A stretch of DNA of 64,000 nt from Camelus dromedarius. Its lineage: Eukaryota. The stretch lies in contig NC_087466.1 of NCBI RefSeq assembly GCF_036321535.1, positions 2,046,001 to 2,110,000 on the forward strand. Direction: 5' to 3'. Both the position numbers and the translations under genes were made by a program. The notes under the pieces are model-generated. The model saw only the letters and a list, made by a program, of their open reading frames with translations. It was not told where the DNA came from and ran no database searches. Positions 1 through 64,000 of this stretch are shown piece after piece. Positions within the stretch are counted from its first letter, which is position 1. Each line of letters starts with the position of its first letter.

Positions 1-2330
1 AATTCCAGTGGTTGTCTCAGTGCCTCATCATGGGTTTAATTTGCTTTTTTCTTACGCCTGATGATGTTAAGTATCTTTTCTTTTCAAGCAGTTATTAGCC
101 ATTCATGTATCTTTTTGGAAATTTAAAACTCTTGTCCATGTCTTAATTAGCTTATTTGTCTTGCTGAATTTTTAGACTTCTTTATATATTCTGGATAGAA
201 GTCGTTTATCAGCTATGTGATGTACATATATTTTCTCCCAGTCTGTAGCTTGTCTTTTTATTTTCCTAATGATATCTTTTGAAGGGTAAAAAGTTTCAAT
301 CTTGATAAAGTCCAACTTCTTAATCAATTTTTTTCTTTTAACGGATCATGCTTTTGCAGTCCTAAGAGCCCTTAGCCTAACCCAAGGGCGTGGTGATTTC
401 CTATATTTTTTTCTCCTGGTTTTATAGATTTAACTCTTACATTTAAGTCTGCGGTCCATTTTGAATTAATTTTTGTGTATGATGCATGCTAAGGGTGTAA
501 GGTCCTTCCTTTCCTTTTTTTTAAGGGGGTGCATATAGATACTCAGTTGTCCCAGCATCATTTGTTGAAAAGACTGTCCTTCTGCACTGAATCGTCTCGG
601 CACCTTTGGTGAAAATGAATTGACAATAAATGTAAAGATTTATTTCCGGATTTTTAATTCTCTTCCATTGGTCTGTGTGCTCAGCCTTATGCCAGTCACG
701 CAGTTACCATGGCTTTATGTTAAGTGTGAAATCAGATAGGGCTGGTATTCCAACTTGTTTGCATTTTGCAAAACACTCTTTGACACTGTTTGAAACTAGG
801 CCTTTTGAATTCCCACATAAATTTTAGGATTAATTTGTCAACTTCTACTTAAAAACCTACTGGGATTTTGATAGGGCTTGCACTGAATTTGTCAATAAAT
901 TTGGCAAGAATTGTCGTCTTGAATTTTATATGCATTCAACACGGAATGTCTTTCCATTTATTTTCAATGACATTTTATACTTCGAATACACAAATCCTGA
1001 AATTCTTTTGTTAAACTTATTTCTAAGTTTTGCATTATTTTTTGACATTATTATGCACAACTGTTTTGTTCATTTCATTTTAATTGTTTTTGCTAGTATT
1101 TAGAAATAGAATTGATTCTTTGTGTATTCATCTGTATTCTGTGCACTTGCTACACTTATTTACTAGTTCTTAGCGTGTTAGTGGATTTCCTGGGGTTTGT
1201 GAAACACTGTGTCATGGTTACCTGCAGACACACGGTTTTACATCTTCCTTTGTAACCTCAGTTCTGTTCAGCTTGTTTGTTTGTTTCAGTGTTGCATTGA
1301 CTAGACCATCCAGTACAGTGTCGAATAGAATTAAAGAGAATGAACAACCGTGACTTGTTTGTCATCTTAGGGGGAAGAGTTTAGTCTTCCACCGCTGAGT
1401 ATGGTGTTAACCGTGGGTTGGGGGAAGTTAGAGTTTCTGTCCTGAGAAGGTGTTTGATGTTGTCAATTGCTTTTTCTGCGTATGTTAAGATGGTCATGTG
1501 GTTTTTGTCCTCTGTTAGTGAAATGTGTTATGTGAACTGATTTTGGACATTAGCCAATCTTGCATTCCTGGTCATGGGGTATGACTGCTTTTGTGTGTTG
1601 CTGGATTTGGTTCACTGATAATTTAGGATATTTTCTGTCTATTTTTGTGACAATTGGTCTGTGGTTTCTTTTTTTGCGATGTCTTTGTCTGACTTTGTAA
1701 GTAGGTTAGTATTGGCCTTAATGAATGAGATGGGAAGTGGTCCCTCCTGTTTTCTGAGAGAGTCTGTGAAAGGCTTGTTGTTTATAACTTCTCTGCAGAT
1801 TTGCTAGGATTCTAAAGAGAAAGCCTTCTGGGCTTGGGCTTTTCTTTGTGGGAAGATCGTAAACTATAAAGACAACATCTTTACTTGCTATAAATATGTT
1901 CAGATTTTCTGTTTCTTGTTGTCAGTTTTGGTCATTTATCTTTCCTGGGACTTTATCCAAATCATGTAATTCTTCTAAGTGCTGGCATAAGCCTTTCATG
2001 GCATTCACTGAGGGTCCTTTACATTTCTTAAGGATCACCAGTCATGCCCTCTCCTCCATTTCTGATTCTGGTAATTCGTGTCTTCTCTTTTCTTCTTAAT
2101 CAGTCGAAGGTTTGTCAGTTTTCTTGACTGTTGTGAAAAGCCAGCTTTTTATTTCCATGATTTTTCTCTCTTCCTCTTCTGTTCTCCTTCCTTGATTTCT
2201 GCTCTGCTCTTCACTTGTCGCCTTGGGTTTAGTTTGCTCTTCTTTTTCTGGTTTTGTAAGGTGGAAACTTACTTTACTGATTTATGATCATCCTTCTTTT
2301 CCAGTCTTGACATTTAAAACTAAACCATTT
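1..2330 (-). mobile_element. Old LINE-1 (L1M-type) ORF2/3' fragments, antisense
   Basis: T-rich antisense L1 signatures (e.g. gttgtcccagcatcatttgttgaaagactgtcc, gtcttctctttttcttaatcag). No intact ORF. Boundaries approximate. Confidence 0.8.
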
Positions 2331-2644
2331 CCCTCTAAGCAGCACCTTACCTCCAGCCCCGAAGTGGATGTTTTGTGCTTTTTATTTCATTCATGTCACT
2401 GTATTTTCTGACATCAGTATAAACATTCACACACTCTCATGTTCTGAAGAAGGATCTTCTTCAGCCCAGGAGGCTCTAGTCAGTATTTCAACGTTAGCAT
2501 ATGGTCAGTTACTACTCAGACAGGTTTTTCCCTCTTGATCAGCGTAGCTGTGAAATAGTAAAGAGATTCAGAGTTAGGACTGCATGATCTGTCTTTCCGA
2601 TTTTAAATTTCTCTTTCTCTAATCTTCATCACATCCAGCACTAG

Positions 2645-2810
2645 CTGGGAAGACACTTCAAACCCTTAACATCAGCCAGCGTAAAACGAAGTCTCACGTG
2701 ACGGTGGAGGAGGGAACTTTCTGGAAGTGAGACTTGGGCACAGTGTTGCCCCGTGACCGAGACATCTGCTGGACACGCCAGCCTTGCGGCGCTGGGCGAC
2801 CACTGCCGGG
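2645..2810 (+). pseudogene. CLTCL1: Degenerate remnant of CLTCL1 exon 3 (clathrin terminal beta-propeller)
   Basis: Follows a polypyrimidine tract and AG (2643-2644). Reads (A)GKTLQTLNI..KTKSHVTVEEGTFWK*, matching clathrin heavy chain [24 protein letters not shown].FWKW. In-frame TGA at 2728-2730 replaces W. Followed by frameshifted V-A-x-V-T-E-T and H-A-S-L-A..H-C-R patches with an internal deletion. Confidence 0.85.
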
Positions 2811-4377
2811 TCAGCCCAGATGAGCCATGGTACCTTCAGCAACACCGAGGCCTGGAATTAAAGCTGGTAAAGGTGAGAAAGAAGACAGAGGCCCGGGACC
2901 GCAGGAGACGGCGGTGACAGAAATCCCAGCTGCGGGTCACGTGAGTGTCTCAGGTCAACTGTGGCTCATCAGCGGCTGCATCCCATCAGGTGCCAGATGT
3001 TCCGTCTATGAATTGCTTCTGGCACAGGTTTGCGAAGTGAATTGTTGAGGCATTTTCGTACAGCCATTTGGAAGCTGTAGGCTCCAGGAAGTGGTTTGGG
3101 GGCTCTATTTTAAGGGCTTTAATGGACCGTTAGGAACCCATGTCCTTTTGTAGTGAAAGCAGCGACTGTCTGCCATGGTTTCTCCCCGTGCCTAATCCCG
3201 GCATCAGATACTTGGCTGCAGGATGCTGGGCCTTCCATCCTCATCAGCCAGTCCTGCCCCGACCAGCCTTCGTGGCCCGGTGGAGAAGGGTGACCACGGG
3301 TTCTAGGACTTGGACCGCTGTCAGACGTGGTGAGCCGGTGCTGTGGGAGCCGTCGGAGAGAACCCGAGTCAGGGAGGGCCCACGCAGGGGCCTCAGAGCT
3401 GCACATTGCCAGCTGTGAAAGTGAGCTTGGGGTGGAGACAGTGAAAAGGCCTGTTGCCAGGAGAGTGTCGCTCTTCCTGGGTGTTGGGGCCTCCACTGCG
3501 GGGCGCCTGTAGGATGTACAGGAGGCAGCCAGAGGACAAAGCTGCCACGCAGGTGGGCGCACGCTGTCCTGCAGGCATCGGGGATGGGGCAGCGCATTTA
3601 ATGAGAGAGTCGTGATCCAGAGCTTGTCGGGGCTCATGGCCAAGGCCCACATGAAAGGAGGGATTCACACCAGGACATCTCCTGTGCTGGATCATCTGTT
3701 AGCCAGAATTACTGTCTCCCTTTGGCTTCCTCTGAAAGGATTTGGTGACGGCGGCCTGTATGGTGGGCAGAGGTGTGGACTTTCCTGGAAATAAGCGTGG
3801 GGAATTGGTGATGTGCGGAGCGGGGAGTCTAAGGATGCTGGGATGAGTGTGAGACACACACACAGGTACACTCGGTATGACAGATGCTGTATGGTCAGTT
3901 TTCAAGGTGGAGTGGACGTGAGGAGAAGGACTCGAGTCCCTCCTCTGTGGCGCCAGGTGGGGACCAAGACAGTGCTCCCTCACAGCCTGCCTGTGATACT
4001 CGGGTCACTGGGGAGCTGTGCTTGTCTGGACCCTCATGCTGTTTCAGAAAGAGGCTCTGAAGTTACAGGGCCCCCAGCCAGGAGCAGAGGCTGCTCACTG
4101 CACAGCGTCTGTCACTCTCCCCGGTGTGCCCAGGGAGCCACCACTTCTGAACTTCCTGTTTATTCTGTGAAGGTGGATCTTTGTTCCAAATCTGGTCTGG
4201 AAGTTTGTTCCCCCAGAAATGAAGATGTTTGTGGGATTAGGCAGGAATGGAGCTTTGAGCTGAGAGTCACAAAAGCAGATTGTGGTTAATTCATTTCACG
4301 CTATTATGTGCCTCTCATGCTTTTCTTGAGAAAAGCTCCAGTTTTACTGTAGTGCCTGTTACTTCACTTTTGTAAAC

Positions 4378-4548
4378 CTGAGGCCAACAGATTTTTTTTT
4401 TCTATAAGGGTCCAGATAGTAAATGTTTTTGGTTCCAGGGGCCAAGTGGTCTCTGTTGCTGCTACTCACCTCGGCAGGTAGCCATAGACAATATGTAAAT
4501 GAGTGGGCGTGGCTGCACACCAGTACAACTTATTTACAAAACAAGTGG
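4378..4548 (-). mobile_element. MER58A-like hAT-Charlie DNA transposon (MITE)
   Basis: ttttctataagggtccagatagtaaatgttttt...gccatagacaatatgtaaatgagtgggcgtggctg...tttatttacaaaaca is the reverse complement of the MER58A consensus as recalled. Confidence 0.75.
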
Positions 4549-4549
4549 A

Positions 4550-6830
4550 CAGACCACAGAGAAACTGAAAGGATTACCAGGAAATACTGCAGACACTGTG
4601 TGCCAGTAACCTAGATGAAAGGACTGATTCCCAGAAGGACTTAGATTACTGAAATAGACTCAAGAAGCAGAAAATCTGAACAGGTCTACACATTAAGACG
4701 TCGAATTAGTAACATAAAGCAGTCCAGAGGGAAAACCTGACCCGACAGCTTCACTGGCTGATTCTACCAAATACTCAAGGAGTAGGAAAGAACACTTCTC
4801 AGTTCATTCTATGAGGCCAGTAATACCCAGATACCAAAACCAGACAAAGACCCTACAGGCTACAATCCCCAGTGAAATAGATGAAAAAAATCTTCAGCAG
4901 TATACTAGCAAACTGAATCCAGCAACATATAAATGTCATTATACACCATGACCAAGTGGGATTTAACTCAGGAATACAAGGTAAGTTTCATATCTGAAAA
5001 TCAGTTAACATAACATACAATATTAATAGAATGAAAGACATAAACCATATGATCATATCAACAGACACAGAAAAAACATATGACAAAATCCAACATACTT
5101 TCATGATAAAAATGCTCAACAAACTAGGAATTGAAGGGAACTTTCACAACCTAATAAAGGGCATCTATGAAAAACACATAGTTGTTATCTTACCTAGTGG
5201 TGAAAAACTAAAAGTCTTCCCCTCAAGACCAAGACAAGAATATCTACTCTTGCCTCTTCTATTTCAGCATTTGACTAGAGGTTCCAGCCAGAGCAACAAT
5301 ACAAGAAAAAGTAGTAAAAGGTATCCAGACTTGAAAAGAAGAATTAAAACTATCTCTATTTGCAAATGTCATTGTCTTATATATTGAAAATCCAAAGAAA
5401 TCCAAAGAACAACTTCTTGAACGACCAAGTTCAGTAAGGTTGCAGAATACAAGGTAAATATACAAAAATCAGCTGTGTTCCTACACACTTGCAGTGAACA
5501 ATCTGAAAATGAAATTAAGAAAACAATTCCATTCACAGTACCATCAAAAAGAATGTATACTTAGAATAAAATAAAATGCTTAAATTTAATAAAGGAAGTA
5601 TAAAAATTTTACTCTGAAAAGTACAAAACATGTTGAAAGTAATTAAAGAAGGTCTAAAGAAATGGGGGGAAAATCCTAGGTTCATGAATGAGAATACTTA
5701 ATATTTTTGATGGTAATACTCCCCAAATTGATCTACAAATCCAGTGTAATCCCTATCAAAATACCAGGCAGCTTCACCATAGAAATTGATGAGCTAATCT
5801 TAAAATTCATACGGAATTGCAAGGAATCCAAAATATCTACAACAGTCTTGAAAAAACAAAACCAAGTAGGAATATTTATGCTTCCAGTTTCAAATTTTCC
5901 CCAAAACGTACAGTAATCAAGACAGTATGGTACTGACATAAGAACAAACATGGAGAGGAATAGAATGAGAGTTGAGAAATAAACGCCTACGTATATGGTC
6001 AGTTGAATTTTGATGAGGATGCCAGGACATTTCAGTGGAGGAAAGAATAGTCTGTTCAACAAATGATTTGGGAACACTGGATATCCATGTACAAAAGCAT
6101 GAAATTGGACCCCTACCTCTCATCATATTGAAAAATTAACTAAAAATGGATCATACCTAAATGTAAGGCTGAAACTATAAAATTCTTGGAAGGAAGCGGA
6201 GGAATAAATCCTGGTGACCTTGAGTTAAGCAGAACCTTCTTACATATAACATCAAAAGCGCAAGTGACGAAAGAAAAATAGATAAACTGGACAACAAAAT
6301 TAAAATCCTTTGTGCTATAAATGATACCGTCAAGAAAGTGAAAAAACAACCCACCATTTGGAGAGAATATTTTAAGATCGTGTTTGATAAGGGTCTTGTA
6401 TCAAGACTATGTAAAGAATTCTTATAATTCAATAATAAAAAAACAAATAAGCCAGTTTACAAATGGATTTGAAGAAGGATTTGAACATATAGTTCTCCAG
6501 GAGGATATACAAATGATCAAAAAGCACAGGAAAAGATGTTCGACATCATTAGTCATTGTGGACGTACAAGTCAAAGCCACAGTGAGATATCACTTCACAG
6601 CCACTAGGATGGCTTTAATCAAAAGGTAGACANNNNNNNNNNNNNNNNNNNNNNNNNNNNNNNNNNNNNNNNNNNNNNNNNNNNNNNNNNNNNNNNNNNN
6701 NNNNNNNNNNNNNNNNNNNNNNNNNNNNNNNNNNNNNNNNNNNNNNNNNNNNNNNNNNNNNNNNNNNNCACTCCTAGTTATATACCCAAGAGAAATGAAA
6801 ACATACATCCCCACAAAATATTATACATAG
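4550..6830 (+). mobile_element. Degenerate LINE-1 ORF2 (RT and C-terminal region)
   Basis: ORF fragments MKDINHMIISTDTEKTYDKIQHTFMIKMLNKLGIEGNFHNLIKGIYEK and KMIKKHRKRCSTSLVI are L1 ORF2-like. Multiple stops. Contains an N run at 6633-6768. Confidence 0.92.
6633..6768. other. Assembly gap (136 N) inside L1
   Basis: Run of n in the sequence. Confidence 0.99.
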
Positions 6831-6839
6831 AACATCAGT

Positions 6840-7900
6840 GGGACTGGTGGAATGTAGACCTCTGAAAATTTAGTCCTCTGTAAGAGCAGCAAAACCACTG
6901 GCAAAAATTGTCAAAACAACTTTTTCAGAATTCTGGAAACTAAAGGAGAGGCTTGCAAAAATCCAAAGAACTTTTATTTGAGAAAATTTGCTATTCTCAG
7001 AACAGCAAGATTGGTGGCATTTTGATAGCCTTGAAAACCAGCAGCTCCACAAATTGGTGAAATCCAGTAGCCTAACAGCCTCTGAAGAGGTAAGGTGGTT
7101 AGGAGCTCCCCCAAACGCACCTTTCCTAGATAAATGTCGTTCTTTGTCTACTGGTTCCTTGGAAATTTCCATTCACAGGCCTTGTCTTCATTAGACTCGA
7201 CTGGACTTGCTCGGTGCAAACAGCCTTATCTCCTGGGACATTTGTGATAAACCATCAGCAGCAACTGTTTAACATCACAGCTGCCTGAGGGGATGATAGT
7301 AGTGGAGGCAGATAAGCAGACCAAAAAAATTAAAAAAGAAAAGCTGTGGAATGAGATGTTCATAGGGGGGCTTTCAAAAGCTTCAGCATATTTGTGGGAA
7401 TCTAGAAGACCGTGTACACGTGTCCAGGAAAGAGCTGACGAGGCCCTAAGCTCTCACCTCTGGCTGACCTTGAGGCTCTGTACAAGGAGGAAGTGGAGGC
7501 TGGAGGCCAAGGCAGAATTGTCAGCTGCCTTCTGGGGCTCTGAAGATGTGTTTCAACACACATACACAGGGCCTGTCAGCAAAGGCTGAGGCTCGAGGCA
7601 TGTGAGGAATCTCTTTCAGCTCATTAACTGGACACTAAGCTAACTGAGTAGAGACTTAACTGACTTTACAAAATTAGTTCAAGGAATTTGCTAAACAAAC
7701 CAACAACAACAATAAACTCAGGTAAGGCAAGGAGTATCTGAGTTCCAGAGTTGTCACACTGTAGTATTTAAAATGTCTAGTTTTAAAGAAAATTATGAAA
7801 TATGCAAAGAAGCAAAGTGTAGTCTATACTCAAGGAAAAAAAAAAAAGCAGTCATTGAAGACTGTTGTGAGGAAGCCTGGACATTAGAGTTACTTTTTTA
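6840..7900 (+). mobile_element. Old L1M 5'-region fragment nested in the L1 block
   Basis: aaaaattgtcaaaacaactttttcagaattctggaaactaaag...ggcttgc resembles L1M4/L1MC-type 5' ends as recalled. Confidence 0.55.
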
Positions 7901-7926
7901 AAAACTGGCTTCAAGATGGCAGAATA

Positions 7927-8061
7927 AGGGGGAGGGTACAGCTCAGTGGTAGGTCACGTGCACAAGGTCCTGGGTTCAATCCTTGGAACCTCAGTTAAAA
8001 TACATAAACAAACGAACAAACCTAATTACCTCTCCCCCCCCAAAAAAAATCTGGCTACATA
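7927..8061 (+). mobile_element. tRNA-derived SINE (camelid-type) with 14-bp TSD
   Basis: ggggagggtacagctcagtggtag...gtcctgggttcaatcc...aaacctaattacctctcccc. TSD aagatggcagaata at 7913-7926 and 8062-8075. Confidence 0.9.
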
Positions 8062-8400
8062 AAGATGGCAGAATAGAAGGACGCAGAGCTCACCCTCTCC
8101 CACATGTGCATCCAGATACGTCCCCACTTGGAACAGTTCTCACAGAACACCTGATGGATTCTGGCAAAAGATCTGGTACACTTGGAGCTACACGGAAAAT
8201 CTTCACAAAACTGGATAAACAAGGTCCTACTGTACAGCACAGCACACTATATTCAATATCTTGTAATAACCAATAATGAAAAAGAAGGTGAAAAGGAATA
8301 TATACATATAACTGAATCACTATGCTGTCCACCAGAAACTAACACAACATTGTAAAGGTGACTATACTTCAATTAAAAATAAAATAAATAAAATAATACA
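8062..8400 (+). mobile_element. Cetartiodactyl L1 5'-UTR-like segment fused directly to an L1 3' end
   Basis: aagatggcagaatagaaggacgcagagctcaccctctccc (5'-like) joined near 8215 to aacaaggtcctactgtacagcacag...actgaatcactatgctgt...cttcaattaaaaataaaataaataaa (L1_Art-like 3' end with A tail). Confidence 0.65.
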
Positions 8401-8404
8401 CTAA

Positions 8405-8730
8405 TTAAAAAAGAAATGAAGTACTGATGTATGCTATACCATGATTAATCTTGGAAATATTAATCTAAGTGAAAGATGTGTGATTCCACTTATATGAGAT
8501 GTCCAGAATAGGGAGTCCATAGACAGAAAATAGGGAAATAGTTGCTTAGACCGAGTGCGGAGTGTGAGAAGTAGGAATGGAGACTGATTACTGATGAGGC
8601 TCCTTTTAAGTGATGAAAGTGTTGAAAATTACATTGTCGTGATGGCTGCACTGTCCTGTGAAAAACTAAAAAATTGAATGGCATGCTTTCAACAAATGAG
8701 TTAAATGGTATGTGAATCATATCTCAATCA
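8405..8730 (+). mobile_element. L1MB/L1ME 3' end, continuation of the interrupted L1
   Basis: aaagaaatgaagtactgatgtatgcta...atatctcaat is a typical L1M 3'UTR pattern. Confidence 0.7.
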
Positions 8731-8889
8731 AGTTGTTAAAAATGCTTTTGGGAATCATGCCCATTTACAGGGAAATTATCATGTTTGAGAAAATACTTTA
8801 AAATAAAAGACTGTAATTCACAGTGTTTCTTGTTTATGCTTTGCTTACAAAACAAAACCCAACAAATTAAAAAAGAAAATCCAAGCCAA

Positions 8890-9760
8890 AACTCTTTACT
8901 CTCACACCACTTCTGACACCAAAGGTGTTGGTTTTTCTACATCAAACAGTTCTCCAGTTCTTTGTGGACACCAACTGGATGTCCAAGAATCCAGTTCAGT
9001 TCTAGCACTAACTCCCCAGGGTTAGGGCAGACCCCTTCCAGGCTGCCCCAACCCCTTCAGATGCCAGTCTCAAGCTCTGGGCCACCTGTACCTCTGACCC
9101 TCAGTCTCAAAATCGGGGGTTCCCACGGCCCCCTCCTCAGGGTCAGTAATTTGCTAGAATGGCTCATAGAACTCAGAAAGACACTTTACTTACTATTAAT
9201 GGTTCATTATGAGGAATACAACTTAGGAATAGCCAGATGGAAGGATGGAGAAGGCACAGCTTGGGTGAAGGGGTGAGTGGCGCTTCTGTGTCCTCTGCAG
9301 ACACTTCACCCTCCTAGAACCTTGATGTGTGTGCCAACGTGGAAGTGCTCTGAACCGTGTGGCTTAGGGTCTTTATGGATATTTTATTTGTCATTGGTGA
9401 TTAACTCAGTCTCCAGCCCCCATCCCCTTTCTGACGGTCAGGATGGGGTGGACGAAAGTTCCAACCCTCCAGTCATGCCTTGGTCTGTCTGGTCACAGGA
9501 CCCCATCCTGTTGCTCCCTGGGCCCCCCCACCCCCCGCACCAGTCACCTCATTAGCATTCAGAAAGATTCTTATCACTCTGGAGATCCCAGAGTCTTAGA
9601 AGTGTTTATGTCAGGAACTGAGTACTGAGAACAAATACTATTTTAAAAGATGTTCCTGTCACTCATATCACTTAGGAAATTACAAGGGTTTTAGAAGTGC
9701 AGTGCCAGGAACAAGGGAGGAAGACCCAATATGTATTTCTCATTATATCACAAAATCACA
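8890..9760 (-). mobile_element. MER21-like ERVL LTR
   Basis: cacttctgacaccaaaggtgttgg...gacaccaactggatgtcc...cttcagatgccagtc...ctcatagaactcagaaagacacttacttac matches the MER21 family as recalled. Confidence 0.7.
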
Positions 9761-9764
9761 CAAG

Positions 9765-10280
9765 CATTCAGCAACCAGAAAACTCATTGGCATAAGGACG
9801 GACAGGTAAAGAACAGTGAAACAGTGTTGAGAATTCAGGAATAAACCTGTACACCTGCAGCCAATTGATTTTTGACAAGGTGTTAAGACCATTCAATGGG
9901 GAAAGAATATTCTCTTTAAGGAATGGTGCTGGGACGGCTGGACATCCACACACAGAAGAATGGAATTGTGCTCCTACCTTACACCATACACAAAAATTAA
10001 CGGGGATCCAAGACCTAAATTTAAGAGGTAAAACTATAAAAATCTGTAAAAGAAAACAGGAAATATCCATGACTTTGTATTTGGCAGTAGATTCTCAGGT
10101 ACAACACCAGAAGCATGAGCAACAAAAGAAAAAAAAATGGATAATTAAACTTTAGCAAAATTAATAACTTTTGTGCATCAGAGGAGATTGTTAAGAAAGT
10201 GAAAAGGCAGCCTAAAGAATGGGAGAAAGTGTTTGCAAACTGCGTACCTGACAAGAGTCTAGTGTCCAGAATATCTAAAG
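9765..10280 (+). mobile_element. LINE-1 ORF2 3' fragment
   Basis: LIFDK..RPFNGERIFSL and VKRQPKEWEKVFAN translations. Confidence 0.85.
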
Positions 10281-10639
10281 AACCATCTCCCCATGGTCAT
10301 TCCTGCGGGAGAGCTGGAGAGGCAGATCCCAGCCTGGCCAGAGGTGATCTCTGCCAGCAGCGGCGGCAATGCCACCTCCACGCGGCAAGCAAGTCACACC
10401 GTGGGTCAGGGGACATGGGCACCACCTTTGCAGGAAAGTCCTTTCTCCTGCCTGACTGGTGTGTTAGATATCCTGGACCTCACTGCTGGCTGCAATTTGG
10501 GATTTTGGAAGTGCCCTCCCTCCTCACATGTCCTTGGACCTTGGAAGCCCAGTCGGTGCACTTGGGACAACCCTTAGTTACCTACTGAGGACACTGGGCT
10601 GGACGGGACAGAGCCACAGCCACGCCCACAGGGCCTTCA

Positions 10640-11190
10640 GGACAGTGGCCCGGCAAGAGTCTGTCACCCATCTCACGTTCAGCTGCTCACCGCTCAAATG
10701 CCAATAATCACGAGGCAAATGTCAGTAGAAAGGAAAGGTGCTTTACTGAGTAAAGCCAGCAACCTGGCGAGAAGGTGGACTCAGGTCTGGAGACCAACTC
10801 CAGAGATTCTGCTCAGGCAGGACAATGAGAAAAGGAAAAAGAGGAAATGATCTCGGTCAGTCATGAAGGGAGGTCCGATTCTTCGTCACTTTCCCGCTGT
10901 GTGCAGACCCACTCACTGCTCATCTTACTTTAGATGCTGCCTTGCCCGCGTGGTCCACTAGAGAATCTAGGGGTAGAGTCAGTCATCCTTTACCTACTGA
11001 AGTCTTCGCTCTTACTCCTTCTGATCTAGGCAAGGAATCGACAGGTTAGGCGAGGCATTGTTTGCGTTCACTAGAGCAGAAGTCAGGAGTGGTCTCGTTT
11101 CTGTAATTAAGGTTTTAGGGGAACAGAAATAGACAAGCAGGAAAGGGGCAAAAGAGCCGCTTACAAAGCCCCGCTGTTGGACACCATTCC
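10640..11190 (-). mobile_element. ERV1-type solo LTR (cetartiodactyl)
   Basis: agaaaggaaaggtgctttactgagtaaagccagcaacctggcgagaaggtggactc...gaccaactcc pattern is typical of ungulate ERV1 LTRs read antisense. Confidence 0.55.
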
Positions 11191-13496
11191 GTTCCTGTGG
11201 GGTCAGGCGCGAAAGCCCGTCTCCTGGAACTCCTTCACGCTGACACAGGGCGCTGGGTTCTCAGAGTGGAGGACGTCCACTTGGGTCTGCTGCATCTCTG
11301 CCGACAGTGTTAGCTGCCTGCTCGTGTGTCCGGGCAGAGCAAACCGCAGTGGTTCTACTGCCCACAGAGATGCAGGTTATTATGAGCAATAGTGTTCATC
11401 TCTTTCCTTCATTAGACACCTCGTCTGTGATTCTACTGTCCTGATCACTCACTGCCTGAGCCTGCTCTTCTGCGGCTCACGGAGGCCTGGGAGACTTCAG
11501 CTTTTCTACAAACAAGAGGCAGGGGACATGGAGGGGCCTTTGTACTTGGGTGGGGGCGGGGGGTGGGCCCGCGGGTTCTGCTCGGTTCCAAGTCCAGGAG
11601 GGGGAGCCCAGGGAGACCTTTGGAAGGGTGGGTCCTTTGTGTTGGTGCTGTGGTTATGCTCTGCTGTTGAGCAGTTGACAGGCAGATGCCAATGTGTGGG
11701 GCCTGGGCCTCCATGGGGCTGTGATCACACTGGTGGGATTGGTCAGGGCAGACTGGAGCTGTGAACTCGAGCCCCAGTTCCCCACCCCCTACAGGGGACA
11801 GTAGCCTGGATGGGGCTTGGTGAGTCCCAGGGCTCGGGGGCCTGTGAGCCTGTGAAGGTGGTACCACCAAGTTCCAGTGACACATGCTTTCCCTTTGCAC
11901 AAAAGTTTGAGAAACGAATTATAAGCAACAGGGAGAGTCAGGAAGCAGTCTAGGGGCTGCCAAGCAGAAGCCTCCCCCTCACTTGTTCAGCAAACGCTGG
12001 AGCGCCCACTGGGTGCTGGGCGTTACTCCAGACAATGGCATCAGTGAGCAGCACAGAAAACCCTGGCTCAGTTGCATTCACATTCAGTGAGGCTGACAGA
12101 TGGGCAGCAAACAGTGCGATGAGCTTTGAGGCTGGGGCAGGGGTGGGGCCAGGGTGCTGGTGGAGCCCCACAGAGGGGACATCTGAGGGAGGCTCAGCGG
12201 CCAGGAAGAGGGGAGGCAGGACCATGCCACAGGGGGTACGTGGGCAGGGACACAGGCTGTCACCAGCTCTCAGGCCGTACTTGTGGTGGGACCTGTGGCC
12301 TGAGGTGAGGGGCCGTGCCAGCCTTTGTGCTGAGAAGACTTCGGGGTAGAAGCCAGTAGAGCTAGGCAGGTGGTGACGTGGGCCCAGCCAGGGCAGGGGC
12401 TGAGTGAGAGGTGGGCCATGACCCTGCAGTCAACCTGCTTGCGAGTGACTGGGTGTGGAATGAGAGAAGCCAAGGATGCCTGTTCATTTGGGGCCTGAAC
12501 AACCAGAAACAGGGTTATCACCACTAGGCGCCGGGAGATGGAGGCAGAGGCAGCCAGAGGGAAGGACAGGCACTGGTCTGGGATGAGCTGAGGGGCTCGG
12601 GAGGGGATGCTCAGGCGGCGGGGGTAGGGGGCCAGCAGACTGGGCAGCAATGAGGCGGAGGGGCCCAGGCAAGAAGGCCACAGCCCTTCCCTAGTGGAGA
12701 ACCGGGTCCCGGACCTCCTGACTCAACAAGGAAGTTCGAGGGCCATCCCCCGAGAAGAGCCCCCAGGGCTCCCCGAGTGGAGGGTGTCTGTCCTGCTCCG
12801 CCCCCCTCAGCCCTGGTCCCATGGAGGCAGGAGGGGGTTGTCCCTGCTAGGGTGCCTACCCGGCATGGTCTCTCCCAGACCTGCGTGCACGCCGGACACA
12901 CAGCTTCCTCCTTTCTTACCGGGGGCTTGTTCAGGGTCCCCGACGCACAGCTTCTGTTGTTCTGTGAACACAGTGCTGCCACCCTGCAGCCTCCGCGCCA
13001 CCTCGCCCTGCTCTCTCCTGTCTGTGTGTCTTCATTGGCCTGTGGGCCCCCGCATGGGCAGCACCTGGTGAAGGCTAGAGGGAGGGCATGAAGCAACTTG
13101 TCCTCAGATGGCTGTCAGGTGGGAGGGTTCCCAGGTGTCAAGTGACCAGTCTCCTTAAGAGGGAAGGGCAGCCTGGACTGGCCGAAAGCAGGAAGTGCTG
13201 CATGATCTTGGCGATGTTCCTTTGTCCAGAGGACTCAGCCACACTCATGGCCTGCAGTCACTGGCCGCTGCTCCAGTGCACCTACCAGCCGAGTGCCCAC
13301 TGGAAGGCACCAGGCTGGAACAGCCACGGGGGTTCACCAAGACCCCCCACATTCCATCTGTCTGGTGACAGAGGTCACTGTTGGTGCCCCGAGTGCCCGT
13401 CCTCAGTCTAACTCCTGGAGGCTGTGTGCCTGCTGCCTGCCCCCCTAGGACTGGATGGCACATGGCCTGTCAGGCAGGCACTCCCGCCTCGTGCAG

Positions 13497-13572
13497 GTGG
13501 ACAGACTGACCATGCCAGGGAGTCTGCACCCACAAGAGGAGCATGTGGTGGAGCCCTCCCCTCTCCTGTTTG
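13497..13572 (+). pseudogene. CLTCL1: CLTCL1 penultimate-region coding exon remnant (76 nt)
   Basis: tgcag|GTGGAC...CTGTTTG|gtcggg, 76 nt. Translates VDRLTMPGSLHPQEEHVVEPSPLLF versus human CHC22 [25 protein letters not shown]. Lies ~1.5 kb upstream of the SLC25A1 ATG, as expected from synteny. Confidence 0.88.
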
Positions 13573-13939
13573 GTCGGGGGTGGCCCAGAGCCCCTAGTTC
13601 CCTGTCCCCTGAGGAGGGGAGGGGAGTGGGGAATCAATTCACACTGCCTTTCTGTGGGGGGCTTGGGAAGGGGGGTAAGGGACAGGGAGGACAGAGGAGC
13701 ATGCTGGCCTCCAGGTGTGGAAGGGGTCAGCGCTCCAGGAGGCCCCTCTGCTCCTCATGCTGGGCGGCTGCCCAGCTGCCTGTGTTGGTGTCGGCCCTCC
13801 CACTGTCCTTGCCTCCAGGCACCAGGCTGGAGCTGTCTGGTGTCTTGGCCTTTGGGTGGTCAGGGCTGGCCTGACACCCTGCTCCTTGGGCCCCTGGCCA
13901 CTCGGGGGCAGCAGGAGCCCTGGGCCTCTCCCTCTGCAG

Positions 13940-14440
13940 GCCAGCCGCTGATGCCAGCAGCAGGCCCTGCTACAGGCCCCAGCCTGCCCGCTTCCCCTGT
14001 GGGTATGCTGCGGCCTCCCGTGGGCCCTCAGCCAGTAGAGCACTAGAAGCAGCACCCTCTACCGAGTTACTAACCTCCCCAAGGAGCGCAGCACCCCCAG
14101 AAATACAGAGAACCCCAGGGGAGGTGGAACGCCTGGACGTTATTTTGCAGGGGCCCAAGTATGGCAGCCCCTTGGCCACTTGGAGCGTGGGGCGGCCGCG
14201 GTGGCCACTGACTGCCCAAGGAAACCGCCTGCAGCCGCCACACAAGAGGTGGACTCCGACCTCCGGGCCCTCTGGCTGGAGGCTGCCCTCCTGGGGAGTC
14301 GTGTGCAAGGGCTCCCAGGCGCACGAGAGTTGGGCGCCCTGTCCACTTTGCGCTGGCGGAGCTGTCCTTTCAGGTCACTTCGCGGACCCGCTGGACAGGC
14401 CGTGTAACCTGCACATTAAAGTCGGTTTATCGAGGCAGAG
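13940..14440 (+). pseudogene. CLTCL1: CLTCL1 terminal exon / 3'UTR remnant with ATTAAA poly(A) signal
   Basis: Acceptor ctctgcag at 13932-13939. Spliced frame reads G-QPLMPAAGPATGPSLPA..., similar to the CHC17 tail [11 protein letters not shown]. gagttactaacctccccaaggagc and attaaagtcggtttatc match the recalled human CLTCL1 3'UTR. ATTAAA at 14415-14420. Confidence 0.8.
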
Positions 14441-14559
14441 CTTCCCCCGGTGCTGGCGTGGACGGGAGGGACAGAAGAGCTGTGGGACCCCCTAGGGGGC
14501 GGGGACCTCTTCGGGGACAAGGACCCCGGATGACCAGGGTGTGTGGGGGTCTTCTCCCC

Positions 14560-14871
14560 TCCGTGTGCGCCGCTCCGAGCCTAGAATCCTGCCGGGGGCG
14601 CGGGGACAGCGCGGCGCTTCGGGTGAGGATCAGCCCCACCCTCCCGGCAGGGAGGAGGCGGCCCTACGCGTTCCGAGGGAGGCGCTCCGGGCTTCGGGGG
14701 CGGCACCTTGTCGGGCCCCGCGCGGTCATTGGCTGGAACGTCGGCCCGCCCGGCCTCAGTTTCCCGCGGGCTCGGGGCGGGCCGGGGGCGGGGCCCGGCT
14801 CGGACCACGCGGGGCGGAGCCCTGGAGCGACGCGGCCGCTCCTCCTCGGCCCATAACCGGCGCCGCTACCG

Positions 14872-14912
<41 letters not shown>

Positions 14913-14986
14913 TCCGCCTCCGCGACCGAGCGCAGGAGCTCGGACCCGAGGCCGCCGCCGCCGCCGGGCCCCCCGCCCCGCCCGCC
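14560..14986 (+). promoter_or_regulatory. SLC25A1 CpG-island promoter / 5'UTR
   Basis: Inverted CCAAT box (attgg 14728-14732), GC boxes ~14775-14797, SRE-like atcagccccac ~14629-14639, very high CpG density. Confidence 0.8.
14880..14912 (+). repeat. (GCC)11 trinucleotide repeat in the SLC25A1 5'UTR
   Basis: 11 uninterrupted GCC units with imperfect GCC flanks from ~14861 to 14921. Confidence 0.97.
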
Positions 14987-17168
14987 ATGGCCGCGCCCCG
15001 CGCTCTGGCGGCCGCCGCGCCCGCGCCCGGGAAGGCCAAGCTCACGCACCCGGGGAAGGCGATCCTGGCAGGTGGGGACATGCACACGCGAATCCCGACC
15101 TGGCACCCCGACCCTGCCGCGTTTCCGGAGGGACCGGGACACGGTCTCCGCGGCGCTTCCGGGCAGGCCCAGCCCCCGCCGCGTGTGCCCCGGCGCGCCC
15201 CGCCAGGACCGCGGGAGGGGCGTGGGCCCGGCTCCCGGCGCGGCAGGCAAAGTCCGGGTAGGGGAGGGGCGGGGCGGCCGGCGGGGAGGGGGAGGGGTCT
15301 CAGAGCGGTCCCGGTCGGTCCCCGCAGGCGGCCTGGCGGGCGGCATCGAAATCTGCATCACCTTCCCCACCGAGTACGTGAAGACGCAGCTACAGCTGGA
15401 CGAGCGCTCGCACCCGCCACGCTACCGGGGCATAGGTGAGTGGGGGCGGCCGGCGGGAGTGGGCAGGCCGAGGCCGGCGGGCCGGGTCGCTGACGGCCCC
15501 CTCCCCCAGGGGACTGCGTACGGCAGACGGTCCGCAGCCATGGCGTCCTGGGCCTGTACCGCGGCCTCAGCTCCTTGCTCTACGGCTCTATCCCTAAGGC
15601 GGCTGTCAGGTGAGGCTGACTCCGGGACCGCGGGAGGGGGTCCCGGCCTTGCTGCGGCCGCTCTCACACCTCTGCCTCCCGGTCCAGGTTTGGGACGTTC
15701 GAGTTTCTAAGCAACCACATGCGAGACGCCCAGGGACGGCTGGACAGCACGCGTGGACTGCTATGCGGTCTGGGCGCTGGCGTGGCCGAGGCCGTGGTGG
15801 TCGTGTGCCCGATGGAGACCATCAAGGTGGGCAGGTCCCACAGGACGGGGCCAGGTGTGCAGGGGATCTGTCTGGGGAGCCTGGCCCAGGAGGCCCGCAG
15901 GAACAGCCTCCTGGAGGCAGTGGGAAAACAAGGTTTCCCTTATCTTAGAAACTTATAAACACAAAACATAAGGTGACACGTGTCTGCTGCCTAAGTTGTG
16001 AGAGACACCAGCGAACAGAACGCCAGAGGCTGCAGGTCTGCGGCCTGCTTCGTCCCGAGGCCACATGTCCCCGGGGCCAAGTGTGCCCTGACAGTTACGC
16101 CCTGGAAGCCAGTGCCTTGCCTTCCCTCTTTCTCAGGTGAAGTTCATCCATGACCAGACCTCCGCCAACCCCAAATACAGAGGCTTCTTTCACGGGGTCA
16201 GGGAAATCGTGCGGGAGCAAGGTGAGCCAGTCCGCCCGTCCTGGGAGAGTGGGAGCTCAGGGACCCAAGCCAGGCTGGAAAGGCCCCCACTTCCCCTTCC
16301 TGCCTTGGCTGTCCTGCGGGCTGCGCCCCAGTTCCCAGCTGGGGCCTGTGTGACCCCCGTGCCTGCCTGCCTGCCCCAGGGCTGAAGGGCACGTACCAGG
16401 GCCTCACGGCCACCGTGCTGAAGCAAGGGTCCAACCAGGCCATCCGCTTCTTCGTCATGACCTCCCTGCGCAACTGGTATCGAGGTGAGTCTGCGCTCCA
16501 AGACCCCACCTCCAAGCCACGAACCCTCTCCCTACCCTCCCGTCCTGTCTGACCGCCACCCCCACCCCCATCCAGGGGACAACCCCAACAAGCCCATGAA
16601 TCCGCTGATCACCGGTGTGTTTGGAGCCATCGCGGGCGCAGCCAGTGTCTTCGGGAACACGCCCCTGGACGTGATCAAGACCCGGATGCAGGTGGGGGCG
16701 GGGCCACAGAAGGGGGCGGGGCCTGGGCCGGGCCAGCCGCTGAGCCCTGTGGCTGCCTGTGTCCTGCAGGGCCTGGAGGCGCACAAGTACCGAAATACGT
16801 GGGACTGCGGCCTGCAGATCCTGAGGAACGAAGGGCTTAAGGCGTGAGTAGGGGAAGCGCAGGGCTGCTGTCCCTACTCCAGGCCCTCCCTGCCTTCTCT
16901 CTGGGCCCCCCACCTCCTGTCCTCTGACCCAGGCCGTTCCCAGTGAGTCCTGCCATCTGCCTCTGTTCCTGCTCCGCCCACCTTTGGACCCACCCCTACT
17001 TTTCAGAGACACCATCTTCATCTGCCTCTTTGCCCCTCTGTCCCCGCCCCCAGATTCTACAAGGGCACTGTCCCCCGCCTGGGCCGGGTCTGCCTGGATG
17101 TGGCCATCGTGTTCGTCATTTATGATGAGGTGGTGAAGCTGCTCAACAAGGTGTGGAAGACAGACTGA
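14987..17168 (+). CDS. SLC25A1: Mitochondrial tricarboxylate (citrate) carrier, 9 exons, 308 aa
   Basis: Exons 14987-15071, 15328-15435, 15510-15609, 15688-15826, 16137-16221, 16380-16484, 16576-16691, 16770-16843, 17054-17168. All introns GT-AG; total 927 nt. [51 protein letters not shown]...VWKTD*. Carrier signatures PTEYVK, PMETIK, PLDVIK. Confidence 0.98.
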
Positions 17169-17741
17169 GCCCCGGAGTCGAGGGGCTGCCCCAGCCCCTC
17201 CAGGCTGGCTCCCACCACCCCTTCTCACAATTCCAGTGCTGTTGTGCCAAAAGGCCCCTCCCCCATCCCTCGCACTCCATGGCCTGGGTCTGCCCCTGTG
17301 GCCGTGAGTTCACGTGTCCCGTAGTGCCATGAGTCCCCTGTGGTCAGTATGATGCCACATTGTGTCCATGTGTCCAGCTGAGGCTGGTGCCCCTCTGGCC
17401 TGTGAATCTGTGCCCACTTGTCCACATGCTTACTCATGTGTGCCTGTGTTTCATGTTTTGAGTCCCGTGACCCTGTGCCCGCTTCCCGGGGTGCCCGTGT
17501 GGCCTGGTCCACGGCCCTGTAGCCATGGCCGGGTCCCAGCCCGGTGCCTTCCACCCTGGGCAGCGGGGGCATCCGCCCCGGCCTACCACAGCTGCCTCCG
17601 GGCCTCAGCCTGGCCTCACTGCATTCCAGGGGCCGCGTGCCCCCTGCTTCTCCTGCCACTGGCCTTAACTGGCCCTCGGGCCCTCCCTCCGCCCGGGACA
17701 GGGTGGCACCTGCCACTCTCAGGACCACCCTTCCAAGGCAG

Positions 17742-17747
17742 AATAAA
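17742..17747 (+). terminator. SLC25A1 poly(A) signal AATAAA
   Basis: First canonical AATAAA seen, ~575 nt after the stop, followed by a GT-rich stretch. Confidence 0.8.
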
Positions 17748-18789
17748 CCGGATCCTGTTGAGCTTCCTGTCCCTGTGTGGGCCCATCTGTGGGTGTGCAG
17801 GGATGGCCATGCCTCTAAGGACATGCCCACCACTCACCCGAGGACATTGCCAAGGGACAGGCATGCTGGTGGGCAGCCTGCTGTGGCCATGGCATCAGCC
17901 CCTGGGAGTCCTGGCACCAGGCCAAGGAATGTCTGAGCTCCAAGCAGGCCTTGCCTGTGGCCAAGATCCTGCAGGGTCAGCTAGAGGGCGTGTCCTTGTG
18001 ATCACTGGACAAGCAGTACTGAATGGGCAGAGCAGAAAGCTGCCCCACGCCAGTGGCTGGGCGTCGGGGGACAGTGCTCTCCGGCTCTTGTCTGCTTGTT
18101 GTCCAGCCCATCACTCCCCTGTGGTTTCTCTGAGATTGGCTGCTTGTGGGCAGGTGTTTGGGTGGCCAGTTTCTGGTCCCCTGAGGCCCTTTCTCACTCC
18201 ATCACCCAGGCTGGGAGATAGTGCCCTTAGGGCAGGAAGGGGTGGAACTGCCAGGGCTTGCGAAGATTCACCCCACAGCTCCAAACCTCAGGAAGGTGTC
18301 CGTCTTCCTGGAGCTCTCCTCTCCCAGGAGCCAGGCACAGGTAGGAGCCATGCCCAGTATGGAGGTTGAAGAGCCCTAAATGAGTGTTCTTGTGGCCCAG
18401 ATCTCCTGGCTGGGGACAAAGACCCATGAGCCATGTGGAGGGGTGTGAGAACAGGACAGGAGGAAGCAGTGCCCCGGGTTGTGTGGCAGCAGAGGGATCT
18501 TGTCCAAGTGACTCCAAGGGTAAAGCCACACAAAGGATTTGGCTCAGACTGGGAAGTAGCCTGCCAGCAGGAGCCTCCCAGCAGGCAGAGCCTGTGCCTG
18601 GAGCTGTTCCTTTTGTCAGTGGGGAGTGCTCCACCCTAGGACTTCACATGGCACCTGGATCCCTGGCCCAGATCTAGGGGCAAAGCTTGGGCTAGGGAGG
18701 TGCATAGGAACATTGTTTTGAAGGACTGGGCCGTGTGCCCTCAATGCTCCCAGGAGATGGAGAAGGGGCCCAGCAGCAAAGCTTGCCTG

Positions 18790-18920
18790 CTCCTGAGCCA
18801 AGACAAGCCACCCAACCTGTTTCCCAACCTGTGAAATGGGGAGACACAAGAACCCACCCCAGTGGGTTATGACGATGGAGTGATGTGACGTCTGTAAGGT
18901 GCACAAAGTGAGCCTCACAG
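18790..18920. mobile_element. MIR SINE fragment
   Basis: cctgtttcccaacctgtgaaatgggg...tgtaaggtgcac is a MIR core pattern. Confidence 0.6.
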
Positions 18921-20439
18921 GAGACTTCTGGCAGTCCCTCCGGGTTCCGGGTCGTTCCTAGAGCAGGCAAAGCCCAGAAGCTGGATCCTGAGGGGGTTCA
19001 ATGCCCTGGAATACTGTCCTCCAGGAATGGCATCTGCTCACAGACTGCACACCGGCACCCGGAGTCCTGTCCCTGTACACCTTCGCGAGGAGGAAGGGGC
19101 CAAGGCTGCACTGAGCTGAGGAAAGGGGATGGGGACTTGGACCAGGAGGGGCAGGGTCCCTGTAGTATCTCCCAGGCCCCTCTCCTGTGCCACACTGCAG
19201 CACATGGACAGCAGGTTGCTCACCCAGAGACGTTGATGGAGCTGGGTTGGAGTTCCCTGGGGCTGTGAGCACAGAGGAGCCACGTGCCGTGGCAGGCCAC
19301 CCCACCCCCACCCATTAGTACACATTAGCCTGAGTACTTTGGCAGCCTCAGTTCTTGGAGCTGAGACCTGAGGGAAGCGGGCTAGAGGGGTGAGTTCCCC
19401 CAAGTGCAAGAATGAGCTTGCAGTGACTGAGCTGCAGGAAGTCCAGCCACACTGAAGGGAAGTGAGCAGGTAAAGAGTGGCTGGAGAGGCAGGCAGGGGC
19501 CTGTAGGGAGCCCTGCTGCATTTAACCAAGCTCTGGAAGGCTGCAGGGGGGGCCTTGCAGCAACGGGGGCAAAGGGGCAAAATGGTATGTGGGCAGATCT
19601 TCAAGCAGTGGGGAAGCAAAACAAACTAACTTCAAGTCTGGTCCCCCTACCACCCCCACCAACCTAGACACATAAGCCAGTGTCAGGGAGACCCCCAGAA
19701 GGCGACTGTGTCTGCATATCAGGAGAGATGAGTGAGTGTGGAGATGCCAGCAGCATATCCTGCCCACAACCAGAACCTCTGTGCCCAGTTGGAAGCCACA
19801 GCCAACCAGCCTCAGGCAGCCTTCACCGTCTGGCATGGCCTTGAGCCTGAGATCATCTCAAAATGTGCCCAGGACAGCAGCCTCAGAGAGGGCATAGAAG
19901 CAGAGGGCGAAGTAGTGGCCGCTCCTGGTCTTAACTGCCATGGGGCTGAGAATGGGTGTCCCACCCCCTCTAGGCAGAGGCCCTCAGGCATTTGCCCTCC
20001 AGGGCCCCCCTGCCCCCACTTCCTTGAACACTCCCTTCACCCATTACTGACAGGCATCCCCTAGGTTTTTCCATGTCCTTGTGTAGGTGCTGAATGACAA
20101 TCAGAGCTTAGTACACACACAAAAGTCACTCCCAACCAGTGGGTCTGTCTCCTTTTAGCCAACAAAAAGAATTGTTTTTCAAGCTGTGCTCAGCCTTCAC
20201 AGCAAACAAACGGAGCTGGGGATGCTAGAGGATTTTTCTCGCTGACACTACACTTCCTGCGTGTTCTCGGATTCCCTGCACTGAATCTTTAGTCAGAAGT
20301 ACAGAATCAAGCTCCTGTCTCCTCAAGGTCTGAGAACAGGGACTGGACACACCAGGGCCAAGGAGAGATGCAGGCACAGTGGAGAACTGGCCGAAGAGGA
20401 CAACGGAGGACCACAGAGAATACCTGGAGGGGTGGACAA

Positions 20440-21500
20440 ACGCGGCCTAGGCCAACCAAGTGGGTGGGCTCCGGAAAACATGGCGGCCGTGGTGTGGCCT
20501 CGTAGATCCCCTCCTCTCACGCCCACCTGGCGGAGAACCCTGAAAGCAGCCTCCCTTTGCTGAGAGTGGGCCTGCCCCCGACCCCTGACCCTCAGCTGTT
20601 ACCACTTTTGCCTCCTCTGCCTGGCCGGCCACACGCACCCCCCGCTTGTTCCTCCATCGGCCACAGGACTGTTGTCTCGTGAAGGGACTTCCAGGGACGG
20701 GCCCTCCCCGCCCCCCTCTGCTCAGCAGCCTGCAGTGGCCTGCCGCCCAATCCTCGGCTGAAAAGCGGCCTCGGCAGTTCTCGCGCGCCGAGCGGGCTGA
20801 GGCCGCGGAAGCTCTCGGGCCTGCCGGCCTGTCCGCCCCTGGAGGCTCTCCAAGCTGACCGCACCCCGGAGTCCCGGCCTACAGCCCGCTGTCCTCACGG
20901 CCCCTGCTGTGATGGAAAAGGCAAAAGCCGCCGCGCCGTGACCAGGCCAGGTCGCGGAGAGAGGCTGCTCCCGTGGGCCGCCGGCTAAAGGCCGCAGACT
21001 GTCAGGGAAGCTCGGAGGTCCGGAAGCGCTCAGAGGCTTCCCGGGCCCGCTCGTGAGGGAGGTGCGGGTGACGCCAGGAAGCTCTGGGCCCGACAGCACT
21101 CGAGGAGCCGAGACCGGCGGGGGCGGGGCGGGGGCGGGGCTCGCGCCCGGAAGTCGGGAGGCGCGCGCTGATGGCGTCACGGAGCCCCAGCCGGCTCAGG
21201 TCCGTACATGCGCACGGCCCACGGGTGGCTTGTTGCGGTGCAGAGAGCGCCGTTCCTGGTCTTAGGGCCTGGACGTCGGTACCTGGACCTCACCTGCAGC
21301 CTTCAACCCCCAGACGCGGCCAGCGCAGCCACCATCGCCTACTCTACCCAACGGCCGACTGTCCACGCTGGACACTGCCAAGGGCGCTCCTGACGCGCCA
21401 GCCTGAGGGGACATCCCCCGACCTCCCCACCCCCCACCAGGAGACGCCTCAGTTTCCCTGCGCTGGACCCCGCCGCGGCAGCCTGCCTTCTGCCCCGCCC
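20440..21500. promoter_or_regulatory. Orphan CpG island with housekeeping-promoter motifs and no coding gene
   Basis: YY1 aaacatggcggc 20476-20487; ETS ccggaag 21020-21026 and ccggaagt 21147-21154; tandem GC boxes ~21119-21140; half-CRE cgtca 21175-21179; NRF1-like catgcgca 21207-21214. Confidence 0.7.
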
Positions 21501-22739
21501 CTAGACCACTGCACACCGCTGCTCCCTCTCCTTCCAGCACGTCCTCACCCTCGACCTTTGCCCAGTAATCTACACTGTCCTTCAGGCCCTACCTACTTGG
21601 CCTGTGTGCAGCAAGGGGGCCTGTTTCTTTTTCCCCAGACGGCCCCCTTCCTGTGTTCTCAGACCCAAGCTCCCGTAGGGCAGAACCTCGGCCTGTAGCT
21701 CACCCTTGTGTCTGCTCCCCGAGCAGCTTTTTGCTTCAGTGTCCCCATTCTAAGCCATGGGAAAGGAGATGGGATCAGGAGATGAGACCAGGAGGTCCAC
21801 CAGCCTCTCCACGGCTACCCTGCCACGTTCTACCTGCCTGGCCAGTTCCAGTCCAGCCACCTGCTGCCGCCTTGGGCTCAGGCCACATCCCCATGGAAGA
21901 GAATGCCAGGGAAACCCTATGGTGCAGACCCAACCCCTCTAAGTCCCCCACTCCCGGAGCCTGTCTTGAGTGGGGGCTGGGGGTATGTTCCCTACAGAAG
22001 GCAGCAGTGAGCACAGGCCTCACACCTGGACAGTGGGCCTCCTGCCAGGACCGTTCCTCCTCTCTGCCACCCCCATTTCTCAGATGGGAAACCCAGACAG
22101 AGACAGAGGACCCATATGAGACCTATGGAGGCACAGGCCTGCACAAACCCACCCTGCCCCACTTAGTGAGGGGGCTGAAGATAATCGGTTGGGGAGGCAG
22201 CAGTGGCATCACATCAGCCGGGTTGGGAGTCTGTACCATGAGATGGGACCCCCAAGGGAAAGATGGAGGGTCTGCAGGCAAGGGCTTCTTGCTGGGCTCA
22301 GTCAGCATCCCCCTGGTCTGCCACCTGCTTCCTGGCCATGTGTAATGAGGAGCCAGGTGTGTGCCTTGCTTTGGAACCTCTGCTCGGTGGCCACACTGAA
22401 CTCACCCAAGGCCACAAGGGGTGAACAGGTCCAGAGATGGAGTGCAGAAGGGGACAGGATGGGGAGGAGCTGGCTCAGAGAAGGGAAGGGATCCTGGAGG
22501 ATGGGCAGGAGCTATGTTCCCTGATTCTCCGAAGAAGCTGGCCAAGTGGAGGCTGAAGCCAACAGCCTGGCTCCGCTCACACTTGCCGGGCCAGGTGCAC
22601 TTGTAGCCCATTGGCCTGACGGACCGAAGGGTCCATCCCTTCCTCTGGTCCTCGGGACCAGGCTTGGCCCGGTGACAGCTGGGGAAACCAAGATCAGCCC
22701 CGGGCCTGGATCACAGGTCCCGTGGCCGCTCCACCGAAG

Positions 22740-23110
22740 GTTTCACCGCGCGCGCATCCCGCTGACAATTGAGTGGCCAAAGCAGATTAACCTGGGTGCT
22801 AATCCCCGCTAATGGCTTCAGAATCCCCGGCACCCAGCGGCTAAGCCGGCCTTTCTCCGCGGCACGGTCAGCCCTCCCCGGCGGCCTCAGCCCGCGGCTG
22901 TGCGATGGTATCTCGGCCCCGCCGCGCTAATCCCCGCGCTCGCTTTCTTCCCGGGCCCGCTCGAGATCGGCCGATCGGCGCTTGATTATGGCCGCTATCG
23001 AGGGCCTCTTTGTGCCATCGGCCCCAAATCCCCTAATTCCGTGATAAAGGAGGCATTAGCGGGCGTTTGCTGCAGAGAAAGGCGCCGAGATGAAAGAAAG
23101 CAATCAGGGG
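22740..23110. promoter_or_regulatory. CpG-rich candidate enhancer with a homotypic K50-homeodomain (TAATCC) site cluster
   Basis: gctaatccccgc at 22798-22809 and 22926-22937; agatta 22784-22789; taagcc 22842-22847; tgatta 22983-22988; TGACA (TALE) ~22763; additional TAAT cores and a GATA site. Confidence 0.65.
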
Positions 23111-24689
23111 GATCCTGATGGCCTCGCCTGCCAAGCTGGAGAGGGGGCGGGGGTGGATGCCGCAGGGAGAGGAAGAGTGGGGGGCCGGATCCCCACCTCC
23201 AGCCTGAGTCCACCTTCCCCCGCCCGGGGCTGCGCCCACGACCCAGCCCCGCCCCGACCAGGGCGCCATCTCTGCTGGATGCTGAGGTACCACGCTTTCC
23301 CCAACTAGCCTCACGTCTGCACTTGCTGGGACCTGACCCCCAAACCTGCCCTGGACCTTGCTCTGGACCTTGCAGGTTTCTGACTGTCAAAGCCAGTAGT
23401 CTCTCAGGACTCATCCAGATCCATTCCTTTGGCCCCTGATGCACCTTCGACCCCTCCCCAAACCCTGGGGGCCCTGCACCCCCATCTGCCCCTCTTTTGT
23501 CACTGACCAGCTTTGACCAGTCCTGGAATCAGCCGGCTCTGCTCTTCAGTCCGGGAAACAAGTGAAGGCGTCCAAGAGCGACTGGGATTGTCGAGGGAGG
23601 GTGTGCAGGGGGAGGGGGAGGCTGGGGCTGGGACCTCTGGTGGAAAGCAGGTAGGGTGAGCAGGGAAGGCCCCTCTGCAGAGGCCATACTGAACCCCAGG
23701 AGGGGACTGAGAGGGCTGGGCTGGCTGTGAGCTGGGCGCATTGGCAGACTGGAGCCTGGAAAGCTGGAGGGAGAAGACAGAGGCTGGATGGGGCAGACGG
23801 ACAGAGATATCCGAGTCCTGGAGCTGGGGGAACGCAGGACTGATCCTCTTATCCAGAGCCTCTGCGGGGGAAAGTGATGATTAGATGTGTGCGTAGAGAG
23901 CTCTGTAGCAGGCTCACTTTGGGTAGGGTGTTAGTTGAGGAAAGTGTCAGGGAGTGGGTTGGAAGGCCATTGTGGCAGCCCAGGTGGCCAGCATCTGTGC
24001 TGGCACTGATGGGGGGGAACCAATGAGATGGGACCGAGGGGAGTGTCAAGTCCTGCTTGAGGTTTGAGGCTTGGGTAGCTCTGGGGGTAGATGTGTCACA
24101 GAGGTGCACGGGTAGGTGGGTGGCTGGTTGGTTGGGCTACATACCTGGGTGGGCAGGTGCACATTTCCCAAGGTGGACTGGAGTCTAGGTGTGGTTTACC
24201 CAGGCGGTGAGGTGGATAGGTGGGCCCTTTACCAAGGTGGACAAGTGGGCGGGTGTGGACCAGCAGGTGTTGTTGTGGAGGCTGCTGGGACTCCGTCCAG
24301 ATGCTTCAGGGGTCAGTGCACCGGTCCTGCTCCTCTGGGTGTTAGCACCAGTGGTGCACAGGGGCCTCCGCCTTGGAGCACTGCCCTGGGCGATGGAAAT
24401 GGCCACATGGCTCACCCCAAAGCTGGTGTCTGCTTCTACGGCCACGGGCAAAGGGAATAAAAGACCAGTCTCTGCTTTGCCTTGAGGCGATTCGAATTTG
24501 AAGCAGCCTGTGTCTGCCAGAGCTTTCACAGAAGAGGACGCTGGACTCCGACCCAGATGCCTTTTGCTTAGTGCTCCCTCCACCCCTCACCCAGCCCTGT
24601 CCTACTTCCAGGGTGACCAGCCATGTCACCCACCCTGTTGGTCAGTTTCCCTGGAGGCAGAACTCTCCATGTGCAAACCAGGATGGTCC

Positions 24690-25108
24690 TCACCCTGTGC
24701 TTCTGTTGCACCCCACCTCCCAAGAGGTGCCGAAGTCCTCAGCCTTGGGACCTGATTTGGAAGCAGATGTAATTAAGATGTAAATTAAGATGAGGTCATG
24801 CCAGAGTAGGGTGGGTGCTTCACCAATATAACTGATGTCCTTGTAAGAAGGGAGCAGGTGCCATGTGAAGACACAGGCAGGCAGGGAGAGCACCATGTGA
24901 TGGCAGAGGCTGGAATGAGGCACCTGCAGGCCAAGGATCGCCAGAAACACTGGCCAAGAGAGGGCCGTGGACAGGGCCTTCCTCAGAGCGTGGCCCTGCC
25001 AACACCTTGACTTGGACTTCCGGCCTCCAGAACTGTGAAGGAATCCATTTCTGTTGTTTTAAGTGGCCTTGTTTGTGGTTCTTCGTTAAGGCAGACCTAG
25101 CAAAGCAG
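24690..25108 (+). mobile_element. MLT1 (ERVL-MaLR) solo LTR
   Basis: taagatgaggtcat...ctgatgtccttgtaagaag...ggccctgccaacaccttgacttggacttccggcctccagaactgtga...atttctgttgttttaag are MLT1 hallmarks. Confidence 0.88.
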
Positions 25109-26720
25109 TACCGATCTCTTCACTCGTCTTTTGAGAGCACACCCTTGAAAATCAGTAATTTGAACAAGAGCCCCCATCAGGCTTTGCTTCTAGGGAGCTT
25201 GACCTAAGACAGCTGGTGCCAAGAGTGCTGGTCCTAAGAAATGGATTCTAAGAGTGGCGGCCTGAAATTGGATCACTCGCCAGCCAAGTGGCAGCGAGGG
25301 ACCATCACTGGTGGCAGGTGGGGGACTGATAGCCCCTGGCATGGGTAGCAGTGTGGCAGTGAAGACCGTCACCTGGGAGAACTGGGGTGGGAGACAGGTG
25401 GAGGGGAGGCTGGTACAACGTCTCAGCACTTGACAGGTAGGGAGGAAACAGTAACCATACGGGCTGTGGAACCGGGTGGCTGTTAACAAAGTATTACTGA
25501 GTCCTTGAGGGAACGTGGCAGGCTGAGATAGATTAATCAAGGGTAGAAAGGAAAGTGAGTGTCAGAGGCCGCCTGGCACGTGTCAGGAGACCCTGCAGTG
25601 CCGGACAGACAGAAATGAAGACAAGGCACCACACTCAGGAAAACACAGCAGGACTCCCGGCAAGGTGGCCTCGCAACCCAGACAAGCCTCTTGCATCAAA
25701 CTCAGGGCCCTGATGGCGAAGGAGTGGGACCCTGACTCCTGAGGTGGGGATATCTTGAGCACTTTGAACTCCATGCTCTACATTCTCTGTGCCTGCAGAA
25801 GCAGCCAGCTCCCTCTGTGGTGAAAGGCAGTGCCTCCACTTCCCAGCAGAGCTTGCAGAGACCTCAGAGGAAGCAGGTGCCTCATAAAGTGTTTGCCTCT
25901 GGGTCTGCCCCACTCCCCTGCTGGCCACCACACCCCAAATTAGGATCATCTCAGCATAGACCAACTGAAGCGGGAGGGCAGGGCTGGCTAAGAGGTGCTG
26001 GCAGGAACCCAGATGCCTGGGTGTGGGGTGATATCCTGGGGTGACAGATCAGGGCAGTAGGCTACAAAGACAGATGAGGTAGAGCAGGTGCTCTCCTGAG
26101 ACTTGGGGACTCTGGCAAGAGCCCAGGAGGTCACTCGAATATGCCACCACGATGGCCTTGGACAAAGCTATGGCTTAGAACAAACAAAATAGAGATGCTG
26201 GAGCAGCCATGGAAAAATGGAAACGAAGAGGTCGGAAAACTCAGAAGGGGGCATGTTCAGTTGCGTTTACTGTTTGTTAGAAAAGCCACAAGCTGCCCAG
26301 GTCTTCAGAGGGGCCTGGAGGATGCTGTGTCTTTTCCATGATGTTGCTTTCCGCCCATCAGGATCGGTACTTGAAGAGCATCTCTGTAGACAGCATGCAA
26401 TTATGTCTAACTTTTTTTTTAAAGTAAACCTGACAGTGTCTGCCTTTTAGTTGGGGTGTTTGTTCCACTTAAATATAAGGTAATTGTTGCTGTAGCTGAA
26501 CGGAGGTCTGACATCGCGTTGTTTTCCCCATGTCCTGTCTGTTTTTGTTTCTCTAACCCTCCTTTCCACTCTCCTCCCAACTCACTGTAACACAGTTAAG
26601 AAGTCCATTCAGTTTTTCTATTTTTAGCTATACCATTTTGCCTTTTTTACTGGTAGCTGTAGGAATTACAGCATATCACCTTAACTTTTTTGCAGTCAAC
26701 TTACAGTTAGAATTGTACCA

Positions 26721-26869
26721 CTTCTTGGGGGGAGGGTATAGCCCAATGGTAGAGTGTGTACTTAGCATGCATGAGATCCAGGGTTCAATCCCCAGTACCT
26801 CCATTAAAATAAATTTTAAAATAAACCTAATTACCTCCCCCCAAAAAACAAAACAAAACAAAAACAAAA
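26721..26869 (+). mobile_element. tRNA-derived SINE (camelid-type) with 10-bp TSD
   Basis: ggggagggtatagcccaatggtagagtg...gggttcaatccccagtacctcc...aaacctaattacctcccccc. TSD aattgtacca at 26711-26720 and 26870-26879. Confidence 0.92.
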
Positions 26870-27073
26870 AATTGTACCAATTCATGTAAAATGTAAGAAC
26901 AATGGGACTGCATGGTTTCAGTCACTGCCACACCCCCTGTCTTTTTGTGATAGTGGCTGTGTGTTATAAACACCAAGATGACATGCTACAGTAGTATTTG
27001 TTTTATGCAGTTATCTATATTTTATAAAAAAAAAAAAAAGAAAGAATCTTACTAAAGAACTTCCTTAGGTATT

Positions 27074-27211
27074 TCTTGGGTTTGGTTTGGTTTGGTTTGT
27101 GGAGAGAGGTAATTAGCCTTATTTATTTATTAATTTATTTTTTAATGGAGGTACTGGGGATTGAACCCAGGACCTTGTGCATGCTAAACACATGCTCTAC
27201 CACCCTGCCCC
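27074..27211 (-). mobile_element. tRNA-derived SINE (camelid-type), antisense
   Basis: gaggtaattag...ggaggtactggggattgaacccaggacc...gcatgctaaacacatgctctacca. Confidence 0.88.
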
Positions 27212-28959
27212 ATAAATTTTATGTATGATAAGACTTGTATCTTGAATATATAAAGAAGTCTCACAGTCCAATAATAAAAAAGGGAAATAAACAAAATTTT
27301 TGAGCTCCATTGGCCCTATGTGCATGCTCCACGCTGGAACATCCTCTCAAAGTAAAGGACCCATAGCCACGCCCTGCACTCCTGGCCACAGAGGAGAACA
27401 CACTGCAGGGGTGCAGCTTTGGGTTTTGGAGGCAGCATGTCCTGCACCTGGGAATCCCACCTGAGCCATTTGCTGGGTGATCCAGAGCCTTCCAGCTTTG
27501 AGTATAGCCCAGAGCAGAAAAGGGGTCTGCAGTAGACCCTGTGATCTGGCAGAGCCCAAGGCAAATGCTACAGCAGGGAAGGATTTCCGATGGAGCCCCC
27601 GGAAGGTTTCAGTGGGCAGACTCCCAGCGTCTGGAGTGAGGCCATGCCACACACCATTCACAGAGCAGCTGCTGGCATTTTCCTGGGCCCTGCAGGAACG
27701 GAGCCTTGACCTTGGGCTACCAAGTGGCCCTGTGGCCAGAATGGCTCATCAGAGCAAGGTACTAGGTACTGGGTACCGTCAGAGCTGCCAGGACTTTAGG
27801 GGCCATCACACAATGAAAGAGGCGGGGCCAGGATCAGCTCCGAGGACCCGAGTCAGCTGCATAAGCAAGTGACTGCCACCCTGAGTGGCTTCGCTCACTG
27901 ACACCTCGGTGGCCCTGAGCAGCAGCGTTGGACAAGCCCTCTAGAGGGCAGAGCTTCTGAGGACCACATGTCATCCACCCTGTGAGGAAGAGGAGACATG
28001 GCCCTGGGGCTGCAGCAAACAGTGCAGCCGGTTGGTCCAGGAGCCCAGACACAGCAAGAGTAGGAGTTTGGAGACAAGGAGGTGACAGGAGGAGGCACCA
28101 GGAGAGCGAGGGTTCTGCTGGGTTTCCCACTGAGACACGTGATCTAGACCCAGGGATGGAGCAGGAATGCCCACTCCCCAGTTCTCCCAGCAACCCAGCT
28201 GGGGAATTTATGTTCCCATCCTCAAAACTTCAGGTTCTGGGTCCTGGGAGGGGGGACGTTCAGGGACACAGTAAGAGTTGCACAAAACGTAAGCTATGAT
28301 AGCTGCCAGTCACTCTGGGCTCCTTGTGGCACCAAGCAAATGGGTCCCCACTGGGCAGGGAAGGGAGACACGGGTTCTAGGAACAGGGATGTTTCATCTT
28401 CTCATTCACTGGGTGTCCTGAAGCGCTCCCTTGCTCAGCGGTCACTGGGAGGGGGTCATGACAGCCAGCGCAGCCTGAGGTGGTGTGATGCCCAGGGACT
28501 CAGATCCCTGAGGGGGAGGATCTGGGTCCCCGCAGCAGGTGAGCTGCCCAGACCTTCAGAAGTCTGGTGGGAGAGGGGCTTCTAGAAAGGTGGGGGAGAT
28601 CAGGGGTGGCGCCTGGTTGCAGACTGGGAACCAAATTAAGCTGCAGCCGAAGCCCACGCACTAGCCTCCCTCCCCTACTACTGTCCAGAAATTGTGCCTG
28701 GCCACAGCCCTGGGGAGGCCGACTGCAGTGACCTTAACATGAGAGCAGGTGGGCTGAAGACGCAGCGCTGCAGTAAGTGTCCCCGGGGGTGTGAGCTGGT
28801 CACTTGCAGCTGACCCTGTCCCTGGAGCACCGCTGACCTTGGCGGGGAGGCTGTGCACCTGACCTCACTCGAGGTGGCCCCAGACCCCTAGGCTGAAGTT
28901 AGTCAGCCTCCTCTGGCATCTTCCCCTCCCTCAGGTGCTCCCCCCGCCACAAACACTGC

Positions 28960-29560
28960 TATCACCATCACTCTGATGTTGCCTTTTTCAAAGTGCCTCT
29001 ATGTGCAGTCACAGTATGTAGCATTTTGAAACTGGTTCTTTAGGCAGGACAGTGTTGGTGAGGTCCTCTGTATTGTCGCGTGTGTCGCTGTCACTCTGGG
29101 TGGCACCCTGGTGTGCCTAGACCCCAGACCTCGTCCTGTTCATCCGCTCACCAGCTGATGGGTGTCTGGGTTGCTTTCAAGTTTTGGTGGTGATGAATAG
29201 AGCTGCTCTAAACATTCGTGGGCGGTGTCTTGTGGAAGCAGAAGATTTCATTTCTCCGGGGTGAATCCCGGGGATGGAGTTGCTGGTTTGTGCTGGAGGT
29301 GTACATCTGATTGTAAGCTGGCTGGTTTCTTTTCAACATTTCCCTCTCCTGCTGGAGGAAGCCACCCCCACTGGGCATCTCCGTAGCTACATCATCTGCC
29401 TCGTTAGGTACACATCCTATTTCCCATTCTACAAAAGGTGACAATGTCGCTAAATGTCTTGTGACCCCACAACTAGGGTCTCCTCCAGTGCTTTCTCCTC
29501 CTTCCCCTAGACCCATCATCAGTTTCAGCAGGGTCCTCCCGTCCCCACACCGTCCATCCC
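28960..29560 (-). mobile_element. Old L1M 3'-end fragments, antisense
   Basis: gggttgctttcaagttttggtgg...gagctgctctaaacattcgtg...atttcatttctccgggg...gagttgctgg L1M pattern. Confidence 0.65.
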
Positions 29561-30439
29561 CCAGGCCCGAGGCTCAGCGTTACTACCGGCATCCTCCCCT
29601 TCCAGCACTAGAAACTGTCTGGGTACCTTGGGCTACACAGCAGCCCCTCCCACTCAGTGCTGGGGACACCGCAGTCACCTCTTATTGCTGCCTCTCACGG
29701 GTCTCACTTAGATGTCCTGCAGTTGCAGGCAATGGTGGCTGGGACGGAAGCCACCCGAAGGCTGCCCCACCCCTGTGCGGTGTTCACGCTGGTTGTTGGC
29801 TGGTCCTCCAGCTGGAGTTGCCAGCTGTGTGTCCACTCCTTGTGGCTGCCGGTGCCTTGTCGCAGTGAGGTGGCTGGGCTCAGAGAACAAGCATCCCAAG
29901 ATGGTATCTAGGCTTCACAGCTATAGGAGGTCCCCAGAATGCGGAGGGATAAAGGTGGTGGGCACAGCCTTCCTGACCACTGACCCTGTTCCTGCCCCTG
30001 AGAGGAACTGACTTTGATGCATAGTGGACCCCTAGGTGCCTCTCTGACCTAAATGGTGAGCATGCGGTTCTGGGAGGAAAGTTGGCTGGGAGAGGTTTCC
30101 ACAGTCATCCAAAGGGACATGTGGGAAGAGATGAGAAGTCTGGGGCCGTGGCAGCCATCGTGCAACTACGAGGTGGGCCACTCAAAGAGATGGTGGCTCC
30201 TTCATTAAGCTTCCAGATTAACAAGCCCTGGGCACCCTATGTCAGGACTCCTGTGTCAGAAGTAGAGTCAGCAGGTTCTGTCACTTGAAGTCCAAAGTGT
30301 CTTCATTGATACCAGAATGGAGTCAGCAAGAGAGTTTGAGGAAGGGTGTGAGAGGCGGAGGAGAAGCGAAATCACGTGTGGCTCCCCTAACGGTACCTGC
30401 CATTCACGGGGGCCCCTGCTGGGGGGGTTCTAACCCCTC

Positions 30440-30560
30440 ACACACAGTCACTGGTTGAGCCCTCAGAACATCTGTGATTTGGGTCGCTATTGTTATGTCA
30501 GCCTACAGATTGGAAGATTGAGGCACAGTGGGTGAAGGAACCTACCCCACAGAAGGGACA
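30440..30560. mobile_element. MIR SINE fragment
   Basis: cctacagattggaagattgaggcacagtgggtgaaggaacctaccc. Confidence 0.55.
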
Positions 30561-31414
30561 GCTAGGGTACTAGCCAGGTGGTCTGCTGCTCTGTCCTGTG
30601 AGCCACACAAGCACTTTTCAGAGGTCCAGAGAAGGCCTTAAGCAGAAGCCCTGACCAGCTGGTCAATGGTGCTTAGATGAGGATGAAACAGTCTTCCTCG
30701 AATTTGGTAAAGTGCAGGTCACCGGCAATGTTGGGCAGAATGACCACAGAGGATGGGGTGAACAGAGCCAGACTGGTCTGGGTTGAAGAGTGGGAGAGGA
30801 GGACACCGAGTCAGCTCTGGAGACTCATGGCTGTGATGAGGGTGGGGAGGGAGTGTGGTGGTTTGGGGGGCGGTTCTGGGTTATATAGGAAAGCAAACGA
30901 GAAGTGTCTCCAGAGCTGGGAAGGGCGGCCTTGGGTTGGGTCCGGAAGGTTCACTGACCCAGGAGGGAAGGCAGGTTTCCTGAGGAGCAGATGTAGCTTT
31001 CCTCTGGTGCCCCGTTTCCGTCCTGAGCTTGGGACCTGGATCCTAAGTGGAGAGGGTGTGAGTAAGGGAGGTTTGGGATCAAAGTGCGGTGGGACCGCGG
31101 GGTTGCTGATATTAGGCCCCACTTGAGGATGGAAGTCAAGAGTTTGGGGGCCAGGAGACTGTGCCGTTTAGGGATTTCTCCGGACTCGCTCTTCCACCTG
31201 GGTAGGACCCTGAAGGGGACGAGCAGCCTGCCCTGGCCTCGGTGGCTACCGGAGGAGGGGACCCAGGGGCTGGGCCAGGAGGCGCCGCTGCGCTCAGGGA
31301 CTGCCGGGTCCAGGCGTCCTCGGGCCGCTGGCAGGGCTGGACCGCAGCGCCGCGGGTCAGGGGCACGGATGCGGAACACAAGGCCCCCCGCGGACCCTAC
31401 CCCCCGCCCGCCGC

Positions 31415-31520
31415 CGCCGGGGATTAGCGCGTTCCTGGCTGTGCGGTGGGATTAGCCCGCGTGGACCCGGCGTCCGAACCGGGGATTACGGCGCGCCCCG
31501 CCTCGACGGATATATTCCCG
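31415..31520 (+). promoter_or_regulatory. GSC2 proximal promoter with three GGGATTA (TAATCCC) K50 sites and a TATA-like element
   Basis: gggatta at 31420-31426, 31448-31454 and 31482-31488; tatatt at 31511-31516; ATG at 31560. Confidence 0.8.
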
Positions 31521-31559
31521 CGGCCGCGGCGGCGGCGGCGGCCGCGGCGGGCGGGCGGC

Positions 31560-32714
31560 ATGGCGGCGGCAGGGGGCGCGGCAGGCCGCAGGGGCCCCGG
31601 GCGGCCCTGCCCCTTCTCTATCGAGCACATCCTCTCCGGCCTCCCCGAGCGGAGCCCTCCCGCCCGGGGCGTCCGCCCGCCGCCACCCGCCGGCCGCCAG
31701 AGCCCCGCGGAGCCCGGGGCGCCCGAGGCGGCACCCTGTGCCTGCTGCTGCTGCTGCTGCTGCGGCCCCCGCGCGGCGCCCCGCGGGCCCCCAGAGCCGG
31801 CCGCCGGGCTGGGTGAGTGGGCGCAGGGCTCGGGGGACTCCGGGCACGGCGGGGGCGCAGCGGAGCTCGGCTCCCGCCCCGCGTCTCACCGCGCGCTCTC
31901 CCCGCAGGCGCGCGGCTGCCGTGGCCGCTGAGGCTGGGGCCTGGGGCGCCCTTGCCCTTGGCCGCGCCGACCGGAGGCCCGGGGGCGCTACCCGGCGCCG
32001 GTGGTCCGGGCCCGCAGCGGCGCACGCGGCGCCACCGCACCATCTTCAGCGAGGAGCAGCTGCAGGCGCTGGAGGCGCTCTTCGTGCAGAACCAGTACCC
32101 CGACGTGGGCACTCGCGAGCGCCTGGCCGGCCGCATCCGCCTCCGCGAGGAGCGCGTGGAGGTGGGTGCCCGTCGTCGCCTCTTCCGCCACCTCCGAGGA
32201 GCAGGTCCGCGGTCCCAGGCGAGGGGTGGGAGCTTGAGCGGAGGTCAGGCTTGTTTTTTCTTTAGTTTTAAACCACCCGCGCCCCGCCCCCATGAGAAAT
32301 GAGGTGCGCATCCCTGTTTCGGAATTTGGGAAGCTTAGGAGAGCGCAAAGTTGCAGAGGGGGCGTCCCGGGTGCCGCCAGGCGGAGTCCGGGCTGGGAAG
32401 GGGCAAGCAGGGATGCCGGTCCGGGTGGGAAAGAGGTTCGGGTCCCGCAGCAAGAGCCGCCGTCCCCACCTGCAGCGGTTGAGAGACAGTGGCACAGCCG
32501 CTGCCCAGGGCCGGCTCCGCAGCCAGGGTCCCGAAGCCCCGCCAGTTGATTTGGGGAGCCGCGCGTTTCGCGTGCCCTGGGGCCAGGCCTGCCTGAGCGC
32601 GTCTCCTTCTCTCAGGTCTGGTTCAAGAATCGCCGTGCCAAGTGGCGACACCAGAAGCGCGCGTCGGCGAGTCTCCTGCCCAGAGCCAAGAAGGCCTCGA
32701 AGGAGAGCTGCTGA
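31560..32714 (+). CDS. GSC2: Goosecoid homeobox 2 (paired-class K50 homeodomain), 3 exons, 201 aa
   Basis: Exons 31560-31812, 31908-32161, 32616-32714 (606 nt, GT-AG). eh1 motif FSIEHIL; homeodomain [48 protein letters not shown]|[15 protein letters not shown]. Confidence 0.97.
31743..31763 (+). repeat. (TGC)7 coding repeat giving poly-Cys in GSC2
   Basis: tgc x7 in exon 1, [13 protein letters not shown]. Confidence 0.95.
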
Positions 32715-34389
32715 CGGCTCTGGGAGTTACCCCTGGGCTTGGCCGGTCCCTGGGGCCGGCTCAGGGAGAGGACAGAGGTGTCCTGATCGGAGCTGGGAGA
32801 GGAGACCAGCCTCTTCCGTGATGTCTGTACAGCTGCCTGTGCCCTTGAGCTCGGCGCAGGACCCCTCTGCATGTGGCCCAGCGCCGCCTGCCCCGGGGAT
32901 GAGAGGGCGTGTATGCCCGATGCTCTCTGTGCGCTCTCCTCCCCAAAGGCAAGAGGGCAGGAGGGCCGGTGAGATTCAGGGGTGGGGTTGCAGGGCACAG
33001 AGCAGGTCAACTTCTTCAACCCCTCACCACACCCCAGGAGGGACTAACATGCCCTGGGACAGGAGCTACCCCTTGTCAACACCCCGAATCCCCTTCCCCT
33101 CCTCCACATGCTGGCTCCCTCCTCTCCTCAGCAGGACAAAGCCCCCTTGACCTGGCCTGTAACCCTCCCGAGGCGGGGCCTGGGCGTCCCGACTTGCAGA
33201 ATAAGGAGCTTGGGTGAGGTCATCTCCAGAGCCCCTTTACTACGCCTCAGTTTTGAGTCCTGTGTGCACTGAGAAATAAGTAAGCAACTACAGACACTGA
33301 AAAAGCAGTCCAGACCCCGAAGTCCTCGATGGCTCCACTCTGTACTCAGCCAGGACCTGCCCGTCTTCTCTCCTTCCTAGGGAGCCGGGGCAGCTCGTCA
33401 CAGCCCAGTGAGTCCTCAGTCCCTCTGCCAGGGTGCCCTCAGCAGAGCAGACTGCCCCACGGATCATGGCCCAGCACCCTGGGGGCCTACACTGGCCTCT
33501 AGGAGCTGCTTCTTGGGTGGGGGTCCTTGGCTTCCCCTCTGTGGGGGGTTTCCATGCAGTAGCATCTGCCTTCCCCCCAGCAGTCAACTCTGCCTCCCTG
33601 TGGGGGCAAGAAGAGGTTTGATTGAGGAGGATCCCTCCCCACTGCCTTGGAAAATGCCTGCTGTTCCTCCATCACCCTGGCCCTGTGGTGAAGGACATCA
33701 TGAGAACAAGGCTTCAGTTCCCCGAGTTGGCCTGTATAGTGGACGCGAGGCACCTAACACACCCTCACCTGGCTCAGGGACCTGGTTCTGCCTCCTCACA
33801 GGTTCTGGAGGAAATGGGGCGGGGGTAATCTGGAAGGAGACACAGGCCATCCACAAAAGGTGCAGAAGTCAGGGTTGCAGCTTAGATAACACTAAGTGCA
33901 AGGGGTCCCCAGCCAGGGCTACCCTAACACTGCCAGGGTCTCTGGGACAGTGGCTCTCACTCACTCGCAGGATGCACACTTCTGTGTGTCACAAAGCTCT
34001 TCTCCCTGAACCCTGAACTTATTCCTGGAGACTGCACAGACTGCCCGCAGAGCTTTCTCACAGGCTGGGACATCCTCATCTCCCTGGGTCCCAAGACCCT
34101 CACCCTCATGGGCTGAGTGGCTATTTGTCACTGTGCAGGGCACCTGTGATCAGAGCTCCACTTTCAAGGGACCAGTGGCCATGCTGCCCTCCTGGTTTTT
34201 CCTTCATCTGCAGCTGTCTCAGGCAGGCTTGCCCCATAGTGACCATGAACGTCGGGGGTCCTTTGGGCCGTGATCATGCACTTGCCTCTAATCTCCATCC
34301 TCACCCTGGTTTATCTCTTCTACCCTCTGATTCCCATCCCCGTCCCACATTGACATCCCAGCCCAGGCCTCTGGCCTGTGCTAGACAGT

Positions 34390-35130
34390 TATATCCAGCC
34401 GTCCCTTTGATTACTCCACCTGGAAGCCCACAGCTCCTCTAAGTCACCTTGTCCACAGCAGTCTCTTCCCCTGTGCATCCCAGGTGCATGAGCCAGGGAG
34501 CTGGCAAATACCCCCACCCCTCCTCTTCCTCACCCAGCAAACCCAGGCCAACAGCAAGTCAATTTTACCTCCAAAAACAATCCCAGAATCTGTCCTCTCC
34601 CAGCTTTACCTGCACCTACCTGATGAAAACCACCGTCATCTCTCACTTTGACTGTTGCAGCTGCCTTCAGCTTGTCCTCCTGCACCCACTCTTGTTTCTC
34701 TGTAATTCATTCCCTGTAAAATCCAGGGTGCAAGTCTGAACCTACCTCTCCCCTACCTACAGCAGTCCAAGGGATTCCCACTGCTCCCAGAGCAAAGACA
34801 AAACTCTCCTTGGCCCATGACCCATGAGGCTTGTGCAGCCTGGCCCTGTTCCTCTGGCATTGGTCGCCACCCCGCTGGTCCTTGCACTCTGTGTATCCAA
34901 AGGTCTCCTCCCACTGGGTCTTCACACATGCTCTCCCTCCTCCGCCTCGCCAATGTCTGCTCATCCTTTGGATCTGCAACCACTCCCTTCCCTGGGGAAA
35001 CTGCCGCTGGCTGCCTTCTGGGTAGGATGCCCCGTAGAGGAGACTCTTTTCTTGTGCCTGCCTGCTGCAGTTTCACGCTTGTCTGTGAGATGATCTGACT
35101 GGTGTCTGTCCTCCGCGGCTGACTGTCAGC
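34390..35130. mobile_element. L2 LINE 3' fragment
   Basis: gtcaattttacctccaaaaacaatcccagaatctgtcc...ctcactttgactgttgcagctgcct...gactgtcagctccatgagggcagg are L2 hallmarks. Confidence 0.65.
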
Positions 35131-35519
35131 TCCATGAGGGCAGGAATCATCACCATGGATTCCCCAGTGAATGCGGGAGTAACTGCCTAACGGAATCATT
35201 CTGGGACAGAACATATTTGACATATTTCACACCCTCCTTTCAGGAAAAAATGATCATTCCTCCAAAATGCTTAGGCAATTTTCTGGTCCATTTCAATGAG
35301 AATTAGCCTTCTGGGAATTTAGGGACCAGACATTTCTTGCATAAAGTTCGAATAAAAACACTGAAACGCGTATATAATGAGATTTTCTGAAGAGTGTGTT
35401 TTTGTTTATAATGTGGAAGCATACGCGGCGATTATTTGCAAGCTATTGGAATTCCAAGGCCTTCCAATTCCGAAGTGCTGGAATTTTTCACGGTTAGCGG
35501 GAACGCGCGCCCTTGAGTC

Positions 35520-35786
35520 CCTCCACCACAGTGCCCCCTGGCGCCCACAGCCTAGACACGCAGGGCCAGAGCGGGGCGGGACGAAGACTACAACTCCCAT
35601 AGGGCAGCATGCTCGGATGACGTCATCACGGAGCGCGGGCCGGCCTGGCTCCTCCATTGGTCGGCTGACTCCTCCATTGGTCGGCTGACTCCTCCATTGG
35701 TCGGCTGCCTCAGGGGCCTGCGCAGCTGGCGCGCCCCGCCCCCCGCCCGTGACGCGCCGCTCCGCCCGGGAAGTGCTGGGATAGCG
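35520..35786 (+). promoter_or_regulatory. ESS2 CpG promoter: CTCF-like site, ZNF143/SBS, CRE, 3x CCAAT, ETS
   Basis: agtgccccctggcgccca 35530-35547 (CTCF-like, minus strand); actacaactccca 35587-35599; tgacgtca 35618-35625; attgg x3; gggaagtg ~35768. Confidence 0.85.
35649..35707 (+). repeat. Perfect 20-bp tandem repeat x3, each copy with a CCAAT box
   Basis: ctcctccattggtcggctga at 35649-35668 and 35669-35688, and 35689-35707 (last base absent). Confidence 0.96.
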
Positions 35787-38700
35787 ATGGAGACGCCCGG
35801 CGCGCCGGCCCGGGCCCTGCAGCTGTCCGCCGCGTCAGGGCCCCGGAGGAAGCGCGCGGCGGGCGAGGCGGGGGCTGTGACGAGCAGGCAGCGGGTCCTG
35901 GACGAGGAGGAGTACATCGAGGTGGGACTCGGCGCCGACGCCCGCGTCTCCTGGGCTCCCCGCCCCCGCTCCCCCGGGTCCCAACACCCTCGTCTCCTCG
36001 AGGAGGTGGAAGAGCCGAGTCCCTGCGTCGGGGTGTGGACAGTCGGAGGGCCAGACAAGCACAGGGCGGAGCGAGGTGTCCTTGCAGTCGGGGAAGGGGG
36101 TGGATGTGTTTGTATGATGTGGGGGTCAGGAGAGCAGGGTGTTAGTGAAGCATCAGTAGGAACTTGGGAGGACGCGGCCAAGAGCGTTTCCTGGAGAGCT
36201 GTCAGAGCAAGTGCTAAGACCAGGGGTTCTGGAAACAGGCTGCCACTAGTGGCAGCATCGAGTGGTTGGGCCTCCCAGAATCCTTGAAGTAGATCTTAAT
36301 CCTACCGCAAACCCTCGGGGGGAGGAGCTGGCACGGGGCTTGGAGGCAGTCGCTTAAGTTTGGGAGGTCTCTGGGACATGCAGGCAGTTGGCATGAGTGG
36401 ACAGCTGGATGCACAGAGAAGCAGCTCAAGAGCAAGGTCCAGCTGGAGGTGCAGAGCTGGGGATGTCAGCCAGTGCTGGTGGTGGGGGTGACAGGCAGAA
36501 GTTGTCCAGATAAAGGGTTCAGATTGGGAATAGGAGGTCACAGGTGGAATGAGGTGCCAGTGCCCACACTGGTCCAGCTGGTGGGGAGGTGGAGCCAGCA
36601 GAGGAGCTAGAGAATGACAGGTTAGTGAGGGAGCAGGAAGGCTTTGCAAGTGTCCCCCAGCTCTGGGGATCATTGGGCTGGACAGAGGTTGGGGGCCTCA
36701 GCTTGTACATCGTGAACTGAGACGCAGGGGAGAGGCAGACGGAAGCTCTGATGGGTGTCCTGATGCCTCCTTCAGGGCCTCCAGACTGTCATCCAGAGGG
36801 ACTTTTTTCCCGATGTGGAGAAGCTGCAGGCTCAGAAAGAGTACCTGGAGGCAGAGGAGAGCGGGGACCTGGAACGGATGCGCCAAATTGCCATCAAGTT
36901 TGGCTCTGCCCTGGGCAAGATGTCCCGGGAGCCCCCGCCGCCCTGTAAGAGAACTCCCATGGTGTGGGCAGGGTGGGGGCTCCACTGAACTGTTGTCTCA
37001 GGCTTTCTCTAACCCCCTACCCTTCTCTTCCCCGAGACGTGACTCCAGCCACGTTTGAAACCCCCGAGGTGCACACAGGCCCCGGGGTGGTGGGTAACAA
37101 GGCCCGGGGCCGGGGCCGTGTCCTGGAGGATGGCGATGGTAAGTGAACATCCTCCTTCTGTCTCACTGCTAGGTTTGCCCAGGAACCTGATCCTGTTGGG
37201 CCCTGGGGTGTCCAGGGGCGGAACACATATTGTCCCTGGGGCCTCTTAGCCAAAATGGCGACCTGTGGGGTCTAGGAGCACTGGTCTGGCAGGCAGATCT
37301 GAGTCACAGCTCCCAGTAATGGGGAGTCCTCTGAGTCTGCAGTGTGGGAGTCTCAGCTCCCCTCTCCCTGCCCTGCTCGCTGTATGCCCTCCCCTGCCCA
37401 GTGGGCATCCTGGGCCTCAGAGAGCTCCTTCCCTTGCTGTTTCTTTAAGATGCCTCGGGGTTTCGTGGTTGCATCTCCCAAGCTGGTCCCTCTCCTGGGC
37501 GACTGCTCAGCCAGCCAGCTCCTCCTCTTCCTTCAGGTCTCTGCTCAGACGCTGCCCGTTGGGGAAGCCTTCCTGACTGCCCAGCGTAAAGTCACGTCAG
37601 CCCTGCACTCTGTGCATTGCTGCCTGGTTCTGTTTTCTCACCTGAGGACACATTTTAAAAGGCATTTCTGTTTGTATACCACCTCTCTCTGCGAGAGCGG
37701 TTTCCCTTGCTCTGTCTGCACGGCCTACACCTAGAACAGTGCACGCCGACCGTCTCCAGCACGATCCTGGGGTGTAATGATTCACCTGGACTTTTGCGGG
37801 GAGCCTTTCCCAGAAAGAGTCCCGTGAATACAGTGCACAGTGGTCCCTGGGCTCCTCCCAGTTGCTGCTTTGTCAGCGGTGGGATGTGTGCATGTGGACA
37901 GAGGTGCGCTTGCTTACCCAGGCTCACATCCATGGCACACATGCCTCTGCTCGCACACTGACCTGATGTTTCCTGCTTCAGAACCCCGCCTTCCACCATC
38001 TGCACAGCATCCTGGTGTCCTTGGAGCTTGGTTCTCCGTTGTAGCATGGCATGTGAATCATAGGCAGTTGGCAGAGTCTTTTCTGTCACGTGTTACTTGT
38101 TAGAGGATCCAGGAGTCATCTCAATAATCTGAGCGTAGATACAGTGTCATTCAGGTCACAGGCGAAGCCACCAAGGCCCCGGGAGGCAGTAACTTCTGCA
38201 GGACTCAGGGTTATTGGTCGTGGGATGGGGTCTGAGTGCCCATTTTTCTCACACTAGTCTTGAACTTTTAGCCACCGTGCTTTGTGTGTGGTCTAGCAGG
38301 TGGTAAGTAGACGAGAAACTGCTGGTGGGGAGAAGAGGCAGACCCCTAGCGTGCCCCCCCACCCCCACGGTCTGCGCTGCACCACCTCAGTGGGGTGCCC
38401 TTTTGCTGCTGGTTGCCAGGGTGGCCTGGGTTGTGGCCCAGTGCCTTTGACTGTTCCTCCCCACCACTGTCACTGCTAGAATAAAGAGGGTCTTTGTCTT
38501 TAGGTCTACAAGCAGGTCACAAAGCTTAGGTGACAGTCACTCACCTGTGGCACAGGGACTAGGAAGAGAGGACATCCCAGGGACAGAGGGACAGCCCAGG
38601 GCTCTGGAGGGCTGGCATGGGTTTGGCAGGGTTAGACCCGCCGTGGTCCTCCTGCCCAAAGGCTTACTACTGCCTCCCAGTCTAGGTCAGAGACCACACT

Positions 38701-41700
38701 TCATTGGCATCCAGCAGAGGAGGGGCCCCTGAGGACACTGGGCAGCTGGGCGGGAGGGATTCCACCCCAGGTAGGGGTAGTCTGGCAGGGCAAGCTCTCC
38801 CCGGACGGACCCGCAGGGTTCCAGCCCTGCTCACAGGGGAGTGCGGATCCCAGGACTGGGTCACTGAAGCTTATGCCATTGGCTGTTGTGTGTCCCCCCG
38901 CCCCCTGTGCAGGAGAGGCTGGAGAGGAGGAGGAGAAGGAGCCCCTGCCCAGTCTGGACGTCTTCCTGAGCCGGTACACGAGCGAGGACAACGCCTCCTT
39001 CCAGGAGATCATGGAGGTGGCCAAGGAGAAGAGCCGGGCGCGCCATGCCTGGCTCTACCAGGCCGAGGAGGCGTTTGAGAAGGTGTCCCTGGGTGTAGGG
39101 GCGGAGGTGCCCTCCCTTGGGGTCGGAGGGTCCCAGAGCCTGTCTGACCCCACATCCCCTCGCGACACAGAGGCAGAGAGAGAGTCTCGCACTCCCGTCG
39201 GCAGAGCACCAGGCCATCGAGAGCGGCCCGGCTGGCGTGGAGACCTGGAAGTACAAGGCCAGGAACTCCCTCATGTACTACCCCGAGGGTGAGAGGGGGG
39301 ACGTCTGGTCAGGGGGGTCTTGGTCCTACCCTGAGGGTGAGCGGGGGCACATGAGATCAGAGGGCATCCTGGTCCTACTCCGAGGGTGAGCAGGGGAGCG
39401 TAGGGTCAGGGGGGTGGTCCTGGTCCATCTCCCCAGTTCTGTCCAGGCTGTTCTCCGTGGAGAAGTGCTTCTCCTGAGGCCCTGAGCCAGGGTTGCCCTT
39501 CTTGATGCCACGGCGTCCCTGCTTCGTCTCCAGGTGTCCCTGATGAGGAACAGTTGTTCAAGAAGCCCCGGCAGGTGGTGCACAAGAACACCCGTTTCCT
39601 CCGGGATCCCTTCAGCCAGGCGCTCAGCAGGTCCCAGCTGCAGCAGGCTGCCGCCCTCAATGCCCAGGTGCGCGCGGGGCCACTGTGGTATCACCACCTC
39701 TCTGTCTCACTGACTGTCTTTGGGCTCAGCAGAGCATGGCCGCACGGGGGTGCTCGGGGTTCCTGTGTGGCAGGGTCTGGAGTCTTTTCTCAATCTGTAG
39801 GGGCTTCCATTGGCTACTGTCTCAATCAGACACGTATGGGTTGGACCTGTGCCAGCTCCTTGGGAGGCAAGGGTATGAGAGGAGAAGGGCAGTTGGCAGC
39901 CAGCCCAGGCCGGCCCGGGGGCGGACAGTGAGAGGATGGGCTGAGGGTGGCGGATGGCAGAGGTTTCTGTCCCCGGGAGTCTGTGCAGCAGTGGCTTTGG
40001 TGGTCAAGGGGCCCAAGGGGACAGGCAGGAGGTGGGAAGGCTGTTTTGGAGGCTTTTCCAGGGTCCTAGTGGGAGAGATCAGAGCACAGGTGCCCTGCTT
40101 AGCATAGCCTCTGCGGGGCCTGACGTCAGGAGCCCCTGAAGATGGCACCCATGGGGTGTGGCCAACGCCCCGGCCCTGCACTGCCCTGTCCTGCCCTGCG
40201 CAGCAGGAGGGGAGCCTCCCTCCTTTCCCTTGGGGCTGCCCTGGGTGGGCAGGTGACCAGTATGTTTCTATGCTCCCCTCCGCGGCCAGGGAGAGTGGGC
40301 TGAGCCCCTGACACTGCCTCTCTTCTCGTTCCAGCACAAACAGGGCAAGGTGGGCCCAGATGGCAAGGAGCTAATCCCCCAGGAATCCCCCCGAGTAGGC
40401 GGATTTGGATTTGTGGCTACCCCTTCTCCTGCCCCTGGTGAGAAGCGTGCCCGCCAGCAAGCTGGCCTGCTGCTGGGATGGCCTGGGGGGAGGTGGGCTG
40501 CCTGGCTGACCCCAGCCACTTCTGGTGCTCCCTGGGTCTGCCCTGTGCCTATGTGACTTGGACCCGGGGTCCCATCTGTGCGATGCCAGGGCTGAGCGGG
40601 ACTGGGGATGGGCTGGACTCTCAGGCAGGCCCCACCTGAGACGCAGGGCCAGCTGGTCTAGCTGGGTGGTCCTTGTGCCTTGCCTGGGCGCCTGAGTGCA
40701 GCAGGACAGACTGGCAGGAGCAGCCCCAGGGCCTCAGAGGGTGGCCAGACTGGGGCCTGGAGTGTGGGGAGTCCCATGGGCGCCAGGCAGGTTTTGACTC
40801 ATGTAAGATGTGTGTGGAAGCTGAGCTTGGTCTGCAGGAGGTTGGGTTCACCTCGGGCCTCAAGAGGTCCTGCAGGGCTGGGTGTCCCCGTCAGTCCTGG
40901 GGTGGCATTTCCTCGTTCTAGGTCTCATGTCAGCAGGTGTGTGGCACTTACAAATTAAACCCAGGGTGCACTGCAGGCTCGTGAGATTCAGAGTGGCCTC
41001 GGGCCTGTGCTGGTCTCTGTACTCTGGGGCCCCGGGGCGCTGGTGGCTGCGATGTGGCCAGGGCTTGTGAAGGCACTGTGGGCTTGGCCAGGCTGCTTGG
41101 AGGTGTGGGAGCCCTGGAAGCCCCCATGAGTTTTCTCCCTTGGGGTGGGGTCCCCTGAGTGGCTCTGCTTCAGGCCCGCAGTGGCCTGGGTTCCGGCATC
41201 CTGGAGAGAAGGCCACCTGCCAGCTTTGGGGCTTGCGAGCTGGGCCCCCCCCCCCCGTCCCTGGCCTGAGGTGGCTGTGGGCTCTCCGCCTGCAGGTGTG
41301 AACGAGTCCCCGCTGATGACCTGGGGGGAGGTCGAGAACACGCCCTTGAGAGTCGAAGGATCCGAGACGCCCTGCGTGGACAGGACACCAGGACCAGCCT
41401 TCAAGGTGAGTCCTGGTGAGGTCCCTGCCAGCGCGGATGGGGCCTGGCATGGACACAGGGCCTTCGAAGTACCCATAGCTCAGTACACAGAGGGCCCAGC
41501 TGCCCCCCGCTCATGTCCAGGCCGCACACCTATGTGAGCTCTGTGCTTCTGCGTAGGATCCGGCACCAAGGACAGGTGTGGCATGTGGGTGTGTTGAGGA
41601 AGGACTTGGGGTGGAGTGTGGGCGGGGCACCAAGGTTGGGAGCTGCTGCAGGCCCTCTGAGCCTGCAGGCCTGGAGGACGGGGCCGTCCAAAGATGAGGG

Positions 41701-44049
41701 GTGTGCAGAGGCGGGCCAGGAGCTCCGACTGCGCTGCAGGCCTGAGGGCCCCAGCATTCTGGGGGACGCGGTTTGTGTCCTCAAGGGCTGTGTGCTTGCA
41801 GGTGAGGCCTGTGGTGTGGCCCAGCCCAGCATTGTCTTGAGTGGTGAGACATGGGGTTCTCGAGGCCTGGGGCAGGGAGGGAGGCCCTTTGTGGGTGAGC
41901 GGGAAAGCTGGGTGGCAGGTGGTCTCTAGGGATGCAGTGGTCCCGGAAGGTGTGGACGCGTGGGCAGGCAAGGGGGGCCCTAGTGCCACGTAGGAAGGAG
42001 GTACCCTGGTCTGCACACCGTTTGTGGGGAAACTGAGTGACTGGCCTAGTTTGGAGGGGGAAGGGGAGGTCAGGATGCTGGGGTGCTGCCATGTCCGGGG
42101 GTCGCTGGGGCAGAGGTTGATGGTGTGGTAGAGAACAAGGGGCGCAGGGTCATATCGACTGCTTGGAAACCCCAAAGAATTGGGCATTGAATCTGAAGTT
42201 AACATAGGTCTGCAAAGGGTCAGGGTCGTGGGTCCCTTCAGGCACTGGGCTGACAGATCTGAAATATAGAGGAAAAAGCATCAGTCACCACAGCTCAGAA
42301 AGTGTGATCACTGGGAGAGACTCAACTTCAGAGAGGAAGCCCAGACCTGCGGGGCGGTGACGCAGGGAGAGCGGGGCGCGGGGGAGGCGCATGTCCAGAC
42401 ATCGTGTGCTGGACCCGGGCACCATGGTTCTCAGTGTCTGGGGCGCGGGGACAGCAGAGAGGAGCCTGCGGCAGTGTGGAGGGGGTGGGGGCGGGGGGCA
42501 GTGATGTTGGGCGTGGAGCCCTCCTGGCAGGCGTGTCAGGACTGAGCCGAGGTAGAGGAGGCAGCTCACGCTATGAGGGCTATTTGGAAATAAAGTAAAC
42601 CGGGTCCTTCATGTGCTACGCAGGTGGAGTCCCAGCAAGATGGAGAGGTTAAATACACAAACAGTGACTGTAAAACTTCAGCATAAAATACCAGTCAGCG
42701 TTTAATCTGACATTAAGGCGGGAGAGACTTTGTAAACGTAACAGCGAAGGGAAAAGTCACAAAGGAAGTGGGAGCTGGATTACGCTACGTGAAGGTGTCA
42801 GCTTTAAGTACAGCAACAAACCTCAGAAGTGAACCTTAGAGTGACTGGAGAGAAGCTATTGTTAATGATGTTAACACAGTCAGTGGAGATGAAGCTTCTG
42901 TAGGTGGGAAAGGAAAGGAAAAACCAGGATAAACACCCCAATAGAAACGCAGGCCCAGGATGTCCTCAGGTTCTTTAAAAAATTAGGGAAAGTCAGTAAA
43001 GGCAGAGCCACTTGCTCTGGCCATCCAAAGGAAGCGGATCAAAACAAGACCCCTTTCCTGAAGGGTGGCTGCAGGTCCCGGACTGGGCAGTGGCAACTGG
43101 GCAAGGGGGCAGGCCCTGGGTGGGAGGGCAGCTTGGGCTGGCTTTCCAGGGTCTTTCAGCGGCCAACAACCATGGCTTGTTGGGATGGCGGCAGCCACAG
43201 CAAGAGGCCGCTGCCCCCAGCCGCGTGGACTGCCTGGCGTGGGGCAGGCGGCCCAGGCCACCCACACACCTGCTCTTTCAGATCTTGGAGCCTGGCCGCA
43301 GGGAGCGGCTGGGGCTGAAGATGGCCAACGAAGCTGCAGCCAAGAACCGGGCCAAGAAGCAGGAGGCCCTGCGGAGAGTGACGGAGAACCTGGCCAGGTG
43401 AGGGGCGGCCTTGCCGTGCTGGGGTCTCTCCCTGCCCTGCCTGCCTGGCCCCCCACAGCCTGGACACGCTTAGAACTAGGGTGTGGGGGGTCCTGCGGTG
43501 GTCCCTCTGGTCCAGAATGCAGCCCTTTCCACTGGTCTCCAACTGCCTCCTGGGCTCATTGTCCCCTCCGAGCTCCTGTCCACCTTGTTGGGTCGGTGTC
43601 ATCACTGCCCCTGGAGAGGGTTGGGGGCCACACCGTTGACCTCAGGTTTGGCCTCACTCTTGTGTGCCAGGCTGTCCAGGGTCCCCAGCCCAGAATGACC
43701 ACACATCTCCCTCCTGTGGGGGCGCCCGGTTGGGCCTAACCTGCCTCTCTCGCCCCCTTTCCACCACAGCCTCACTCCCAAAGGCCTGAGCCCGGCCATG
43801 TCACCAGCCCTGCAGCGCCTTGTGAGCAGGACGGCCAGCAAGTACACGGACCGGGCCCTGCGGGCCAGCTACACACCATCCCCTGCTCGCTCCACCCATC
43901 TCAAGACCCCAGCCGGCGGGCCACAGACCCCGACAGGCACACCGGCTCCAGGCTCTGCCACACGCACCCCTCTCAGCCAGGACCCAGCCTGCATTACGGA
44001 CAACTTGCTTCAGCTCCCGGCCCGGCGCAAAGCCTCCGACTTCTTCTAG
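35787..44049 (+). CDS. ESS2: Splicing factor ESS-2 homolog (DGCR14), 10 exons, 478 aa
   Basis: Exons 35787-35921, 36776-36944, 37037-37138, 38913-39082, 39171-39288, 39534-39667, 40335-40437, 41296-41405, 43282-43397, 43770-44049 (1437 nt, frame continuous). METPGA...VLDEEEYIEGLQTVIQRDFFPDVEKL...SPLMTWGEVENTPLRV...ARRKASDFF*. Confidence 0.97.
39278..39425 (+). repeat. ~49-bp minisatellite x3 spanning the ESS2 exon 5 donor
   Basis: Units 39278-39325, 39326-39374 and 39375-39425 each begin ctacYcYgagggtgag and end tggtc. Confidence 0.9.
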
Positions 44050-44264
44050 GGCCAGGCCTGTGCTGAGCCCACAGGCAGCTCTCTGCCTAGCAGAGGACTC
44101 CGGCTTTCTGGAGACCCAGGCTTGGGCCAGAAGCAGTGAGCGTCCGGGAGCCACAGAGGGAAGGTGCCAGGCTGGCAAGGGATCGTCCCCGTGGCCCTCG
44201 GGGTGCACCTCAGGCCCCACTGATACGTTTCTACTGCACCCCTGCCTGTTTGTATTTAACCGTC

Positions 44265-44270
44265 AGTAAA
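44265..44270 (+). terminator. Candidate ESS2 proximal poly(A) signal (AGTAAA variant)
   Basis: AGTAAA ~215 nt after the stop, preceded by tgtttgtattt. No canonical + strand AATAAA was noticed before TSSK2. Confidence 0.5.
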
Positions 44271-45604
44271 GAGCACGCACAGTCTGCCAGGCTGCCTCCC
44301 CACCCTGCCGCCTGCACGCAGGGGCCTCATGCCTGCACCACACACCCTGGACGGCTGGCCTCCTGGAGAGGAGGCCGCTGGGTGGGGTGACCCTTGGAGG
44401 CCAGGGTGTCTGGGCCATCCTGCCACCGCCTACATTGCTCCCTGAGGTCCCCCTGGGGCTCGGGACCTGCCTTCTGAGCCAAGCTCCCAGCCCCTTGGCT
44501 CCCCCACCGCCGTTCTCCCCCTCTGAGGGAGGGGTGGGGCCCTTGCAAGTTGTGCCTCCTCGTTCATCTGGGGTTCTGGGCCCGGGTCCGCAGCCTCTGG
44601 CCGGGCCTGGCCTGTGTGGTTTGCTGGCGGCCAGGCTGTATGTGAGGCTGCTCCCTCAACAGGAAGCACCTTCCCAGGGCCTCAGCCATCACCTCCCAGG
44701 TACCTGGCTTCCGGCTTAGGGTGGGGGCAGGGCTGTCCCCGTCTCCTCCACCTACCTCCGCCTGCCACATGCTGCCTCGTCCCCAGCCTCACTGTGTTGT
44801 CATCCAGCAGCGGAAGCCCCAGTCACAGTAACCTGGGCTGTAGGGCCAGAAGCAGTGGGGCTGGGCTTCATGTGGACCTCAGAGCACCTGTGCACCCCAG
44901 CAGGCACTTGCCTGGGGGTGTACCCTCCTGGGTCCCACCCCCCAACCCCGGCCCAGGGGCTTGGGGCCAGCTCTTCACAGGGAGGTGGGCTGCTTCTAGA
45001 TGTGTCTCTTTAGGCCTCGGGTGGGTGGAGTTGTGCTCAGAGAAGAGTCTCTCCTGCTTTGAGCATGTGCAGCCCTGCTCCAGGCCATCCTCATGCTCCC
45101 TGGAGGCTGCCTAGGTGCCTGCTGGCCCCCAGGAAGTGGGGAGGCAGGGGCCTGGGGGGGTGGAGGGGAGGGTCACATAGTGGGCACAGTCCAGGCAGGG
45201 CCACCCAAGGCCAGGTGCTGACCACCCTGAGTGCTTGGCTGGCACGTGGGGAGTGTGCAGGGGTAGCAGGGGCGGGTGACAAAGTGGTGTGGGCCACGGG
45301 AGCAGGGGCAGGGGCAGGGAGGGAGCGCTGCTGAAAGGCTTTGGCTTCATGGTCTCCCACCCCAACCGTGGGATGGAAGGGAGTGGCGTCCAGGAGGGTC
45401 TCCTGAGGGCAGGGCCGGAGTTGGTAGGGGGAGGCACTGGGCCGGACAGGTCAGGGAGACCCGTGGGGGCCTGGCAGGTGGGCCGCCGGGACTCCCCTTG
45501 CCCACAGGCCTCACTAGGAGTCCGCCTGGGCCCCGCGCCGCAGGGAGGGTGGCTGCTGAGTCCTAGAGAAAAAGACTCCTCGTGGGGCTGTATGCATTCT
45601 GCGG

Positions 45605-45610
45605 TTTATT
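45605..45610 (-). terminator. TSSK2 poly(A) signal AATAAA
   Basis: tttatt on the + strand, ~180 nt past the TSSK2 stop. Confidence 0.75.
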
Positions 45611-45786
45611 TCTGGTCAGGAATGAACGTCTTTGCTACTAAGTGGAAGAAAGCTAATGGAACGTAATCAAAATAGTGGTTTAATTGACGGATTTTACTTG
45701 TTCTTGCACCTGTGCCTTCTTCAGCTCCTACCTCCTACTGAGCTCATGGGCGCTCAGCGCGCCACGCCCCCCGGGCCCTCTGCACA

Positions 45787-46875
45787 CTAGGTGCTTGCCT
45801 TCCCCACCTCGGCTCCGGAGACGTGGTGGTCCTTCGCCCTGGAGGTCTCGGCCAGCCGGTCCTCCAGACGGTCCTCCAGCCGGTCCTCATTCTCAGGCAC
45901 CACCAGCAGCCGGTGCTGGGTCTTGGCCCCCAGCTTGTGCTCGGGCCGGTGCTCAGGCCGCGAGCCTGGCCGGGTGTCCAGCTTGCACTCGGCCCGGTAC
46001 TTGCCCTCGCCCTCCCTCTTGAAGGAGGCCGAAGACATGGCTTTGGGCTTGGGGGGCTGCAGCCACGCGTGGCTGAGGATATCGTCAATGTGCAGCCGCC
46101 TGCTGACGTCAGGCTGCAAGATGCGGTAGATGAGGTCCTTGCACTCACCCGTCAAGTGCTTGGAGCGCGGGAAATCCACACGGTGCTCCTTTTGGACGCG
46201 CAGCATCTTCTTGATGTCAGAGTCGTCGTACGGCATGGAGCCACAGACCATGATGTAGAGGATGACACCCAGGCTCCAAATGTCGTACACCTTGGGCTGG
46301 TAGGGGATGCCCTGCAGCACCTCAGGGGCCGCATACGCTGCCGACCCACAGAAGGTCTTGCTGAGGACAATGCGGCCGCTGCCGTCCCGCAGGCAGCGCT
46401 TGGAGAAGCCGAAGTCGGACAGCTTGATGTTGAAGTCCTTGTCAAGGAGAAGGTTCTCACACTTGAGGTCTCGGTGGACGACATCTAGGTCGTGGCAGTA
46501 CTTGACGGCCGAGGACAGCTGCCGGAACATCTTGCGCGCTGTGTCCTCGTGCAGGGCGCCTCGGCACTTGATGAACTCCAGGAGGTCGCCCTGGACCCCG
46601 AGCTCCATGACGATGTAGATGCGCCCGTCTGAGGTCTCAAAGATCTCGTAGGTCTTGATGATGGAGCGGTGGTTGACGGTCGCCAGGATGTCCATCTCCC
46701 GGGGAAGGAATCTCTCCACAAAGTCGGTGGGTGTCTTCTTGCGGTCGATGATCTTGACCGCCACGTTGAACTTGAGGCGCTCGGAGTAGGCGGACTTGAC
46801 TTTGGCGTAGGAGCCCTTGCCCAGGTTGATGCCCACGATGTAACCCTTCTTCCTCAGGACCGCGGCATCGTCCAT
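45787..46875 (-). CDS. TSSK2: Testis-specific serine/threonine kinase 2, intronless, 362 aa
   Basis: [27 protein letters not shown]...HRDLKCEN...DFG...[12 protein letters not shown]...GAEVGKAST*. The true ATG is at 46875 (gcaccATGG); the ORF-track start at 46899 is GTG. Confidence 0.98.
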
Positions 46876-47021
46876 GGTGCCCGGAGCGGCCGGCACCACT
46901 TCCCTCTACATCCCCTCCCCACGCGGGCCAGCGGGCATTGTCCTCATTTGCACTATGGGGAGCCGTCTGGCCAGGCTGGGCCTGCGCTTGGAGGTGTGGA
47001 ACGCCCAGCATTGTCCCCGCA

Positions 47022-47042
47022 TGACTTCAGCCTGTGAAGTCA
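47022..47042. promoter_or_regulatory. Inverted pair of CRE-like sites upstream of TSSK2
   Basis: tgacttca-gcctg-tgaagtca, ~150 nt 5' of the ATG; the same element is present upstream of TSSK1. Confidence 0.65.
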
Positions 47043-50000
47043 CAAAGCCAGGCCACCTGGAGTAGGGACTGGGTGGGGGACGGGCCCTGGAGCCCTGGAA
47101 GCCAGGCTGGCCTGGCAAGAGTGCTGCTCCCCGCCTGCTGGGAGGAAGTGCCGCCCAGGACCGTGGTAACCCTTCCTGCTCCCTCCTTGCTGTGCTGTCC
47201 CGTCCACAGTCAGGCCCAGGGGCCCTCAGGTCCAGCCAGCGTGCCAGCCTTTTACCCAGCTCCCTCTCCTGGCCATGGGGACTGACCCTGCAATGGTCCT
47301 TGCCCCACAGATGCCCATCTGCAGCTTCCTTGGTGTGTAGAGAGCACCCCCTCTTGGGCTTGTGTCTTCAGAATCAGCTGTGCCTGGAGGGACTGCCCTG
47401 GTCTGGCTGGGCCGGTGGTTCCAGCCTGAGGGATGAAAGTGGCTGCTGTTAGGGGTGGGGAGCTGGGCATGCCTGGTGGGGGAGGGAAGCTACGGTGCTA
47501 TGAGTGCCCAGGACCCTGGGGCTGGCAGACATGTGTTCCAAGGGCGGGGCTGCCTGGAGTCTGGTAGAAGTGATGAGGTCCTGCAGGGAAGACCTTGGGA
47601 GAGGGACGGGTGTTGTGAGAATGGCTTAGTCCCAGAGTCAGGGGAGGGGAGGAGGGGTGAGGTGGCACCTGGACCCAAGTCATGTGTTAAGATGGATCCT
47701 GGCAGAGGGCAGAGAATGGGCTCTGAGGAGAGCGGAGGCCAGTGCCTGTGACCTGGCAAGAGGAGGCTGGACCAGGGTGGGCCAGGGGAGGGGACAGGCA
47801 GGACAGATTTCTGGGGTGCTGGCCAGTGAGTGGGTGGGACCTGGGCAGAGCCTTGCTGCTGAGGGTCCTGGGGGTCGTGGGGGTTGGCAGGACCCAGAGC
47901 ATCGACTGTTGAGAGCAAGCACTTGGGTGGGGAGGGGTCCGGTCCTGAATTCTGTCACCTGGGACCTTTGTGAGCTGTTGGAGCCCTGGGAGGGCGCGCC
48001 ACTGCCGCATCTCTTAGACTGTCTATTGCACCTGGAAACAATGTGAAAACCTGTGTGTTCTTGGTTCGGGAAAAAGGGTCTATGTAGCATCTCCTCAGGT
48101 ACTTTGCAAGCCCTGCTGTCCGGCTGTCCACGTAGTGCGTGGCCAGGACCACTGTGCTGTCTGCTCTGTGCTCAGGGAGGACGGAGATGTCCTATTTCTG
48201 GGTAGGTGGGAGGGAGGTGACCATGGAGCCTGCAGGCAGAGTGGCCAGTGGGCAGGACATGCATGGCCACAAGCACGGCCACATGGACACACCTGGAGCC
48301 AGGGCAGGCCCTAGCAGGAGGTCCATGTGGAAGGTCTCAGCAGCATGGCCAGGTCCAGATGCTGTCCTTTCTCCAGGGGAACTTGGGTGAAAATGACCAG
48401 AACTTCACTCCTTTGTGTCCCAGAGGGGCCAGCTGCAAGGACCGTGGGCCAGGACCCAAGAGCTCTGCACTCTCCCAGCCTGCCTCCCACATCCCCAGTG
48501 CTCTGTCTGGGGCACCCAGTACGTCTGCCCTCTTGGCCACGTCCACCACCTGCCTTCCCATTGGTTGTGGACCCTGCTCCTCCACATCCTGCCCTTGCCC
48601 AAGACATGCATGCTGAGTGGGGCTGGTGCCACTGGTGCACTTAGGGTGGGGGTTAGATTGGACCAGACCCCCAGGGTACCCCCAGCTGTGGGCCTTTGGT
48701 CCGAGACCTGCAGCCCCTGGGACGGCCTCCTTGGAGCTTCAATCTTCATCTCTCCAGCTGCCCCATGGCTCTAGGCATGGACAGGGCCCTGCCTTCCTGG
48801 AAGCCAGGGAGAGTCACTGTCATCTCCACAGTGTGAGTGCCCGGGGGCTGTGCTGTGACACTGAGGGACACTGAGATCAGAGGTCAAGCCACATGGAGCA
48901 GGACAGGGACTTCAGTGCACATGAGGTCTGAACGAACAGTGTGGCCAGAGTGTGCCAGGGCAGGGTTGGAGGGAGCAATGCAAGCCACCTCCCCAAGCAC
49001 AGTTATGGCACATATGTGGTGGGGAGATGAGGGAGGAGGCTAGGAGGCCATATCTGGGAGGACCTCAAGGGCTAGGCATGGGGACCCTTCCTGCAGGCAG
49101 TGGAAGCCAGACTGGGTGCAGGAAGGGGGCTCTGGCCGCTGTGGGAAGTCATGGGAGGGCAGGGATGGAGGCCCAGGCAGTGTCTGGGCCATGACACACA
49201 GGACAACAGAACTATGAGGATACAGAATGTGTGGAGGTAGCTGTGGGGAGATGGGGGAGCTGGCAGAGAATTGGGCTGGATATGGGGCGGGGTGCAGAGA
49301 GGGCAGGTCTGGGGCACTCGGTGGATCTCACCTCTCCCAAGACCCCAACACAGACTGGAGGAGAGGTGACTGTCAAGGTTCTCGTTTTCTTGCTGTGTTA
49401 AACCTACAGGTCCACACGAGGCTGTTCAGAGTGAGCACAGAGCCGGAAGAGAACGTAGCTGCCGTGGCACAGCCGGGTGGCCTTGGCAAGAAACAGCAGA
49501 GCGGGCCCCGTGGCACCCAGCGGCCAGTGATGCTCACTGTGAGCCTGCTCCCTCTGCGGACACCAACGGCCACACCGTCAAGCATGAGGACGCCTGTCCT
49601 TCCTACTCACAGTGTCAGCATCTCCATTCTGGCAGGGAGCGTTCTGGGGACAGACTGGGACCAGAGGGGACAGGCAGGCTGCAGTAGGGCTGCTCCTGGA
49701 TGGCGGGGGGAGGGGGGGAGGGCTGGAGGGAAGAGCAGAAAGATAGAGTTGCCCATGGGGGTTTGGGGGGAGCTCATGGGAGGCTGGCCGCCTGCCCTCT
49801 GCAGGCCCCTCCCCACTGCAGCCTTCTGGGTCCTCCCTCCCCCCGCCCCTGGCCCGCATCCATCTTGCCCCACCCCACCTGTCCCCTTTGGGATCTCCAG
49901 CCTAGCGCGGCACTTGGGGGCCTCCCTCTCGAGGCAACATCTTCCTTGCTCAGCTCTGCTCTGGGCCAGGGCCCGTGGTCACCACCAGGACCGGGCACAC

Positions 50001-50142
50001 AGGGATGGCTTTTCCCGAGCTGGGAGGTGAATCGCAGCACCATCTGAGACTGGGGAGCAGGGGGAGTGCAGGATCCTCTCCCTGGACGACTGGAGCCAGT
50101 GGGGCAAAGACATTCACCCCAGAGTCTGCACTAATATAGTGA

Positions 50143-50148
50143 TTTATT
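50143..50148 (-). terminator. TSSK1 poly(A) signal AATAAA
   Basis: tttatt on the + strand, only 6 nt beyond the assembled stop (50155-50157). Confidence 0.75.
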
Positions 50149-50154
50149 GCTTCT

Positions 50155-51420
50155 TTAGTCACGTGGGTTACCAAGTTCAAAGGGAGGGGAAGAAACTGAC
50201 GAAAATAGTGGCTCATCTGGGCCTGTCTTCTTTCTTTGGCTTCTCTGGGGCTCAGGCTCCAAGCTGTGAGCTCTGGCTCGTTCCCTGCCAGCCTCCGGGG
50301 CTGCAAAGGGCTGGCTAGGTGTGCGACTCGGAGGCTGTCGTGGAGGCCCTTCCTCTGTCTCTGTGCTGGGCTGCTCGCTGGCGATGCCTGCAGCCTCCGA
50401 CTGCCTCGACACCTGCACCTGCAGTGGCTCCTCCTCAGGGCTTGTCTCGGGCTGGGCCTTGGGCCGGGCCTCCTCCTGGGGCTCCAGCTTGGTGGTGGAC
50501 ATCTTGTCAGAGCCAGGTTCAGGGGCCCAGGGGGGCTCAGGGCCCTGGGAGCTCTCCCCCTCCTTGTTGATGGCTGCAGAGGACAGGACCTGGGACTTGG
50601 TCTGCACCCAGCAGTGGCTGAGGATCTCATCGATGTGCAGCCGCCGGTTGACATCGGGCTGCAGCATGCGGTAGATGAGGTCCTTGCACTCGCCCGTCAG
50701 GTGCTTGGAGCGCGGGAAGTCCACGCGGTGNNNNNNNNNNNNNNNNNNNNNNNNNNNNNNNNNNNNNNNNNNNNNNNNNNNNNNNNNNNNNNNNNNNNNN
50801 NNNNNNNNNNNNNNNNNNNNNNNNNNNNNNNNNNNNNNNNNNNNNNNNNNNNNNNNNNNNNNNNNNNNNNNNNNNNCATATGCCGCCGACCCGCAGAAGG
50901 TCTTGCTGAGCGCCAGCCGGCCGCTGTCATCCCGCAGGCAGCGCTTGGAGAAGCCAAAGTCAGACAGCTTGATGTTGAAGTCCTTGTCGAGGAGAAGGTT
51001 CTCACACTTGAGGTCTCGGTGGACGACGTCCAGGTCATGGCAGTACTTGATAGCCGAGGACAGCTGGTGGAACTTCTTGCGAGCATCATCTTCCTGCAGG
51101 GCCCCCCGGGTCTTGATGAACTCCAGGAGGTCGCCCTGGACCCCGAGCTCCATGACAATGTAGACCTTGCCGTCAGATATCTCGAAGATCTCATAGGTCT
51201 TGACAATGGAGTGGTGGTTCAGCAAGGCCAGAATCTCAATCTCCCGGGGAAGGAATTTCTCCAGGAAGTCTGTGGGGGCTTTCTTGCGATCGATGATCTT
51301 GACCGCCACGTTGAACTTCAGGCGCTCAGAGTAAGCAGACTTAACTTTTGCATACGAGCCCTCTCCCAAATTTATTCCCATGATGTAGCCTCGTCGCTTG
51401 AGGATGGCCGCGTCATCCAT
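50155..51420 (-). CDS. TSSK1B: Testis-specific serine/threonine kinase 1 at the ancestral locus, intronless; 421 aa as assembled, with an N gap and an apparent C-terminal frameshift extension
   Basis: [27 protein letters not shown]...[19 protein letters not shown][N][18 protein letters not shown]...[16 protein letters not shown]1-type tail. The symbol follows the usual labelling of the non-primate TSSK1 ortholog. Confidence 0.92.
50731..50876. other. Assembly gap (146 N) within the TSSK1 kinase domain
   Basis: Run of n. Together with the adjacent G it equals 147 nt = 49 codons, the same as the TSSK2 segment between AAY and HRVDFP. Confidence 0.99.
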
Positions 51421-51588
51421 GGTGCCGGGAGCGCCCGGTGCCTCTGGGGCTGCCCTCTACATCCCTGCGGGACATGGGCCAGCGGCGTCCTCATTTACAC
51501 TGGACAGAGTCCTCTGGGCTGGCCGGGCCTGCCGTCCCTGCCTCCTAGAGGCCAAGACTGGGGTGGAATGTTCAGCATTGTCTCCTGG

Positions 51589-51611
51589 GTGACTTCAGTG
51601 GGTGAAGTCAC
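51589..51611. promoter_or_regulatory. Inverted pair of CRE-like sites upstream of TSSK1
   Basis: gtgacttca-gtggg-tgaagtcac, ~170 nt 5' of the ATG. Confidence 0.65.
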
Positions 51612-54012
51612 AAAGGAACGGTGCCCTGGGGGAATGAGGCTCTGGCCTGAGCAACTTGGACTCGGAACCCTGGAAGGCTGGCCACTGGGCTGCAGCAGAC
51701 TAGAGACCAGTGGAGTGTGGCCTTGTGCTCAGTGGGGACCCAAGGTAGGAGGGGGCTGTGGAGAGCACATTGGTTGGCCCGTGTCTCCAGACCAGGGCCA
51801 GGCCAGCCTGTGGAGCCATGGGCTGCTTCCTGCAACCCAGAGTACCCCTGAAAGTCTACGGCAGGTGGTCCCATCAGCCTGGATCTCAGCAGGAAACAGG
51901 AGACACACTGGAGCCCGGGCTGTCTGAGGAGGGCTCGGTAAGGGGATGGTTTACGAAGGTGGAGCAGAGTGTAGGGAGTCCAGGGCAGTAATGGAGCCTG
52001 TAAGAAGGGAGGATGCTCGCTAGGGCCTGGGAAGAGTAGTGCAGGGAGAGCCACCTTGAGAGAAGCAGTGACCTCAGGTGAGGCTGCAGGACCTCACAGG
52101 GAGGGAGCTGGGTCTGAGAACATCCCTGACCTCTCTGCCTTCAGCCCTGGACACCTTTGATGGTGTCCATGCAGCAGGGCTGAGAAGAAGGGAGGTGGGT
52201 CAGGAGGGGGAGGCAAGGACTACTAGCCCTGTAGCCACTGCAGTTTAGGAAGCCAGGCCTCTGCCCTCTCCCTGAACAGTTTGGCTGGACTTTTCACTTC
52301 CCTGTGCTGCTCTCCTCATCCAAACCCTCGTGGGCTTGCTTCTCCAACAGTGGCCCTGCGAGGGGTGGGATGGGTGGGACAACTGGCAGGGATTTGTGCT
52401 CTTGGCTTTGAGTTCCCTCCTGGGGGTTTGCCCAGCGGCTGTAGCCCTGGAAGGCTCCCAGGGCAGATCTGGGGCTGAAGGCAGAAGACTGGGACTGGAT
52501 CCCTCTGTGAGGGCAGCAGCTGCTCCTGGGATTGCTCCCTAAGGATGTGTGAACAGGGCATTGTTGGACAGGGGCCACTGTTTCTGCCAGCAGCGGGGCG
52601 CCTCTGCTGTGGGCCCCCTTTGTCTAGCATCCACTCCTGGCCACGCCCTAAGTCAGCAGGAGCAGACAGGTCTGGCCTAGCCTTGGGATTGACCTTGGTC
52701 CCATCTGGCCAGAGGGAGTGGGTGCCTCTCTCAGATGGCCCTGAGTGTCACGGGCTGGAATCCTGGGACCCTGGGACCCTTGAAGGGGCTTGGGGTGACT
52801 GCTCCTGGGGAGTGACTTGGTGGGCTGGAGGTGGGCTGGGCTGGGTGCCACCAGCCTTGGCCCTCCCCCCTCTCTCTGCACCCATGGGCCAGGCCTTGTG
52901 TGCATGGCTGGTGGTCCTTCCTTTGGACAGCTCTCTTTTGCTGAGGACACCCCATCTGTTGTGCTCCTCCCACAATGACAGGTGCAGGGCCAGCGCTGGG
53001 AGCGTTGTCCCCAGCGGCTTCCCTCCGTGCAGACGGGGCCTGCGGAGGCAGCAGCTGTGCCCGCGCTCCTCCCCCTCCCCCTGGCTGGGCAGGGCCCTTC
53101 CTCCAGAGGCCGGCTTTGCTCTCAGTTCCTAGGATGTGGGCTTCCCTGTCTGTTGGCGCTCCTTGTATGACCCTCCTTGAAGCTGCTTCCTCCTCCGTTT
53201 GAAATATCTCAGTGTGTGTGCCAGCACGGCCACACCTGCGTGCTCCTCACGGCGTGGAGCCACCTCCAGAACCTCCTCAGAGAGTCCGGACCCCTCCAGT
53301 TTTTCTCATCTCTCTCCGCTGCCGTTCGGCCTTAAAAAGACCACTTTGGGGCGCGCTCTTGGGCTGCTGACTGGACCTGAACCTGCAGGTGCGCGAGGTG
53401 TGAAGACCTGGTGTCCCAGGACGGGCTTCACCTGGTTCCCCGCCGCCGGGTCTCCGCACGCCCCACCCCGGGATCGCCAGCCTTGCCAACCCTGCGCCCC
53501 CTCTGTGCCCCGCCCCCTCCCCTCAGGCCCCGCCCCGGGCCCTCCTGCCCCGCCCCTTCCGTGTCCGTCATCTCTGCCCCACCGCCCCTGTCTTTCGGAG
53601 GCCCCCGCGCTCAGGCTCCTCCCCCGGGCCCCAGCTCTCTGTTCAGCCAATGGAGCCCCTGACTTCTCGTAGTCCCGCCCCCACTGGGCCGGCCCCTCAG
53701 CCATCTCCCCGCCCTGGGGCCTCGCCCCTTTGGGGCACTGCGCATTGGGAGAGCGCAGGCCCCGCCCTCGCCCGGCTCTCATTGGCCAGCACCGGCGGCG
53801 CGGGCGGGGGCGGGGCGGCGCGGACCGAGCAGGACGGCCGCCATCTTGCGTGGAGCCGGAGTCGGAACCCGCGGCTGCGGCCGAGAGCGCGCGGCCCCCG
53901 GAGCCCCCGCCCGCCGCGTCCTCGCCCGGTCCGGCCCCGGCCCGGCCCGACCCGACCCTCGGCCCGGCCCGGCCCGGCCTCCCCGCGGGGTCGCGCGTCC
54001 GCCCCGGGGACG

Positions 54013-54027
54013 ATGAACGGAGGATAA
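54013..54027 (+). other. 4-codon uORF (MNGG*) directly abutting the DGCR2 start
   Basis: ATG AAC GGA GGA TAA ATG GTG CCC. Confidence 0.85.
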
Positions 54028-54106
54028 ATGGTGCCCAAGGCAGACAGCGGTGCCTTCCTGCTGCTCTTCCTGCTGGTGCTCACGGTCACCGAGCCGCTGC
54101 GGCCAG
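54028..54106 (+). CDS. DGCR2: Integral membrane protein DGCR2/IDD, coding exon 1 (signal peptide); gene continues beyond the window
   Basis: [26 protein letters not shown](E), 79 nt, then donor gtgcgc. No exon 2 (LDL-A, LRCNPGQF) was recognised before 64000. Confidence 0.95.
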
Positions 54107-56069
54107 GTGCGCGGCAGGGGCGGGGCGGGGCGGGCGCGCCGGGACCTCCACCCCGCCTCCCCACGGGCCGGCGCCTCGGACCTCGGGGACCCCCGGACCC
54201 GTCCGCGCGCTGTCGGCGGCAGCCAGGGCGGCGGGGTTCGGCCGGGGCGGGGACCATGGGGCGCCGGCGTCTGCGCCCTGGACGCCTCTGGCTGGCAGTC
54301 CCGGGAGTGCTCCGGGGCTGTGACCCTCAGATGCTGTCTTCGTAAGGAAGCCTGTGGTGGGGATCGGGCTCGCTCGCGGCCGCCGAAAGGTCCTCTGCCT
54401 GTTCCTGACGTACCCCCTCCTCCAGCGAGAAAATCAGATCCCCAAATGCAGGGCCGAGTTATCCGCCAGGCGCTGGAGGCCGGGTGCTGGGGGCCCGCGG
54501 TGCTTTTAGTGGCCTGCAAAAATGTTTTCTTTTAAAACCAGCAGGAAAAAATCCTGAACTTTCAGGTCAAAGGAAATGTTGTAACGTGTATGTGTAAATA
54601 CATTCGTCTGTACACCAATGCAGTTGAAAAGTGTGATTCTTAATTTTTTTCACGGAGGAAGGGGCCCAGGCAGGCAGATTGCCGGGGCATCTTCTGTGGG
54701 TGCTGTCAGACCACGGCTGTAAAGGCAGCAGGGGGTGAAGCGGTGTGCAGCCCTCGGCCAGGTCCCCACTAGGCTTCTGCCCAGGGCACGCTGCACCTCT
54801 CCCTGCCACCTTTACCATCTGTGTAGAGTGATCTGCCTCCTCGCAGTGCCTATTTGGTGGCCAAGGCCCTGGCCCACACTCAACCTGGAGCTTCTCTGGG
54901 CTCCCCATGTAGAGCTGGCTGTTCACTGCTGTTGGTGTTCTCTGGGCGGCGAGGTGACTGGTTGTGGGGTGGTCTTGGTAGGAACGGAAGCCAGGAAGAG
55001 GTCCCCCTGTGGAGGGAGTACTGTATGGGCTCTTGCGGACCAGGGCCAGTGGACTTGTGGGTTCTAGTGATTAAGTTCTGGAGAAAACATGTTTACTCCT
55101 GTGGAGAGGTGGAAGTCATCCTGTCTGACTTCTGGGTCCCGGTTTTGGACATTACGTTTCTGGAGTCTGAGGGGTGAAGTCACACATCACATCTGTCTTC
55201 CTTGGGGTGCCTCTGGTGCCAGGTCCGGCATCTCCTGCCTGGATGATGGACATGACCAGTGTCCCCAATTCCTTTTCCGCCTGTCCACATATCCTGCCAG
55301 CTGGCCAGTGCAATTCAGAAAGCGTCTGGGCATGCTTGCCACCTGTCTGTCACTAGGAATCCTCCTGTGGAGAGAATACACCCTCCCTGTAAGAGTGCTG
55401 ATCAGGTGTGGAAGCAGAGGCTGGGTGTAAATCAGTCCTGAGGCAGGCGACAGGGGTGGCCAACCGTTTGCACCTGTGAGGCAAGGGACGACTTCAGGAG
55501 ACCTGGCTCTTAGGTCTGAGTTGGGGTAGGGAGATGGCTTGGGTTGAGGGAGCAAAGGTATCCTTTTCATCCCATGACTCTCCAAATCAAAACTTTGCAG
55601 CAGCCCCTGGTGGTGTCTTGAGTTGCCCTGCAAAGCCCAAGGGGCACTATCCTGCGCCCTGATTTTGGTTGGGCAGCGAGGTGGGTCTCACTCTCGGTCA
55701 CAGTGTTCTCCTTGTGTGCCCGTGTGTGCTCTGTGCTTCAGGCTGCTGGCTGGTGCCTGTGAGGAGGGCTTTTCTGGTCTTTTCTGGCCTGCATGCTCTC
55801 TTGGAGTCCTGGTTTAGACCCACGCTTGGGTGTGAGGAGGGCGGCAGGCAGAAGCTGCTTCCCAGGAGGAGGGAGCCCTGGAGGACGGGGGCTCAGCCAC
55901 TTTCGGCCGCTCTCTGACATAGGCTAGGGTGTGAGGCCTTCCCCAGAGTGGGAGCAACAGGAATGTGCAGAACTTGACCTCTTGCCAGAGTTTTCTTTTA
56001 AATGCATGTTTGGTCTCATTTGATTGAGGATATGTTATATGCCGGGGACCATTCAACCCCCAACACTGG

Positions 56070-56200
56070 TACTGACTGAGCTGGTTGAACTCTCAGGTGA
56101 TCCTTGTGAGGTAGATCCTGTTACTGGCCCCATTTCACAGGTGGGGAAAATGAGATCGAGCTCATGACGCCAAGAGTTTGGAGCACAATTTAGTCCTAGA
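56070..56200. mobile_element. MIR SINE fragment
   Basis: tgtgaggtagatcctgttactggccccatttcacaggtggggaaaatgag. Confidence 0.6.
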
Positions 56201-58239
56201 GCTGGCCTGCCCGGCATCAACCAGCCTTGGCCCGGGCTCTGTCTGCTCCAGCTGTGTGTCCTGCCCTGGCTGTCCCTCACCCCAGCTGTGGAGCCCAGGC
56301 CCCCTCCCTTCCCCTGACGGACCCTGTGGTTCTTCCATGTGAATACTCTCACCTGAGGGACGGAACCAGCCCTGCCCTCCGATCCCTGCTCTGACTGGCC
56401 ACAAGGACCCCCAGCAGTATGTGTTGTGTATGCCGGGGGCCGTAGTGAGAAAGAAAGGTTGGGGACCTCTGTTGGGGGTGACAGACATGGAGGGGCATTT
56501 GGGGGCCACTGATTGATCCCGTCTCGTTGACCTTTCTCTGTGCAGAGACTGTGGCATCAAGTAAGTATTTTTTCTAAAACTGTGTCCAGCTTCAATTATG
56601 AAGGAAAATCCTGCCATGTTTTAGCCCCAGCTCCGTGCAGGGAGACCTCACCGTATGTATCTGAGGAAAGTTTTCCCTCCCTGACTGAGCCCTGTCCCGC
56701 CCGAGGCCCCGGCCCTGGAAGGGCAGCCTGATAAGGGAGCAGGGCCGGGTGCTATCTTCCTTGTGGCTGGGAGAGGCCACATAGAGGGGGTCAGGCCGGG
56801 TGAGCCGGCTCCCAGCTCAGGGATCTGTCCCCGGGGCCATGAGGGGCCCAGAGGGGCCTGCTGGCTGTGCCGAACTGACGAGTCCTCCGTGAGCCAGGCA
56901 GGGGCTGCAGCACACAGGTCAGTGCACAGGGAGAGTGCGGGTGTCTCACCAGCAGACGAGGCGAAGCTCGTGGAAGCAGCTGGGAAGCTGAGCTGGCCCG
57001 GGGTTGCCGGCCGCCGCCTGCAGCCCTGCAGCACTTTCCCGCTGGCAACGTGGGGGCTCTAGGCCTGACTCTCATTTTTTAGTTGGAAAGTAGTGTAATA
57101 CACTCTCCAACCTCACTAGCTAATGAGTTGTGCTTTTTTTAAAATAAAATCTTTTGTTTGGGAGTGATTTCCAACTTAACAGAAGAGCTGCAGAGGGGTA
57201 GTGAGCACAGAGAGCCCTGCACACCTTCTGCCCCGACCTCCCGGGTAGGATCTTGCCTCACCCACCTTATCCCCCACCCCCTGTGCACATGTGTGTATAC
57301 ACACACACACGTAGTTGTGACAGACGTCGTGGCCCTTCTCCGAACCCTGGCCACTGCAGAGAGCAGGACATGAGCAGGGATGCCGCCCTGCCCGCCCTGT
57401 GTGGCCACCGGGGAACCACGGGGAAAAGTGCTATGGCCAAAGCCCGGGTTAGCCCTGGGGCCGCGATTCGGGGGTAGTATGTCAGCTGGTGGCTCTGGTC
57501 TCAGGAGTGAGAATCGTGCTCTGCGGCACTCTGGCAGAGGCAGGTGCACCTGCCACTCCTCCCACCCAGGTCCCCTCGCTTGCACCCCGCACCGTCCTCC
57601 TCAGGCCGGGCTCCCGCCCTGCACGCGGATGGACCTGAGCTTGTGCTGTTCTCTGCCCCTCTTGGTCCTTGCACAGGGAAACCCCTAGTGGTTTCCGGCC
57701 TCTAAGCAAAGCGTCAGTGACGATGTGTAGGAGCTGGAAGACAGCAGGGGACAGGCTGGACGGCTGCTCCTCACTGTGCTGCTGGACCGCTCCCTTGTCA
57801 TCTGTGAGTGGTGAGTGGGTGAGAGGCTGGTAGTCCCGAGAGCCCAGTTTTGGCCCAGAAGTTTGTCAGACAGTGCGATGGGTGGGCTCGCAGGATGGTT
57901 ATTATGGTATAACTGTATCTTTGTTTTGGGCATGGTTACCCGTTGACTTGGGATGTTTGGTGAAAGAAAGGTACATCTTGTCCCGCCACTCTCAGCTTGG
58001 CTGAGTCCTGTCAGTGTGGATGTGGTCAGCCTCTCCTCCGGGCAGGAGAAGCCCAGAGGAAGGTGAATGGCCTTTGGGCCGTGGTTGGAGGTGTGGCCCG
58101 GGGTCCCAGAGTGCTCTTGGGCTTCTGGGCATCAACCCGGGAGGCAAGAAAGCCAAGGTCTAGGGTGGCTTCCTGCAAGGGGCCAAGGTGAGTCCAGTGT
58201 GGTGGTTTGAGAGCACGGACCCTACTGCTGCCCCCGCCC

Positions 58240-58385
58240 CCCGTGACTCCTCAGTGCCTCAGTCTCCTGGTCTATGACGTGGACGTATAACAGCGGATTT
58301 CATGGAGGTGTTGTGAGAATTTAAATGGGTAGATGCAGGGTTATATAAAGTGTATGATACAAAGCAAATGCTCCCTAAAGGCTGT
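58240..58385. mobile_element. MIR SINE fragment
   Basis: ctcagtgcctcagtctcctggtctatga...gttgtgagaatttaaatg...tataaagtg. Confidence 0.65.
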
Positions 58386-60299
58386 GACTGTTACCCACGA
58401 ATTGCATCCGGAGAGCGTGGGACCCCCTGTGTGTCTGTGCCCCCCCGGGAGGCAGGCAAGTGGAGGCTTCTGCTCTGTGCTCAGGGAGTCCAGCTGCCAA
58501 CGGGGGTGGGGGGAGGGTGCAGGCTTGCCGAGAGACCCCCACAGTCACAGCACTTCGGACAGGGCCAGGATTGTTCACGCTGACGTGTTGTGCTCTTTGT
58601 CGTGTTCACGCTGGGTCCCCCGGGCCTGGTCTGGCACAGATTGGGCCCTCCGAAATCAGTTATTGAGCAGACGCACAAATGGCTATTTATATTTTGACAG
58701 AGAGAGTAAAAGCTCCCTTCGCCAGCGGGCCTCGCAGCTGCCCCTGGCAGAGGTGGCGGGGACCAGGGCCTGCGGCTGCCTGCCACACCAGCCGCCTTTG
58801 GAGGCTGCGGTGGGTGGGGGTGGTGCTGCAGGCCAGGTGGCCTGGGGCTTGCACTGGGGGGCTCGCTCCTGCGGGGTGAGCGGGCCTGAGAGGTGAAAGC
58901 AGGTGGGCTGGCAGGTGGGGGTGGCGCGGGGGAGGCTGCCTCTCTGACGGGCAGCCCTCTGCCCGAGGACCTTCTACTCTTCCTGGGTGTTGCCCCCACA
59001 AGCCTCGCTTGGGAGCTGGTGGGTGTGGAGGCCACGAACCCTCACCTCTTGGCCTCTCCCTCCTTTCTGCCCAGCATGGCCACCGCTTCAGTCCAGTCCA
59101 GTGTCCTCCGCACCCCATTCCCCTTCCCGTGCCCTGATGCGGGCCTGCTCTCTGCCAGACAGGACAAGGCTGAGACATCTGCGCGCCGGCCCTGGTTAGA
59201 AGCCCTTCTTCCCTGAGGACCTTCCTTAGGAGCTCCTCGCTTGCAGAGAGGGTTGCCTGGGGCTCCCTGGGGCACTGGACAAGGGGCAGGAGCCACCACA
59301 GAGGGTGTCCCAGAGGGTCAGCTGGGAGATGGAAGGTCCAGGGCCCCCTCTGCACTTAGGTGCCATCGAGTCTCCTAACGTAGAGGCCTTTCTAGTGTCA
59401 CTGGCCACTTCTTAGGTCCCTGGACTGGTTGGCCGGCAGAGCTCTGTGGTCATTGAGGACGGAACCGGAGGACTAGAACCGCCTGGAAGCGGTGGGCTGG
59501 GCCTCTGCAGCAGTCTCTGGTGATCTTTTGGCCACCCTGGGGCACAGACACCTGCCTCAGATCCCCCCACCCAACCGCAGGAGGGACGCGGGCACAGACC
59601 ACGTGTGAGCTGTGTGGAAGCAGCGCAGTCTGGAAACAGGAGGTTGTGGTTTTTCACATTTACAAAAACTCACTTATAGATTACATAAATGGAAAGGTAC
59701 TTTTAATACAAGTTTTTGACTTTTTTATTTGACACTGTTTTGGAGGTCTTTGTAGGTCAGTGCATACAGCTTTACTTTATTCTTTTTTTTTTTTTTAATT
59801 AAATAAGACTTCATGAGAACGTCCCTAGGCTTGTTTTGCCCGTGGGGCTGGTTGCAGAAGCCCTTGTATCAGAACATCTCCCACCAGAAGCCGCAGGTGA
59901 GAGGTGGCATGGCCAGTGAGGAGACCTAAGTCGGGAAGCCCGCCGCACCCTTCCCCGCCTCTCGGGGGCTTGGCTCAGCCCAGAGCTGTCAGCGGCAGCT
60001 TGAGGTTGACTCCTGGTATTTACATGTGTTTATGCTTTAACTCAAGTTTGTGTTTGTATTTACCTAAGTGGCATAACTCCACCAAGGATAATTTAGAATC
60101 AGAGTGGCCATTTAGAGGAACTTGGACATGAACAGAATGATTCAGTTGGGAGGTGCCTGAAGGGCAGAAATGAAACCAAATCCAAAGATCCAGTGGTCAG
60201 GAGTTTTTATTGGTATGAGAAAGGTTTAATTCCAAAAAGAATTAAGATTTCAAAATGTCTTCCTTCAGAGGAATGCAGAGAGTTACCTCATTAAAAAAA

Positions 60300-61900
60300 A
60301 AAAAAAAACTTTTTACTTTGGAAACACATCATACCTGTAGAAAACTTGCAAGAGTAGTGCTGTGAAGTCCACCTGTATGCCGTTCACTTAAGTTCACTGA
60401 CTGAACATCCAACTCACCACACACTTGCAGCCCTGTATGTGTGTGTGCGTGTGTGTGCACATATGCATAGACATGAAATATATCTGCATACACATCACAC
60501 GCCCTCATTTCTGACTTCCTGGCTCCTGTTTCCAGAGAACAAGGCCATCTGGGGAGCACAGGGCAGGCTGTGGTACTAGGGTGTGGTACTAGGAGCCAGA
60601 CCCCCGTTTTGCCAGTTGTCCGTTTACCACATTTTCCCCCAGTCCAGGCTCCAGCCCAGGATTGTGAGTTGCGTTTAACTGTCACGTGCATTTAATCTGA
60701 AATCTGGGACAGCTCCTTAGCTTTCGTTGTCTTTCATGGTGTGGACTTTTTAGAGAGTCCAGGCCAGCTGTTTGATAGAATATTCCTCCTCCTGGGGTTG
60801 TCAGGTTGCTTCCTGGTGGTCAGATTCAGTCGTTCCATCTTTCGCAGGAGTGACCCCCTGGACACTGAGTCTGCCTCAGTGCCCTCACCCCAGACATAGC
60901 TGGCTGCTCATCCCAGGAAAGGCGCTGTTAACCTTCGCCATGTGCTGGGGTGGCTTTGACTGCATTTTTCTACTGGAAAAGTGGCCTTTCCCCCTCTGTG
61001 ATTGGCAGGTCCTCTGCAGGGAGATGGAGAGCCTCTCGCGGTGAATTTAAGCATCTGGTGATGCCTCTTGCCTAAGTCACCTATTGCTGTGATGGTTGCT
61101 GAATGATGGTTTTCAGGGGGAAGGTGTAGCTCAAGGGGTAGAGCATGTGCTTAGCATGCACGGGGTTCTGGGTTCAAGACCCAGTCCCTCCATTTAAAAA
61201 TAAGTAAGTAAATAAATACACAGAATTACCTCTCCCCCCGCAAAAAATTTAAATGATGGTTTTCTTTTTTCCTTCCTTCCTCTTGTGTAGTCGACTGTAA
61301 AAAAAAAAAGCTCGGTCTTGCTCTTCAACTTTTTAACATTGTTATGGATTCATGGATTCTTCTTTTTACTTAGTGAATCATAGTGTGTTATTGTCATTGT
61401 TCGTTTTGATGCTTATATTGCTGTTGATTTGGGCATTGGGAGCCCTTCAGGCTGGCTTGTGTGTCCTTCCAACTCGTCACGTTCACGTTGAACATTCCTC
61501 ATCACCAGGCTCACCTTGTGTCTTCCATTCGCCCTGTATTTTTCCACGGAGCACTGGTTCCTTTCAGCAGGGGATGGTAATCTTGGAGAAACCAAGATGT
61601 TGGTGCTGTGTTCATCGCCACGAGGACCTTGCAGTCCAGCTGGGGCGTGTGTCCATCCCGTGTGTGGGCGTAGGGGTGAGTGTCTTTTTCTCTTTTTGTC
61701 TGAGTTCATACTGTGTCTTTTAGTTCTGACCCAGCATCACAGGGTCTTGCTTGCTTTCCCCATTTCACATTTATGTCTCCCTTTTTCTACAGTAGAACTC
61801 TGGCATCCAGCAACATTAGTGGATTCACTATTTGCTTAAACCTACAGAGCACACAGAATAGTTTCAGAAGTGCTGTACCCACGACCACTGCCAACAGCAG
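60300..61900 (-). mobile_element. L1MC-type 3'-end fragments, antisense, interrupted by a SINE
   Basis: ttttactttggaaacacatcatacctgtagaaaacttgcaagagtag...ggacagctccttagctttcgttgtctttcatg...ccaggccagctgtttgatagaatatt. Confidence 0.65.
61115..61251 (+). mobile_element. tRNA-derived SINE (camelid-type) with 13-bp TSD
   Basis: ggggaaggtgtagctcaaggggtagagcatgtgcttagcatgcacggggttctgggttcaag...aattacctctccccc. TSD aatgatggttttc at 61102-61114 and 61252-61264. Confidence 0.92.
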
Positions 61901-63549
61901 GCCGCCCTAGTTAGGGCTTTTGTGATTTTTGCAGCTCTTTTTGTCTTTAGACTGATGGTTTATAGTCAAAGTACTGGGTCAAAAACTATTTGGATTGTCA
62001 TCTGTGTGTCTGTTACTGTTATGTTCAAAACTGTCTTGATTTGAAACCACTTTTATTAGATAAATAGTACTGAGAAAGGCATTTACTGTAATCTCATGAT
62101 TATACCAAGCTTCTGTTTCATCACACTATTTGCTAGGGAAACATCTCATCTTCCAATAGGTTGTAGTATTTTCCTGGGTAAATTAAAATACTGTTTTAGT
62201 AGATATTTACCACTTTGATGTACTGGCTCTCGTAGTATGTGCTGCTGTTTGCCAGTGTTGCTTCTGTGGGCTGAGGAGAATTACGAATGTTGAGTGAATG
62301 ATTGCTTGGCATCATTGAGAAGAAAGGCCAAGTAAAATTTGTAACAATTACGTTCTTTAGATTTTTGCATTACTTGAGGCTATTAGTTACTGTTTTTTAT
62401 TTTGTCACCTTAAAGCTTTTGACAGAGTGTATCAGAAATGACTCTGTGACACCAGCTGCAGTGTGGTGTCCCGGGGAGGATGCTGGAGTGGGGAGGGGGG
62501 TTTCGGGGACAAGTTGTAGGATTCAGTTCTTGGAGGTGTGGTGGTGGCTCCCAGCTGTGACAGCATGTCCTGGTGTTGGACGGAATGAGGACACGAGGTG
62601 AGGGACGTTCAGGAGCTTTGCTGTAAACCTAAAATTATTCCAGAATTGAAAATGTATTTAAAAAGTGATTTGCGGATAATAATTGAGTATTTTTAATGAC
62701 TTATTTTTTTCTCTAAGAGTCCTGAGACCTCGTTGTCCTGGTTTTGTCCTTGACTGCAGTTTTGGCAAATCACTCTTTATTTCAGATTCTTCCTCAGGAA
62801 AATAAATGGAGAGTTAGATGTCCAGGATCACTTGGGCTCAGGTTTGTTGAGCACACACCCAGGCCCACCATCCAGCACCGTTTGTGTTCTCTGTCCTCCC
62901 CACAGCATGTTTCTGTGCTCCGATCGTCGGGGCCGGTGGCATGAAAGGCCGTGTGAAGGCGGCCCACCCCCGGCCCAGGGTTTGGGTGTGCTCGTGCTTA
63001 GGCCGTGCGTGACGGCCCTGTTTGAGGTGGGGAGCCAGTGGAGCAGGTGGGTCTGTTTCAGAGATTAGGATGCCAAGGCCTTAAGAGGATGATGACCTTG
63101 CCTGGTGGTGTCACCTGGCTTTTAAGTAGATGCAGGACCAGAAACTGAAGTCTGCTTATGGGTCCACGCGCTCTGCTCCCTGTTGCACGATTTCATTGCA
63201 ATGGAAGAGCTGTGGGGAGCTGAGGGGAGGTGCGCCATCTGGTCCCCCCTCCCCCCCCGCCGCCACCGAGAGGGACACAGACTCTGTCACGGCTCTGTGG
63301 ACCTGGCTGAGCAGTGCTTTAGTGGCCTCCCCGGTGACCTCACCGGCCTGCAATGCCCTCCGGGCCTTCTTCTCCTGGCTTTTCTTGTCTTCCCTCTGTG
63401 ACCATGACCATGGCCTCCAGTCCGCGGTGCTGACGCCCCGCTTCTGCCCCACTACCTCTGCGTCTTCCTCAGTGCCCTTCAGGTGGCGGCTCACGTTTGG
63501 CCTGTATGCTGGCCCGGTCCTGTGTAACCTCCCCCCTACCCTGAGAGAT

Positions 63550-64000
63550 GTTTTTTCAAGTCCCTTGCCCATTTTGTAATTGGGTTGTTTGCTTTGAGAT
63601 TGTTGAATTTCAGGAGTTCTCTGTATATTCTGGTTACTAACCCTGATCACGTACATGATTTTCAGATATTTTCTCTCATTCTGTGGTTGCATTTTTACTT
63701 TGTTATTGAAGTTTGATGTGGTCCCTTCTGTCTACTTTTGCCTTCGTTGCCTGCGCTTTTGGTGTCATGTCCAAGAAACCATCGCTACATCCAATGTCAT
63801 GAAGGAGTGGTATAGTTTCAGGTCCTTGCATTTAAGTATTTAATCATTTTGAGTTAATTTTTGTATATGGGATAAGGTTAGGTCCAGCTGCATTCTTTTG
63901 CACATAGATGTCCAGTGCTCCCAGCACTATTTGTTGGAGAGACTGTCCTTTGCCGTTGTGTGGCCTTGGCACTCTGTCAAAGATCATTCGACCATATGTG
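63550..64000 (-). mobile_element. LINE-1 ORF2 3' fragment, antisense
   Basis: gatattttctctcattctgtggttgcatttttactttgtt...ttaatcattttgagttaatttttgtatatgg...tcccagcactatttgttggagagactgtcc. Confidence 0.85.

What the first reader, a model, noticed from the sequence alone, without database searches (positions are those of the whole stretch)
22740..23110. Distal K50-homeodomain site cluster sharing an extended motif with the GSC2 promoter: candidate GSC2/OTX autoregulatory enhancer
Seen: a ~370-bp CpG-rich, repeat-free, non-coding block 8.5 kb upstream of GSC2. It contains the identical 12-mer gctaatccccgc twice (22798, 22926), plus AGATTA, TAAGCC, TGATTA, several other TAAT cores, a TALE TGACA and a GATA site. 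Copy 2 (gcgctaatcccc, 22924-22935) is the exact reverse complement of the first GSC2 promoter site (ggggattagcgc, 31419-31430). Established: K50 homeodomains (GSC, GSC2, OTX, PITX, CRX) bind TAATCC, with TAATCT and TAAGCC as secondary sites. Gsc2 expression is highly restricted (interpeduncular nucleus), and Gsc2-null mice are reported to lose Ess2/Dgcr14 expression there. Inference: enhancer plus promoter form a feed-forward or autoregulatory circuit that may also drive neighbouring ESS2, and the element lies inside the 22q11.2 deletion interval.
Basis: partly seen in the sequence, partly recalled or inferred. Interest (0 to 1): 0.72.

Follow-up and report, generated by a model that had tools for sequence, protein, structure and literature searches.

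The report
Ancient conserved enhancer upstream of GSC2
A 365-base non-coding block 8.8 kb upstream of the camel GSC2 homeobox gene is a real, homeodomain-site-packed regulatory element that has stayed next to GSC2 from fish to mammals, so it is very probably a GSC2 enhancer, though who binds it is still untested.

Summary
The two GCTAATCCCCGC 12-mers, the reverse-complement match to the first GSC2 promoter site and the other motifs are all at the stated coordinates. The block has 7 TAAT cores in 371 bp, against a mean of 0.26 in GC-matched windows.

The window is a Camelus genome. Window 22763-23127 is the best-conserved non-coding block between SLC25A1 and GSC2. Identity to camel is 86% in seal, 84% in gelada and 79% in mouse. 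Recognisable blocks lie 1.6-3.2 kb upstream of gsc2 in crow, Xenopus and a teleost, where the upstream neighbour gene is different. It is non-coding, shows no RNA-structure signal, and in placentals it is a small orphan CpG island.

Homeodomain hexamers are far more conserved than the rest of the element (39 of 42 positions against 151 of 323). K50 site 1 is kept down to fish. K50 site 2 is kept in mammals and frog. Only the (C)TAATCCCC core is conserved, not the 12-mer.

The promoter's three GGATTA sites and its TATA box are conserved in five placentals.

Best reading: an ancient distal GSC2 enhancer with K50 and other homeodomain, GATA and SOX inputs. GSC2 autoregulation is plausible but untested, and would probably be negative. 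A role for ESS2 has no motif support. This is a new member of a known kind, of moderate interest.

The parts
22763..23127 (.). Core conserved non-coding element (candidate distal GSC2 enhancer)
   Evidence: Identity to camel is 79%/382 bp in mouse, 86%/410 bp in seal and 84%/385 bp in gelada. Crow matches in two blocks at 77% and 75%. It is the peak of three-way identity, 0.78-0.835 against a mean of 0.456.
22500..23250 (.). Small orphan CpG island around the element
   Evidence: CpG o/e is 0.84 here against 0.09-0.3 in the flanks. The orthologues score 0.92 in seal, 1.0 in gelada, 0.67 in mouse and 0.2 in crow.
22763..22771 (+). TGACA (TALE-type) overlapping an E-box CAATTG
   Evidence: Invariant in 4 mammals. 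Crow keeps TGACA and an E-box in the form CAAGTG.
22784..22789 (-). AGATTA (TAATCT, a secondary K50 site)
   Evidence: Invariant in all 5 amniotes. The teleost has GGATTA at the same place.
22800..22807 (+). K50 site 1, TAATCCCC
   Evidence: TAATCC is kept in camel, seal, mouse, crow and teleost. Gelada has a 1-bp insertion, reading TAATGCCCC.
22810..22815 (+). TAATGG homeodomain core, 10 bp from site 1
   Evidence: Invariant in 5 amniotes and the teleost, and the 10-bp spacing is kept.
22842..22847 (+). TAAGCC (secondary K50 site)
   Evidence: Invariant in 4 mammals but not kept in crow.
22909..22914 (-). GATA core (TATCTC)
   Evidence: Invariant in 5 amniotes. Frog keeps TTATCA.
22928..22935 (+). 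K50 site 2, TAATCCCC
   Evidence: TAATCC is kept in 4 mammals and in Xenopus (ATAATCC). Crow has AAATCC.
22983..22988 (-).
23026..23047 (+). AAATCCCC-TAATTC followed by TGATAA (GATA); the most deeply conserved stretch
   Evidence: AAATCCCCTAATTC matches 14 of 14 in Xenopus and 15 of 15 between mouse and frog. The teleost keeps AAATCC..GAATTC..TGATAAAAG.
23054..23059 (-). CATTAG homeodomain core
   Evidence: Invariant in 4 mammals; 4 of 6 positions kept in crow.
23090..23107 (+). ATGAAAGAAAGCAATCAG block; binding factor not assigned
   Evidence: 17 of 18 positions invariant in 5 amniotes.
31419..31490 (-). GSC2 proximal promoter: three GGATTA (K50) sites at 31421, 31449 and 31483
   Evidence: All three are conserved with 28-29 and 34 bp spacing in camel, mouse, cat, macaque and dugong.
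31509..31516 (+). TATA box of GSC2
   Evidence: TATATATT-type box conserved in five placentals, about 45 bp upstream of the ATG.
31560..32714 (+). GSC2 coding region: exon 1 about 31560-31811, exon 2 about 31910-32161, exon 3 about 32616-32714
   Evidence: Exon 1 has the eh1 motif FSIEHIL. Exon 2 is 100% identical to Camelus bactrianus GSC2. Exon 3 reads WFKNRRAKW.

Best explanation
Window 22763-23127 is an ancient distal cis-regulatory module, most probably an enhancer, of GSC2. It is a dense array of conserved transcription-factor sites: seven homeodomain TAAT/ATTA cores, two of them optimal K50 (OTX/PITX/GSC-class) TAATCCCC sites, plus two GATA cores, an E-box, a SOX-like core and an unassigned 18-bp block. 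In placental mammals it is embedded in a small orphan CpG island. The proposed mechanism is inferred, not shown. In the few hindbrain neurons that express GSC2, an activating K50 factor (OTX2, PITX2 or a similar one) and other homeodomain, GATA and SOX factors occupy the module. The module then contacts the CpG-island, TATA-containing GSC2 promoter, which carries three conserved K50 sites of its own. GSC2 protein has the same binding specificity and an eh1 repressor motif, so it would compete at these sites and damp its own transcription, as its paralogue Gsc does. Shown here: non-coding status, conservation, synteny with GSC2, and site-level constraint. Inferred: enhancer activity, the identity of the binding factors, and the direction of any autoregulation.
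For: In the 10 kb upstream of mouse Gsc2, this is the only strong match to the camel interval (79%/382 bp, E 2e-82; the promoter is only 70%). It is the top block downstream of SLC25A1 in seal and gelada, and the peak of three-way identity (0.835 against a mean of 0.456). Collinear blocks lie 2.2-2.6 kb upstream of crow GSC2, 3.1 kb upstream of Xenopus gsc2 and 1.6-1.8 kb upstream of a teleost gsc2, although the upstream neighbour there is a THADA-like or MADF gene, not SLC25A1. Homeodomain hexamer positions are invariant at 39 of 42 against 151 of 323 elsewhere in the element (Fisher p = 2e-9), and at 42 of 42 in the four mammals. There are 7 TAAT cores against 0.26 expected. The promoter K50 triplet and TATA box are conserved in five placentals, and proximal K50 clusters also occur in crow, frog and fish. 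It is non-coding: frame-breaking indels, stops in all frames, and no 3-base periodicity. There is no Rfam hit and no covariation support. CpG o/e is 0.67-1.0 in mammals, which fits the orphan-CpG-island poised-enhancer model for CpG-rich promoters (bioRxiv 10.1101/2020.08.05.237768). GSC2 (GSCL) binds bicoid-type sites (Gottlieb 1998, as cited in PMC551538). Gsc autoregulates negatively. The eh1 motif is present in camel GSC2. gsc2 expression is restricted in both fish and mouse.
Against: There are no chromatin, binding or reporter data, so activity and sign (enhancer or silencer) are inferred. K50 site 2 is lost in crow, and site 1 carries a 1-bp insertion in the gelada assembly, so neither site is absolutely required. 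The fish and frog matches are short: individual E-values run from 1.8e-5 (crow against frog) to between 0.03 and 0.4, and they rest on collinearity and position. Only 8 species were sampled. Marsupial and armadillo DNA could not be fetched, and human DNA was deliberately not fetched. ESS2 is also always adjacent and could be a target or co-target.
Confidence: 0.6

Rival explanations
1. It is a Polycomb-bound orphan CpG island or silencer. Its main job would be to keep GSC2 (and the neighbourhood) repressed outside a tiny cell population, rather than to activate it.
For: It has CpG-island character in four placentals. GSC2 is silent almost everywhere. Homeodomain repressors with an eh1 motif, such as GSC2, could act through the sites.
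Against: The crow orthologue is not CpG-rich (GC 0.36, o/e 0.2) yet keeps the factor sites. What is conserved is therefore the site array, not the island. Poised enhancers combine both roles, so this overlaps the best explanation rather than excluding it.
Confidence: 0.15
2. It is the promoter or first exon of an unannotated non-coding transcript. My recollection, which I could not verify, is that a lncRNA is annotated between GSC2 and SLC25A1 in human. Conservation would then reflect promoter function.
For: It is an orphan CpG island. RNA-labelled runs hold 0.59 of the sampled words of 22400-23500.
Against: The same RNA runs also hold the non-conserved flank 23100-24200 (0.36 and 0.17), so the signal is not specific to the element. 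No gene is called at this position in the camel, mouse, seal or gelada records. Conservation to fish is confined to short factor-site blocks, with no conserved splice donor or transcript-like stretch. Read-level evidence could not be obtained.
Confidence: 0.1
3. It is an enhancer whose real target is ESS2 or another neighbour, with GSC2 only a bystander.
For: ESS2 lies directly downstream of GSC2 in all eight species. Dgcr14/Ess2 expression is reported lost in Gsc2-null mice (PMC6554986).
Against: ESS2 is broadly expressed and conserved down to yeast, which is atypical for a target of a homeodomain-dense conserved element. There is no conserved K50 site at the ESS2 start. The element always lies on the GSC2 side, and GSC2's own promoter shares the K50 sites. 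SLC25A1 is excluded because it is not the neighbour in crow, frog or fish.
Confidence: 0.1
4. It is a chance cluster of AT-rich motifs in neutral GC-rich DNA.
For: TAATCC is not enriched over the whole window (13 seen, 13.2 expected). The identical 12-mer flanks are not conserved.
Against: None of 451 GC-matched windows reaches even half the TAAT count. There is 79-86% identity across placental orders, and recognisable blocks reach down to fish.
Confidence: 0.01

Closest known systems
Conserved non-coding elements (CNEs) acting as developmental enhancers of homeobox genes
   Same: It is non-coding and conserved over roughly 430 million years (standard dating of the teleost-tetrapod split). It keeps synteny with a homeobox gene while other neighbours change, and it consists of tightly packed transcription-factor sites.
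   Different: It is short (about 365 bp), very close to its gene (1.6-9 kb) and stands alone rather than in a gene-desert array. Identity at fish distance is confined to blocks of 14-40 bp. No functional assay exists.
Goosecoid (Gsc) promoter with K50 sites and negative autoregulation (Danilov et al. 1998, as cited in PMC5318956)
   Same: It concerns the paralogous gene, with the same K50 specificity and the same eh1/Groucho repressor motif, and TAATCC-type sites sit in the gene's own control region.
   Different: For GSC2 no binding or feedback has been shown. Here the sites are split between a TATA promoter triplet and a distal module. Homology between the Gsc and GSC2 control regions was not tested.
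Orphan CpG island-associated poised enhancers (Pachano et al., bioRxiv 10.1101/2020.08.05.237768)
   Same: In placentals the site cluster sits in a distal CpG island, and the target promoter is itself a CpG island (o/e 0.93).
   Different: The chromatin state is unknown. The crow orthologue has no CpG island, so the island is a mammalian overlay on an older site array.
OTX2/CRX/PITX-bound K50 enhancers
   Same: The optimal (C)TAATCCC sites match the usual K50 consensus, and the secondary TAATCT and TAAGCC forms are present.
   Different: There is no palindromic P3 (TAATNNNATTA) dimer site. The K50 sites are a minority of the conserved sites in the element.

Membership tests
Conserved non-coding element / developmental enhancer | Not protein-coding | tested here: met
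   Among the four mammals, each species shows 2 to 8 indel runs not divisible by 3. There are stops in all six frames in every species. Camel-mouse mismatches are 28/24/27 by codon phase.
Conserved non-coding element / developmental enhancer | Conservation clearly above the surrounding non-coding DNA, across distant lineages | tested here: met
   Three-way identity is 0.835 against 0.456. It is the only strong hit in the mouse 10-kb upstream region. Blocks are found in crow, frog and teleost.
Conserved non-coding element / developmental enhancer | Synteny with the putative target kept through rearrangements | tested here: met
   It lies upstream of GSC2 in 7 species, while the upstream neighbour is SLC25A1, a THADA-like gene or a MADF gene.
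Conserved non-coding element / developmental enhancer | Enhancer activity (reporter assay, open chromatin, H3K27ac/H3K4me1) | not testable with these tools
   No chromatin or reporter data are available here. No paper on a Gsc2 enhancer was found.
K50 (bicoid-class) homeodomain target element | TAATCC/GGATTA cores present and under constraint | tested here: met
   Site 1 is kept from camel to teleost (gelada has a 1-bp insertion). Site 2 is kept in 4 mammals and frog. AGATTA is kept in 5 amniotes and reads GGATTA in fish.
K50 (bicoid-class) homeodomain target element | Palindromic P3 dimer site TAATNNNATTA, typical of paired-class cooperative binding | tested here: not met
   The positions of the seven cores give no TAAT-N3-ATTA pair. 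The closest arrangement is two direct TAAT cores 10 bp apart.
K50 (bicoid-class) homeodomain target element | Occupancy by OTX, PITX, GSC or GSC2 protein | not testable with these tools
   This needs ChIP, CUT&RUN or EMSA. The only support available here is the literature statement that GSCL binds bicoid-type sites.
Autoregulatory loop of the Gsc type | The factor's own recognition motif in its own promoter or enhancer | tested here: met
   There are three conserved GGATTA sites at -77 to -139 and two TAATCCCC sites in the distal element.
Autoregulatory loop of the Gsc type | The factor binds these sites and changes its own transcription | not testable with these tools
   No data. The direction is inferred as negative from the eh1 motif and from Gsc.
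Orphan CpG island / poised enhancer | CpG o/e above 0.6, GC above 0.5, at least 200 bp long, and away from any annotated start site | tested here: met
   Camel 0.99, seal 0.92, gelada 1.0, mouse 0.67. No gene is called there in four records. The criterion is not met in crow (0.2).
Orphan CpG island / poised enhancer | H3K27me3 plus H3K4me1 and Polycomb binding in pluripotent or precursor cells | not testable with these tools
   No chromatin data.
Structured non-coding RNA | Match to a known family, or covariation supporting a fold | tested here: not met
   No Rfam hit in 20000-25000 at E up to 1, apart from an unrelated weak hit at 24686. The RNAalifold covariation term is +4.2, a penalty.

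The most novel reading that the evidence does not exclude
The distal module and the promoter K50 triplet would form one circuit as old as bony vertebrates. An activating K50 factor (OTX2 or PITX2 class) would switch GSC2 on in a small tegmental or nucleus-incertus population, and GSC2 would hold its own level down through the same sites. The unbroken GSC2-ESS2 adjacency from fish to mammals would exist because ESS2 sits inside this regulatory domain. That would explain the reported loss of Dgcr14 in Gsc2-null mice as a cis effect rather than a trans effect.
Probability: 0.15. Interest if true: 0.6.

Novelty: new member of a known kind. Interest (0 to 1): 0.42.

Why it matters
GSC2 marks a very small, evolutionarily conserved neuron group near the interpeduncular nucleus and nucleus incertus, and it lies in the 22q11.2 deletion interval. 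Nothing about its transcriptional control turned up in the searchable literature. A compact element of about 365 bp, conserved from fish to mammals, gives three things: a concrete reagent (a driver for these neurons in several species), a short list of testable upstream factors, and a clean way to ask whether GSC2 feeds back on itself and whether ESS2 shares its regulation. It does not change any general principle; it is a good example of a known class.

Tried and rejected
1. Flanks that fell short. GSC2-anchored 10-kb flanks in cat, macaque and dugong stop at about window 27200, so they say nothing about the element. I re-anchored on SLC25A1 for seal and gelada.

3. Coding exon: rejected.

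4. Structured RNA: rejected.

Word shares in RNA-labelled runs are similar for the element and for a non-conserved flank, so this is inconclusive.

6. The 'conserved 12-mer' idea: rejected. Only the (C)TAATCCCC core is shared across species and between enhancer and promoter.

7. K50 input at the ESS2 promoter: no conserved site.

8. Literature. No paper was found on a Gsc2 enhancer, or on Gsc2 together with Otx2. Gottlieb 1998 and Funato 2010 are not held, so they are cited only through papers that cite them.

9. The genomic position of LINC01311 could not be confirmed.

10. Not done. Human DNA was not fetched. The two N runs (6633-6768 and 50731-50876) were left alone.

Full report
**What is there**

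- GCTAATCCCCGC occurs at 22798 and 22926.
- The only other match with one mismatch or fewer in the 64-kb window is the first GSC2 promoter site (3 matches, 0.18 expected, 0 of 100 shuffles reach 3).
- Window-wide, TAATCC is at chance level (13 seen, 13.2 expected). In the GC-rich part it clusters at two places only: two sites in the block and three within 67 bp at the promoter.
- The 371-bp block has 7 TAAT/ATTA cores. In 451 GC-matched windows the mean is 0.26 and the maximum 3. It has 4 K50-type sites against a mean of 0.12.
- It sits in a small CpG island (o/e 0.84) flanked by CpG-depleted DNA at 0.1-0.3.

**Context**

The window is a Camelus genome.
- GSC2 exon 2 is 100% identical to Camelus bactrianus GSC2.
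- Window 21585-31600 is 99.4% identical to a C. bactrianus chromosome.
- On the + strand lie SLC25A1 exons at about 14.9-17.2 kb, then the element, then GSC2 (ATG at 31560, with the eh1 motif FSIEHIL in exon 1), then ESS2.
I did not test that. I did see intact clathrin genes at the same position in seal and gelada.

**Conservation**

I fetched the orthologous loci by exact look-up of GSC2 or SLC25A1 proteins of other species.

| Species | Match to the camel element | Position |
|---|---|---|
| Mouse | 79% over 382 bp, E 2e-82 (window 22763-23127); the only strong match in the 10 kb upstream of Gsc2, and better than the promoter (70%) | 5.5-5.9 kb upstream of Gsc2 |
| Seal | 86% over 410 bp | downstream of SLC25A1 |
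| Gelada | 84% over 385 bp | downstream of SLC25A1 |
| Crow | two collinear blocks, 77% over 66 bp and 75% over 146 bp | 2.2-2.6 kb upstream of GSC2; upstream neighbour is a THADA-like gene |
| Xenopus laevis | 100-bp match to the crow copy (E 2e-5); 14 of 14 match to camel AAATCCCCTAATTC | 3.1 kb upstream of gsc2; again a THADA-like neighbour |
| Teleost (Aldrovandia) | two collinear blocks (see below) | 1.6-1.8 kb upstream of gsc2 |

- In a camel/seal/gelada alignment of 8 kb of intergenic DNA, the element is the identity peak: 0.78-0.835 against a mean of 0.456.
- The two teleost blocks reproduce GGATTA-N-TTAATCCCC-NN-TAATGG and AAATCC..GAATTC..TGATAAAAG.
- The fish and frog matches are individually weak. 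They are collinear, correctly placed, and fall on the stretches that are most conserved in amniotes.
- The element has therefore travelled with GSC2, not with SLC25A1, probably since the bony-vertebrate ancestor.

**What kind of sequence it is**

- It is not coding. There are many frame-breaking indels, stops in every frame in every species, and no codon periodicity.
- It is not a known or structured RNA. There is no Rfam hit, and RNAalifold gives a covariation penalty of +4.2.
- Constraint falls on transcription-factor-site-sized blocks. The seven homeodomain hexamers are invariant at 42 of 42 positions in four mammals and at 39 of 42 in five amniotes. The rest of the element scores 151 of 323 (p = 2e-9).
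- Also conserved are two GATA cores, an E-box, a SOX-like core, AAATCCCC and an 18-bp block at 23090-23107.
- K50 site 1 is kept in camel, seal, mouse, crow and fish. The gelada assembly has a 1-bp insertion in it.
- K50 site 2 is kept in four mammals and frog. It reads AAATCC in crow.
- The flanks that make the camel 12-mers identical are not conserved. Only (C)TAATCCCC is, and that is the ordinary optimal K50 site (established knowledge of OTX/CRX/PITX/GSC motifs).
- The CpG island is a placental feature: o/e is 0.67-1.0 in mammals and 0.2 in crow.

**Promoter**

- The three GGATTA sites and a TATA box are conserved with fixed spacing in camel, mouse, cat, macaque and dugong.
- Crow and Xenopus each have three K50 sites within about 550 bp of the ATG, and the fish has one.
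- A distal module plus proximal K50 sites is therefore a shared layout.

**Mechanism**

The best reading is a distal GSC2 enhancer that integrates K50, other homeodomain, GATA and SOX inputs, and talks to a CpG-island/TATA promoter that also carries K50 sites.
- The orphan-CpG-island model of poised enhancers fits the mammalian form.
- GSCL/GSC2 is reported to bind bicoid-type sites (Gottlieb 1998).
- Its paralogue Gsc represses its own promoter (Danilov 1998).
- GSC2 keeps the eh1 repressor motif.
The activator would be another K50 factor.
- All of this is inference. No binding, chromatin or reporter data exist in what I could search.

**ESS2**

- ESS2 lies immediately downstream of GSC2 in all eight species, which is notable.
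- There is no conserved K50 site at its start.
- The reported loss of Dgcr14 in Gsc2-null mice could be a cis effect of the targeted allele.

**Limits and rules followed**

- What I say about motifs inside that stretch comes from alignments made earlier and from local counting on them.
- RNA-labelled runs hold the element (0.59 of sampled words) but also a non-conserved flank (0.36 and 0.17), so the signal is not specific.
- The N runs were left alone. Human DNA was not fetched; gelada and macaque stand in for primates.
- Marsupial and xenarthran loci could not be served.

**Verdict**

This is a real, deeply conserved GSC2 cis-regulatory module with constrained K50 sites. It is a new member of a known kind, it is experimentally tractable, and it is of moderate interest.

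Noticed in passing
window 20500-21500: A second, larger CpG island (GC 0.73, CpG o/e about 0.9) lies in the SLC25A1-GSC2 intergenic region. It is only moderately conserved between camel, seal and gelada (0.47-0.58), and no gene is assigned. It could be the promoter of an unannotated transcript.
   Followed up: partly
window 31560-45000; L002, L003, L004, L005, L006, L013, L014: An ES2-domain gene (ESS2) lies directly downstream of GSC2 on the same strand in camel, mouse, cat, macaque, dugong, crow, Xenopus and a teleost. The upstream neighbour changes: SLC25A1 in placentals, a THADA-like gene in crow and frog, and a MADF/BESS gene in fish.
   Followed up: partly
window 30062-30334: A second conserved upstream block lies about 1.3 kb before the GSC2 ATG. 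It is shared with macaque (71%), dugong (73.5%) and cat, and a 48-bp core is shared with mouse (81%). It may be a proximal regulatory element.
   Followed up: no
window 22972-22976: A CCAAT-type site (ATTGG in seal, gelada, mouse and crow) reads ATCGG in camel only. This is a lineage-specific loss inside the conserved element.
   Followed up: no
L012 about 19590 (gelada orthologue of window 22800-22807): The gelada assembly has a 1-bp insertion inside K50 site 1 (TAATGCCCC). It could be a real primate change or an assembly error, and should be checked in other primates.
   Followed up: no
window 31720-31745: GSC2 exon 1 encodes a run of seven cysteines after 'CA' (CACCCCCCC) within a Pro/Ala-rich stretch.
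   Followed up: no
window 22400-24200: RNA-labelled public runs, mostly 'reproductive system metagenome' libraries, hold both the element and its non-conserved flank in part. This suggests host DNA carry-over or diffuse transcription rather than a discrete RNA.
   Followed up: partly
window 6633-6768 and 50731-50876: Two N runs (136 and 146 bases).
   Followed up: no
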